Assembly: GCF_000143415.4 (NCBI RefSeq)
Contig: NW_003314308.1
Coordinates: 496,001 to 560,000, forward strand
DNA length: 64,000 nt
From: Selaginella moellendorffii
Lineage: Eukaryota; Plantae; Lycopodiophyta
Direction: 5' to 3'
Position numbers and translations under genes: made by a program. Position 1 is the stretch's first letter. Each line of letters begins with the position of its first letter. A model generated the notes under the pieces. It worked only from the letters and a program-made list of their open reading frames with translations. It had not been told where the DNA came from and made no database searches. Positions 1 through 64,000 of this stretch are shown here, in pieces.

Positions 1-750
1 GCATGAACATCGTTCACAGGTAAAAAGGCTAAGAAGCTCGATGGCAATCTGATTGACGTTTTCTCTGGACAAGCAGGGATGTCAAGTGTGGAAATATTTT
101 ACTGGACCCCAACGGGAAAGCCAAGCTCGCAGATTTTGGTCTTGCAAAGAAGGTAAACAACTTATCTCAAGTTGGCTCTTTTTGTTCTTACAGCACAGAT
201 CACATCAGATTGATTATTCGGTTGCAAAGTCGTGCAAGGGAACTTTTGTTTACATGGCTCCAGAGGTTCTCTTGAATTAAAACTGTTTGACACTGATGTG
301 GTCCAAATCGCAGGTTCTCTTGACAGAAGGAACCTACGGTCTCGCCGCGGACGTGTGGAGCTTGGGATGCACAGTGATCGAAATGGCGTGTGGAAAGCCG
401 CCGTGGAGCGGTTTCGGGGTAAGATCTCTCACTTTCACTTCGTTCTTTCCTCTTTTCTTCTCGATCCCGGACATAGACTTTTCATCTCTTTAGCTCTGAG
501 TTCCTTGGGAACTAGAGAGATTTAGCGTGGTCAGATCTTGGAACTAACTTTAAGCTGGAACTGTGGATCGCAGATGATGCCATTCTACGAGAGAATGAGA
601 GACGGCTGCTCCCCACCGATTCCTCCCAAGATGAGCACCGAGGCCGTGAGTTTCATCAAGCTCTGCCTGACCAGAGACCCGAGACGAAGACCCAGCGCTG
701 CGGCACTGCTATCGCATCCCTTCTTCCAAGAACGCTCTCTCAAAGTGTAA
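1..750 (+). CDS. MAPKKK (MEKK1-like) Ser/Thr kinase, 3' part, multi-exon, 5' truncated by the window
   Basis: Spliced exons give [58 protein letters not shown] and [24 protein letters not shown]; GT-AG introns; stop at 748-750. Confidence 0.9.
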
Positions 751-1239
751 AATATGAAATAATAAAACCTCCACTCCCTCAAATTACAAATTGGAATGTT
801 CTATAAGATTCTTGCCACGTGGCAGCGGAGGTGTTATCTAGGCACCGGCATGGACTGAAGCTCCATTAGAAAACGAAGCCCTTGCTCGACGCGGGTTTCG
901 ATCGGGTCAAGCGCGAGCGCGCGTTGATAGCCGCCGGCTACCGGTGGATCCCTCCTCGCGGCTACATTTTCCAGTGAAATATCGACAGATCTCACTCGGC
1001 GATGCGGCAGGGATGCCACATTTCGTCCGTTTCCAGCGCCATCCATCAGCGGCAGCTTGTTCTTGAGCCCCGAGCCCCGACCCCCCCGATCGAGCTGGGG
1101 TTCTAACAGGTTTGGCGGGATTCTTGAGGTTTGGCGGGATTCTCTAGCAGCTTCTGGTTCTTGATCTCTGGCGTTGGAAGCGTAGCAGATTTTCAAGAGG
1201 TTTAGAGAGATTTGTGGTGGGGTGGGATATTCAAGCGCC

Positions 1240-2463
1240 ATGGCTGGCCAGATCAGGGCTGTTTGTTGCCCTCTCTTTAGATTCCATCTACACGACTGGC
1301 TCGCGATAATCTTTCTTTTGGGCATGGAGGCGCTGCTGCTTGTCATCCATCCCTTCAAGAGATACATTGGCGAGCCGATGATCGACGACTATAAGTTCCC
1401 TTTCAATAACAACACTATCCCCGTTGCCGCCGTTCCGGTAAGCTCGCGTGTCTCTTTAGAGACTAGGTCTTCTGAAAGATTCTTTGCTCCACAGGTCATA
1501 GCTCTCGTCATTCCGTTGATCTTTATCATTGGGTACTACATCCGGAATAGAGATTTGCGGGATTTGCACTACGGCTTTCTCGGTAAGCTTATTTTTCTTT
1601 CATCTCTCTCTCGAACCAAGAGAAGAGCTCGGACTAAGTAAACTATGTTGTTCTTGTTTTTTACTACAGGCTTGCTTTTCGCGGTGCTTATTACTGCTGT
1701 TCTTACTGATGCGATCAAAGACGCAGTTGGACGTCCAAGGCCTGATTTCTTCTGGCGGTGTTTTCCAGATGGCATACCGGTAAGTCCTGCTAGACAACCA
1801 AACCTGGATCTTACTCGTGAAATGCTCCACAGTTATACACGACGAGAACTCGGGAAGTTATGTGCACTGGTGACAAAGCCGACATACGTGAAGGCTACAA
1901 AAGTTTTCCAAGTGGCCACACATCATGTAAGGCATCTTGTCTTGCGATCGCCTTGCGTGCTTATTAATCCTTTCTACAGGGTCTTTTGCAGGGTTGGGGT
2001 ATCTTTCCCTCTATCTTGCGGGAAAGATATGTGCGTTCGATCGCCAGGGTCGTGTTGCCAAGCTGATCATTGTCGTCGTCCCGTTGCTCGGTGCAACGTT
2101 GGTTGGGATATCACGCGTTGATGACTATTGGCACCATTGGCAAGACGTGTTTGCCGGGGCTATCATAGGTACACTGTGTTCTACTTGGTTTTTTTTTTCT
2201 TTCTTTTTGTGCTTAATTCTATTACATTCCACAGGCCTGACTATGGCACATATTTGCTACAGACAACACTTTCCTAGTGTGTACGATGAATACAGTAAGT
2301 TTCGATTTCCGAGTGTTTGCAAACGTAGATTCTTATCGTGGCATCTCCAGGCTTTTCTCCATATCCCGAGAGACGCGCTCCGGCCGACTGGCCACCACCA
2401 CGAGCTAACGGTAGCGTTAGAGATCTAGAGAACGGGAGAGATGTGGAGATCTCCAGATTATAG
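1240..2463 (+). CDS. LPP: Lipid phosphate phosphatase (PAP2/LPP family), multi-exon
   Basis: Motifs [26 protein letters not shown] and [16 protein letters not shown]; ATG 1240; last exon ends [11 protein letters not shown] at 2461-2463. Confidence 0.92.
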
Positions 2464-3114
2464 CTGCGACTGTGATGGGTGTATACTCTGCTGGTATGCG
2501 TTTAAATTATCAACTCTTTTTTTTTTTGAGCCCAAGCACTCTCGCTCGGTTGTAAAAGCAGTGACATGACATACGCACTTTGTGTCACCTCGGACCTTGC
2601 CTGTTGGACGAGTCTTCGTCAAGAATTCCTCTTCCTCGGGGTGGGGCTCGCCGCCGCTGGATCAAAGATTCCAAACGCGAAGTAAGGGCTTCTCCAACTT
2701 TTCCTGTAGCGCTTTCCTAAAGCAAAAGTTTTTATCCTCGCAGGACTTTTTCAAACAAGATTCTGGTCTATGGTCATATGCAATGATCAAAGTTGTCTGT
2801 GTTTAGACAGTCTGGTTGGATTGATAATATGAACAAGAATTTGGTGTCTGATTGCATTGCTTGATTGGTGGTTGTATACAAATCTTGCAGCTTAGGCAAT
2901 TGGAACCCGTGTAGTCGTTTTTACTTAGATTCATTTGATTCTCTATAATGCCCTGTTGTAGCATTTTCTTCGAATAAAGCCTCCTGTTTACTTTAAAAAA
3001 CAGGAGGATATAGAGACAATTGTTATTTTCTTTTCAGCTTAGGTTCGAACAAGAATAGAACTCATTATTTATTTCAATATAAAAAGTAACCAAAGTAACT
3101 TTAGAAGCATCTCA

Positions 3115-4357
3115 TCACGATGATGCTAATTCACTAATGCTGATGGGAGAAACATCACCTGAAGTGGCACCAGTCCACCATCGATGAGCAGCCATACTAT
3201 TAAATGCATCAGTTTGGTGAATACCATCCCAAAAAGCATACTTTGTTCTATCTGGACAAAGCCTAGCTCCAGAATTGCAATTTAAAGTATGGGATCCTTG
3301 TGGACAACAAGCACTGGTTGAATCAATGAATCCTGTTTATTCCCAAAATATAAATAGTATTAGATTGTTTAATTAAAATAAAACTCACCATAAGATTGTG
3401 GATTGTTGTGAACATCTACCATTAATCCATAAAAATTGGTCATTACAAATTGAGCATCGTTATGAGAATTTCTTAAATTCTCAAGAGCTGATTGTAACAT
3501 ATTATTATATATTTGAGCTCCTTGCTGTGCAATAGATGCACATTGTCCACCAACCACATTCAATGGAATGCATCCAACAGCACTTAATCCAACTATAATA
3601 AACTTTCTAGCACCCAAATTATATAATGTCTGAAATCAAATAAAAATAATAAAATCAAAAATAAAATTGAAAATAAAAATAATCATATTTACCTGGAGTT
3701 CATTAACAAAAGTATTAATAATGGTTTGCTCATCAGATTGTGAAATCCTCCTTGTTCTTTGATACATATTATTAATATCATTGTTTCCTGAGCAAATATA
3801 AAAAATAGATTTTGCAACAAGAGTAGATGCATTAGATGATCCAATCATTTGAACCATTTTTTGTTTCAAACTCCTAAAGTCATCAATTTGACTTGCAAGA
3901 GCTTGTCCTCCTCCCTTTAAAATCACAAACTTATAAAGTTAAAATCAACAAAATTAATAATTCTTACTGTATGAGTTTGTGAAAGGATTCCAGAACCAGC
4001 AGAACCAAAATTTGCACCTTGAAGAATATTATTTCCAGCTTGGAAATAAGCTAGTGGTAATGGTAATCCCAAATATAATGCTAAAAGAAAGAATTATAAA
4101 ATAACATTCAATTATAAAAACAGCAAACACTTACCAATATATTCAACAAGCAAACGACCATTACAAAATCAACTTGCTTGACCTCCAGGAAAATCAATAC
4201 CATAAGGATAACCAACATGAGCATTATCACCCGCATCTACTAGAGAATCCCCAAATGCAAATAAAGCTGGGACAAATGAATTCATTTGCTGAGAAAACAC
4301 CCTCAAACCAGAAAACATAGCAAACACAACAAAGAAAAGAAATGCAAAAGTTGCCAT
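3115..4357 (-). pseudogene. GDSL esterase/lipase, copy A, with premature stop
   Basis: Signal peptide, FGDSLVDAG, GNND, FWDGIH; the codon at 4169-4171 is TGA where copy B has CGA (ASRF). Confidence 0.8.
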
Positions 4358-4604
4358 GTTGTTAAGTGTAAAGAACAATATTTTGTGAGATGAAAACTTC
4401 AGCTTTTAAACCACAAAATGTTATAATTTTAGCGATCTATTCCAAGTAAAGATATATTATATACACGATTACATATTATTAACAAAGTAGGCTATGACGA
4501 CTACTAACTTTTTAAAGCAAAAGTTTTTATCCTACGGTTAAAAAAAATACCTTTTTACGCAGCAGTATAAAAAAGGGTCGCACTCCTGTAACCCTCGTCA
4601 TCAA

Positions 4605-5033
4605 ATGGTGAATCGCTACGTTTCAGTGGAGCACGTCCTCGCGCTGCTGCAAAACTCGGCGGAGATGCTACCCATCGGCGCCAAGGATTTGGAAAAGCTC
4701 ATGGACGTGGTGGCCAACATGCTCCCCAGCAAGAGCAAGGATTTTGTGGGAGCTCCAGCCAGCGTCGTCGAGAACAAGCGACTAGTGGGCGATGGCGGCG
4801 CTCAAAGCTTGAAGAGAAAGGCCTTGGACTTGGAGGGCTTGGACAAGAACGATTACGCGCTGCTGGAAGAGGCCAGCGCTGAAAGCTTGAAGAGGAAGGC
4901 CTTGGAGGAGGAGGAGGAGGCGAGCGCCAAGTTCACGGAATCGAGAGCTTGCAAAAGGTATAACCTCAGGAAGAAGAACAAGAAGCAGCACACGAGCCTT
5001 TGCCAGGAGTTTTTCTTGTGCAAGTGCCACTGA
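4605..5033 (+). CDS. Small orphan protein (YNLR family), intact copy, 142 aa
   Basis: Intronless ORF with TATAAAAA about 40 bp upstream; SLKRKAL twice, acidic tract, KRYNLRKK, C-terminal CKCH; four homologues in the window. Confidence 0.6.
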   Translation: MVNRYVSVEHVLALLQNSAEMLPIGAKDLEKLMDVVANMLPSKSKDFVGAPASVVENKRLVGDGGAQSLKRKALDLEGLDKNDYALLEEASAESLKRKALEEEEEASAKFTESRACKRYNLRKKNKKQHTSLCQEFFLCKCH

Positions 5034-5232
5034 GTAGATCTCGCAGTGTAAAGATGTCTTGAATCGAGAGAAACTTGGAGAGTTTACCCCACATGTTCTT
5101 CCAACTTTGGATGATCAAACATCTTTCGTGTTTCTTGTCAGCTTTGCAATGAGTTCTCAAAGGATCTCATGGAAGATCTAGCGAAACAAAGTCTTAGAAC
5201 CTTGTGCGACTTTCCAGGAGAAATCTAAGCGC

Positions 5233-6272
5233 TTACTTTCTGTCACTGATGCCGTAGAACTCGGCCAGGTAGTCGAGCGCCTCGGAGTTGTTCCTGCAAA
5301 CTCTCCACAGCGCCTCCACTTCTCCCTCGGCCACAGTCCCCCACTCTCTGCACGTAGCCAGGAACTCCAGCAAGTGATCGTAGAATCCATCGTAGTTTAT
5401 CAACAGGAACGGCACCGGGAAGCTGGAGCCGATCCGCCGCAGCTGGATCAAAGTCAGCACCTCGAAGATCTCGTCCAAGCTTCCAACGCCGCCGGGCAAA
5501 GCCAGGAACGCGGTGCGATCGGACGGAGCGTTACGTACTCCCGCATCAACGAGGCCGTGCTTTCGCGCTGAGAAGAATCTAATTGCAAGGATGGTATTCT
5601 TAGTTTCTAGAAAAACCAAGAGAGAGCTTGTTTACCTGCAGGTGAGGTAAGTTCCCGAGACCATGTAAGGATGGCTCAAAGTGTTCGTCCACACACCGCC
5701 CTCGTTGTGGATTCTAAATCCTCCCACCGGCTTCCCGGCCTCGAGAGCTCCTTTGGTGGCAGCGTCCATTAATCCTGGGCCAGCTCCACACCAGGACGTG
5801 CAGTCAAGCAGCAAAGCAACCTGGGAAGAACTCGAAGAACTTAGAAACTTGCCATGATCTTAGAAACCATGCTTTTCTCACCTCTCGCCCGAGCTCCATC
5901 GCTTGAAGGAAGTGAGGATGGTCTGGTTTTGTTCTCGCTGATCCCAGGTACACGGCTCCACGGCCAAGCTTGTGCACGAGATCATAGCAGCTCAAGATCT
6001 CCCTTCTCACCTGGAACAGCACAAACAAGCAATGTCAAGCTCTCTCGCTCGAGCTCTGGAAGAGTTACCTCGTCTGCGCTGCTCCGGCTCTCAAACTCTT
6101 GAATGTAAGTTGGAGAGCTCTTCGAACAGCACAGTGCCTGATTGCCCGACTTGGGCGATGCATTTGATGGCCGAGCAGCGAAGATTCTTCTCCTCCTCGT
6201 CTTGTTGGTCATCGAGATCTCGCCTCCCAGAGCAGCAGCAGTAGCAGCAGCAGTAGCAGCCATGGCGTCCAT
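5233..6272 (-). CDS. LOG / lysine-decarboxylase-like family protein, 4 exons, possible plastid transit peptide
   Basis: VYLGSAR, GAGPGLMDAATKGA, FFSARKHGL, LPGGVGSLDEIFE; Ala/Ser/Arg-rich N-terminus from ATG 6272. Confidence 0.88.
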
Positions 6273-6354
6273 CCCAGCAGCTAAGCGACTGATTTCTCGA
6301 TGCCACAAAACGAAGCTTTAAAATAATCCTCCTCGAACTCTCAAACTCACCACC

Positions 6355-8223
6355 TCACCCGAGGTGGCGCTTGATCAAGCTCATCACGTCCCACTCCTTC
6401 TTCTCCGCGAGAGCTCCAAGCATGAGGATGGACTGCGCGCCTTCGCCGCCAGGCTCGAGCTCGCCCACCATCTCCGCAGCGCGCTCCGCCCGCTCTACGT
6501 CGCCATGTATTCGGCACCCGCTCAGCAGCGTCATCCAGCCCGTGACGCACGGCTCGAACGGCATCGTCTCCACGAGCTCCTCGGCGTCCTGGAGCCAGCC
6601 GCAGCGTCCCAGCAGGTCCACCAGGCACATATAGTGCTCCCACAGCAGCTCCACCTCGCGGTGGTGATCCACAAACTCCACGAAGTAGCCGCGACCATCC
6701 TCCACTCGCCCGGCGTGGCTGGCACCGATGACGAGCCCGATGAGCGTGATGCTACTGGGGTCCGTCCCGTCCAGCACCATCTCGCGGTACACCGCCACGG
6801 CACTGCCCAGATGCCCGAACTGCGCATACGCCGCCACCATCGAGTTCCAGCACACCAAGTCCCTGTGCCGGAGCTCGTCGAAAACTCTCCTCGCGTCGTC
6901 CAGGCAGCTACACTTCGCGTACATGTGGATGAGTGCCGAGCACACCACGGCGGCGCCGCTCCACTCCTCCGCCACCACCCTGGCGTGGATCCGCCGCCCC
7001 TCCGCCAGATCCCCCAGCGCGGCACACGCCGAGAGCGCGTTGGCGTGCGTGATGCAGTTGGGCTTCACCGCCGGGGAGGATGACTCCATCGCCTTGTAGA
7101 GATCGAGAGCTTGGCGATGGTGGCCGCCGTGCGCGTACGCCGCCACCATGGTGCTCCAGCTGATGACGCTCCTGCGACGCATCCCATCGAAGAGCTTGCG
7201 GGCCTCAGCGATGGATCCACAGCGAGCGTACATGTTGAGCAGCGTGTTGTCTAGCGCTACGTCGCTGTGGAAGCCGCTCTTGAGGATCTGGAGGTGGAGC
7301 GCGCGCCCGGCGTCGATCGCCGCTGGACCGATGGCCGCGCACGCCGCCGCCACTGACGAGTACGTGAAGGAGTCCGGGCGGATGCCCCGCCGCTCCATCT
7401 CGCGGAAGAGATCCAAGGCCCGGCGAGCGTACAAATGCCCGTTCTGGGCATTTGCTGCGAGCATGGCGTTCCAGGCCACCACGTCTCGATCGGGCATCTT
7501 GTCAAAGATCTCTCTGGCCTCCTCGGGTTCTTTGCATTTTCCATACATGTTGATCAGCGCGGTGTGGACGATCACACTGGAAGTCGTCACCCTCGCGTGG
7601 ATCTTCCGCCCGGCGGCAAGATCCCCGAGGTTGGCACAAATGCCGATCACGGTGGCCACGAGCACGTCGTCGATCTCCACGCCGGTGGCGGACATCTGCT
7701 CGTAGAGATCCAGCGCCGCGCGGTTGCGCCCGTTCTGGGCGTGCGCTGCCAGCACGATGCTCCAGGTGAACTTGTTGCGCTCGGGCATGGCGTCGAAGAG
7801 GGCGCGGCCGGATTCCAGCGCGCCCAGCTTGCCATACATGTGGATGAGGAGATTGGCGAGGAAGACGTTGCTGCCCAGTCCCAGCTGCTGGATCAATCGG
7901 TGCGCCCCGATCCCGCTGCCCAGATCCCTCTCAGCTACACACCTGCGCAACACGGCGGCCATTTGGGCGATCGAGGCGTCGCTGCTCTTGAGCTCCTCCA
8001 GCCACGCCTGGAGGCCAGAGCTGGATGAGCTCTCTGCGATGGCGCTGGCGCTGGCGCTGGCCATGGGCGATGGTGGCTTGCTCCATTTTTTGGGGCGCTC
8101 GCGCTCGTCGAGGCTGTCCTTGCGCGAGTAGCTCCCGCCAAAGAGGATCTCCTGCTCCGCGTCCTGTAGGGCGCCGATGGATTTGCGCTGGAGGGGCGAG
8201 CTGCGGGAGGCGAGCCTTCGCAT
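6355..8223 (-). CDS. PLS-class PPR protein with E-type domain, intronless
   Basis: Repeated LIxMYGKCG/WNAMxAA motifs; HYMCLVDLLGRCGWLQDAEELVETMPFEP; no DYW; first ATG 8223. Confidence 0.93.
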   Translation of the reverse strand: MRRLASRSSPLQRKSIGALQDAEQEILFGGSYSRKDSLDERERPKKWSKPPSPMASASASAIAESSSSSGLQAWLEELKSSDASIAQMAAVLRRCVAERDLGSGIGAHRLIQQLGLGSNVFLANLLIHMYGKLGALESGRALFDAMPERNKFTWSIVLAAHAQNGRNRAALDLYEQMSATGVEIDDVLVATVIGICANLGDLAAGRKIHARVTTSSVIVHTALINMYGKCKEPEEAREIFDKMPDRDVVAWNAMLAANAQNGHLYARRALDLFREMERRGIRPDSFTYSSVAAACAAIGPAAIDAGRALHLQILKSGFHSDVALDNTLLNMYARCGSIAEARKLFDGMRRRSVISWSTMVAAYAHGGHHRQALDLYKAMESSSPAVKPNCITHANALSACAALGDLAEGRRIHARVVAEEWSGAAVVCSALIHMYAKCSCLDDARRVFDELRHRDLVCWNSMVAAYAQFGHLGSAVAVYREMVLDGTDPSSITLIGLVIGASHAGRVEDGRGYFVEFVDHHREVELLWEHYMCLVDLLGRCGWLQDAEELVETMPFEPCVTGWMTLLSGCRIHGDVERAERAAEMVGELEPGGEGAQSILMLGALAEKKEWDVMSLIKRHLG

Positions 8224-8249
8224 AAGTGACGGCCGAATATTCCCCAAAA

Positions 8250-8400
8250 TATTGACAAAATATGTTAGTCAACGCCGCCGGCCAGTCAACAAAAGTCAGA
8301 CCAATAACTGCTGTCAATGAGCTTTGACTAAGAGAATCCGGAACCGCTGCCAGAATATCCTTAAGTCAACGACGCCGGCTGGTCAAAGAAAGTCAGCGCA
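8250..8400. promoter_or_regulatory. W-box (TTGACY) cluster in the PPR/CAF1 divergent promoter
   Basis: Five TTGACY/RGTCAA matches within about 125 bp. Confidence 0.4.
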
Positions 8401-9184
8401 TCTTGGACCAACAATCACGTTTGTTTTGTCTACACTATATATAATGTGTGCGTGGGCGGTGCATGGTTGGAAGCCGCGGGTTGGAAATCACAAAGAAATG
8501 TGTACGGACAAACAGAGTAGGAGGTGTGGCTTTGGGCCATGGGTGGCCCAAGGGCCGGCAAATCGCAGAAAGACATCCCGGGTACGATCCCGGGCAGGGC
8601 ACCAGCCTGTCACGCGTGGACGCGAGGGCCGCTCTCCAATCCACTGGAATTTCTCGTGCCGGACGCCAGCGCGTCTATCAAATCGGGCTGTTGCCACGTG
8701 GGGCCCCTCCAGCCGCCGGATGCGCGTATCCGACGGCCGCGGGCCGGACTCCAAATGGGCTCCTCAAACTGGTTAACTGATTTCTCAGTGGCGAGAATAA
8801 GTATCAGGGCGTGCGGGCGAGGGTTTCGTCTGGGCGCGTTGGGAGAGGAGAGGGCGAGGGAGGAAAGAGGGTCCTGGGGATCGATCGAGCGAGGCCGTGA
8901 GAGATCCAGGGCGGCGGCGCGCGCGCGTGATTCCTCCGGGGCCGGCGGTAAGCCCCCTCTGGTCGATTTCTCCCCGCGGGTTAGGGTTCGTGCGTGGTCT
9001 CATGTTGGATAGCTGGCCACGGGCTTTAGAAGGCTTAGATCGCGTGAGCAGAGGCTACAGGAGAGGGCGGGGTTCTTGGCGCTCCAAGCTAAAGCGACCC
9101 ATCTGGAATCGCCGGGAGAGATAAGAGGAGATAGAGATAGAGATAGAATTTGTGGCAGCACACACACACACAAGGGGGAGATAG

Positions 9185-10042
9185 ATGTCAAAATTTCCAA
9201 AGGGTGGGTCTCTCCGCATCAGGGACGTGTGGGCGAGCAACCTGGAGGAGGAGATTTCGTTCATCCGGAGTATCGTGGATGAGTTCCCGCTGCTGGCCAT
9301 GGACACGGAGTTCCCGGGCGTGGTGGTGAGGCCGGTGGGTAACTTCCGGAGCTGCGCAGAGTATAACTACCAGACCCTCCGCGAGAACGTCAACATGCTC
9401 AAGCTCATCCAGCTGGGCCTCACCTTCTGCGACGCGGACGGCAACCTCCCGCGCTGCAACACCGGCGAGTACTGCGTGTGGCAATTCAACTTCCGCGAGT
9501 TCAACATCCGGGAGGACGTTTGCGCCCAGGACTCGATCGACCTCCTGTGCCACAGCGGCATCGACTTCGCCAAGAACGAGGAGCAGGGCGTGGACTCGAG
9601 GCTGTTTGGGGAGCTGCTCATGTCCTCGGGGGTGGTGCTCAACGACGACATCCAGTGGATCACCTTCCACAGCGGCTACGACTTCGGCTACCTCCTCAAG
9701 CTGCTCACTTGCCAGCCACTGCCGGCGTGCGAGGCCGACTTCTTCAACCTCATGCGCCTCTACTTCCCGGTCTTCTTCGACATCAAGTACATGATGAAGT
9801 TCCATGACAGCCTCCACGGCGGCCTCAACCGGCTGGCGGAGCTGGTCGACGTTGCGCGCATCGGGCCGTGCCACCAGGCGGGGTCGGACAGCCTGCTCAC
9901 GTCCGAGGTCTACCGCCGGCTCAAGGACAGGTACTTCCTGGAATCCATGGCCAAGTTCACGGGAGTGCTCTACGGGCTGGGATCGGACAATGCCGACGCT
10001 GCTGCTGCTGCTGCCGCCGCCGCAGCCGCTGCTGCGATCTAA
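9185..10042 (+). CDS. CAF1: CCR4-associated factor 1 deadenylase (CAF1/POP2, DEDD nuclease)
   Basis: [43 protein letters not shown]; intronless CDS with a poly-Ala C-terminus. Confidence 0.96.
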
Positions 10043-10428
10043 CTAGCGGCGGAGTTGCGTGATCCATGGAAGCGACGAGAAGATCCAACAACAAGACTCT
10101 CTACACTAATGTCTGCTGCTGCTCTGTACACTTGACAGTATGGACAAAGTCCGACATTTTTCTTATACTTATCACTGCTACAATCATCTCAATGCTACAT
10201 AGTCTTTATTCTTATTTCCTCCACACCCATGATTTCACATGGTTTGTTTTCTTCGTCCTTTTCTTGTGGCTGGTTTTATTTTTCTTTTTCTTTTTTTCTT
10301 CTTTTATGGTTTCTCTTTTGCTATGGTTGACTTCTCATCCAATCGAAGTGCTCTCTAGAAGTGGATTAGATCAAAATGGATAACTTTTGCTGTGATTATC
10401 ACACAAGATATGCATTCACTCAATGTGC

Positions 10429-10749
10429 TTATGTGTGCTTATGTGCCTTCTTTCTCCTGAGATTGTAGCTTTTAAGAGGATTCTTGAGATTGTATTTTTT
10501 GGGATGAACTCTCTCTTCTTCCTCATTTAAGTACTGATGCTTTCTCTTCAAGCTTTTACCATTGCTCATGTCCATTTCTCTCTTCTCATGAACTTTGTGA
10601 CTGGTTTCTTCCATGGTTGCTGTACTAGTAAATTTTGGAGGCGGCTCACAATCGATGACTTTGGAGACCAAGTCCATGAGATCTATGAAGTCCCGCAACT
10701 CATTTAAAACTTGTGCTACTGGAATGCAACCATCCTTCTGATTCGCCAT
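10429..10749 (-). CDS. Small orphan protein (YNLR family), diverged copy, 106 aa
   Basis: MANQKDGCIPVAQVLNELR...DLMDLVSK, KSLKRK, KKYNLK and SYNLRRKK; upstream sequence homologous to that of the 14.5/23.5 kb copies. Confidence 0.5.
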   Translation of the reverse strand: MANQKDGCIPVAQVLNELRDFIDLMDLVSKVIDCEPPPKFTSTATMEETSHKVHEKREMDMSNGKSLKRKHQYLNEEEERVHPKKYNLKNPLKSYNLRRKKAHKHT

Positions 10750-10859
10750 ACCTCACAGATACAACCCTTGGTGGAAGGTCAACTCTTTTGTATTCCTGGA
10801 GCAGAAAAGGGTCATACATCATGGAATTTCCAAAAACTTCCCTTTCAAAAAAGGTTTAA

Positions 10860-11110
10860 GTGATATGAGATCAATCCTGCTACATGGAATGCATAAAACC
10901 TGAGCCTGTCTTTCATATTTGCAATCCTGGCGTCCCATTAGTTGTGATCCATTCCCGCCTACCTAGTAAGAGAGAACAAGGATGGCTTTGAAAGACTTCT
11001 TCAAGACTCTAACGTTAGCCCTTGCTGCTGCCTCTAACCTTTTGGAGATACCAGAACTGAATGCTTTCTGTGACTTGTTATGGAGATGCCATTGCCAAGC
11101 TCCTGCGTGG
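10860..11110 (-). pseudogene. Decayed remnant of a PPR 3' end
   Basis: Aligns by eye with the 3' end of the PPR at 23670 (aaaacctgagcc..tttcat.tttgcaa..). Confidence 0.45.
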
Positions 11111-11548
11111 AAAGCTGTTGGCATTGCTCACCCAGAAGCCCGTGATGGAGGTTGACTGAAGCTCTATGAACAAATTGCTAGGTTAAAGACCACCTAGTTG
11201 CTGGGATAAGTTTGTAGGGGCCAATGCCACTCAAGATGATAGAGTTTGTGGAATTATACTCCAAGTCTCGCCCCGTCAACTTTTGGGTTGTGTGTGAAGC
11301 TTGAGTTGTTGCGTTGAGCAGTAGGTGACGCTGGTTTGGAGACGAAAGTGTCGATTACAGAATTTCAGACCAAGCCAGCAGCGAGGAGAGAGGATGTTGC
11401 CAGTGCTGCTTGGCTCCCACGACCTTCTGGAGTTCATCCCTGTAGTTGAAATTCAAGGACATCACAGCCTGGTGCTTTCTTGAAAGTTCTGATGCGGGAC
11501 ATGGTGAGATGGTGATTGGGAGGGAGAGATGATTTTGATTTGAACAGG

Positions 11549-11700
11549 AGGGCCGACTGTGCTGCTGCTCCATGGTTTCCCCGAGACGTGGTATACATGG
11601 AGGTTCCAAGTCAAGGCGCTGGCGGACGCTGGATTCCACGCTGTTGCTCCAGAGTTGCGAGGCTTCGGGCTCACCGAGTGTCCCAAGGATTCATCCGGCA
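11549..11700 (+). pseudogene. Epoxide hydrolase (alpha/beta hydrolase) fragment, copy A
   Basis: [40 protein letters not shown]; homology stops after this stretch. Confidence 0.75.
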
Positions 11701-12586
11701 AGTTAAAGCTCTCGCCTCTGGGTCTCCTGGGATTGTGTGCTTGGAGGAATTGGATGGTCGGGGCATGGCTAGAGGGAGCCCAAGAGAAAATATCTTATCA
11801 CGACTAACTGCATTTTGGAGCTGGACCAAGCGGTGGAGGAGCTTGAGCAGCAGCAGGGCGAACGAATCCATCGCTATTCCATTGAGTATAGAATAGGGAG
11901 GAACAAGTTTGTGGAAAACCTCGGAAAGACAATGTTTTCTCCTTGACGGTGATTTATGAAAAACAAAAAAGTTTAATTGGCTCTGGATTCGAACCTGTGA
12001 CCTTGCTAATATATTTCTTCAGGTTCCAAATTAAACATTAATAGCTTCTTAACGTATCTGCTATTTTCGCAGGCCAGCTTCCTAGCTCTAGTCATCCTTT
12101 TTGCTGCTCGTCAAGCACAAGAAAGAAATCATTCTCTTATACAATGGAAAGATCTTACTGGTACATTCTTCAAGCTGTTCTCGGACATGATCACGAGCTA
12201 AGTTTCAGAAGAATCCAAAGCCATGGCAAAGAAAGTGGTCTGGCATCGGCTGGTGCAAGGAATAATCGCGAGCAACCAGCCGATGGACTCTTTGGAATTG
12301 TTTTGGCGGATGCTGACTGTGATTTTTGTTGCAGAAAACTCTGTTTGCACCATTGCCGATGCGTTCTATCCAAGATCGCGTTAAGACTGGATTTCAATTT
12401 CTTCCACATGATGATTATCATGATCATTCTTTGGATTGTGTTCTTCAGAAGGAGCATTGAAGTTTTCCTTCCTCTTTAACTTTATGTTTCATTTTTTATG
12501 TTGTAATGCTTCGTTTGGGCACTAAAGTTGTGGATTTAAGCTTTTTAAAGAGCGCATTCTTCTAGGGCTGCACTGATCGATCGGCT

Positions 12587-13885
12587 ATGGACAAGTGTGT
12601 TGCGAGCGTGCTACTGGTGGTGGTGGAAAGTGTCCCACTGGACCAAGACCTGTGCGTCGCCCTCGGCAGGCTCTACGTCGCCCAAAAGGACTGGTTCCCG
12701 GACGACGAGGCCATCCTCGCCATCATCCAGAGCGCGCCACCACTGCACACTTTTGGTGAGTTCCACCAGCTTACGGGCCAGAAGTTCCATCGCCAGCTCG
12801 CCCGGAGGCTCGCGGATCACGGCCACATAGCGGAGGCCTTGAGCATGCTGGACGAGAGATGCGACGAGCCGACGTTCACGCAGACTCTCCTCCACTACCA
12901 CCCGTACTACCCTCTCTCGATTCTCGTTCGTTATCGTCACGTCGCCACCATGACAGCGCTGGGCTACCCGCGGGACTTCAGGCTCTTCGAGATCCCCCTT
13001 GAGCTTGCGTCATATACTACATGTCAATCGCTGGAGATGTGCAACGCTGTGAAGATGCTCTTCCGGCAAATGCTGGAGGAGCACCCGAGCAGGGCACTTG
13101 GTCGCAATGTGTATAAGGGTTTGGTCTGCTATTACACTTCCGATGACTTCAGCTTCTTCCACCTCGTCCTCGCCGAAGCAAAGGCGAAGAACGCCAACAT
13201 ACCGGTGCATGAGATTACACTACTTCGGCACTTCCAGCATGACCATGTTTACGGCTACGAGGCAAAAGTTGACGCGGTGCTAGATCTGCACCCCATACCC
13301 GAGGAGGCATACCAGAAGCTCTTCGAATTAACCCCGGATCTGAAAGATGCCCTCTCGCTGTTGAAGCGCGCCAAGCTCGCGGGCGTGCGCCTCGACCCCA
13401 GCGAAAAGGTGGCGGCCAGCGTCGCCCAGGATTCCCTTGATGTCTATGCCATGGATCTGCTCAAGGAATCGGGGCTTCTGAGCGACGCTGCCATAGCCGG
13501 ATTGGCAAACAGGGAGAATCGCCAGGCCATACTCAAGGTGGTGCTCAGGAACAAAAGGTGGTGCGCTTTCCCACAGAGTATCGAGGCCATGCTACGTGAG
13601 GGGCCAAAGATGTGGGCGTGGCTCTCGCGGGTCATGGTCAGCAAAAAGTCAAGTCAAGAGGTGGTCAAGCAGCTGCTGCAGCGGGGCCTCGTGGCCACTG
13701 CGCTGGAGCTCCTCAGTGGGAGGTGTGACGAGGGCACGTTTACCATGGTGCTGCTAGAGGCGGTAAAAATGCAGCAAAGTGAAACCATGGTAAAGAGGAT
13801 TCGTAAGAAACAGGCCATGATGAAGAGCTTGGGTTACAAATGTAAGCTCAGGTTGAAGAAAGGCAAATTTGAGCTCCAAGCGTGA
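12587..13885 (+). CDS. Unknown 432-aa intronless protein with degenerate PPR-like helical repeats, copy A
   Basis: Long ORF kept open in the duplicate; internal repeat GHIAEALSMLDERCDEPTFT / GLVATALELLSGRCDEGTFT. Confidence 0.75.
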   Translation: MDKCVASVLLVVVESVPLDQDLCVALGRLYVAQKDWFPDDEAILAIIQSAPPLHTFGEFHQLTGQKFHRQLARRLADHGHIAEALSMLDERCDEPTFTQTLLHYHPYYPLSILVRYRHVATMTALGYPRDFRLFEIPLELASYTTCQSLEMCNAVKMLFRQMLEEHPSRALGRNVYKGLVCYYTSDDFSFFHLVLAEAKAKNANIPVHEITLLRHFQHDHVYGYEAKVDAVLDLHPIPEEAYQKLFELTPDLKDALSLLKRAKLAGVRLDPSEKVAASVAQDSLDVYAMDLLKESGLLSDAAIAGLANRENRQAILKVVLRNKRWCAFPQSIEAMLREGPKMWAWLSRVMVSKKSSQEVVKQLLQRGLVATALELLSGRCDEGTFTMVLLEAVKMQQSETMVKRIRKKQAMMKSLGYKCKLRLKKGKFELQA

Positions 13886-14021
13886 TTTATCTCGTCACAG
13901 TTGCACATTAGAATTCAAAAGCATTGTCTACATTGTTTAGATTGTTTAACATTTTTATTAGCATTTATATGTGATACATGCTTTACAATAGAATATTAAA
14001 ATGCCCTAGAATATCAGAACC

Positions 14022-14471
14022 TTAAAGATCTTGGTTGGATAACCATTGCCGTGATTGATTGTCCTGCGGGATGTTGTCACTCAGTGGCACGGGTACATTG
14101 CAAAGGGTGGCATTGTGCTGCTCGTGTGCCCTGAGATTATACTTCTTGGGCACTATTTTATTCAGCAGCCGAGGTTTCTTCGATATCCCATCCAAAAGCT
14201 TGTAATCCTCCTCCTCCTCCAAGTTTTTCGCATAGCCCACCTCTGCTTCTCTTTTCTTCTTGGGAAGTTTCTCCACAAGAGGAAAACTTGACTTGCCCTG
14301 GATCTCCTCCCCTGTTGTTCTCCTTTCCTTGCCAGAATCTCCTGGAAGCGACTCGTAGAGCAACTTGGACACCACATCCATGAGATCCATCAAAGGTAGC
14401 CTCTCTGCCGATCGTCGCAGCTCGCTCAAGACTTGCTCCACTGGAACATACCCATCCTTGTGATTCGCCAT
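14022..14471 (-). pseudogene. YNLR-family orphan with frameshifted C-terminus
   Basis: Near-identical to 23131-23538, but a 2-nt loss near 14100 removes the QCH-stop end and there is a 9-nt in-frame deletion. Confidence 0.55.
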
Positions 14472-14601
14472 ATGTATGCTTTGAGGCCTTTGATGACCTC
14501 GCAATCCTTTTTATACCCCGGGGAAAAGGGTCGTACATCCTGGAATGTGCCCAAAAAGTTTCCTTTAGAAAAATAGGAAAACCTTTAAGTTTAAGTACCT
14601 T

Positions 14602-15380
14602 TCAAGTGATATCCTGCGACTTGGAGTGCCTGGAATACCAAAACCTGAGCCGGCTTTTCATCTTTGCAACCTCTGGTGCCGCATAGATGTTGGAGAGCAT
14701 CACGTACGACGACGACGTCTCCGGGTTCCTCTTCATGGCCTCCTGCGACACCCGCTTCCTGCGCTCCAAATCCCCATGCATCTGGCACGAGTTGAGTAGT
14801 GACAGCCATGGAACTCCACCCGCCTGTGGAAACCTCTTGAGAAACTCCTCGGCCTCCTCCAGCCTTCCCAGCCGGCCTAGCATATCCGTCATGCAGCTGA
14901 AGTGCTCGTCCTCCCACTCGATCCCCCTGTCCGTCTTGAGCGACACGAACTGCTTCCAGGCCTCGTCCAGCAGCCCTGCGTGTGCGCACGCGAACAGCAC
15001 TCCGGTGTAAGTCACACCGTTCGGCTCCACGCCGTCCAAGTTCATGAGCTCGTACAGCTCCAGCCCCTGCTTCCCCGTTTTGAGCATATGCCACGATCAT
15101 TGCGTTCCACGAGACCAGGTTGCTCAAGTCGGAGCCGTCGAAGATCTTCCGTGCTTCGTCCAGGCTCCCGCACTTGCCATACATGCTGACGAGTGCTGTG
15201 GAGACGAGCGCTCCGTTCTCCAGGCCGGCTCTCACTATCCTGTCGTGGATGGGCCTACCTTCCACTAGAGACTGCATGTCACAGCAAGCACCAACGATGG
15301 TAACGTATGATCTCGTCAGGCTCAACTCCGTCTTGCTCCATTCTCTGGTAGAGTCTGATGGCTTCGCTGTGCCCATGCTG
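14602..15380 (-). pseudogene. 5'-truncated, frameshifted duplicate of the PPR at 23670-26657
   Basis: High identity to 23670-24458; small indels break the frame; cut off at the duplication junction near 15382. Confidence 0.9.
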
Positions 15381-15385
15381 AATGG

Positions 15386-16571
15386 GTTGTGTTGCCAAGC
15401 TGATCATTGTCGTTATCCCATTGCTCGGTGCAACGTTGGTTGGCATATCACGTGTTGATGGATATTAGCACCATTGTCAATGTTAACAGCGGAGAGACGT
15501 GCATGAGGAAGAAGAACTTTCTGTGTATTCAACTGTAACATGTACATAGAATTACTGTACGTGGGCATAACTACATGCCACATCATCTCTACTTCTAACA
15601 CTCCCACTCACGATCAAGTGACTGATTAAAGCCTGAATCTAAGCTTGAATCGTGCCTAGCTAGTTTGAGATGATGAGCATGGAGAGTTGAAGAAAAAAAC
15701 ATATGAAAAAATCATCAATCAACTACCCAAAACTTGGTTTTTGGTCTTGGACTTGTTTGCACACTTTTTGCTCTTTGCTATGGCTTCAATCTTGCCATTA
15801 GCATGTAGTCTTGGCTGTGAATTGCCAGATTCCCACTTCTAAGGCACTTGAATCTCTATAAGCATCCTTTCCACTTGGAGGAAATGAAGCAAACAGGAAC
15901 AATTAGTTTTTGGATCTTGACCTAATTTTTCAATCTCCCATTGCCTTTGTGTTTTGCTTGTTGCTTGTTGCTGCTTAGTGCCTCTACATGGTTTGGTTGA
16001 TGCAATGCCTCAAGCATCCAATGCATCCCACAAAAGCTTCAAGCATTGCAAAAGGAATTGCAATCAAGAGGCTCATCCTCCTCCTCATCACTAGCCTCTT
16101 GCCCAGTAAGTGCCATGCCCAGGATCAAGGAGCCAATTGCTCCAATACCATGTTAGCAGCAGAGGGATGTGCACAAGGAAGAACTTTCTGTGTATCCAAC
16201 TGTAACATATACATGGAATTATTGCCACGTGGGCATAATTACATGCCACATCATCTCTACCTCTAACAAACAAGACGTGTTTGCTAGTGCTATCATTCTA
16301 CTTGGTTTTTTATTTTGTGCTTAATTCTATTTCATTCTACAGGCCTGACTATGGCACATATTTGCTACAGACAACACTTTCCTAGTGTGTACGATGAATA
16401 CAGTAAGTTCCGATTTCCAAATGTTTGCAAACGTAGATTCTTACCGTGGCATCTCCAGGCTTTTCTCCATATCCCGAGAGATGTGCTCCGGCCGACTGGC
16501 CACCACCACGAGCCAACAGTAGCGTTAGAGATCTAGAGAACGGGAGAGATGTGGAGATCTCCAGATTATAG
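15386..16571 (+). pseudogene. LPP 3' fragment (copy B) interrupted by a TRIM
   Basis: 15386-15480 and 16269-16571 match LPP 2048-2463; in-frame TAG in the DYWHH region. Confidence 0.88.
15481..16268 (-). mobile_element. TRIM (non-autonomous miniature LTR retrotransposon), about 790 bp
   Basis: About 120-bp direct LTRs at 15481-15600 and 16151-16268, each TGTTA...TAACA; PBS-like TGGTATTGGAGC (16150-16139); PPT GTGAGTGGGAG (15611-15601); degenerate 5-bp TSD GTCAA/AACAA versus GGCAA at the empty site in copy A. Confidence 0.88.
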
Positions 16572-16612
16572 CTGCGACTGTGATGGGTGTATACTCTGCT
16601 GGTATGCGTTTA

Positions 16613-16827
16613 GGTGTACGGGTTCATGGTGACATGCATGATGATAATGTGATGGTCAGAGGCATCAGCGAGAATGGCAAAGCTGATGTTCGTTTTCTCC
16701 ACTTCGATTGGGCTGCTCAAGAGCTGGATGGGGTTTATCCGCCTTTCCGATCCTGTTGGAGCTGGAGTCGTGATGCGGCAGGAGCACAATGTTGTGCTGC
16801 TATCACTCAGGAAGGATCAGCAGATCA
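16613..16827 (+). pseudogene. Kinase-like (HGD...FDW) fragment present only in copy B
   Basis: VHGDMHDDNVMV...VRFLHFDWAA...YP; absent at the equivalent site of copy A (about 2504). Confidence 0.5.
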
Positions 16828-17339
16828 AATTATCAACTTCTTTTTTTGAGCCCAAGCACTCTCGCTTGGTTGTAAAAGCAGTGACATGACATGCGCACTT
16901 TGCGTCACCTCAGAATTCTCTTCCTTGGGGTGGGGCTTACCGCTGCTGGATCAAAGATTCCAAATGCCACCAGAAGCGAAGTAAAAGCTTCTCCAACTTC
17001 TCCTGTAGCGCTTTCCTAAAGCAAAAGCTTTTATCCAGACAGGACTTTTTCAAACAAGATTCTGGTATATGGGCATATGCAGTGATCTAAGTTGTTTAAA
17101 AAGTTGATAATATGAACAAGAATTTATAGTCTGATTGCATTGCTTGATTCGTGGTTGTATCATTTTTCTATAATGCCCTGTTGTAGAATTTTCTTCAAAT
17201 AAAGCCTCACTATATACTTCAGAAAACAGGAGGATATAGAGACAATTGTTATTTTCTTCTCAGCTTAGATTCAAATAAGAATAGAATTCAATATTTATTT
17301 CAATATCAAAAGTAACCAAGTAACTTCATAAGCATCTCA

Positions 17340-18581
17340 TTATGATGATGCTAATTCACTAATGCTGATGGGAGAAACATCACCTGAAGTAGCACCAGTC
17401 CACCATCGATGAGCAGCCATACTATTAAATGCATCAGTTTGGTGAATACCATCCCAAAAGGCATACTTTGTTCTATCTTGACAAAGCCTAGCTCCAGAAT
17501 TGCAATTCAAAGTATGGGATCCTTGTGGACAACAAGCACTGGTTGAATCAATGAATCCTGTTTATTCCCAAAATATAAAGTGTTAGATTGGTTAATTAAA
17601 AATAAAGCTTACCATAAGATTGTGGATTGTTGTGAACATCTACCATTAATCCATAAAAATTAGTCATCACAAATTGAGCATCTTTATGAGAATTTCTTAA
17701 ATTCTCAAGAGCTGATTGTAGCATATTATTATATATTTGAGCTCCTTGCTGTGCAATAGATGCACATTGTCCTCCAACCACATTCAATGGAATGCATCCA
17801 ACGGCACTTAATCCAACTATAACAAACTTTCTAGCACCCAAATTATATAATGTCTGAAATCAAATAAAAATCATAAAATCAAAAATAAAATTGAAAATAA
17901 TAATAATCATATTTACCTGGAGTTCATTAACAAAAGTATTAATAATGGTTTGCTCATCAGATTGTGATATCCTCCTTGTTCTTTGATACATATTATTAAT
18001 ATCATTGTTTCCTGAGCAAATATAAAAAATAGATTTTGCAACAAGAGTAGATGCATTAGATGATCCAATCATTTGAACCATTTTTTGTTTCAAACTCCTA
18101 AATTCATCAATTTGACTTGCAAGAGCTTGTCCTCCTCCCTTTAAAATCACTAAATTATAAAGTCAAAATCAATAAAATTAATAATTTTTACCGTATGAGT
18201 TTGTGAAAGGATTCCAGAACCAGCAGAACCAAAATTTGCACCTTGAAGAATATTATTTCCAGCTTGGAAATAAGCTGGTGGTAATGGTAATCCCAAATGT
18301 AATGCTAAAAAAAAGAATTATAAAATAACATTCAATTATAAAAATAGCAAACACTTACCAATATATTCAACAAGCAAACGACCATTACAAAATCGACTTG
18401 CTTGACCTCCAGGAAAATCAATACCATAAGGATAACCAACATGAGCATTATCACCCGCATCTACTAGAGAATCCCCAAATGCAAATAAAGCTGGGACAGA
18501 TGAATTCATTTGCTGAGAAAACACCCTCAAACCAGAAAACATAGCAAACACAACAAAGAAAAGAAATGCAGAAGTTGCCAT
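17340..18581 (-). CDS. GDSL esterase/lipase, copy B, apparently intact, 5 exons
   Basis: FGDSLVDAG, SRFCNG, NFGSAGSG, GNND, FWDGIH; TAA at 17340. Confidence 0.88.
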
Positions 18582-18843
18582 GTTGCCAAGTGTAAAGACA
18601 ATATTTTGTAAGACGAACCCTTCAACTTTTATACCACAAAATGTTTTAATTTTAGCGATCTATTCCAAGTAAAGAGATATTATATACACGATTACATATT
18701 ATTAACAAAGTAGGCCCTTTATAAATTTGTTCTGCTGGTATGACGACTATTAACTTTTTAAAGCAAAAGTTTTTATCCTACGGTTAAAAACAAACACCTT
18801 TTTACGCAGCAGTATAAAAAAGGGTCGCACTCCTGTAACTCAA

Positions 18844-19262
18844 ATGGCGAATCGCTACGTTTCAGTGGAGCACGTCCTCGCGCTGCTGCAAAACTCCGCG
18901 GAGATCTACCCATCGGCGCCAAGGATTTGGAAACGCTCATGGACGTGGTGGCCAACATGCTCCCCAGCAAGAGCAAGGATTTTGTGGGAGCTCCAGCCAG
19001 CGTCGTCGAGAACAAGCGACTTGATGGCGGTGCTCAGAGCTTGAAGAGGAAGGCCTTGGACTTGGAGGACTTGGACAAGGACGATCACGCGCTGCTGGAA
19101 GAGGAAAGCGCTGAAAGCTTGAAGAGGAAGGCCTTGGAGGAGGAGGAGGCGAGCACCAAGTTCACAGAATCGAGAGCTTGCAAAAGGTATAACCTCAGGA
19201 AGAAGAACAAAAAGCAGCACACGAGCGTTTGCCAGGAGTTTTTCTTGTGCAAGTGCCACTGA
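18844..19262 (+). pseudogene. YNLR-family orphan, frameshifted duplicate of 4605-5033
   Basis: 1-nt deletion near 18905 (gagatctacc versus gagatgctacc). Confidence 0.65.
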
Positions 19263-19422
19263 GTAGATCTCGCAGTGTAAAGATATCTTGAATCGAGAGA
19301 AACTTGGAGAGTTTACCCCACGATCAAACAACTTTCGTCTTTCTTGTCAGCTCTGCAATTGGAAGATTTAGCGAAACAAAGTCTTAAAACCTTGTGCGAC
19401 TTTCCAGGAGAAACCTAAGCGC

Positions 19423-20360
19423 TTACTTTCTGTGACTGATGCTATAGAACTCGGCCAGGTAGTCGAGCGCCTCGGAGTTGTTCCTGCAAACTCTCCACAG
19501 CGCCTCCACTTCTCCCTCGGCCACAGTCCCCCACTCTCTGCACGTAGCCAGGAACTCCAGCAAGTAGTTTATCAGCAGGAACGGCACTGGGAAGCTGGAG
19601 CCGATCCGCCGCAGCTGGATCAAAGTCAGCATCTCGAAGATCTCGTCCATGCTTCCAACGCCGCCGGGCAAAGCCAGGAACGCGGTGCGATCGGGCGGAG
19701 CGTTACGTACTCCCGCATCAACGAGGCCGTGCTTTCGCGCCGAGAAGAATCTAATTGCAAGGATGGTATTCCCCTGCAGGTGAGATAAGTTCCCGAGACC
19801 ATGTAAGGAATCCAAGGATGGCTCAAAGTGTTCGTCCACACACACCGCCCTCGTTGTGGATTCTAAATACTCCCACCGGCTTCCCGGCCTCGAGAGCTCC
19901 TTTGGTGGCAGCGTCCATTAATCCTGGGCCAGCTCCACACCAGGACGTGCAGTCGAGCAGCAAAGCAACCTGGGAGGAACTCGAAGAACTTAGAATCTTG
20001 CCATGATCTTAGAAACCAGGTCTGACCTCGGCTGCCCAACACTCGCATCCCTGCTTTTCTCACCTCTCGCCCGAGCTTCATGGCTTGAAGGAAGTGAGGA
20101 TGGTCTGGCTTGGACACGGGCTCTGGAAGGCGAGATCTCGATGACAAATGCATCGCCCAAGTCGGGCAATCAGGCACTGTGCTGTTCGAAGAGCTCTCCA
20201 ACTTACATTCAAGAGTTTGAGAGCCGGAGCAGCGCAGACGAGGTAACTCTTCCAGAGCTCGAGCGAGAGAGCTTGACATTGCTTGTTTGTGCTGTTCCAG
20301 GTGGGAAGGGAGATCTTGAGCTGCTATGATCTCGTGCAGAAGCTTGGCTGTGGAGCCGTG
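19423..20360 (-). pseudogene. LOG-family pseudogene with an internal inversion
   Basis: Matches 5233-6240; deletions in an exon and an intron; exons 1-2 (about 20118-20360) are flipped to the + strand. Confidence 0.88.
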
Positions 20361-20737
20361 AATAATCCTCCTTGAAGAAAGAAGAGAACTCTCAAACTCG
20401 TCAAGAAACTCTGAAACCCGTCTATGAACAAATTGCTGGGTTAAAGACCACAAACTCTAAGCCAGCGCCCTCTTTAGTTCCCAGCAAGCAGCTGGAATTA
20501 TTCTCCAAGTCTCCAGGAAAAACTCATAAGGCGACTACAAAGCCAGGATCCGCCAATTTTGGGTTGTGTGTGAAGCTTGAGTTGTTGCGTTGAGGCTGGT
20601 CTGGAGAGGACACAGTTTGGTGAAGAAGTGTCGATTAAAGAATTTCGGACCACTTGAGCACTGAAAGTTTTGATGCGGGACATGGTGAGATGGTAGTTGG
20701 GAGGAGAGAGATGATTTTGCGACATTGATTTGATCAG

Positions 20738-20890
20738 GAGGGCCGACTGTGCTGCTGCTCCATGGCTTCCCCGAGACGTGGTATACATGGAGGTTCCAAC
20801 TCAAGGCGCTGGCGGACGCTAGATTCCACGCTGTTGCTCCAGAGTTGCGAGGCTTTGGGCTCACCGAGTGTCCCAAGAATTCATCCGGAA
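20738..20890 (+). pseudogene. Epoxide hydrolase fragment, copy B
   Basis: [36 protein letters not shown]. Confidence 0.75.
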
Positions 20891-21610
20891 GGAGCCCAAG
20901 AGATGAAATCTTATCACGACTAACTGCATTTTGGAGCTGGAACAAGCGGTGGAGGAGCTTGAGCAGCAGCAGGGTGATCTGCTGGATTGGTGCTCTGGAA
21001 GCGGGCAAAACGAATCCATCGCTATTCCATTGAGTATGGAATTTTGATAAAAAACTAAAAATTTTAATTGGATTTCTGGCTGTGGATTCGAACCTATGAC
21101 CATGCCAATATACTACTTTATTCTAGCCAGATATCCGGCCAACAAGTTCCCATCCAAACTAAACATTAACTGCTTCTTAATGTATCTGCTATTTTGACAT
21201 TAACGGCCTCTCTCAGATTCTACTGGTGATGAAGAGTCCACAAAGACAGTGGTCTGGCATGGACTGGTGCAAGGAATAATCACAATCCGCAGATTCAGTC
21301 TCTTTGGATTTGTTCTGGCAGATGTTGATTGTGATTTTTGTTGCAGCAAACTCTGTTTGCACCAACGCCGATGCGTTCTACCCAAGATCGCGTTAGGACT
21401 GGATTTCAGTTTCTTCCAGGAGCTGGTAAATAGCATGATGATTATCATAATCATTCTTTTGATTGTGTTCTTCAGGACTGGCATTGGAGTTTTTCCTGCC
21501 TCTTTAACTTTATCTATCTCTAACCAAAGTGGTCAGTTGCATAAAGGACTAAAGCTTCACTCGGTAAAATCTTCGTTTGACCTATTCTTCTAGGGCTGCA
21601 CAGATCGGCT

Positions 21611-22906
21611 ATGGACAAGTGTGTTGCGAGCGTGCTACTGGTGGTGGTGGAAAGTGTCCCACTGGACCAAGACCTGTGCGTCGCCCTCGGCAGGCTCTAC
21701 GTCGCCCAAAAGGACTGGTTCCCGGACGACGAGGCCATCCTCGCCATCATCCAGAGCGCGCCACCACTGCACACTTTTGGTGAGTTCCACCAGCTTACGG
21801 GCCAGAAGTTCCATCGCCAGCTCGCCCGGAGGCTCGCGGATCACGGCCACATAGCGGAGGTTTTGAGCATGCTGGACGAGAGATGCGACGAGCCGACGTT
21901 CACGCAGACTCTCCTCCACCACCCGTACTACGCTCTCTCGATTCTCGTTCGTTATCGTCACGTCGCCACCATGACAGCGCTGGGCTACCCGCGGGACTTC
22001 AGGCTCTTCGAGATCCCCCTTGAGATTGCGTCATATACTACATGTGAATCGCTGGAGGTGCGCAACGCTGTGAAGATGCTCTTCCGGCAAATGCTGGAGG
22101 AGCACCCGAGCAGGGCACTTGGTCGCAATGTGTATAAGGGTTTGGTCTGGTATTACACTTCCGATGACTTCAGCTTCTTGCACCTCGTCCTCGCCGAAGC
22201 GAAGGCAAAGAACGCCGACATACCGATGTACGAGATTACATTGCTTTTGCACTTCCAGCATGACCATGTTTACGACTACGAGGCAAAAGTTGACGCGGTG
22301 CTAGATCTGCACCCCATACCCGAGGAGGCATACCAGAAGCTCTTCGAATTAACCCCGGATCTGAAAGATGCCCTCTCGCTGTTGAAGCGCGCCAAGCTCG
22401 CGGGCGTGCGCCTCGACCCCAGCGCAAAGGTGGCGGCCAGCGTCGCCCAGGATTCGCTTGATGTCTATGCCATGGATCTGCTCGAGGAATCGGGGCTTCT
22501 GAGCGACGCTGCCATAGCCGGATTGGCAAACAGGGAGAATCGCCAGGCCATACTCAAGGTGGTGCTCAGGAACAAAAGGTGGTGCGCTTTCCCACAGAGT
22601 ATCGAGGCCATGCTACGTGAGGGCCCAAAGATGTGGGCGTGGCTCTCGCGGGTCATGGTCAGCAAAAAGTCAAGTCAAGAGGTGGTCAAGCAGCTGCTGC
22701 GGCGGGGCCTCGTGGCCACTGCGCTGGAGCTCCTCAGTGGGAGGTGTGACGAGGGCACGTTTACCATGGTGCTGCTAGAGGCGGTAAAAATGCAGCAAAG
22801 TGAAACCATGGTAAAGAGGATTCGTAAGAAACAGGCCATGATGAAGAGCTTGGGTTACAAATGTAAGCTCAGGTTGAAGAAAGGCAAGTTTGAGCTCCAA
22901 CCGTGA
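21611..22906 (+). CDS. Unknown 431-aa intronless PPR-like protein, copy B
   Basis: Near-identical to 12587-13885, one in-frame codon deletion, no stops. Confidence 0.75.
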   Translation: MDKCVASVLLVVVESVPLDQDLCVALGRLYVAQKDWFPDDEAILAIIQSAPPLHTFGEFHQLTGQKFHRQLARRLADHGHIAEVLSMLDERCDEPTFTQTLLHHPYYALSILVRYRHVATMTALGYPRDFRLFEIPLEIASYTTCESLEVRNAVKMLFRQMLEEHPSRALGRNVYKGLVWYYTSDDFSFLHLVLAEAKAKNADIPMYEITLLLHFQHDHVYDYEAKVDAVLDLHPIPEEAYQKLFELTPDLKDALSLLKRAKLAGVRLDPSAKVAASVAQDSLDVYAMDLLEESGLLSDAAIAGLANRENRQAILKVVLRNKRWCAFPQSIEAMLREGPKMWAWLSRVMVSKKSSQEVVKQLLRRGLVATALELLSGRCDEGTFTMVLLEAVKMQQSETMVKRIRKKQAMMKSLGYKCKLRLKKGKFELQP

Positions 22907-23130
22907 TTTATCTCGTCACAGTTGCAAGTATGACCACATTAGAATTTAAAACCATTGTCTACATTTGTTTAGATTGTTTAACATTTTTATTAGCCTTTAT
23001 ATGTGATAAGAAGGAATAGTCTACAATACAATGTGTTTTCTAGCCATGCTTTACAATAGAATATTAGAACCTTAAAGATCTTGGTTGGATAACCATTGCC
23101 GTGATTGATTGTCCTGCGGGATGTTGTCGC

Positions 23131-23538
23131 TCAGTGGCACTGGTACATAGAGCAAAGGGTGGCAGTGTGCTGCTCGTGTGCCCTGAGATTATACTTCTTG
23201 GGCACTATTTTATTCAGCAGCCGAGGTTTCTTCGATATCCCATCCAAAAGCTTGTAATCCTCCTCCTCCTCCAAGTTTTTCGCATCGCCCACCTCTGCTT
23301 CTCTTTTCTTCTTGGGAAGTTTCTCCACAAGAGGAAAACTTGACTTGCCCTGGATCTCCTCCCCTGTTGTTCTCCTTTCCTTGCCAGAATCTCCTGGAAG
23401 GGACTCGTAGAGCAACTTGGACACCACATCCATGAGATCCATCAAATCCCTGGTGCGGATGGGTAGCCTCTCTGCCGATCGTCGCAGCTCGCTCAAGACT
23501 TGCTCCACTGGAACATACCCATCCTTGTGATTCGCCAT
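23131..23538 (-). CDS. Small orphan protein (YNLR family), intact copy
   Basis: MANHKDGYVPVEQVL...DLMDVVSK...KKYNLR...QHTATLCSMYQCH; TATAAAAAGG about 40 bp upstream. Confidence 0.6.
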   Translation of the reverse strand: MANHKDGYVPVEQVLSELRRSAERLPIRTRDLMDLMDVVSKLLYESLPGDSGKERRTTGEEIQGKSSFPLVEKLPKKKREAEVGDAKNLEEEEDYKLLDGISKKPRLLNKIVPKKYNLRAHEQHTATLCSMYQCH

Positions 23539-23669
23539 AAGTATGCTTTGAGGCCTTTGATGACCTCGCAATCCTTTTTATACTCCGGGGGAAAAGGGTC
23601 GTACATCCTGGAATGTACCGAAAAAGTTTCCTTTAGAAAAATAGGAAAACCTTTAAGTTTAAGTACCTT

Positions 23670-26657
23670 TCAAGTGATATCCTGCGACTTGGAGTGCCTG
23701 GAATACCAAAACCCGAGCCTGCTTTTCATCTTTGCAACCTCTGGTGCCGCATAGATGTTGGAGAGCATCACGTACGATGACGATGTCTCCGGGTTCCTCT
23801 TCATGGCCTCCTGCGACACCCGCTTCCCGCGCTCCAAATCCCCATGCATCTGGCACGAGTTGAGCAGTGACAGCCATGGAACTCCACCCGCCTGTGGAAA
23901 CCTCTTGAGAAACTCCTCGGCTTCCTCCAGCCTTCCCAGCCGGCCCAGCATATCCGTCATGCAGCTGAAGTGCTCGTCCTCCCACTCGATCCCCCTGTCC
24001 GTCTTGAGCGACACGAACTGCTTCCAGGCCTCGTCCAGCAGCCCCACGTGTGCGCACGCAAACAGCACTCCGGTGTAAGTCACGCCGTTCGGCTCCACGC
24101 CGTCCAAGTTCATGAGCTCGTACAGCTCCAGCCCCTGCTTCCCCTCCCCGTTTTGAGCATACGCCACGATCATTGCGTTCCACGAGACCAGGTTGCTCAA
24201 GTCGGAGCCGTCGAAGATCTTCCGTGCTTCGTCCAGGCTCCCGCACTTGCCATACATGCTGACGAGTGCTGTGGAGAGGAGCGCTCCGTTCTCCAGGCCG
24301 GCTCTCACTATCCTGTCGTGGACGGGCCTTCCTTCCGCTAGAGACTGCATGTCACCGCAAGCACCGACGATGGTAACGTAGGTGATCTCGTCGGGCTCAA
24401 CTCCGTCTGGCTCCATTCTCTGGTAGAGTCTGATGGCTTCCTCGCTGTGCCCGTGCTGACCATACGCCGTTAAGAGCGTGTTCCATGTCACCACCGTTCT
24501 CGTTGTCATCCTGTCAAACACCGCCCGTGCGTTTTCCAAGTCTCCACACTTGCCATACATGTTGACGAGCGCAGTGGAGACGTAGACATCGGAGTCGGAG
24601 CCACTGGAAACTATCCTCTCGTGAATCTGTTTCCCCGTTCTTACTGCATCGATCCGGCTGCAAGCTTCCAGCACACTGATGTATGTCACGTCGTCGGACT
24701 TCAATCCTTCGAGGTCCATCTTGTGGTAGAGTTGCAACGCTTGCCTCTCGTGTCCGTTCTGCGCGTACGCTGCGATCATCGTCGTGCACGAGCACACATC
24801 TCTCGTCTCCATCTCCTCGAACACTCTGCGTGCGTGGGCGACGTCGCCAAGCTTTCCGTAGACGTTGACGAGATTGTTCCTCAGAACACCGGACGAGTGG
24901 AGGATACCACTGGCAGATATCCTGGAACGAATGGACTCGGCCTCGGAGCGCACTCCCAAACTGCAACAGGCACCAAGAACATTGACGTAAGTTACTTCGT
25001 CCGCCTTGACCCCTGCAAGGTCCATCTGTCTAAAAAGTTTCAGAGCTTCCATACCTTGGCCCTGTTGAGCATAAGCCGAGATAAGTGTCGTCCACGTAAC
25101 CTCTGTCTTTAGCTGCATTCGATCAAACACGCGCCTCGCTCGCTCCAAGCTCTTGCATTTCGTGTACATGTTGACGACGGCGCTGTCAAGAACAGCGTCA
25201 CCGACGTAGCCTGTAGCGGTGATTCGTGCGTGCAAGGCCTGACCATCGGTCAGGCTCTCCAATTCCGAGCAAGCGTCCAAAAGGCTCAGATACGTGACCC
25301 TGTTTTGCTTCACTCCTTCCAGCTCCATCTTTTTCTGAAGCCTCAGAACTTCATCCGGGTGACCATACTGCGCGTAAGCTCCCATGAGTGTGTTCCAAGT
25401 GATGATATTCCTGGAGCTAAGCCTGTCAAAGACTTGGCTGGCCTCGACCAGATTGCCAGATTTCCCGTACATGGTCACGATTGCGGTTCCCAAGACGGGC
25501 TGGTTCTCTACCCCGGAAGCAATCACGCATTCGTGGACCTGCTTTGCATAGGGGTCCTTACTGCAAGCTCCAGTTATGCCGACGAACGTCACATCGTTTG
25601 GCTTGGTACCATCTAAGAGCATTTCCTGAAAGAGCTGGATCGCATCCCTGGAGCGTTCTTCCCGTGAGTAAGCGGTGATCAGAGTGTTCCATGAGGCCTC
25701 GCTCTTTAAACTCCTGTCGAAAACGTCCCTGGCTTCTTCCAGATAACCACACCTGCTGTACATGTTTACCAGCGCGTTGCCGACGATCACATCCGAGTCG
25801 AGGCCCTCGGCCGAGAGGCGGCGATGAATTCCCCTCCCTTCGGACAAATCTTCCAAGTTGGTGCACGCTCGGAGTGTGTTAATGAAGCTCACAATGTCCG
25901 GCTTTACACCCTCGCAGTCCAGCCGATGGAAAAACTCGAGCGCTTCCCTGTTGTGACCTCTCTGAGCACAGGCTCCAATGATCGCAGTCCACGCGAACAA
26001 TCCTTTGCTCTCAAGCCTCTCGAAAATCTCCCTTGCCTCCTCCAGCCCCTCGCATTTGAGATACGTGCTCACCATCGCATTCCCCAGCTCCTGCTCTAAA
26101 CCGCTATCTACAAGGCAAGCATGGGCCGACCTGGCTGTGTCGAGCGACGCGCACGACGAGATCAAACAGAGAAGTATCTGCCTGTCCGGTCTCAGGCCTT
26201 CCAGCAGCAATCTCCCAAACAAACCAGCCACTGCCCACTTGTGATCCCTCTCTTGAGCTGCCGCGGCGATCACCGTCCCGAAAGAGAAAGCATTCTTGTG
26301 TTCTATCTTCTCGAAAGCCTGCCTCGCATCCTCCCAGCTCCCACACTTGGCGTACATCTCCACCAGCAGATTCCCCAGGAACGTCTCCCCCTCAAACCCG
26401 TTCTTCCGGATCTGCTCGTGCACGCACCGCCCTTCCTCGAGCGCCTGCCGATCCCTACACCGCCTGACTAAGCACGTATACCTGTACGAGCACGACGTCC
26501 CCTCCCGGAGCCTGAGCGCCTCCTCCACATCCCAGGCATTGCCGCCATCGCCGGAATACTCGTGTAGCCGCCGATGCAACACACTCCACAATCCCTCCCG
26601 CCGCCGCTGCCGCCGATTCTCCCTGCGAATGGCGCTGCCGATCGCCCAAACCCTCAT
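23670..26657 (-). CDS. Large PLS-class PPR protein (E domain), 995 aa, intronless
   Basis: Long array of PPR motifs; HFSCMTDMLGRLGRLEEAEE; SSYVMLSNIYA; no DYW. Confidence 0.95.
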   Translation of the reverse strand: MRVWAIGSAIRRENRRQRRREGLWSVLHRRLHEYSGDGGNAWDVEEALRLREGTSCSYRYTCLVRRCRDRQALEEGRCVHEQIRKNGFEGETFLGNLLVEMYAKCGSWEDARQAFEKIEHKNAFSFGTVIAAAAQERDHKWAVAGLFGRLLLEGLRPDRQILLCLISSCASLDTARSAHACLVDSGLEQELGNAMVSTYLKCEGLEEAREIFERLESKGLFAWTAIIGACAQRGHNREALEFFHRLDCEGVKPDIVSFINTLRACTNLEDLSEGRGIHRRLSAEGLDSDVIVGNALVNMYSRCGYLEEARDVFDRSLKSEASWNTLITAYSREERSRDAIQLFQEMLLDGTKPNDVTFVGITGACSKDPYAKQVHECVIASGVENQPVLGTAIVTMYGKSGNLVEASQVFDRLSSRNIITWNTLMGAYAQYGHPDEVLRLQKKMELEGVKQNRVTYLSLLDACSELESLTDGQALHARITATGYVGDAVLDSAVVNMYTKCKSLERARRVFDRMQLKTEVTWTTLISAYAQQGQGMEALKLFRQMDLAGVKADEVTYVNVLGACCSLGVRSEAESIRSRISASGILHSSGVLRNNLVNVYGKLGDVAHARRVFEEMETRDVCSCTTMIAAYAQNGHERQALQLYHKMDLEGLKSDDVTYISVLEACSRIDAVRTGKQIHERIVSSGSDSDVYVSTALVNMYGKCGDLENARAVFDRMTTRTVVTWNTLLTAYGQHGHSEEAIRLYQRMEPDGVEPDEITYVTIVGACGDMQSLAEGRPVHDRIVRAGLENGALLSTALVSMYGKCGSLDEARKIFDGSDLSNLVSWNAMIVAYAQNGEGKQGLELYELMNLDGVEPNGVTYTGVLFACAHVGLLDEAWKQFVSLKTDRGIEWEDEHFSCMTDMLGRLGRLEEAEEFLKRFPQAGGVPWLSLLNSCQMHGDLERGKRVSQEAMKRNPETSSSYVMLSNIYAAPEVAKMKSRLGFWYSRHSKSQDIT

Positions 26658-26817
26658 AAACCCTAAATTTGAAAATGGCGCTAAAATCTAAAGCCCTAAA
26701 ATCTAAAGAGATTGGAACCGGCGACCCATTGACACTTCGTATCTTTTCTTCTTCTTCCCGGGTAAATGTTACACTAGGAAAAAAGAGAGAGAAGCTCTCC
26801 TCTCTCTCTTTAGAGCG

Positions 26818-29336
26818 CTACTCGTCCTCCTCTGGAGCGCTAAAATCCGGTTCCGCCGGCTTGGACAACTTAACCGTCAGCTCCGCCGCCCTGGCCAGCC
26901 TCATCCTATGTACACCGCGAAGAGCATTCGCAGCAAATCGAGACGCCAGCAGCGCCGCCCCGATCGACGTCCCGGACGTTCTCGTCCCAGCGATGGCGTC
27001 GATGGCAGCCTCCTGGAGGCTCTGATCCACGGTTTCTCGCCGCTCGTGCTCCTTCCTCCGCTGGAAGCGCCTCCACGCCGCCTGGATGTAGAGCACGGCC
27101 CAAGTCCGCCACTGCTGGGAGTAGTATCTGAAAGTGTGCTGGAGCTGCTTGCTGTGGAGGCGGCGGAACTGGCCGGCCACGAACTTGAGATCCTCGGCCT
27201 TGAGTGAGAAGGCCTCCACTTCCACCAGTGCTCGGACTGTCCGCGTCGAGGATGGGAGGTTCTTGCTTGGTTTGGGATGGAGAGCCCAAGTGAGTAGCTC
27301 CTCTCCACAAAAGGCACCGGGCCCGAGCTCTTGGACGTTGTAGAAGCCGGTTCGTCCACCGTTTGTTGTCACGCTCTCGAGGCGTCCCCGGATGATGAAG
27401 AGCATCTCGTTCACCGGGTCTCCCTCTCGGACGATGTAGTTGCCTTCGGTGTGGAGTACCGGTTGCAAACGCTCGCAAATAGCTTCTAGTAGCCGCTCGT
27501 CCATTTTATCGAACATTGGAACCTGGAGAAAGAAACGTCAAACTCATGGTTTGCCAAACACTGATGGATCATTTTGCTTACTTGTCGAACAAGGTCCAAA
27601 CAAAGATGGCGCTTGATATCGCGTCGGAGATCCAGAGGTAATGTTTGCACGAGCATTTCCTCGTCAACTCCTCTGGTTGTGACCCACTTGTACTGGTCAT
27701 AGCGTCGAACTCGATCACGAAGGACGGGAGGGAGTTGCCTGTGACGCATCCACTGCTCGGAATCTCGCCGCTTGAGTCTCATCTCTTCAAGTCTGACGGT
27801 TATTGACGCAAGGTAAGTCTGCAATAAGAAAACTTTGTCACTACAAAGTCAGATGTCAAGAGTGCACTTGCCTGCATATTGCCAATGAGAAACGCGAAGA
27901 AGATCAAGCCAAGTATACCAATCAGAATGGCAAACAGCGTCTCCTCCACGTAATTGCTTGTTGCAAGGCCTTGACCGAGCGAGCTGCGGTACGGAAAACA
28001 CAGGAAAGTGAGTCGCGGGACACAATTCAAGACTTTGTAGCTTACCTCAAATTGCGAAGACCCCACCAGAGGCAATAAAAGTACTGGTTGACGAAGTCTA
28101 GTCCAGTAGAGATGATTCCATTGTCAAGAGCGTCCTTGTAAATCCCGTAGGAAAACGTAGAGTTTGTGGAACAGCTCGCTTGCACTGCATTTAACCATTC
28201 CGTTCGCGCGGAGTTGTCTATATCAACACCACAGTCGAAGAAGTCACTGTTGCAACTGTTGGAACAATTTCTCCTCCAGCACCGGTCTTGAGCTTGGGTC
28301 GACAGCAAATACCACCACGCTCCAAGCACCTATAAAGTCACACAGGTTGACAATTCCTTCCAGTTTAGACGATTAAAACAGTGAGTAAGACAACGCACTT
28401 ACGTGACTAGCCAGAATATAAAGGAGGAGATTAAACGCGGCACCAGCCCAGGCTGTTTCCAGCAGGATCCCAGTCGTGCTTTGCTTCTGCGTTGTCAAAG
28501 GGATGATCCGGAGCAGCCTTGGAAAGTATTGGACGAGCACTATGTATCTCAGCGTGTTCATGGTCTTGTTCGCGGTAAGGTGAGAATTCCCCCAGATGAG
28601 AATCTGGAACCAAGCAAGGATACATGTAAGCTCAGTGAAAACAAGAAAGAAAGAAACCAACAAGAGCAAAACATACAGTACCTGTGGGAGAGGAAGGACG
28701 GACAAGATGTCCATGACAAAATCCTTGAACAAGTAACGTTTGGCGATTTGCCAGGAGTCGACGACGAGCTCGCCTCGGCCAAAAACTCGCGACGATGGAG
28801 CAATGAATGCCGTCCGGAACCGAAGAAGCATGTGAAAGAGGTAGGAGCAGTCGATGATCGTGCGAAGAACAGTGACGACAACTTTGAGGCTGTTCCGGAG
28901 CTGCGAGCAATTCCTCGTCTGGTTGATCACTGGGAGGTAGAAGAATAATGGGTCGATGAAGGCCGCGAGCAAGCACGAGAGTATGAAGAAGTTGTTCCAT
29001 TGCTGTATGAATCGGCTTCTCGGATCAAAGATCCTGGTCTCGGAGAGCTCGTGATCCTCGGAGAAGACCCTGGCCCCAAAATTTAGAGACCTCCCAAACC
29101 TCTGTAAGCTGCCCAGCCCCGAGAACCATCTGCTTCCGTGCTTGATGCCATGGACATCGCCACTGCCCGGCTTAATCGTCTCAAAAGCAAATGTGTGAGG
29201 AACCTCGGCATCAAAGTCGAGGTAATCGCTCTCAAACCTGCGAGAAAAATCCACCGCCGCGACTAAGCACTCCACAACACCGCTAAAGAAGAGCGAGCAT
29301 TCCATACCTCACGAATTTCTTGACCCGGCCTTCCAT
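26818..29336 (-). CDS. CNGC: Cyclic nucleotide-gated channel, multi-exon
   Basis: DPLFFYLP, pore WWGLRNLSSLGQGL, CNBD REGDPVNEMLFIIRG/GEELLTWAL, IQAAWRR; exon 1 MEGRVKKFVR from ATG 29336. Confidence 0.95.
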
Positions 29337-29514
29337 TTTCTGCGTCTTGACGCGCCCAAACTCCCGCATCGCCGTGGTGATTCAATCCCCGCCTCGCTCC
29401 ACGCCTAGAGAATGCGCGCTTACGACCAATCCTGCGAGCCCCCGCGCACCCTAGCTAGCGCGCCACATTAGGGCTGAATTCGTCGCGCCCTCCATAGCTC
29501 GCCCGCCAGGCTAT

Positions 29515-29733
29515 TAGCTTCGCCTTGGAACGGGTCTTTCATGCAAATGCTAAAACCAGTCCTGGGTTCGAATCCATTGTCCACAAAAAGTTTAGACTAG
29601 TCAAATAAAGTCAGCGCCCTTTGACCTTAACAGTCAACGAAGTATTTTTAACCAAAGGAAATTTTAGGGCATGTGGGGGCGATCGAACGCGCGACTTGGG
29701 GCGTCCAAAGAGGGGCCTTTAGCAAGCGCGCTA
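29515..29733. other. Two convergent degenerate tRNA-like (A/B-box) elements
   Basis: + strand GGTTCGAATCC at 29565-29575; - strand TAGCGCGCTTG...GTTCGATC with tRNA U8-G53 spacing; stems are not intact. Confidence 0.35.
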
Positions 29734-29808
29734 GCATAATCCTAGTTGTGAGACAAGGAAATTTTGGGAGAGAGGAGCGAGGGTTTTCTTCTCCGCGAGA
29801 GACGCGCG

Positions 29809-32722
29809 ATGGTGTGGTGTAGCTACTGTGGCAAGGACCAGATTGCCGAGCACAACGATGGATTCATGTAAGTCCTCGCCAATGCTCTCGCTCGGACTGC
29901 GCGGTTTCTTGATCCGCAAGAAAATCTTTCTATCTCCTAATTTCCATCACTGTGTAGATGCTGTACTGGGTGTGGGAGAGTACTCGATGACAATGTCTTC
30001 TCCTCCGAGCCGACCTTCGCGAAATCGGCGTCTGGACAGGTACTAAATCGTGATTTTCACGTAGATTTCGTTTCTCTTTGGTTTGCTCGAGATAAAGCTA
30101 GAAAACTTTGCTTTGATAGATAACAAGTTTTCTTTCTTTCCTTTGATAACTATCGTACGTTCTCTCGCTTGCGCAGAGCCAATTCGTTGGGAACATTGTG
30201 AAGCAATCACAGTATGGAACTTACGCCCGCATCGTCGACGATGGCACCGGGACCGTCTCGGGCTACCAGTCGAATTCTCATCAGAGAACGCTGGACAAAG
30301 GCAGGCAGGAGATTCGAAACATAGCGAGCTCGCTCTCAGTTGGCGGTGGCGATGATATCGTTGGTTCTGCGCATAGGATTTATGTCGTAAGTTTCTTTGT
30401 TTCCTTTTCTTTGCTCTTTTTTCCTGGCATAACACTCTACATAGTTAGCCGTGGAGAAAAACTTTACGAAAGGAAGGAGGACATCTCAAGTTGCCGCAGC
30501 ATGCCTCTACATTGTTTGCAGGTAGAGTTTTCCTCGTATACGAACTTAAGCTTTGGCGCTTGTAGACAGGGAAATAAACCATATCTGCTGATTGATTTCT
30601 CGGACTGCCTACAAACCAGTGTGTAAGTTGTGGTCGATTTTCGTGTGACTTCCCTAACGCTCAGACCTTGCATCTCTGCAGATATTTGCTAGGAGCAGTT
30701 TTTCTCCAACTATGTACCCTATTGAGATTAGATCAGCATCCAATGGTTCAAAAGCCTGTGGATCCAAGTCTGTTTATCCATCGTTTCACGGACCGTGAGT
30801 ATTGTTTTCTTTGTCTTGATGCTCATCTGATGTTACTCTTCAAAACCGCAGGACTTCTACACAGAATAGCACCAGGGACTTCCTCCAAAAATCAATTTGC
30901 CATTGCAAATACTGCACTTAGGATAGTAGCTAGCATGAAGCAAGATTGGATTCAGGTTTGTATCTCTGCTTTTGAGATACTGACCCCCGACGTAATCTGG
31001 ATCTTAGACGGGTAGGAGACCCAGCGGGATCTGTGGAGCTGCTTTACTTTTATCAACTCGAATTCATGGTCTGGAATGCTCGACAGCGGATGTGGTAAAT
31101 ATCAGATGTTGTTTTTCTTTCTTTGTGTAACGTTTTTTCTACTTCAGGAAAGCGTCGTTTACGTTTGCAAGGCTACGATAACCAAGCGGCTTGTAGAGTT
31201 TAGCAACACAGAAGCTGGTAGCCTAACTGTGAGAATCTTTTTATTTTTTGCTGTTAACTTTGTTATTAAAGACAAAGAACTTATATTTTGCAGCCAGAAG
31301 AATTTGAAGCGAAGGCTAAACAACGAGAGAAAGAGATGCTGTCCGTTTCTCAGACCGATATTGTAAATAACGGGGTTATCAAGGAAATTCTTTGCGAGCA
31401 CAAGGACTCGGGAGCTCAACACTACGCGCATGGACTCTGTAAAAACTGCTATGACGATGTAAGCGTGGTCTACCATGAATGATTGACATCTCTCTTTTCT
31501 TGTCTCTATTAGTTCGTCAAGATTTCTGGTGGATTACAAGGAGGATCTGCACCCCCGGCCTTTCAAAGGGCCCAGAAAGAGCGCGAGAGACTATTGAAGA
31601 ACAAAAAGAGAAAGCTGACCGCTGAGGTGAGCATAATAGAACGTGTTGCCGTCCTTACCTCTTTTCATTTTGTCCAGGCCATCTCAGACGAGGACGAAGA
31701 TTTGACATGCACAAACAGCTCTCCAGTCGCTGAAAAAGCTATCAAGAAAAAGCTGGAACAAGAGGAACACAGTTACTTTGACGCTGACGATGTGACCGAG
31801 AGTTGTGTCACACACGAAACGAAGGCCGAAAAGCGATACGAAGACAGTGTGGACGACGAACCGGAGTCACTTTCTGATATCGATGACGTTGAGGCACGCA
31901 GTTTCTCTCTTCAATTAATTCAGACCCGCCATAAACGTTTCTTTTCTGCAGCTAACTACTTATCTCAACACAGAAGACGAAATCAGACTGAAAACCATTG
32001 TCTGGACGGAGATGAACAAAGAATACATCCAGGTAGGAAGGCTTGTATGCAAAACGTGGAAGTTTCATGCGTGATGGTTATATTTCAGGAGCAAGAAGCC
32101 AAGGAGGCAGCACTCAAGGCGCAAGCTGAGTCCATGGCTGCCGTGTCGACGTCAGGAACTGCTGCAGAGATTGCCGCAGCTACAGTAGTGATGTCCAGAA
32201 AGGTAACGTCACTGCTTTTCATTTCGTCAGTCGGTCGTGATCTTCTTCCTCATTTATCCAGGCTAGAAAACACAAGCATGGTGATACTGCAAACTGCAAG
32301 CCCGCGGAATCAGCAGCCGAGGCAACCAGACAAATGCTAGAGAAAAAGGTAAGCTGGTGCGTCATAGAAAGGAGAGCTGTTTAACCGAACTGTATTGGCA
32401 GAGACTGAGCTCCAAGCTCAACTATAGTGTGCTGGAGAAGATGTTTAACGGCAAGGTACGCCATATGTTTGCCTAGTCGCTCACTCTCACTACCTGTATG
32501 GATGCTACACAGGAGGATTCGCCATCAAAATGGGTCGAAGAGCCTCCGGGAAAGACCGAGCCAGCCGACACCAAAGTCCCACCGGAAGAAGAACACGATC
32601 GGGAAGGAAACGAAAACGAAAACGAGCACGAAAACGAGAACGAAGCCGAGCTGGAGAACGATATCCCGAGCTATAGCTACATTTACGAACAGGCCGTGGA
32701 AGAGGACTACGAAGAGTACTAG
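29809..32722 (+). CDS. BRF1: TFIIIB subunit BRF (TFIIB-related factor), many short introns
   Basis: Zn ribbon MVWCSYC...[76 protein letters not shown]. Confidence 0.92.
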
Positions 32723-32840
32723 ACAAACAATGAAACAAAATTTTGGTAGGAGCGAGCGAGCGAGCGAGGTAAGAAGAAAGAAGCAAGGTAAAAGACCAAA
32801 AGAAAGTTCTTGCTTTGCTTTCTTCCTTCCATGTATCTAA

Positions 32841-34743
32841 TCAAAACACGTCGAATGAATTGGATTCAGTCTCTACGAGCTGCTGGACCTTTTGCAACTC
32901 CTCCTCGCTCTCAAAATTCTTGACGACGACGACGACTTTGCCACCGTCCTCGCCGCCGCCACCGTCACCCTCGCTCGTGACTTCAAACACCAGTCCCACC
33001 GCAGCTTTCGAGTCGAGAAGCTCCAAAGTCTTGGCTCCAATCTCCTCCCGAGCACCGTCAGAGGCCAGCAGCGTCGAAGTTCGCAACACCACAACGCCAT
33101 CTTCCTCCTCCTCGTCACCACACTCTTCGAGCAACCGAGGAGGAGGAAGATCGCAACTTCCAGCTCGGGGAAGCCTCTCCTCGGCAGCGTACTTATCATA
33201 CGACGAGCAAATCTCCACGTCTTGCAAGGCCGGAGGACAAGCTTGCGCCAGCATCCCCTCCTGGAGCTGCTTCACTGCTTGGAGCTTCTTCTTCCTGGCT
33301 AGCAGCTCCTGGCTGTGGTGATTGTCGTCAATGCCAACCTCTCTAAACTTCCTGCCTCGCTCGATCTCCTCGAGCGAGAAAGGTGGTGGAACCACCGGCG
33401 GCCGCGCTACCAGCTCCACCTCGCTCCATCTCACTCCCTGGAAGAAGGCGTGGTTTCTCACTTCCAACGCTCCCTGCCTGGATCCCAGCCTTTGCTCCGG
33501 GTCCTTGACGAGCAGCCCGGCGATGAGATCCTTGAGCGGCGTCGGAGGGCCTGGAAGCTCCACCTCCTTGCAAAGGATGTTGTAGAACGTATCCTTCCTC
33601 CTCGAGCCTTTGAATGGAGTCTTGGCGTAGACGAGCTCGTAGAGGAAGACTCCAAACGTCCACCAGTCCACCGGCAGTCCATGGCCGGATCCCCACACCA
33701 CCTCGGGAGCGACGTACTCCTCGGTGCCAACGAAGGAATTGGATCGGCAATCCGAGGAGGAGCCGCAGCTCCTGGGGAAGATTCTAGCCACGGCCTTCTT
33801 GCAGCTTTTGCTCGTATTCTTCCTCCTCTGGGTGATGATCCTCGGGAGCTCGAAGTGGAGTCCACAAGAGAGCCGCCTCGGCTTGCTCGGCTTCTTCTTC
33901 TTGTCCGTAAAGAGAGGTGACGAGGAGGAGGAGGACGTCTTCTTCTTGGTGGCGAGGTTGAGCGAGAGATCAAAGTCTGTGAGCATTACGTGACCGTTCT
34001 CCTTGATGAGGATGTTCTCGGGCTTGAGGTCCCGGTAGATGATGCCGTGTTCGTGGAGATACTCGAGAGCTAGCAAAACCTCGGCAGCATAGAACCTGTC
34101 AGTACACACGCGATCAGTCTGAACGCAAGGCAGTCCCCAACACGGAGTCAGTTTTTGCAAGCGAATCGAATACCCAAAGTTTTTCGACACGAGTTCTATC
34201 ACGAAAGCAAACTCATCACAGTTCTTCCAAGCAAGCAAAGTTCTTCCAAAGAACGAGAGAGCACGCCTCCAAGCAAAGTTTTGTTTTTTCTTACCTGGTA
34301 GCGCTCTCCGAGAACCGCTTGTCCGGCTGCTTCTGCCGTAACACGTTGAGATCTCCTCCACAGCAGTAGTCCGTCACGAGGAACGTGTGCTTGTCCGTCT
34401 CAAAGTGAGCTAGCAGCCGAGGAAGAAACGGATGATCCAAGGCCTTGAGTATCTCCTTCTCAGTCTGGGCCCTGTGGAAGTTCTCCCTCGCCGCCAATAC
34501 CTCCTTCTTCATCACCTTCATGGCATACGGCGAGTTGTCCCCGCGGAGAGCCACCAAGAACACGGTCCCCATGTCACCATGCCCGATCGACTTGATGATC
34601 CGGAAGTCCCCCTGGCTGTAGCATCGAGCGGGCTTGCAACTGCCGGCGGTGGAAGTGATGCATCGCAGCAGCGAAGAAGTTTGCTGGACGCAACCATCCT
34701 CTTCTCCTCCTCTTTCTTCTGCTGCTACTGCGTGTGGAGGCAT
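32841..34743 (-). CDS. AGCVIII Ser/Thr kinase (AGC2/OXI1-like), 2 exons; start uncertain
   Basis: [30 protein letters not shown], insert between subdomains VII and [18 protein letters not shown]; intron about 34096-34296. Confidence 0.9.
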
Positions 34744-35206
34744 GCTGCGATCTTCTTCCTCTTTCTTCTTGCCGTTGTCGAGCTTGAAGATCTTTGCAAA
34801 AGCTCTCACCACCGCATCGCCACCTCCGCCTCCATCCCCGCCGGTGACGAAGAGAGGACCCAGCTTGGAATGTAAGTCACTGGCCTTGGGCGATGGCCTG
34901 GAGTCGTCAGTCCATCGCCGGGCGCTAGCCCCTCCTCCCGCGATCCATCACCACTGTGACTTGATAGCGTGATCTTTCATCCGGGGAGCGGCGGCGGCGG
35001 CGGCGCGCGTTCGTTGCACGCTTGCGGTGAACCGCCATCTTCAATGGTCGTGCCAAGTCAGCCCTTCTATCAAACTATGACTTGGAAAAGAAAGAAAGAG
35101 TGGTCGATACTTCAAGCAAGAAAAAAAAGAACGATCACGTACTAGGCATGATGGTAGCTCGGAGCTGATGTCTCCACCGCCACCAAATTTACTCTTTCTT
35201 TTCATC

Positions 35207-35702
35207 TCAGTCCTTGAAAGGCAAGACATGGAGGCCTTGCTCGAGCATGAGAGCATGTTCTTCCACCACGGCCGCCAGCGGCATCGGTGTAAAGTTTCCA
35301 GCAGGACCGTAGAAATGTGGAAAGAACACGCCAGGCTCGGCCTCATCGTATTTTACCACTCCATCATCGGCCAACTGAAGAAGAAACATTAGCTACATTG
35401 GATCAAAATAGTAGTTTAAAAGCAAACTTTGGGCTATGGCTACCTTGTGAGGGTCGACAACCAGGAGCACTAGATCGTCTCTACCAGCGAAGAAGAGAGC
35501 CAGGACTCCCGCAACCTGGAAACTTAATTAAGCCGTTACTCAAGAGCTAGAATCAGAAGTAGAAAACTTGTACCTGAGACTTGGTACTAAGATGGATGAA
35601 ACCCGATTTCTTGTCAAGAGTGTTGCCTCGCAGTAGCCCATCAAGCTTGGCCTCGTTGAGCTCCTCTCGGGAGCAAACCCTGTAAAGGAAGCGCTCGCCC
35701 AT
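35207..35702 (-). CDS. DUF952 family protein, 3 exons
   Basis: MGERFLYRV...LDKKSGFIHLST, FFAGRDDLVLL, FPHFYG. Confidence 0.8.
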
Positions 35703-35871
35703 GGCTAAAAAGAATTTGCTATTTGCTTAGAACAAAAAGATTCTAAGTCAGTCAGTCTATAGACTATGTTTCCATGTGTTTCGGAAACACACATGCTTCT
35801 TTCCTAGCCTGTGTGATGCATATGCTGACTGCATCAAGATGAATTCTAATCAAAGCTTTACCTCGTTGAGG

Positions 35872-38063
35872 CTATGACGTGAACAAACGAGGAACTTGGT
35901 TTCGGATTCTGCTAGATCGCCTCACGGGTGTGAGTTTTACCTCCTCTTTCTCGGATCCCTGGAAAGTTTTCAGTAGAGAACTTGAGGATGCGAGCGAGAT
36001 AAGTATAATCAGCAAACGTACCTCGTTGTAAACAACGCGCTTGTAAGCAGTAAAACTCCCGTATGGCGAGTAGCCTCCAGTCTCCTGCTCCGGCGTCAGT
36101 ATAAGCTCTTCGTCAGCTCCTCTCATCCGCATTATGTCTTGAACTGATAGCTCGCAAGCCGGGCTTGAGAACTCTTCCACTGGTGGTTTCTCCGGAACTT
36201 TCGCAGGCGATTGGAGACGGTAGGAAACAGCCAAGCCCAGAACCGCGACGATTAAAACTGCTCCAAGATAAGGCTTGTTGTTGTTGTCATGCTGCTCTTT
36301 GAAGTAGTTTTCTCCAGCATTGGGAATTTCCAACTCCGTATCAGCTTCGTTGATCATGTCTTGCTTCACCGCTGCGTTTGGCATCGACGCTGAGTTCACT
36401 GGAGAACGATGCTCTGGTAACCGACACACCGAAATGGTGTCTCCTATCCAGTCAATGGCTTTAGAAACCTCATCACTTTCGAACACCGGATCTGTTTCCG
36501 CTACGTGAGTGTTACCGTCTGCCTCTTCGTTAAGCTTCTCGAAATATGGAACGTCGCGATGAGCAGCGGAAATAGACGGGGATGGAAGACGAAGATAGCG
36601 GTGAATCAAAGCCTCATTTGCATAGCTTTCGACCGAAGTAAACCACTGCCGCGCCTTGGAGAAGATATCTTCGAAACTCCATCCTGTGAGCACATCTCTG
36701 GCTGTGCTCTCCAGCGGTATGGCTTGTTCAATAAGCGATACTGTCGCAACCCTCAAGCGGTAGTACTGTCCTTGAAACTCGCGGCAGGAGTTGAAGAGAA
36801 CGTCCTTTGCATGGTTGCCAAGAACCAAGCTCGAGTAGTAGCTGGTGATGATCCTCACGGAATTGAAGCCCAGTCCTTCCGCGAGCTTGCCGGAAGACTT
36901 CTCGTAAAGCTCCAAAAGCTGGCGTTTTGCTACTGAGCAGTGTTCCAGCAATGTCGCAGGATTAACATAAAGCCCGACCGTGTCTGCCTCGGAGCTCCAC
37001 TCTATCTCGCCAGGAACCACGCAAAATTCTGATCGTCTGCTCCAGAGTTCATGAAGAATCTGCCTTGGTGGAGCTGCCAGTGCCGAGATGTACAACAAAA
37101 GAACCAGGAATCCCAGAGCCCCGCTCCACTTGATACTTCTCGAGATCTTTTGCCTTCCACAATGAACGTCAGAAACTGTCTTGGTTTCTTCCACCACCAC
37201 CGCTGCTACGTTGCTTTCGATTGAAGTTACTGCCGCAAGAGCTTCCTCAGCAGCATGAACGATCCCATCATCCAGCTCCACTTTCTCGAAAATCATCGAG
37301 GAAACAATCGCCAAATCTTCCTCTTCGATCGTGCCGTGGCTGCTGCTCCCCGAGGACGAATGCTGAGGAGATTGATGTTCTCCAGGAGTTTCTACGCCAC
37401 CAAAAAGATTCCTGGCCAAATCCTTTGAGTCCGCCACCTCTCGATGATGAGTTGTGGAACGCTCCTGGACCCATCCAGCCACTGGCTCTGGCTCTCCCAG
37501 CACCTCTACGTTCACCGGAAACGTCGAGACTTGATCCACAGCACACGCAGCATCGGCCGGAGACTCCATCCCACTCAAGCTCTCTTTGAGCTCTATCCCC
37601 GAAGAACTTGGAATCTGCCATTCCTTGCGGCACCTCTTCGAAGAAACCACCGCAGCGTCGACGACGTTGTGTTCTCCAAGAATTTTCTTTGGCGAGGCTG
37701 GTTTCGCAAGAGCTCTCTGTTTGTTCGAAGAAGCCGGAGAAGAAGGGATCTTACAAGGAGGACCATTTTCCTTGAGGTGCTGGTGGTCTGGCGTCTTTGG
37801 CACCGGCAAGGGCAATCCCCTCCTCACTGCCAGGAATTTCATCCAGCGATTAGGCCATAGTTTCGCAACGCTATGCTAGATTGGAGAGCTAGAAGAAATC
37901 TCTCACCTGGAGGGCGCATTGGAGAGCTCGTGAACACTGGACTGCTGCATTTTCGCGCAAATCCTCCCCCCTCCTGCCGCGGCACGACCTGGCAAGGGCT
38001 CTTTTTGGGAGCGACCGGCGACCTGGTAAACTTGGAGCGATCTGGCTTGCAAGAAAACGCCAT
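35872..38063 (-). CDS. Uncharacterised plant membrane protein, 3 exons, with C-terminal YGSFT...TPVRRSSRIR
   Basis: Long ORF with two hydrophobic segments (ALGFLVLLLYISAL; YLGAVLIVAVLGLAV); SP/TP-rich basic N-terminus. Confidence 0.7.
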
Positions 38064-38216
38064 AGCGAGCGCGCAGCGAGAAATCTATACAAACTACCTC
38101 TCGATCGCTACTACTACGATCTCGTAAGAACCCTAGGTACATCCGCCCAAACGGTCCCAAAGTTTTTTAAACTTCCAACGGTCACTGGCCCAAACATGAC
38201 CCATTCGTACAGAGAA

Positions 38217-40034
38217 TCATTTTGAGCATCTAGGGTTCTTCGAATTTTTGGGCTTGGTGGCATAGATCTGTGCGAGCAAGACATGGGCGGTTCCGGGGTC
38301 TAGATCGAGCAATTCTTTTGCGACGCGCTCCCCGCGATCGAGGTCTCGGTGGATCCGGCACGCGCCCATGAGCGCACCCCAGGCCATCAAATCCGGCTCG
38401 AATGGCATGCTGTGGATGAGATCATCGGCCTGATCGAGATGCCCCATTCTTCCGAGCAGATCCAGCACGCAGCAAAACTGCTCCTTGCGAGGACGGAGCC
38501 CAAAATCGTAGCTCATCGACACGAAGTAGCTCCAGCCCAGATCGATGTGGTCGCACGCGATCAAAGCGCCAGTGAAAGCGATCTCGTCGGGATGGATTCC
38601 ATCCAAGATCATCGCCCAAAAGAGCTCCAGCGCGTGCCCGCCATTGCCGCCATTGGCATTTGCTACGATTAGAGTAGTCCAGGTGACCAAATTCCTCTCG
38701 CTCATCGCATCAAACAACGCCATCGCTCGATCGAGATTACCATTTTGGACAAACGCCACCACGGTCGCTGTTCTTGACACAACGTTGTGACCCGGCATAT
38801 TCCAGACGGTAGTAAGAAATTCCTGCATATGCCCTTTTTGGGCATATGCTGTGAAGAGAACAGTCCAGCATACAATGTCGTGTTCGGGCATAGAATCTAG
38901 CATATACTTTGCCTCCTCTAGATACCCACACAAAGAATATGCTTGAATTATTCCTGTCCATGACACCAAATTCCTGGCCTCCATGGTGTCAAATAAGACT
39001 TTGGATTCCTCCAAATATCCTTCTTGGGCATATGCACGAAGTATAACAGTTTGAGAGACTACGTCATGCTTTGGCATGGAGTCGAAAACTATTTTAGCGT
39101 CTTCCAACTCAAAATTCTCCACGTAACCTTGCAACAGCAGTGTCCATGAAGCGAGAACTCTCTCCGGGATGGAATCGAAGAACTTACGGGCAAGGACGAG
39201 GCACCCATTCTCAGCCAGTGCCTTGATCATCGCGTTCTTGGTCACAATATCGTGCCAGGGCATTTGGTTGAACAGATCTGTGGCTTGGGCGAGGAGTGAG
39301 TTCTCCGCAAGCGCAGTGATGAGCGCATTGGACGAAGAGAGGCACCACTCGGGCATCTGATTGTAAAGAGTTCTTGCGTGTTCCAAATTTTCTCTCTGGG
39401 CATTTGCTGTCACAAGGATGTTCCACGAGATCACGCTCCAAGCCGGCATCTGATTGAAAATCCTTTTAACCTCGGACAAGTTTCCGTGCTCGCTAACACA
39501 GTGCATCATAGAGTTCCAGGAGATTACGTTTTTCTCTGGCATGGAATTAAAGAGGAGCTTCGCTTTCGACAGATACCCGCTGTGGGCATATGCTGTGAGC
39601 ATTGAGTTTAAAGAGACCAGCGTCACAAACTCCATGGAAACAAAAATCTCCTCAGCTCTACCAACTTTCCCCTGCTGGCCAAATGCCGCAATCGCGATGT
39701 TAAACGAGACGGTGTTCTTGGCAGGCATTGTTTCGAACACACTAATCGCTCTTTCAAAATCCCCTGTCTGGGCAAATGCTGCAATGATATGTGTCCAGGA
39801 GAAGAAATTGCGCTGCTCAAGGCCCTGGAACACAAGCCAGGCATCGTCGACGCTGCCACACCTGGTGTACATCTGGATAACAAGATTCGACAGGAAAACA
39901 TTGCTCTTGAGCCCATTCGTGAGAATTCTTGCATGGATTTGCCTTGCTCGGTCAAGGCGCTTGCATTCCCTGATCTGTGAAGCTAGACTCGTGAAGCTCA
40001 AATCGCGAGATTGGATGACACCAATGGACGACAT
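38217..40034 (-). CDS. PPR protein rich in short (S-type) repeats with an E-type domain
   Basis: Tandem roughly 31-aa FxxMPxxxxxSW repeats; QFCCVLDLLGRMGHLDQADDLIHSMPFEPD. Confidence 0.92.
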   Translation of the reverse strand: MSSIGVIQSRDLSFTSLASQIRECKRLDRARQIHARILTNGLKSNVFLSNLVIQMYTRCGSVDDAWLVFQGLEQRNFFSWTHIIAAFAQTGDFERAISVFETMPAKNTVSFNIAIAAFGQQGKVGRAEEIFVSMEFVTLVSLNSMLTAYAHSGYLSKAKLLFNSMPEKNVISWNSMMHCVSEHGNLSEVKRIFNQMPAWSVISWNILVTANAQRENLEHARTLYNQMPEWCLSSSNALITALAENSLLAQATDLFNQMPWHDIVTKNAMIKALAENGCLVLARKFFDSIPERVLASWTLLLQGYVENFELEDAKIVFDSMPKHDVVSQTVILRAYAQEGYLEESKVLFDTMEARNLVSWTGIIQAYSLCGYLEEAKYMLDSMPEHDIVCWTVLFTAYAQKGHMQEFLTTVWNMPGHNVVSRTATVVAFVQNGNLDRAMALFDAMSERNLVTWTTLIVANANGGNGGHALELFWAMILDGIHPDEIAFTGALIACDHIDLGWSYFVSMSYDFGLRPRKEQFCCVLDLLGRMGHLDQADDLIHSMPFEPDLMAWGALMGACRIHRDLDRGERVAKELLDLDPGTAHVLLAQIYATKPKNSKNPRCSK

Positions 40035-40142
40035 TGGTTTGAAGAGTCCATAAGGAGAAGTCAAAAAAAGGTCAAATAGGAATTAGGGTTCTTGAGGATC
40101 TATAAGGACTGTGAGAGATTAGGGTTTTTGTATCGAGGAGGA

Positions 40143-40736
40143 ATGAGGCAAGTTCGCGAGTGGCTCTACATTGGCAACGCTGACGACGCGGGTAGTTTCG
40201 TCTCTGGGTCTCGGCATGGATTCACCCACATCCTCACTCTAGCTCCAGTTTGCTTGGGCGATGGCTGCAACTTCATCAAAGTCGTGCCCGAGTATCGCAT
40301 GGAAGAGTTCGATCGTGTAGCCCGGCAGCTCCAGGAGAAGTGCCCCGGCTTTGCTGGCACTCAGCCAGTGCGCAAGATCGTCCCGTTGGTGGACGAGGAG
40401 AGCCAGGACATAGCCCAGGTGCTGCGAGAGTGCCTGGGTTTCATTGATCGAGGGGTGGAGGAGGGGATTGTTCTCGTCCACTGCATTGGCGGCTTCTCTC
40501 GCAGCGCGTCGGTGGTGACGGCGTATTTGATGTGGAAGGAGGGGCTGGGCATGGACGAGGCGCTCGAGTCCCTGAGGAGATGCAAGGAGGGGATTCGCCC
40601 AAACGCGGGATTTATCAAGCAGCTGCGAGAATTCGAGCAAAGAGGTGACGAGTTTGATGTGTCGCAAGATCGTGAGACCGAGCACAAAGCTATGGAGTAT
40701 CGATGTAAACTGTGCAAGAGAGAAATGGTTGTATGA
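40143..40736 (+). CDS. Dual-specificity phosphatase (DUSP12/YVH1-like), C-terminally short
   Basis: LYIGN, VLVHCIGGFSRSAS (HCX5R), PNAGFIKQL; ends YRCKLCKREMVV-stop. Confidence 0.85.
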   Translation: MRQVREWLYIGNADDAGSFVSGSRHGFTHILTLAPVCLGDGCNFIKVVPEYRMEEFDRVARQLQEKCPGFAGTQPVRKIVPLVDEESQDIAQVLRECLGFIDRGVEEGIVLVHCIGGFSRSASVVTAYLMWKEGLGMDEALESLRRCKEGIRPNAGFIKQLREFEQRGDEFDVSQDRETEHKAMEYRCKLCKREMVV

Positions 40737-40771
40737 TTGAAACTTTCAATATAGAGTAGTGGATCAAGGCT

Positions 40772-42127
40772 CTAGAGATAGAGAAGCTCCTTTAGACGAG
40801 CGCGGGAAACCTCCATGGCCTCCATGGCCTTGGATTTGATTACCTTTGCTCGTTTTCTCAGCGATTCACTGCCCATCAAACTCCTGGCGGCTCGCTCGAC
40901 TTCGCTCCTTCCAACAATCCTGGAGCTTCCATCGCTGCTGTTCTTGCTCTCGATCCTCACCCCGACTCTCCACACGTCCACCATGAACTTACAGTTGATG
41001 GGCTGGTCGCCCATGAACGGCCACCCGATCATCGGGACCCCGGAGCTCAAGCTCTCGAGCGTCGAGTTCCAGCCGCAGTGCGTGACAAATCCTCCCACGC
41101 TCGGGTGCCTGAGAATATCAATCTGCGAGCTCCATGACACGATCAACCCCCGGTTTCCAATCCTCGTCCGCAAGCCCTGGAGGAAATACCCGAGCTTTCG
41201 CTGGGAGCTCTCACGTAGGACCCAGAGAAAGCTCTGGTGACTTGCCTCCAAGCCATAGCCGACCTCCATGACTTGTTCTTCCGGGAGCTCCACCATTGTT
41301 CCAAAGCACACGTACAACACGGACGAAACCTCTTGTGCGTCGAGCCATTCTTTTTGGACGTGATCTTCCATGCTTGATACCGCCCCGACGAGCATTGGCC
41401 CAACGTTGACAAGCTTGCCAAACCCCTGGTCCCTCAAATCACCCAAAGTTTGCTCCTCCAACTCGTCCAGAGTATTCATGATCAGCCATGGAGCCTTGAG
41501 CAGGTTCTTGAGCTTTCTCATCGAGCTAAAGCTCACTGGATCCAGAGGGTCCTCGGGGATGTCCGTGAAAACCGAGAGCTCGCAAGGAACGCCTGGTATC
41601 ACGGACGAATCCACCACTTTCTTCTCGGGCGATCGATCGTTCCTGGAGAGCGGAAGGAATCCTTTCTCCAGGAGCGTCTCGACGTTGACAGTGATGTGGA
41701 GCATGGCCGCCGACGACACCCAAAACGCAGCAACGTTGCAAGCTAAGCTCTCGAGACGGTCGATAAGCAGGAAGTCGATGATGGCCAGGGAAACCGGCCC
41801 GAGCTCTGGAGCAGAAGCCGCGACCAGCTTCTTAATCTCGTCCGAGTTCCTGGCCATGACCTCGATGCTCTCAGAGAGCGTATAGCCGCTGCGATCTCTA
41901 TCGACTTCCAGAGCCTGGAATCTAATGGCTTGCCTCAATTTTTGGTCGCCGTCGCAGAGATGGTTGAGGGCCGAGAGTGATGCTTGGAGAGTGCTGCTCG
42001 TTGTGATGAATGTGATATCGGATCCAAGGGACGCTAGCTGCACAGAGAGCTGGAGCAACGGATTAGTGTGGCCAGAGATTGGAAGAGGAATCACCACAAC
42101 ATGAGGCGGATTGCTTCGGGACGCCAT
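40772..42127 (-). CDS. UDP-glycosyltransferase (family 1), intronless
   Basis: GHTNP; PSPG box WSSQIDILRHPSVGGFVTHCGWNSTLESLSSGVPMIGWPFMGDQ. Confidence 0.95.
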   Translation of the reverse strand: MASRSNPPHVVVIPLPISGHTNPLLQLSVQLASLGSDITFITTSSTLQASLSALNHLCDGDQKLRQAIRFQALEVDRDRSGYTLSESIEVMARNSDEIKKLVAASAPELGPVSLAIIDFLLIDRLESLACNVAAFWVSSAAMLHITVNVETLLEKGFLPLSRNDRSPEKKVVDSSVIPGVPCELSVFTDIPEDPLDPVSFSSMRKLKNLLKAPWLIMNTLDELEEQTLGDLRDQGFGKLVNVGPMLVGAVSSMEDHVQKEWLDAQEVSSVLYVCFGTMVELPEEQVMEVGYGLEASHQSFLWVLRESSQRKLGYFLQGLRTRIGNRGLIVSWSSQIDILRHPSVGGFVTHCGWNSTLESLSSGVPMIGWPFMGDQPINCKFMVDVWRVGVRIESKNSSDGSSRIVGRSEVERAARSLMGSESLRKRAKVIKSKAMEAMEVSRARLKELLYL

Positions 42128-42354
42128 AGCTGACAAGCTCTCTCGGCTTGAGACTTATACAAGAGAAGATTCTCAAAGTTATGCGTTAGGTAAGTTGATG
42201 ACACCCCAACCGTCTAGCCGAGCGAATCTCGATCACATATGGAGACGTGGCACCCACAAGACGGGTGGGAGCGCGCCCGCAACGAGGACGCCACCAACGC
42301 GACAAAGATAATCCAACTTGCAAGAACTCGCTTACTCCATTTTGATACTTTTAT

Positions 42355-43815
42355 TTTAGAGCTCTAAGTAAAACTGTGTGGAGGGGCGCCACCATCGCAG
42401 CAGAGAAAGATTTGGAGTTTGTGCGCTACAAGGATTTGCCACTGGAGCCTCCGGCGAGAGGAGCTTGTCGACTTCTCCCCAAAGCTTAAGGCGCTGGGCG
42501 GTGCCGTGACGGCGCTCTGGTGGCACCGCCGGGTGACGTGCGTCATCACGACGTTCTTGTGGGCTGGGACGGAGAAGTCGCTTGGGTGTGCCGAGGGTCG
42601 TGTTTTGGACGTCCACCATGACCGAGTGCCGTGTATAGTAACTTATCGGAGCTCGGACTTTGCCAGTACGCGATCAGCTTGGGCTCTATGCCACAGTCTC
42701 GAGAATAACCTTGCCGCGGAAGTTTGGATCTGTGGCATGAAGTAGCGTCGTGAAGTCCAAGGCCTTGAGGTCCGGAAGTCCTGGAATCTTCACCGTGGTT
42801 CCGAAGTTATCTTCACCATGGTTCCGAGATCTAGCAATCCAAGTTATCTTCACCGTGGTTCCGAGATCTAGCAATCCAAGTTTTCTAAGATCACAAAGAA
42901 AAAGTTTGGAATTCGCGTACCTTTGATCGCATTCTCGGAGATGACTCCCTGGAAGGCAATGCGGTGAGAGCTCTTGAGCTATGAGGAATCAAAATCGGTC
43001 CTCTCTATCTGAACATCTCCACCGGGGACGACGATCCAGACGATCCAAACCAGGTATTCCATGGCTGACAAACAGGAGCCTCGATCGGTTCTCTATATTC
43101 CAGTCCCGGCAGTCGAATTCAAGCAGATAGCCCTGGAGGATGCATTCGCAGGCTCTTTCTGGCAACCGCGGGGAAGTAGGGAAATGTCGCCCTCGCTCAC
43201 CAGAGCGCTGCCGGCAGGGATCACTTCGTCCAATTCCCTCTGGTCTTTTGCCAAGATAAGAGCGTCCAGCCCCGGACTCACGTAGGAGCAAGAACAAAAG
43301 AGAGCAAACCGGTCAACACTCTAGTCAACACATAAGTTAACGCCCAGACTTACCAGCATGGTTCCGGCATGTTCTCGAGCGAGAGCAGGAAGCTCTGGCT
43401 TTGTTCTTGCTTGGCCATGGAAGATCGGTGCACGTCCATGTGCGCTTGGAGCAAGGCGTGCACACTGTCCTCAGCTTGGGCAGCGAGAGATCCATTTGAT
43501 CCATGGGAAGCAATCGCCGATGTGGAGGCCCTCGCTGAGCTTATTCGCGCTGGATCAAGCGGATGAAATCGTCCACATCGAAGCTTCGGCTCGTCCCAAA
43601 CACGAGCACTTGCATGATCCCGAGGACAGTCAGCTCCTGGCTCATGTTCACTGACATGCTCGTCCAAGTTCCTGGCCATGATCTCGATGACGCTGCGGTT
43701 TCTATCAACTTCCAGAGCCTAAAATCTAATGGCTTGCTTTGGTCGCCATGAGGGCCAAGAGTGAGTGATGACCATAGCTGACTTTACAACAAGAGAATAT
43801 TCTTAAACTTATGCG
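42355..43815. pseudogene. Scrambled mosaic of UGT and P450 fragments
   Basis: Pieces match UGT 44524 (both orientations), P450 exons 1-2 (about 43180-43670) and the 5' end of UGT 42127. Confidence 0.85.
42804..42877. repeat. 37-bp tandem duplication
   Basis: aagttatcttcaccRtggttccgagatctagcaatcc x2. Confidence 0.9.
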
Positions 43816-44523
43816 TAAGCATGAGGACCAAAATGTCTCCCGGTGCTGCTGTTGGTGTGTGTGTGTCTACTGCTCCTCAACTAACTCTCCCCGTGTTCAC
43901 CCAACTCCCAATGTGAAGTGAATCTTAACATATGAAGACATATAATCTTAACAACTCACAACACACTTGAAACTTTACATTCATGCTTCAAAGTTAGGCA
44001 TCGCAAAACCATAAACAACATATATAGATAAAATGTTTGAGAGACCATTAAGTGATAAGTATTACAAGAGAAGCATAGCTTGGGGTGTGTAAATTATGAA
44101 GCATGAAATAGCTTTGAGCTTGAAGGTTGTGTGGAGCGTATCAGAAAATTCATAAACTATGTGTTGTAACAAAAAAAATGTATTATTAAGTTTATGAGCA
44201 TATCATAGCATATTTCTTGGTCACCTACTCTTTATGATCCTTTTCTTTTGCTGAGTTCATCACACTTTTTCCAGAGCTCTAAGTAGAACTTCAAATCATA
44301 GTGGTCAATTCGTTGTGTTTTCAAGAAAGAATCAAGAGTAAAGAAAGAAAGTAAACAACAGTCACTAGAATTCGTGGGCTTGCTAGTTTACTGCCACGTA
44401 TGAGAGCATTTGAGCGAACAACGAGTGACACGACGGACAAATAAAAGACAAGGAGGAACGAGCTCAGCTATGCTGGAGCAGAAAACCATTAGAAAAGGAA
44501 AACTTTGAATTCTTCTCGGAGCT

Positions 44524-45980
44524 ATGGAGGAAGAACACTTGGATCACATACACATTCTCGCAGTGCCATTCTTCCTCAAGGGCCATGAGATCCCTCTCCT
44601 CCATCTCTGTCGCCATCTCCACTCTCTCACTGGCGGCCGGATCGCCGTCACGATCCTCCAGCTCCCGCAAAACAAGTCGCCACTCTCTGGAGGGGCGCCA
44701 CGATCGCAGCCAGAGAAAGGTTTGGAGTTTGTGCGCTACGAGAATTTGCCGCTGGAGCCTCCGGCTGAGAGGAGCTTGCAGCTCTTCCTCGACTTCTTCC
44801 CAAAGTTTAAGGCGTTGGGCGGTGCGGTGTCGGCGCTCTGGCGGCACCGCCGGGTGACGTGCGTCATCACCGACGTTCTCGTGGGCTGGGGCGGAGAAGT
44901 TGCCCGTGACTTGGGCGTGCCATGGGTCGCGTTTTGGACGTCCACCGTGACCGAGCTTACCGTGTATAGTAACTTACCAAGGCTCATCTCTGAGAATGCG
45001 ATCAAAGGTACGTGAACGCTAAACCTTTTCTTTGTGATCTTAGAAATGGATTGCTAGATCTCGAAACCACGGTGAAGATTCCAGGACTTCCGGACCTCAA
45101 GGCCTTGGACTACACGACGCTACACCATGCCACAGATCCAAACTTCCGCGGCAAGGTTATTCTCGAGACCTTTGTGGAAGCCGTACGGTATAGCACCCAA
45201 GCTGATCGGGTACTGGCAAACTCCTCCCACGCCCTGGAAGGCAATGCGGTGAGAGCTCTCGAGCTATGTGGAATCAACATCGTTCCAGTGGGTCCTCTCC
45301 ATCTAAACATCTCCACCGGGGGCGATCCAAACGATCCAAACCAGGTGATTCCATGGCTGGACAAACAGGAGCCTCGATCGGTGCTCTACATTGCGTTTGG
45401 AACGGTCGCTCCAGTCCCGGCAGCCCAATTCGAGCAGATAGCCCTGGCTCTGGAATCTACTAAGAACATCGCTTTCCTATGGGTGGTACGCCCGGAGCAG
45501 CTCAAGCTAGTGCCGAAGGAATTCGGCTGTACCGCGCGGTACGCGTTCAAGTCTGGTGATACCGTTAATGGCGGGACGGTATACCGCGGGCTGCTAACCG
45601 ACTGGGCACCCCAGGTTGCGGTCCTCGGGCACCGTGCAGTGGGCGGTTTCTTGACGCATTGTGGATGGAATTCGATCTTGGAGAGCATCACTGTTGGCGT
45701 TCCTGTCATCTCGATGCCTCGAATGGCCGATCAGTGCTTGACGCGCAAGATCTTGGACGAGGAGTGGGGGGTTTCGGTACGATTGGGTAACACGGTTACT
45801 GACGTTGTGAGCAAGACCGATTTGGAGGCTGCGATCGAGGAGCTCATGTTTGAAAGGCGGGATGAGCTTGGAAAGAAAGCGAGCGATCTTGGAGAACTCG
45901 CTAGACAGGGCATGGAAGAAGGAGGATCTTCTCGATCCGGCATCGATTCCTTGGTCAAAGACCTTTTACTGTGGAAGTAA
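44524..45980 (+). CDS. UDP-glycosyltransferase (family 1), one very short intron near 45008-45043
   Basis: PFFLKGHEIP; PSPG WAPQVAVLGHRAVGGFLTHCGWNSILESITVGVPVISMPRMADQ. Confidence 0.93.
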
Positions 45981-46032
45981 ACGCTAGTAAAAATTTTCTT
46001 TATTGAAATTTCTTTATTGGTATTTGAAATTT

Positions 46033-46521
46033 CTAGAAGTGGAGTACGCGTAGATCGAAGGAGAACGTGGAATTGATGTCCTCCACGATTCGATCGACGA
46101 GAGCGTAGCCTTTGGCAAACAAAAACTCGCCAGTGCCAGTAGCGATTGGGAGCTGACCACTGGAATTCGTGACGGCGCTGAGAAACGTGAGGCTACTGCC
46201 CTGGAATTCGTCTAGAGTGAGCGTCACAGACACCAGAGATGTGAGGCTATCCATCGACACCACCGTGCTCGTCCCTCGAATCCTTCCTACTTCGCGGGAG
46301 TCGCTCGATCGGCTCACAGTCACGGGATCATCCACGACCGCGATGGCTCCGAATGGATTCGCCGGGTTTCCCAGGCTGGGAACTCCAGTGGTGACGAGGA
46401 AATCGGTGACATTGAAGAAGTCCTGCCAAAAAAGCCTCTGGTGAAGGGATCTCGCGCTGGAAATCTGGAGAGCGACAAGCGCGATGGCCGAGAGGAAGAG
46501 TAATTTGTTAACGCTAGCCAT
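46033..46521 (-). CDS. Dirigent protein (secreted)
   Basis: Signal peptide MASVNKLLFLSAIALVAL; FGAIAVVDDPVT, VGRIRG, LPIATGTGEFLFAKGYA. Confidence 0.88.
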   Translation of the reverse strand: MASVNKLLFLSAIALVALQISSARSLHQRLFWQDFFNVTDFLVTTGVPSLGNPANPFGAIAVVDDPVTVSRSSDSREVGRIRGTSTVVSMDSLTSLVSVTLTLDEFQGSSLTFLSAVTNSSGQLPIATGTGEFLFAKGYALVDRIVEDINSTFSFDLRVLHF

Positions 46522-47003
46522 TATGGAGAAATTTTCAAGGAGAAACGAAGTTTTAAACCAAAAGTTTGGTGCCAACCAACCAAAGATCTAGTGCCGTGTT
46601 GAGAACAACTATAGAAAAATCTACTTGGTTCTTCCTAGAAGTTCTTCCAAGAAGTTCTTCCATAGAATCTATTGTCCAGTCAATTGCGAAGACAAAATAA
46701 TCAACGAACTAGAAGTTCTTCCCAGAAGTTACCAGGAGTCAAGAAAACTATGACCCTCCAGTCAAGAAAAGTCAATCGTAGTCAACGAGAAAGTTGGCAC
46801 GGTAGCCAAGGAGAACATAAATTTAAAGGCTGCCACGCACCAATTTGAAGAAACGGTGGGAGTATCTACACGTCCACAAACATCCATAATGGAACTTCTG
46901 GCACTGTGCTTTTTCAGATCCGCCGTGATCCCCGTGACACAGTTTTCTCGCATATAAGTTCATCCATTTAGTCTATCAAGCATTGTCTTGCAAGTCTAGA
47001 GCA

Positions 47004-48314
47004 ATGGTGGACGATCAGCAAGNNNNNNNNNNNNNNNNNNNNNNNNNNNNNNNNNNNNNNNNNNNNNNNNNNNNNNNNNNNNNNNNNNNNNNNNNNNNNN
47101 NNNNNNNNNNNNNNNNNNNNNNCCCGGTAACGTGCGTCATCTGCGACGTGCTCGTGGAGTGGGGCGAGCGCGTCGCGCGGCACCTGGGCGTTCCATGGAT
47201 CGCGTTCTGGACGTCCACCGTTTTGGAGATGGCGATGGCTTCCCACGTTCCACGGCTCATCGCGGAGAATGCAATAAAAGGTGAGTGAACGAACCAAAAG
47301 GAGAGGAAGCTCACTGTGTTTTGCATAGATCCCGAGAGCATCATCAAGATTCCAGGCCTGCCGGATTTCCAAGTCCGCGACTACGTCACTCTGTCCAACG
47401 TGATCAATCCGAACTTCCCCATGAAGTTCATGATCGAGTCTCTCGTTGATACCGTGCGGCGTACCGCCGGGGCCGACATGATCCTCGCTAATTCCTCCGG
47501 CCTGCTAGAGGACGACGCTATCAAAACGCTGGAGAGCTCCGGGATCAAAGTCACTCCAGTCGGTCCCTTACACCTGATCGATCAAGACAACGATCCCAAA
47601 GATCCAGACAAGGTAATCTCGTGGCTGGACGAGCAAGATCCAGCCTCGGTTCTCTACATTTGTTTTGGAACGGTGGCTCCAATGCCGGTGGGTCAGATGG
47701 AAGAGCTCGCAATGGCTCTTGATTCCACCGGAGTATCCTTTCTTTGGGTGGTGAGACACGACCACTTGAAGGACATACCGCCGGGATTCACCGCCAAGCA
47801 CGGCATTTCCAACGGTACCAACGGTACAAATGGCGGTACCAACGGTACAAATGGCGGTACCAACGGGTGTACCGCGCGGCACCGCGGGCTGCTAACCGAC
47901 TGGGTGACCCAGCCGCGCGTCCTTGGGCACCGTGCCGTGGGCGGCTTCCTCACGCACTGCGGCTGGAACTCTGTGATGGAGAGCATCACTGCGGGCGTCC
48001 CGATGATCACGCGGCCGCTCATGGGCGATCAAACGCTGACAGCCGCGATGCTCAGGCAGGCATCCATGCCCGCGATCGCGCTCCCGACATCAAAGGGCGG
48101 TGCCGTGACCAAGACGGAGATTGTGGCAGCGATCGAGGAGCTCATGGTGAGAGAGAGAGGCGCGGAGCTCCGGCGCCGTGCGGGTGATGCTGCGGCGCTC
48201 GTTCGCAGTGGGATGGAGAACGGCGGGTGCTCGCGGCGGTGCCTGGATTCTCTCGTCACTGAGCTCAACATTCTCGCCAAGAACCCTAAAATTCAGCATA
48301 TTCGGTTTGCCTAG
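47004..48314 (+). CDS. UDP-glycosyltransferase (family 1), spans the assembly gap, one intron
   Basis: Paralogue of 44524; PSPG WVTQPRVLGHRAVGGFLTHCGWNSVMESITAGVPMITRPLMGDQ. Confidence 0.9.
47023..47122. other. Assembly gap (100 N)
   Basis: Run of N; the paralogue suggests about 0.3 kb of exon 1 is missing. Confidence 0.99.
47810..47866 (+). repeat. Coding minisatellite encoding NGT/NGG repeats
   Basis: caacggtac / aaatggcggtac units. Confidence 0.85.
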
Positions 48315-48446
48315 ATTCGCCCTCTATTTCAGTCAATAAAATTTGTGAAATTTGTGACGAAACTCTAGGCAAAGAATGTCATAAGATGACGTCCTCTATT
48401 TCACAGCGCCTGGCTTAGAAAATTTTCAGTATAATGATATTTTGAA

Positions 48447-48716
48447 GTGTGAAATGTACAAATTCTGATCCACCATCTGATACGCAATAAAATCATTGAT
48501 ATGCTTACCTAGAGGAGTCGCTTTTCAAAATCCATCAATGCTTTCCATCTCGTTCTTGCCAATCTTCTAAACAACTTGAACCCTGTCACATTTACCACCA
48601 CTCGAAGTTCTACAGAGGATTGGCAAGAATTAGAACTGATGGATTTTGAAATCAAGTAAACATATCAATGGAAGACGGATTTTATTGCGTATTAGAGATT
48701 TGAGTACATTTCACGC
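48447..48716. repeat. Long imperfect inverted repeat (hairpin; candidate small-RNA precursor)
   Basis: Five complementary blocks around a loop at about 48578-48604. Confidence 0.8.
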
Positions 48717-48832
48717 CACACAATATAGTGAGTTGGCAGTAGGTCACGAACGTATCCATTCTTCCATTTTCATAATATCGGTGCCCAGAAATGGCGCGCA
48801 GGCTTAACAAAGCAAGAGCAACCTTTAATAAG

Positions 48833-50405
48833 TCAATATGTTTCATTACTTGCGGAGAAGTGGAACCAATGCAAGTGGACGAGCACGCATGAGCGTGAAC
48901 CCGACTCTCCCACGTCCACCTCTTTACCATCCGGTGTTGTCCAGTTGAACCTGTAGAGAAGATTGGCAAGAACGAGATGAACAGCAGCCAACCCCAAGTT
49001 CATCCCCGGGCAGGATCGCCGGCCAAAGCCAAACGTCATAAGTTCTACGGCCGCATTGAATTCGCTGCTCATGCTCTCTGGGATGAACTCCAGAGGGTTC
49101 TCCCAGATGTTTGGATCCCGGGCGATGGCGTAGAGGTTGATCAACACTTGGGTCTTGGCTGGGATCGTGTAGCCAGCTTCTTCAAGCTTTCATACACGTT
49201 GATAACAAATTCAGAGATCTAGCGAGGATCAAACCTTTTAGACTACTTACCTTACAGTCGGTAGTGGATTCGCGTGGAACCATGAGTGGCGCCGGAGGGT
49301 GCTTGCGCAGGGTCTCCTTGACAATCGCGCCGAGGTACTTGAGCTTGGGAATGTCGGCCTCGCTCACCATGGCGCTACTAGCAGGGATCACGTCGTCCAA
49401 TTCCTTCTGAGCTTTTGCCAAGATTTGTGGATGAAGAAGTAGCTCTGCGAGAGCCCATTCTATCGCTGTGGCAGTCGTGTCCAGCCCTGCACTCACAGCA
49501 TCCTAGCAAGGACGGCCAACGAGTTAGTCAACACTCAAGTCAACCCCCAGTCTTACCAGCATGAGGCACCGGATGGTAAGATCTGACATGTTGTCGAGCG
49601 AGAGCAAGACGTCCAGGAAGCTCTCGCCGCCATGTCCTTGCTTGGCTATAGAGGATCGGTGCTCTTCAATGTGTGCTTGAAGCAAGGCATGGAATTTGGT
49701 TGCTAAGGTTCTCAGCTTGGGCAGCGAGAGATCCATCCATTTAAGCCATGGGATGTAATCGCCGATGTGTAGCCTCCCTCCCAGCTCGTTCGCCTGGTGG
49801 GCCAAGCGGAGGAAATCGTTGGCACCGAAGGTCCGGCTCGTCCCAAACACGAGCGTTTGCATGATCTCCAAGGTGAGGACGCTGAGCTCCTGGGTCATGT
49901 TCACCGTTCTTCTCAGATTCTGGGAGAGCATCGCCAGGAACTTCTCCATCTCCGCTTGCCTCACTGCCGCAAAGCTCCCCACGCGGCGCGCGGTGAAGAG
50001 CTCGAGCGTGCAGATCTTGCGGAGCTCCCTCCATCTCGCGCCATAGCGCGCGAAGATGAGATCGTCTGGGAGGATCGCCTCGGCAAACGTGAGCGATGGC
50101 CGCGAGGAGAAGATCCTGTCGTGTGTCTTGAGGATCTCTTGGGCGATCTTGGCTGAGGAGATGACGAGCGTGGGGGTGTAGCCCAGGCGGAGGTAGAAGA
50201 TCGGGCCGAGCTTCTTGGCGAGATCGAAGAGGATGAGATGCGGCCCGCGGGAATTGCTGGCCAGGAGTGGAATGTGGCCGAGGATTGGAAAGGCCCGGGG
50301 GCTTGGAGGCATGACATGGGAGCTGCGTGATTTAGATCGATCATAGTAGAAGATCACCAAGATGAAAGAAGCCAAGAAGGTGAAAAAAGCTGTGATGTGC
50401 TCCAT
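48833..50405 (-). CDS. Cytochrome P450 (CYP71 clan), copy 1, with a late frameshift (possible pseudogene)
   Basis: PPSP hinge, [20 protein letters not shown]; PER becomes PES; a 4-nt deletion near 48907 alters the C-terminus. Confidence 0.85.
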
Positions 50406-50574
50406 GGAAGTTTGGAAATGTAGTGTGTCCTTATAAACACTTCAAATGGTGAATGACGCATGGAAACTTCGGAAGCCTTTGGCTGAGAAACAACCTTTCT
50501 AGAAAATAAAGATGTTATTTTTGTCTTATTTCAATATGAGCAATAACCTTTCTAAAAACCAAGATTACAACACA

Positions 50575-53230
50575 TTATTCTATTCCAATTGGGGATATTT
50601 GTTAAATTAAGGTTTCTATTTATCATTGGTCACCAAAGCAAATTAAAATTTTATATACAAACATCAAAGAGATGTTAAACAAGGGTGTTATTTGAAAGTT
50701 ATGAAGTTTTTAGGCATGTGAACCTTATTTTATAACAAAACTTGATAGGAATATTTATTCATTAAACAAAGTGATTATTTAGATATGCACCTTTTTCCTC
50801 ACATTTTTTATCTCTTAGATCATCTAGGAAGAAGTTGTTAACTCACCAAACTAGATCTTGCTTCTAAGTATTGGCAAGTGCTGATGACCAAAAAGGATAT
50901 TCCTAAAACTATTTTTCATACACTATTTAGTTTATATAAATTATTGATGATGCCATTCGGTTTAACTAACACTTTAGTAACTTTTTAATAGATGATGGAT
51001 GCGGTTCTTTACAATATGCTAAAAGTGACTACTGACTTCATTGATATATGACAATTCATTTGAAGAGGACATAGGAGGAGTATGTTTATGATGTTAGGAA
51101 AGTGTTGAATCGGTTATAAGAAGTTGGTTTAAAATTAAAGTGGTCGAAATGCATGTTTAAAGACATAGTTTATCTTGAGTATTATATTTCTTGTGAGGGT
51201 TTACAAGTTGATCTTAACAAACTTGTGGCCATTCAAAATGTTCCTACTTCGAAATGTGTGAATAACATGTAGTGTTTCTTGAGCAAGGTGCAATATCTTA
51301 GTTGTTTTGTTAATCATCTTTTTAATCACATTGCACTATTGCAAGCATTACTAAAGTCATTAACATCATCTTTTATCTAGTTTGAGGACTATGAACAAGC
51401 ATTTTAAGAGCTATTAACAACTCCTCTAATTCTGGCATATCCTAACTACATTTGACTTTTCATTTTGCATGTGAATGTTTTGGATATCGGTTTTGAGGGT
51501 GTCTTAATGCAAAAAAATACAAGTGTAATTGGTAAGTATCATCTTATTATGTACATTAATTGTACATTACAACTAGTAAAGGTGAACTACTTCACAACGA
51601 AAAAAGAATGTTTAATAATAGTTTAGAGTTTTGAAAGCTTTTATACATATTTGCACAGTTCTTGAACATTATTAGAAGGTGATCATGCTATAGTTACTTT
51701 GTTATTGAAGTAGAAGAACTTGGTTGGTCATACTAGTCGGTAGGTTTTGGAGCTTTAAATATACAATTTAAAGGTTGTTCATTGCCTAAAGAGTTCTATA
51801 GTTAATATTGATGCCCTTTCTCAAATTCCTGGTGAGCTTATTATTCTAGCACCTATGGATTTTCTAGATAAGGATTTTGTGTTATCAATAGTTGATGTAC
51901 TTGATATTTAGTGTCCACAAGGTGCAAAATAAAATTTATCTTCACTTGACAATGTTTGTGAGGTTCAAAAGGTTGAGTTATGGATCCAAAAGCTTTGTGA
52001 GGGGTTTAAGAATCCTACATCATTTATTAATGACTTGCCGTTTTAACATTTACATTCTCAATATCACCTTAATGACAACTTTATTTATTGTTGGGATTCA
52101 TCTTGATGATCATTTACAACTAGTTGTACTTATGATATTTATTTTATGCCTTTTCCATATTATAATGACTCTTTTATTCTATGTGGGTATATGGGATATC
52201 AGTGTATGATTGAAAAGGTACAAAAGTCTTTCTATTAATCGGAGATGCAATATGATGTTATTTGATATATGTGCAATTGTGTTTGGTGCCAAGTCCATAA
52301 TACTTTCCTTCGTGTTACGGAAGGATGGTTGGAGTCAATTACAATTTTATTTCCATAGCATTTGATCTAATGGGGTCTTTTCCACAATTAATTACTGATA
52401 ATGAATATGTCATTATTGCCTTTGACTACTTGATTCACTTGGTATTCTGTTTAAAGCAAATTCTCTCAAGTAATGGTTTTGCATTTATGACTAAAGCATT
52501 TCATGTTTTAATATCTTAATTAGGGATACACTACACTTTTACAAGTGTGTATTATCCACAGATAAATGGTTTAGTGGAATGGCTCATTTGGACTTTCAAA
52601 GGAATGATTGTGAAGTATATAAGCTTTCAACATTCGAATTAAGATGGTTATTTATTATCTATTCGGTATATATATGTCACAAGGGTGCAAAGTTCTATTA
52701 GTGCTTCACCATATAGAAGTTTATATGATGTAATAAAAGATACTATGATCTAATATTACTAACAAAGTTGAGTTTACCTTCGCAATTGTTATGAGCTGCC
52801 GATGCTAATACTAATATTTGATGAATATTTTTACACTTTTTTAAGCAGAGTCTACTAAACATTTGAGCTACGTACAAGTGGGACAACAATAGCACTACAA
52901 CTCCCATCATCATCCACCTCCAGAGTACAAAGTGAATGATTTAGTATTAGTCCATTTTCCTAGTCTTATCATAAATGGTATATTTAAATGGCTCCTTGCT
53001 CAGTAAAAGGGACTATATTAGGTGTTGTGGCAAGTTGAACCATAAGTTTATGAAGTTCAACATGATGTTCAACCTTTCACATATAATAGCCAACACCTTA
53101 TCTAAATCAAAGAATATAAATACCACAAATGTATGCTATGCTCCCCAAAGAAAATTACAAAATGATTAGGATACTATGAGACTAAGGTAACTATATTCCT
53201 CACCTATGTGGGGGAAGTTTGGGGTGTTAG
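50575..53230 (+). mobile_element. Decayed Ty3/gypsy pol remnant (RT-RNaseH-integrase)
   Basis: LDLASKYWQV, MPFGLTN, RNaseH NYFTTKKECL, integrase YYPQINGLVE, in RT-RH-INT order; many stops and AT-shifted. Confidence 0.8.
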
Positions 53231-54725
53231 TATCTCCACTACAAACTAGAAGAAGTTTAAGAAAATCAATCACCAATTCTTGAATATGGAATTTGGTTAT
53301 TAAAAAATAAACTGGTGTTATGGTTGTAGAGATATAAATTACTTTAAGTAACTCATATTTTTACCAAGTGATTCCTCTTTATTGATGTTTGAAATCATAG
53401 ACAAACTCTTTAAATATGCTATCTCCAACTCTACTGATACAAACAGCATAGGATGGTGCACAAATTTAGATGTTGGACATAACAAGACTAAATATAGATT
53501 TGGACGATTTGCTTTATATTGCATATATAGGTTTTCCAAAGGTAGCTCAATTAAACTTAAATTTTAAGAATACCTTGATATTTTCAATTCACAATACCTT
53601 ATCAGTATAATACATTATTAGAGTGCCAAAAAACAATACCATGGGTAGATAGTATTTTGCAATATTGTGGCAAGTTATTGAGCAAGTTAACATTCCCTTC
53701 ACACAAACATTCTTGCCATTCAAAGAGAGATTCTACTTCTTTTGTAGGCATAGTTTGAGATGGTATACCATTTCATTCTCATATGTAAGACATTCAACCA
53801 TCTACGAACTAGTAACAATTCTCTAGATTTGACATTATACTTTCACAAATTTCTCTTATAATTGCATCACATTCATTTGGTTGAATTCTTTTTGGCTGCT
53901 ATAGATTTACAAGAGTGATATTGATATAATTTATAATTTATAATTTTTTTAAAGCTTAAAATTTTTAATTTTAAAGTTTCTATATAAATTATAGTGATAT
54001 ATAATACTAAAAACTTTATATGATGATAGGACTCAATGTTCCACTTAAAGATGTGTATTATGTAGCTATTATGGTAACAATATCTCAATCATATTTATAC
54101 AATATTATTTTTATGTATTAAAAAAATACTTCATAAAAAATATTAATATAAAAATAAAGTGTTAGAAATTTGTAATATTGAAAAAAATTAAAATAAAGTA
54201 AATATCTGAGCTAACTTAAAATCAATATGATTAATTTCATTGATGACTTTATTATAAAATGGAATAACTAAAGCCATTCAACTCCTTTATATTAGGTTTT
54301 AGAGGATCCTCTATATATTATGTCACTACTTCACTTTTATCTTACTTGAAAGTATTTTTTATACTCCTGCCATTTGTATAAATATGTGTAAATTTAATAA
54401 TTACTATCCAAATAATTAAGTATTATTTCCTACACATACTTTAAATTATCATATTAATTTCAATATTTTGGAACTTTCACTTCAATAATTTTAACTCTAA
54501 ATTCATCTCATATAAAATTTATCTTTTCAGTAACTATAACTAATATAATTGTTTTAGCTCCAAGTTTCATTTATTCAGATATTTATCCATAATATTTAAT
54601 TGTCCAAGTTTACTATAATTAATCATATACAGGATCAAATTTAAATATGTAATCTCTATTTTTTTACTGGTTAACAAACCCAATCATGGATTTCCGACCA
54701 ACACATAACACGTGGAAGTGTTGAA

Positions 54726-54787
54726 ATGGAGTCTGAGATGGACCTAAGATAGAGTTTAAGATGGAGTCTAAGATGGAGTCTGAGATA
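54726..54787 (+). repeat. 11-bp tandem repeat (gatggagtctr)
   Basis: About 5 imperfect units. Confidence 0.7.
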
Positions 54788-56949
54788 ACCATAATTATAC
54801 CTATTCCTTTACTACTAATCCTCATTTAAATTTGCCAACACTTAAACAACTCATTTAACCATAAGATCCTATAGCTAGCATTTTCATCTCAGTAGAAGAT
54901 TCAAAACTTCATTTGGCATTCCAAGTTTTAAATGTTATATTATGTTATAAGTTATATTTATTATGTTCTAATGTGTATAGGGTCAATTGTAAAAGGGATT
55001 TTTATATAAATATTATATTATGTTATATTAACTATGTATATTATAATTATAATTATGTTAAAAATTATTAAAAAATTTGAAATTACTAAAACTCCTGGCA
55101 TATCTATGACTTTTGCTAGTCCTTCTAAGCAAAGAAACATATTTAATCTACATACTTTCCAAGCTTAATGGTTGAGATAGGTGTATGTAAGGTGGTTGCT
55201 TTTTTTAGGGAAAGTTTTTCTTATCTCAGAGGAATTGGATTTGATTACTTTGTACTTATCGATTGTCCATAGTGAGAAGTAAACAATTCCATTCAACTCT
55301 TAAGTGTTTGTGATATAGGAATCATAGATGTGGTGACCCTTGTGCTAAGACACAACTAACTCTTCATTTATATCCTTTGGGGATGATTAGAAAGAAAAAA
55401 CTTGAAATAAGAGATGATGCTTCTGCTTCTAGTTTTCTAGGCATTTCCACTCTGTATAATCCTCATGTATGGTATAAGATGGTGATAATATGAATGTGGA
55501 TAATAGACTTATCATGCGAGCACCTCTTGTGTGTGGCAGACTTTCTCAAGCGAACTAGACTACTATGAGATACAAATAGGTTCATCAAGAGAATGTCATT
55601 CACTTCTTGGTTATACTTAGTGTCTGTAAAGTTCATGAGGACTTGGAGAGATGATCAAAAGGTGACAATAGATATCCTTAAGTGTGTGAAGCATGAGCAT
55701 ATGAGTTCCATGCTTTGTAGGAGCTTCATTATGCTAATACCACCTAATTTGAGTTTGACTTAGTGTTTTGCGCTAAATCAATTCAAACTATCTCTTTAGT
55801 TTCCCACATCTATTTCACACTGTTAACACAACTATTAACTGTTGTTAATTAATAAGAGTTTTGATAGGGTTAAACTAAAACATAAGATGGAATTGAGAGA
55901 TAAGAGACATGATGTTTGCCTATTTAGGTATTAAGCTTTTAAGCATAAAAGTGGCGAGAGGATGATGGATTGACAATGTATACAACCATGCAACACAAAC
56001 CCTCAAGTAAGCAACAATCAAAAGTCAAAGTAGCATAGTGTTAGATAAAATGCAAAACATCATAGATGAGTGGACAAAAACTTGTCAAGTGAAATGCAAT
56101 AAGGATGATGCTACTATCAATATTAAAATTGGTGATGGACCTCGAAAAATCAAGTACTTCAAAGGCATTTCTTTTATGTCATGAACTTTTTTGTTCCCTT
56201 AGAAACTGAAGAAAAAAAAAAGTGATGTTTGTTTCTTTGAAGATAAAAATGATAGTTCCAATGATGAATTTGTACGTAGAAGTGATTGACTAATGTTTTC
56301 TATGTTTGTGATGTGAATTGATGAAGATGTTGAGCATTGTAAAAATAATTATATGCAAGTAATTTCAGTCGATTTAAATCAGTTATGGCCATAGAAGACG
56401 TGTAGATATACACATGATAATGAGAACTAATGTTTCCTTGCTATACTCTTAACTATTATGGCCTTGGAAAAAACACATCTACATCCAGAGGTAGTCGACT
56501 ACGAATTGATATGGCTGATTTCACAAATAATGAAACTATCACTATGTGGATGTATCCCGCTGTACCAGCAATTTGCAAAAGAAAAGTGGTTGAAGATAAT
56601 TGGATTTGAAGTTGTCCTAGCAGTACTAAAGTATGATAGATGAACATGGAGATATGTGCTAAAAGTTTGTCACTCAACTGTCATTGAAGAAGTTAGTCTA
56701 GAACCTCTTATGTATCTTCTGTCACAAATTTTATCAAATTACACAAAGGACGTAATATGGTTGGGTCAATTGAAGCCGTTATGATTGATTTACTTGTCCT
56801 ACAACAGTGTTGAGATAATTGTTGTGGATAATTGTGGTTTAGATGGTATTGAAATAATTTGTCTCATTCACTATGTATTTTGACCTTATTACCACTGCAG
56901 ATTAGCATGTGAATGTCACAGGCATGACTATAAATTGAACCCAGAACAA

Positions 56950-57700
56950 TTTGATATTTAACAAAAGTGTACCAACAATGACATCACCTTTTCCATCTTG
57001 ATGCCCTTGAGATTGATAAGTTGCACTGCTCGATTGTCATGCATGTTTAGAGCATAACCCCATACCATGGTCATCCAGGAAACCAAGCTGCACATCTTCA
57101 TGCTCTCAAATTTTTTGTGGTTGTCCAAGTTGACATAAACTTGTGTGAACACTGTCCAGCAGACAATGGTCTTGCATGGGATCTAGTGAAAGAACCTCAT
57201 GGCCTCATCAAAATGCCCAATTTGCACTGCATTAGTGAAGGGAAGATGACGGAATGCCCAATTCTTCGAGGAATCCATTCTGAACGTAGCACAGTAGTAG
57301 ATTTGTCCATGACACGAGATCCTTGGCATTCGATCAAAGGTCGATTTCACTGCCTCGACTTGCCAAGTGTTGTGATAATTAGAGTTCCATGTCACGGCCT
57401 CAGAGACACCAGGCAGCAAGATAGCCTGGCAGTTGCGGATCCAGAATACCGCCACATATCCAATGAGCATCGAGATCTGCGAGACAAGATCGTGAAACAA
57501 CACCCAATTAAACGTGTTCTTGGCATACATGAGCGAGATCCAAGAGACCACATCATGATCCGGCATGGAATCAAAGATCTTCTTCAGATTGGAGCTCTAT
57601 ATGTCAGATTGCACAAATTCCACTGCACAGCGGCTCTTGGCAAATGTGATCACCAATGCATTGATCAAAGAAGAGTCACAAGGCGTAGGTATGGACCATC
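56950..57700 (-). pseudogene. Degenerate PPR fragments
   Basis: MPDHDVVSW, VKSTFDRMP, GHFDEAMRFF, broken across frames. Confidence 0.6.
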
Positions 57701-59182
57701 ATGTTCCAGGTCGCAGCATTGCGCTGGGAGATGCAATCGAAGAGCTTAGTAGCACTGGAGGTGTGCCCGACAGCGAGCGGCTGGTTCATATTTTCAAAGA
57801 AGCAACAGTCAAATGATTGTAGTAAGAGCTGAGGTACAGCACTGTATATTCGTGTTTTATTTTTAAAGAGAAGTTAATAGCAGAAACTTCCAACTTTCGA
57901 GAAAGCATGGTAGAGAATGTCACTTTTTGAGATATACTTCTGGAGAATCCCTGTTTTTCAAGGCAAGAATCCACCATTCTCTCTTCATTTTAAGTCTAGC
58001 ATGACTGAGTAATGACTGCTAAAATTTATGTGGAAAACTTTAGAACACAGAAGTTACAAGTTGGTCTTTCATTGAGAATGAGCATGTGCTCTAGTTTTTT
58101 GATAGGATGCTGTTGGTTGGACAACAAGGACTTATGATATTGTTCTATTGGTTCTTTGGATGAGCAATGCATCAAGGTTCAAGTGTGAAAGTTTTCAATC
58201 AGGTCTGAGCCAGTAGGTAGAGTCTCTTGAGGAAATTGTTAAGGAATGTTACAATCAGAAGTCAAAATTTCCTATAGATTTGGAAATGGAACCTCTGACC
58301 TCTTTGTCATCAGAGCTCCAGTTTTTCAAGCCTTCTGCCAATCCTCTTGATTGATGTCTCATCAATCCAACACGCAGCTTTGGCAGCCACAATTATGTCC
58401 AGAGAATTGTTGCTCCTGCCTGTGTCATGAGTCCCTTCAATTCCATGTCTCTGCAATTGAGGCACTTGCAAGCTTGCTCAGTCCTTGATTAAAAATCCAT
58501 CAATATGACCAAAGCAATACTTGTCTTTCTATTCTGAGCAGAAATGCAAAAGTTAATCCTAAGGACTTAACTATTGCCAAAGCATTATTGAGTTGATGAT
58601 GTTATATGGGATCACTACTAAGGAAATTTAGAATTGGACAAAGCAGTAAAGTGTAAAAATGTGAGCCATTTCCTTGTAATGGTTTACCTCTTGACAAACT
58701 AATTTGTCTTTAGACTCTTAAAGAGAAATTCACATAAGAGCTATAAGAAGTTAGTGTAAGCAAAGCAGGACGGGAAATAGTAATGGTAATAAAAGAAGGA
58801 ACTTGGTGCATTGTTCTTTTTTTAAATAAATTTGCAACCATGAACAGTTTGAAATCCAAAAAACATCTTTGAAGACTTAATTTTGTGTAGGCCAGCATAG
58901 CTGGATTCATTGCTAGTATATTCTAAATATATCCATTCATTTACAGGTTGTTTGACATGTTGGAGCCCAAAAATGGGCCTAGTATCCAAACAAAGCTTGT
59001 AACAGATTAGAGAGAGGAAGAAATCAAGATCTTTGCCCTGGTAGATCTTTTGAGATAATTGCCTGAGAACTGAACGGAAGCCCATTGGACCAGGATCATG
59101 GCAGATTGGGAGCTTCCAATCTAACCTTCGCACAAAGCAAAATTAATAAACACACTCTGTTTATTCTAGTCAATATGTTTGA

Positions 59183-60746
59183 CTACTTGCGGAGAACTGG
59201 AACCAATGCAAGTGGACGAGCCCGCATGAGCGTGAACCCGACCCCCTCGCCCACGTCCACCTCTTTACCATCCGGTGTTGTCCAGTTGAACCTGTAGAGA
59301 AGATTGGCAAGAACGAGATGAACAGCAGTCAACCCCAAGTTCATCCCCGGGCAGGATCGCCGGCCAAAGCCAAACGTCATGAGTTCCACGGCCGCATTGA
59401 ATTCGCTGCTCATCCTCTCCGGGATGAACTCCAGAGGGTTCTCCCAGATTTTTGGATCCCGGGCGATGGCGTAGAGGTTGATCAACACTTGGGTCTTGGC
59501 TGGGATCATTGAGCCAGCTTCTTCAAGCTTTCATACACGTTGATAACAAATTCAGAGATCTAGCGAGGATCAAACCTTTTAGACTACTTACCTTACACTC
59601 GGCAGTGGATTCGCGTGGAACCATGAGTGGCGCCGGAGGGTGCTTGCGCAGGGTCTCCTTGACAATCGCGCCGAGGTACTTGAGCTTGGGAATGTCGGCC
59701 TCGCTCACCATGGTGCTACTAGCAGGGATCACGTCGTCCAATTCCTTCTGGGCTTTTGCAAAGATTTGTGGATGAAGAAGTAGCTCCGTGAGAGCCCATC
59801 CTATCGCTGTGGCAGTCGTGTCCAGCCCTGCACTCACAGCATCCTAGCAAGAGCGGCCAGCGAGTTAGTCAACACTCAAGTCAACCCCCAGTCTTACCAG
59901 CATGAGGCACCGGATGGTAAGATCTGACATGTTGTCGAGCGAGAGCAAGACGTCCAGGAAGCTCTCGCCGCCATGTCCTTGCTTGGCTATAGAGGATCGG
60001 TGCTCTTCAATGTGTGCTTGAAGCAAGGCATGGAATTTGGTTGCTAAGGTTCTCAGCTTGGGCAGCGAGAGATCCATCCATTTAAGCCATGGGACGTAAT
60101 CGCCGATGTGTAGCCTCCCTCCCAGCTCGTTCGCCTGGTGGACCAAGCGGACGAAATCGTTGGCACCGAAGGTCCGGCTCGTCCCAAACACGAGCGTTTG
60201 CATGATCTCCAAGGTGAGGACGGTGACCTCCTGGGTTATGTTCACCGTTCTTCCCAGATTCTGGGAGAGCATCGCCAGGAACTTCTCCATCTCCACTTGC
60301 CTCACTGCCGCAAAGCTCCCCACGCGGCGCGCGGTGAAGAGCTCGAGCGTGCAGATCTTGCGGAGCTCCCTCCATCTCGCGCCATAGCGCGCGAAGATGA
60401 GATCGTCTGGGAGGATCGCCTCGGCAAACGTGAGCGATGGCCGCGAGGAGAAGGTCCTGTCGTGGGACTTGAGGATCTCTTGGGCGATCTTGGCTGAGGA
60501 GATGACGAGCGTGGGGGTGTAGCCCAGGCGGAGGTAGAAGATCGGGCCGAGCTTCTTGGCGAGATCGAAGAGGATGAGATGCGGCCCGCGGGAATTGCTG
60601 GCCAGGAGTGGAATGTGGCCGAGGATTGGAAAGGCCCGGGGGCTTGGAGGCATGACATGGGAGCTGCGTGATTTAGATCGATCATAGTAGAAGATCACCA
60701 AGAAGAAAGAAGCCAAGAAGGCGAAAAAAGCTGTGATGTGCTCCAT
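59183..60746 (-). CDS. Cytochrome P450 (CYP71 clan), copy 2, apparently intact, 3 exons
   Basis: N-terminal [29 protein letters not shown], normal PLALVPVLRK end. Confidence 0.92.
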
Positions 60747-61619
60747 GGAAGTTTGGAAATGTAGTGTCCTTATATACACTTCAAATGGAAACTTCGGAAG
60801 CCTTTCGGTGAGAAACAACCCTTCTAGAAAATAAAGATGTTATTTTTGTCTTCTTTCAATATGCTTTTTGTTAAGCAACAACCATTCTAATAAATTGCTT
60901 GGTTTGCTTAATGGTAGTTTTATTATTACTTATTAATTTAATTGATCAAATAAAGTTTATAATTATAAGCATGTTTGTAATTTATAAACACAAGATTAAT
61001 CTTATTGGCTTTAGATTGTGAATTTGGACATGGGATGAGCACTATTGTGTTCAGGCCAATGTCTACATTTGCATATTAACCATTAGATGATAGAATAAAA
61101 AAGAATATACTAGAAAGGGTTTAAGAAAGTTTATAAATTATAAATATGTTTATAAATTATAAATACCAAATTAATCTAAATGAATACCAACCATTAGATG
61201 GTAGAATATCCTAGAATATCCAAGCATATTCTAGGTATATTCACTACCATCTTTGTCCCCTATAGGTTTGCTTAAGCAAACCAAAAAATAAAAATGTTAT
61301 TTTTGTCTTATTTCAATATGAATTCTATGGGCAGTTTTGAATTTGAGTTTTAATTGTTATAAGTGGTGCCAAGTCAACCTTTTCAACTCATCTTTGGTAT
61401 GGATTAGTTATAGTGTAATTATGCTAAGTGTGATTTTGAGGTTTTTCCCTTTTTATATTATATTTCCTTATGTTTCTTTCATTCTTTTTATTTTTATTCC
61501 TCTTTGTCCTTTTTTATTCTACTTTTGTTTTCATCATTTTTGTATTTTTATTACTTTTCCTATATTTTTGTTTTATTCTTTCATTCCCTTCTTCAAATCC
61601 CTTCAATGGTTTTTATATT

Positions 61620-63440
61620 ACAATGGTTGACTGGCTTATAAAAAAGTATGCTGATTTATTTGAATTTGATCTGTTATTTAAAGTTAAGATTGTAACATGT
61701 TATCCTATTCCAATTGGGGATGCTCGTCTAATCAAGGTTTTTGTTCATTGTTGGTCACTAAAGGAAATCAAGATTTTACATACAAACATCAAAGAAATGT
61801 TGTTATTCGAAAGTTATGGAATCTTTAGGCATGTGAACCTTATTTTGTGACAAAACCTGATAGGAATATTCATTTCTACTTTAATTATCATCTGTTAAAC
61901 AAAGTGATTATTTTAGATCTTCCTCACCCTTTTGATCTTCTAGATCATCTAGAAAGAAGTTGTTAACTCACTAAGCTAAATTTTATTTCTAAGTATTGGC
62001 AAGTGCCGATGAGCAAGGAGGATATTTCCAAAACTGTTCTTATTACACCATTTGATTTGTACAAATTATTAGTGATGCCATTCGGTTTGACCAATATTTT
62101 AGCAACTTTTCAGTAGATGATGAATGTGGTTCTTTATAATATGCCAAAAATGACTACTGACTTCATCGATGATGTCTTAATTCACTTGGAAGGGACATAG
62201 GAGTATATCTATGATATTCGGAAGATATCAAATTGGTTATAAGAAGTTGGTTTAAAATTAAAACAGTTGAAATGCATGTTTAGGTCCAAAGACATAGCTT
62301 ATCTTGAGTACCATATTTTTTGTGAGGGTTTGCAAGTTAATTCTAACAAACTTGTGGCCATTCAAAAGTTCCCTACTCCGAAATGTGTGAATAACATGCA
62401 ATGCTTCTTTGGCAAAATGCAATATCTCAATCATTTTATTAATCAACTCTATTGGTTAGCTAGGGGAATTACACCACATGTTGATTGACATCTAGTAGGT
62501 TTAATTTACTCCCGCTAGGCTTGACCTGAGGGGTAGAGTGTCAAGAGAGCAATGCTTTTAGGAGAGTTATAACTCTTAACTTCCATTCACGAGGGTGTGA
62601 ACTTGTAAAGAATGATTTGAAAGACAATCCATAAGGGTTCAACATCTTTCTAATCACATTGCACTATTGCAAGTGTTACTGAAGTTGTCAACATCATCTT
62701 TTATTTGGGTGAATGACTAAATTCAATAGGCTATAATATGTTCTTTTGGCTACAACTTCATATTGAACTACTCTAGTGGTTCATATTTGCTGATGGTGGA
62801 GGTAATAACCAAGGTACTTGTAAGTGGTAACTTGTAGAACCTCTTGTCCTTGATAGTGGAGTGGGGTGTGTCTTGCTTTCAAGTTGAAAATCACAATTTG
62901 TGTTTTGGTGGGGACGATGAGGTGGCAATAACAATAGTTGCAAAGCACTTTGACAATGTCCCCGAGAGTTGGGTTGTTCTGTAATAAGTTTTGTAGAGCA
63001 TCGCATTTGTCTTGTGAAATTCAAAGATCGATAATAAAACATATTGTCATTGTCATGCTTAGCCAATGTGAAAACAGATACTGCTATGCTCCATCCTTCC
63101 ACCCTCTGGGTCTATTGCATTCATTCCTTTGTAAGTCGAGTGGTACTTGGAGCAGCAAGGGTGGTTAGTCCATTCTCCTAGTCTTATAGTATATAGTATG
63201 TCTAAAGGGCTCCTTGCTTAATGAAAAAGACCATATGAAGTGTTGCAGCAGATTGAACCACAAGTTTATAAAATTTAGCATGATGTTCAACAAGTTAATC
63301 CTCCAAAAATTGTGCATATGCAATGGCCAAAACACTTTGTACAAAAGGGTTTATGAATAACTAATACCACCTACAAATCCACCAATGCTTCCTCCTAATA
63401 TTCATTCAAATCTCGACCCATCAACTAAAGAAATTTAATT
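61620..63440 (+). mobile_element. Second decayed Ty3/gypsy remnant, homologous to 50.6-53.2 kb
   Basis: SKYWQVPM, MPFGLTN, FIDDVLI; colinear with 50575-51380 and 52950-53080. Confidence 0.78.
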
Positions 63441-64000
63441 GCCTTTTATTCTTCAGAGAAGAAGGGATCATGTAAGGTCCAAATGTGTGGTTATTTTATC
63501 ATATACTACTATAGATTTTGATAACTATTAAATTGGTTTCAATCTGAACTACTCATTCTTGTATATAAGCTAGGGGTTTTGGGCTAATGAATATGCATAT
63601 TTCTATCTCCCATTTCTATATTCCATGCACTCATAGTATGAAAATTTATAAATCATTGGTTTTCCAGCTTATTTTGTGTGTTAAAATTGAACTTGATAGT
63701 TGACAAGCTACTTTATAAAGGTGTTCTTTTTTAATAATATAAACTTATGATAAAGGGTAAATATATCTCACTAATATAATGTTAGAAGGATGCAAGAGTC
63801 ACTAGTTATAAGGGCATTTCCCTTTGATTTGCAACTATGAAGAGTAAAAAGGTGTAGCTATAAATATTACTTCTTGGAAATGAATGAAACAAGCAAATAG
63901 TGACTTCTTAATACACTTAATGCCTATCACATTCTATCATGCAACAATAAATGTTTCATATAAGTTACAATTACTAGCTTACCATAGTTTTTAACACTTT

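What the first reader, a model, noticed from the sequence alone, without database searches (positions are those of the whole stretch)
40772..60746. Candidate biosynthetic gene cluster: 3 UGTs + dirigent + 2 P450s
Seen: three different enzyme families typical of specialised metabolism lie within 20 kb with no intact housekeeping gene between them, and the dirigent and one UGT share a 480-bp divergent promoter. Known: dirigents steer phenoxy-radical coupling (lignans/neolignans), CYP71-clan P450s oxidise such scaffolds, and family-1 UGTs glycosylate them. Inference: a phenolic-coupling (neo)lignan-glycoside cluster in a probable lycophyte, a group where such clusters are little described.
Basis: partly seen in the sequence, partly recalled or inferred. 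Interest (0 to 1): 0.75.

Follow-up and report, generated by a model that had tools for sequence, protein, structure and literature searches.

The report
Spikemoss UGT–dirigent–P450 gene neighbourhood
Three sugar-transferase genes, one dirigent gene and a row of P450 genes do lie side by side in the spikemoss Selaginella moellendorffii, but the P450s appear silent where the others are active, so a shared lignan pathway is unsupported.

Summary
The window is Selaginella moellendorffii scaffold GL377612.1. It carries UGT1, UGT2, a secreted dirigent, UGT3 and two CYP792A (CYP71-clan) P450s. No intact unrelated gene lies between them. The start codons of the dirigent and UGT3 are 482 bp apart.

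The assembly gap sits in exon 1 of UGT3. The other haplotype and transcript contigs both put 289 nt there, not 100, and the frame is kept.

The lignan-cluster reading is not supported:
- The dirigent has no relative above 44% identity. It resembles pterocarpan/isoflavene-type dirigents more than pinoresinol-forming ones.
- UGT2, the dirigent and UGT3 are transcribed in four independent transcriptomes. The CYP792A genes give no contig in three of them and one weak contig in the fourth.
- CYP792A1 has a 4-nt deletion that rewrites its C-terminus. The other haplotype's dirigent has a 1-nt deletion.
- The P450s belong to a four-copy tandem array.
- Pseudogene debris and a paralogous locus show block duplication followed by loss of the dirigent and UGT1.

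This is most likely a duplication-built neighbourhood. At most it holds a dirigent–UGT module.

The parts
40772..42127 (-). UGT1. Single-exon family-1 UDP-glycosyltransferase of 451 aa (P0238), which RefSeq names 'UGT74E2'-like. It is only 26-27% identical to UGT2 and UGT3.
   Evidence: Pfam UDPGT E 2e-28. It matches the database protein exactly. The catalytic His and the PSPG box are visible in the alignments. Its expression was not tested.
42374..43745 (.). Pseudogene debris. It holds a UGT2-like fragment (+, 42374-43135, with an inverted piece at 42692-42799), a CYP792A fragment (-, 43183-43654) and a UGT1-like fragment (-, 43659-43745).
   Evidence: tblastn; repeats D5, D8, I1 and I3. The same debris is present in the other haplotype.
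44524..45980 (+). UGT2 (XP_024541983.1, 468 aa). Exons 44524-45007 and 45058-45980, with a 50-nt GT..AG intron.
   Evidence: Pfam UDPGT; 100% and 99% tblastn matches over the two exons to P0237. Spliced contigs are seen in runs X4 and X9, unspliced ones in X1 and X3.
46033..46521 (-). Dirigent gene, 162 aa (P0096). It has a signal peptide and three N-X-S/T sites. Its 3' end converges on UGT2, with the stop codons 52 nt apart.
   Evidence: Pfam Dirigent E 1e-23. The AlphaFold2 model has pLDDT 92.7. The best fold matches are GePTS1, PsPTS1 and PsPTS2 at TM 0.76-0.79. RNA contigs cover it in all 4 runs.
46522..47003 (.). 482-bp divergent intergenic region between the start codons of the dirigent and UGT3.
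   Evidence: Sequence. Contigs reach 46591 on the dirigent side and start at 46997 on the UGT3 side, with no coverage at 46680-46879.
47004..48314 (+). UGT3. Exon 1 is 47004-47280 and is interrupted by the assembly gap 47023-47122, whose true length is about 289 nt. The intron is 47281-47328 and exon 2 is 47329-48314. UGT3 is 52% identical to UGT2. It contains a coding 21-nt repeat at 47813-47866.
   Evidence: Pfam UDPGT. The other-haplotype orthologue P0241 is 469 aa and intact. Transcript contigs bridge the gap and the intron. Tandem repeat.
48833..50405 (-). P450-A = CYP792A1 (EFJ17875). It has three exons. A 4-nt deletion near 48905 replaces the last ~22 residues. It is probably a pseudogene or an impaired allele.
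   Evidence: Pfam p450; name. It is the only one of six compared copies with the deletion. No RNA contigs in X1, X4 and X9; one 261-nt contig with 6 mismatches in X3.
59183..60746 (-). P450-B, a CYP792A paralogue (XP_024541820.1, 481 aa, intact). Exons 60746-59898, 59843-59592 and 59527-59183. It is 97.3% identical to P450-A across the gene span, introns included.
   Evidence: The exon model reproduces the RefSeq protein exactly. Identity. Heme-binding, I-helix and ExxR motifs are visible in the translations.
50406..59182 (.). AT-rich spacer (GC 28-39%) between the P450 copies. It holds decayed repeats and a PPR gene fragment (57198-57566, -). No intact gene is present.
   Evidence: Composition; ORFs. 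The upstream blocks are repeated at 61.7-62.7 kb. The PPR fragment appears in a RefSeq mis-model.

Best explanation
This is a real, already annotated gene neighbourhood in Selaginella moellendorffii that was built by repeated local block and tandem duplication followed by decay. It contains three family-1 UGTs of two deep lineages, one highly divergent secreted dirigent, and the first two members of a four-copy CYP792A (CYP71-clan) tandem array.

Shown here:
- The genes and their order.
- Continuity of UGT3 across the assembly gap.
- Transcription of UGT2, the dirigent and UGT3.
- The same gene order in both haplotypes.

Inferred: the genes do not form one co-regulated three-family pathway. 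The P450 array behaves as a separate unit that is largely silent, and the copy nearest the UGTs is damaged. Joint transcription of the dirigent with its two flanking UGTs probably reflects the shared 482-bp promoter region and open chromatin. It need not indicate a common product. By family, the dirigent would bind and orient a phenolic quinone-methide intermediate in the cell wall, and the UGTs would glycosylate small phenolics in the cytosol. Nothing here ties them to the same compound or to lignans.
For: - Identity and order of the genes.
- Block duplication. The debris at 42.4-43.7 kb holds fragments of the same three gene kinds. The paralogous locus L003 repeats the order UGT1 (-) / UGT2-like (+) / dirigent (-), but only the UGT survives. 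The P450 copies are 95.5-98.4% identical and spaced about 10-11 kb apart, with two more beyond the window.
- Expression. Spliced RNA contigs cover UGT2, the dirigent and UGT3 in four studies. P450-A has none in three runs and one weak contig in the fourth. Any of the seven CYP792A copies compared would have been laid at the 95% threshold.
- Damage. CYP792A1 carries a 4-nt deletion that is unique among six copies. The other haplotype's dirigent carries a 1-nt deletion.
- Dirigent type. No relative exceeds 44% identity among 1.84 billion representatives, and the nearest Selaginella paralogue is 39% identical. It is closer to pterocarpan/isoflavene-type dirigents than to AtDIR6 or DRR206.
- Literature. 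No paper on CYP792 or on this cluster was found.
Against: - Three enzyme families in about 36 kb with no unrelated intact gene between them is unusual. It would meet rule-based cluster definitions.
- The dirigent and UGT3 share a short divergent promoter, and both are expressed together with UGT2 in all four runs.
- The order is kept in both haplotypes.
- The dirigent coding region is 99% identical between haplotypes, against 96.7% for the flanks. This hints at constraint.
- The expression data are assembled contigs from runs that were chosen for holding UGT2 and the dirigent. They can show presence but cannot prove that the P450s are absent.
- Inducible P450 expression (stress, specific tissue) was not tested.
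Confidence: 0.5

Rival explanations
1. A smaller dirigent-UGT module. The secreted dirigent controls coupling or cyclisation of a phenolic quinone-methide intermediate. UGT3, and perhaps UGT2, glycosylates the substrate or the product. The genes are co-regulated through the shared divergent promoter. The CYP792A array is an unrelated neighbour.
For: - The start codons are 482 bp apart and face away from each other.
- All three genes are covered by RNA contigs in four independent studies.
- The order UGT2 / dirigent / UGT3 is kept in both haplotypes.
- The order UGT1 / UGT2 / dirigent predates a block duplication.
- The dirigent barrel is intact, with a confident model.
Against: - In the duplicated block the dirigent decayed while the UGT survived.
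- The other haplotype's dirigent allele is frameshifted in the assembly.
- The nearly invariant His of the FYxHD motif is Gln here, and GePTS1 Arg145 has no counterpart.
- Co-occurrence in four transcriptomes is not correlation.
- Dirigents act in the wall and UGTs in the cytosol.
Confidence: 0.3
2. One reading: a full biosynthetic gene cluster. The dirigent sets the coupling of monolignol-type radicals, the CYP792A P450s oxidise the scaffold and the UGTs glycosylate it. The products would be (neo)lignan glycosides, and the P450s would be switched on only under conditions not sampled here.
For: - Three specialised-metabolism families are contiguous.
- Lignan and neolignan glycosides are reported from Selaginella (PMC3650682).
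- P450-B and the other-haplotype copy are intact.
- A UGT(+)/P450(-) convergent pair occurs twice, once intact and once as debris.
Against: - P450 contigs are absent in three of the four transcriptomes that express the other genes.
- CYP792A1 is frameshifted.
- The dirigent is not DIR-a-like.
- A CYP792A paralogue on another scaffold has no UGT or dirigent among the genes called within 10 kb.
- No substrate evidence exists.
Confidence: 0.12
3. An assembly artefact: the gap or a haplotype mis-join created a false adjacency.
For: A 100-N gap lies inside UGT3. The reference assembly holds both haplotypes as separate scaffolds.
Against: - The second haplotype scaffold is colinear over 12.5 kb at 96.7% identity and runs through the gap position.
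- Transcript contigs bridge the gap with the same 289 nt.
Confidence: 0.02

Closest known systems
Rule-defined candidate plant biosynthetic gene clusters (plantiSMASH type)
   Same: At least three enzyme types of specialised metabolism are contiguous, and one of them is a dirigent. plantiSMASH 2.0 has been run on S. moellendorffii and reports clusters there with no similarity to known ones (10.1101/2025.10.28.683968).
   Different: There is no demonstrated common product. The P450s are not co-expressed in the data at hand. One P450 and one dirigent allele are damaged. Much of the content is tandem copies. I could not check whether this locus is in the plantiSMASH list.
Pinoresinol-forming dirigent proteins (DIR-a: AtDIR6, DRR206)
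   Same: Pfam PF03018 domain, a secreted glycoprotein-like precursor and an eight-stranded barrel.
   Different: The matches are weaker than to the DIR-b/d structures: phmmer E 3e-4 and 3e-9 against 5e-13, and TM 0.69 and 0.60-0.62 against 0.76-0.79. The conserved His of the FYxHD motif is Gln. No orthologue was found outside this species.
Pterocarpan and isoflavene synthase dirigents (GePTS1, PsPTS1, PsPTS2; DIR-b/d)
   Same: These are the best sequence and fold matches. The omega-loop Thr and Ser, and the Asp of the FHD triad, are kept.
   Different: Identity is only 24-27%. GePTS1 Asn137 and Arg145 have no counterpart in the alignment. I know of no isoflavonoid pathway in Selaginella (own knowledge).
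Tandem arrays of lineage-specific P450s and UGTs in S. moellendorffii
   Same: There are four CYP792A copies in about 28 kb. According to a phylogenomic study cited in PMC8839085, Selaginella UGTs cluster apart from those of seed plants.
   Different: Here two arrays and a dirigent are interleaved.

Membership tests
Plant biosynthetic gene cluster (functional sense) | Three or more non-homologous specialised-metabolism gene types physically linked | tested here: met
   UGT, dirigent and P450 lie within 20 kb (36 kb with the whole P450 array), with no intact unrelated gene between them.
Plant biosynthetic gene cluster (functional sense) | Co-expression of the member genes | tested here: inconclusive
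   UGT2, the dirigent and UGT3 are covered in 4 of 4 RNA data sets. The CYP792A genes are absent in 3 of 4. Contigs cannot prove absence. UGT1 and inducing conditions were not tested.
Plant biosynthetic gene cluster (functional sense) | The gene products act in one pathway | not testable with these tools
   This needs enzyme assays or genetics.
Plant biosynthetic gene cluster (functional sense) | Linkage conserved beyond one genome | tested here: inconclusive
   The order is conserved between the two haplotypes. Protein searches with the dirigent, the P450 exon and the UGT2 exon found no close orthologue in any other species, so synteny could not be examined.
Dirigent family (Pfam PF03018) | Dirigent domain and beta-barrel fold | tested here: met
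   Pfam E 1e-23; model pLDDT 92.7; TM 0.76-0.79 to the solved dirigents GePTS1, PsPTS1 and PsPTS2.
DIR-a (lignan-forming) subfamily | Closer to DIR-a members than to other subfamilies | tested here: not met
   phmmer E values are AtDIR6 3e-4 and DRR206 3e-9, against GePTS1 5e-13. The fold ranking is the same. No labelled phylogeny was built.
Family-1 UGT (GT1, PSPG) | UDPGT domain, PSPG box, N-terminal catalytic His | tested here: met
   Pfam. The PSPG motif and the His are visible in all three genes. In UGT3 the His lies in the gap and was seen in the other haplotype's protein.
CYP71 clan / CYP792A | P450 domain with a heme-binding Cys motif, and best matches among CYP71-clan enzymes | tested here: met
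   Pfam p450. The motif [10 protein letters not shown] is present. The best solved matches are CYP76AH-type, isoflavone synthase and C4H. UniProt names CYP792A1, A4, A5, A8 and A9.

The most novel reading that the evidence does not exclude
The divergent, species-restricted dirigent and its two flanking UGTs, with the CYP792A genes joining only under induction, make a lycophyte-specific coupled-phenolic glycoside. That would be an independently evolved dirigent-centred gene cluster outside seed plants. The hairpin next to CYP792A1 could add small-RNA control of the P450 array.
Probability: 0.12. Interest if true: 0.7.

Novelty: new member of a known kind. Interest (0 to 1): 0.3.

Why it matters
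Dirigent functions are unknown for more than 95% of the family (PMC7450108). Functionally proven gene clusters are, to my knowledge, lacking in lycophytes. A proven dirigent-UGT(-P450) cluster would therefore be a useful entry point into Selaginella phenolic chemistry. The present evidence makes this a candidate of modest priority: the genes are ordinary members of large families, the region is shaped by duplication, and the P450 part looks disconnected. The practical gains are the resolution of the assembly gap, two corrected gene models, and a short, clear list of tests.

Tried and rejected
- The word-index search with the dirigent found only the protein itself. I therefore ran the exhaustive representative search.
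- Look-ups of the older EFJ protein models and of one XP model (P0002, P0003, P0231, P0392) found no recorded gene. The context of the nearest dirigent paralogue was therefore not examined.
- The expression-atlas preprint (10.1101/744326) has no text on gene clusters, dirigents or tandem genes. Searches for CYP792 gave only false hits.
- The bacterial-type promoter scan of the divergent region is not meaningful for a plant and was ignored.
- No formal chance estimate of the co-localisation was made, because no whole-genome gene table was at hand.
UGT1, P450-B and the hairpin's small RNAs therefore remain untested.
Exons were searched by reference, and full-length comparisons used database proteins (P0237, P0241, P0222, P0002). 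The exon joins were checked only locally against those proteins.
- The assembly-artefact explanation was rejected.
Full report
**Source of the window.** The dirigent protein encoded here is on record only on Selaginella moellendorffii scaffold GL377612.1 (assembly GCA_000143415.2). The fetched locus L004 is 100% identical to the window. From the coordinates, the window is GL377612.1:496001-560000 in forward orientation.

**What is there.** ORF lists and Pfam scans combined with database proteins give the following map.
- A PPR gene (38217-40064, -) and a dual-specificity phosphatase gene (about 40092-40736, +; Pfam DSPc is recorded for the annotated gene) lie just outside the finding.
- UGT1: 40772-42127 (-), single exon, 451 aa.
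- Pseudogene debris: 42374-43745.
- UGT2: 44524-45980 (+), with an intron at 45008-45057.
- Dirigent: 46033-46521 (-), 162 aa.
- UGT3: 47004-48314 (+), with an intron at 47281-47328 and the assembly gap in exon 1.
- P450-A: 48833-50405 (-), three exons.
- An AT-rich spacer.
- P450-B: 59183-60746 (-), three exons, exactly reproducing XP_024541820.1.

UniProt names the P450s as the CYP792A subfamily, and P450-A is CYP792A1. Their best solved relatives are CYP76AH-type enzymes, isoflavone synthase and cinnamate 4-hydroxylase. That pattern fits the CYP71 clan.

UGT1 is 26-27% identical to UGT2 and UGT3. UGT2 and UGT3 are 52% identical to each other. There are therefore two deep UGT lineages here, and none of the three is a recent copy of another.

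The start codons of the dirigent and UGT3 are 482 bp apart and point away from each other.

**The gap.** The gap (47023-47122) starts 19 nt after the UGT3 start codon. Three lines of evidence bear on it.
- Scaffold GL377619.1 (locus L002) is the second haplotype. It is colinear with window 34496-47022 at 96.7% identity and resumes at 47123. It has 289 nt where the window has 100 N, inside an intact annotated 469-aa UGT.
- A transcript contig from run X3 joins 47022 to 47123 with 289 letters between. Contigs from runs X1 and X4 also run upstream of 47123 into the gap region.
- The sum 19+289+158 = 466 nt equals 155 codons plus one base. That is the same intron phase as UGT2 exon 1, which is 484 nt.

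The two sides are therefore continuous and in frame, and the gap length is underestimated. The contigs' own letters are not given, so the reading frame through the gap rests on the other haplotype.

The gap has also misled annotation. XP_024541918.1 (345 aa) joins UGT3 to an exon of UGT2 across the dirigent.

**The dirigent.** It has a signal peptide and three N-X-S/T sites. Its AlphaFold2 model is confident, with pLDDT 92.7.
- An exhaustive HMMER search of 1.84 billion representatives found no relative above 44% identity. Only 19 proteins scored at or below E 1e-10, the query itself among them.
- The nearest Selaginella paralogue is 39% identical.
- By sequence it ranks GePTS1 (5e-13), PsPTS1, DRR206 (3e-9), PsPTS2 and AtDIR6 (3e-4).
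- By fold it gives TM 0.76-0.79 for the pterocarpan and isoflavene synthases, 0.69 for AtDIR6 and 0.60-0.62 for DRR206.
- Phe-His-Asp is said to be conserved in nearly all dirigents (PMC7450108). Here the triad reads Trp-Gln-Asp. GePTS1 Asn137 and Arg145 have no counterpart in the alignment.

The dirigent is therefore a real but divergent, lineage-restricted member of the family. It does not belong to the subfamily whose members have been shown to make lignans.

**Expression.** I laid the contigs of four runs from four different studies on 44480-50479. Their assemblies are transcriptome-sized, and the GT..AG introns are removed, so they are RNA.
- UGT2, the dirigent (contigs 45912-46591) and UGT3 (46997-48344) are covered in all four runs.
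- The intergenic stretch 46680-46879 is empty in all four.
- P450-A has no contig in X1, X4 or X9. In X3 it has one 261-nt low-depth contig with six mismatches.
- All CYP792A copies examined are 95.5-98.4% identical to P450-A. These are P450-B, the two copies beyond the window, the other haplotype's copy and a paralogue on GL377581.1. The 95% threshold would have laid transcripts of any of them.
- Caveats. The runs were chosen because they hold UGT2 and the dirigent. Contigs show presence, not absence. UGT1 and inducing conditions were not tested.

**Damage.**
- P450-A has a 4-nt deletion near 48905. It replaces the last ~22 residues, which follow the heme-binding motif, with unrelated sequence. 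None of the five other copies has it.
- In the other haplotype the dirigent is 99% identical but lacks one base, equivalent to window 46189. This shifts the frame at about codon 111 of the 162-residue protein, and the gene is not annotated there.
- No RNA contig shows that deletion. One contig shares two SNPs with that haplotype and yet lacks the deletion. The deletion may therefore be an assembly error or a rare allele.

**How the region arose.**
- The debris between UGT1 and UGT2 contains fragments of a UGT2-like gene (+), a CYP792A gene (-) and a UGT1-like gene (-). The other haplotype has the same debris.
- A convergent UGT(+)/P450(-) pair thus occurs twice, once intact (UGT3 with P450-A) and once as debris.
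- About 75 kb away on the other haplotype, locus L003 repeats the order UGT1-like (-), UGT2-like (+), dirigent-like (-). Only the UGT there (P0098, 81-88% identical to UGT2 over its two exons) is intact.
- The P450s form a four-copy tandem array. The two further copies lie at window-equivalent positions of about 70.5-72.0 and 75.0-76.5 kb. A PPR gene, an AlkB-like gene and an Mlo gene follow.
- A further CYP792A paralogue on GL377581.1 has no UGT or dirigent among the genes called within 10 kb.

The region is a hotspot of block and tandem duplication. In the one block copy that can be examined, the dirigent was not retained together with the UGT.

**Reading.**
- The physical cluster is real and would satisfy rule-based definitions. 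plantiSMASH 2.0 has been run on this species, but I could not see whether it lists this locus.
- The evidence does not support one three-family pathway and partly speaks against it. I rate a duplication-built neighbourhood without a shared pathway at 0.5.
- The strongest remaining functional link is between the dirigent and UGT3, with UGT2 possibly included. I rate a dirigent-UGT module at 0.3.
- I rate the full lignan-glycoside cluster at 0.12. Selaginella does contain lignan and neolignan glycosides (PMC3650682), but that is compatible with many loci.
- I found no paper on CYP792 or on this locus. Functional data on Selaginella UGTs are scarce (PMC8839085).

**Earlier notes of this scan.**
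- s1-433269 lists a cluster of the same composition on another piece of the genome. It is probably the GL377619.1 haplotype that I examined as L002, and it has not been followed up.
- s1-355708 reports another dirigent next to a CYP71-clan P450 in this genome, with no functional link shown.
- s1-395689 noted the hairpin beside P450-A. I confirmed that it folds strongly (-105 kcal/mol, z -9.6). It carries a 23-nt perfect match to the last exon of CYP792A copies A and B, to one copy beyond the window, and to the other haplotype's copy. Transcribed on the P450 strand, that arm would be antisense to the P450 mRNAs. No RNA contig covers the hairpin, and small RNAs were not examined.

**Limits.** There is no genome-wide chance estimate. 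There is no synteny outside this species. There is no quantitative expression and no substrate evidence.

Noticed in passing
window 48440-48725: A strong hairpin (-105 kcal/mol, z -9.6) lies just downstream of CYP792A1. One arm carries a 23-nt perfect match to the last exon of several CYP792A copies: A, B, one copy beyond the window and the other haplotype's copy. It could be a young hairpin or miRNA-like locus aimed at the P450 array. No long-RNA contig covers it.
   Followed up: partly
window 44713-45290 and 44481-45965: In runs X1 and X3 the assembled UGT2 transcript keeps the 50-nt intron, which brings an in-frame stop at 45013-45015. In runs X4 and X9 the intron is spliced out. This may be intron retention.
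   Followed up: no
window 47813-47866 and 48226: UGT3 has a coding 21-nt tandem repeat (Gly/Thr/Asn-rich). Exon 2 is 42 nt longer here than in the other haplotype, and one RNA contig (X4) lacks 12 nt at 48226. These are in-frame length polymorphisms.
   Followed up: partly
window 44854-48314 and 48836-57566: Two RefSeq models look wrong. XP_024541918.1 joins UGT3 to UGT2 exon 1 across the gap and the dirigent. XP_024541819.1 (580 aa) fuses a PPR fragment (57198-57566) to CYP792A1.
   Followed up: partly
window 45910-46035: UGT2 and the dirigent converge, with their stop codons 52 nt apart. RNA contigs of the two genes abut or overlap at 45910-45965, so the 3' ends probably overlap as natural antisense.
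   Followed up: no
L002 17309-20566 versus window 51309-55831: Beyond the P450, the other haplotype matches the window's AT-rich spacer in reverse orientation. Within the 21 kb fetched it shows one P450 copy where the window has two. This is a structural difference between the haplotypes.
   Followed up: no
L003 9163-11698 (GL377619.1, about 395-396 kb): A paralogous block has a decayed UGT1-like gene, an intact UGT2-like gene (P0098) and a decayed dirigent-like fragment, in the same order and on the same strands as in the window.
   Followed up: partly
L002 11642-11648 (equivalent to window 46189): The other haplotype's dirigent has a 1-nt deletion, yet its coding region is 99% identical to the window's. 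That is more conserved than the flanks, which are 96.7% identical.
   Followed up: partly
window 6355-8247, 23670-26657, 38217-40064: Several long PPR genes (one with an E motif) and a kinase gene (32841-34361) fill the first 40 kb. Two ORFs of about 430 aa without a Pfam match lie at 12587-13885 and 21611-22906.
   Followed up: no
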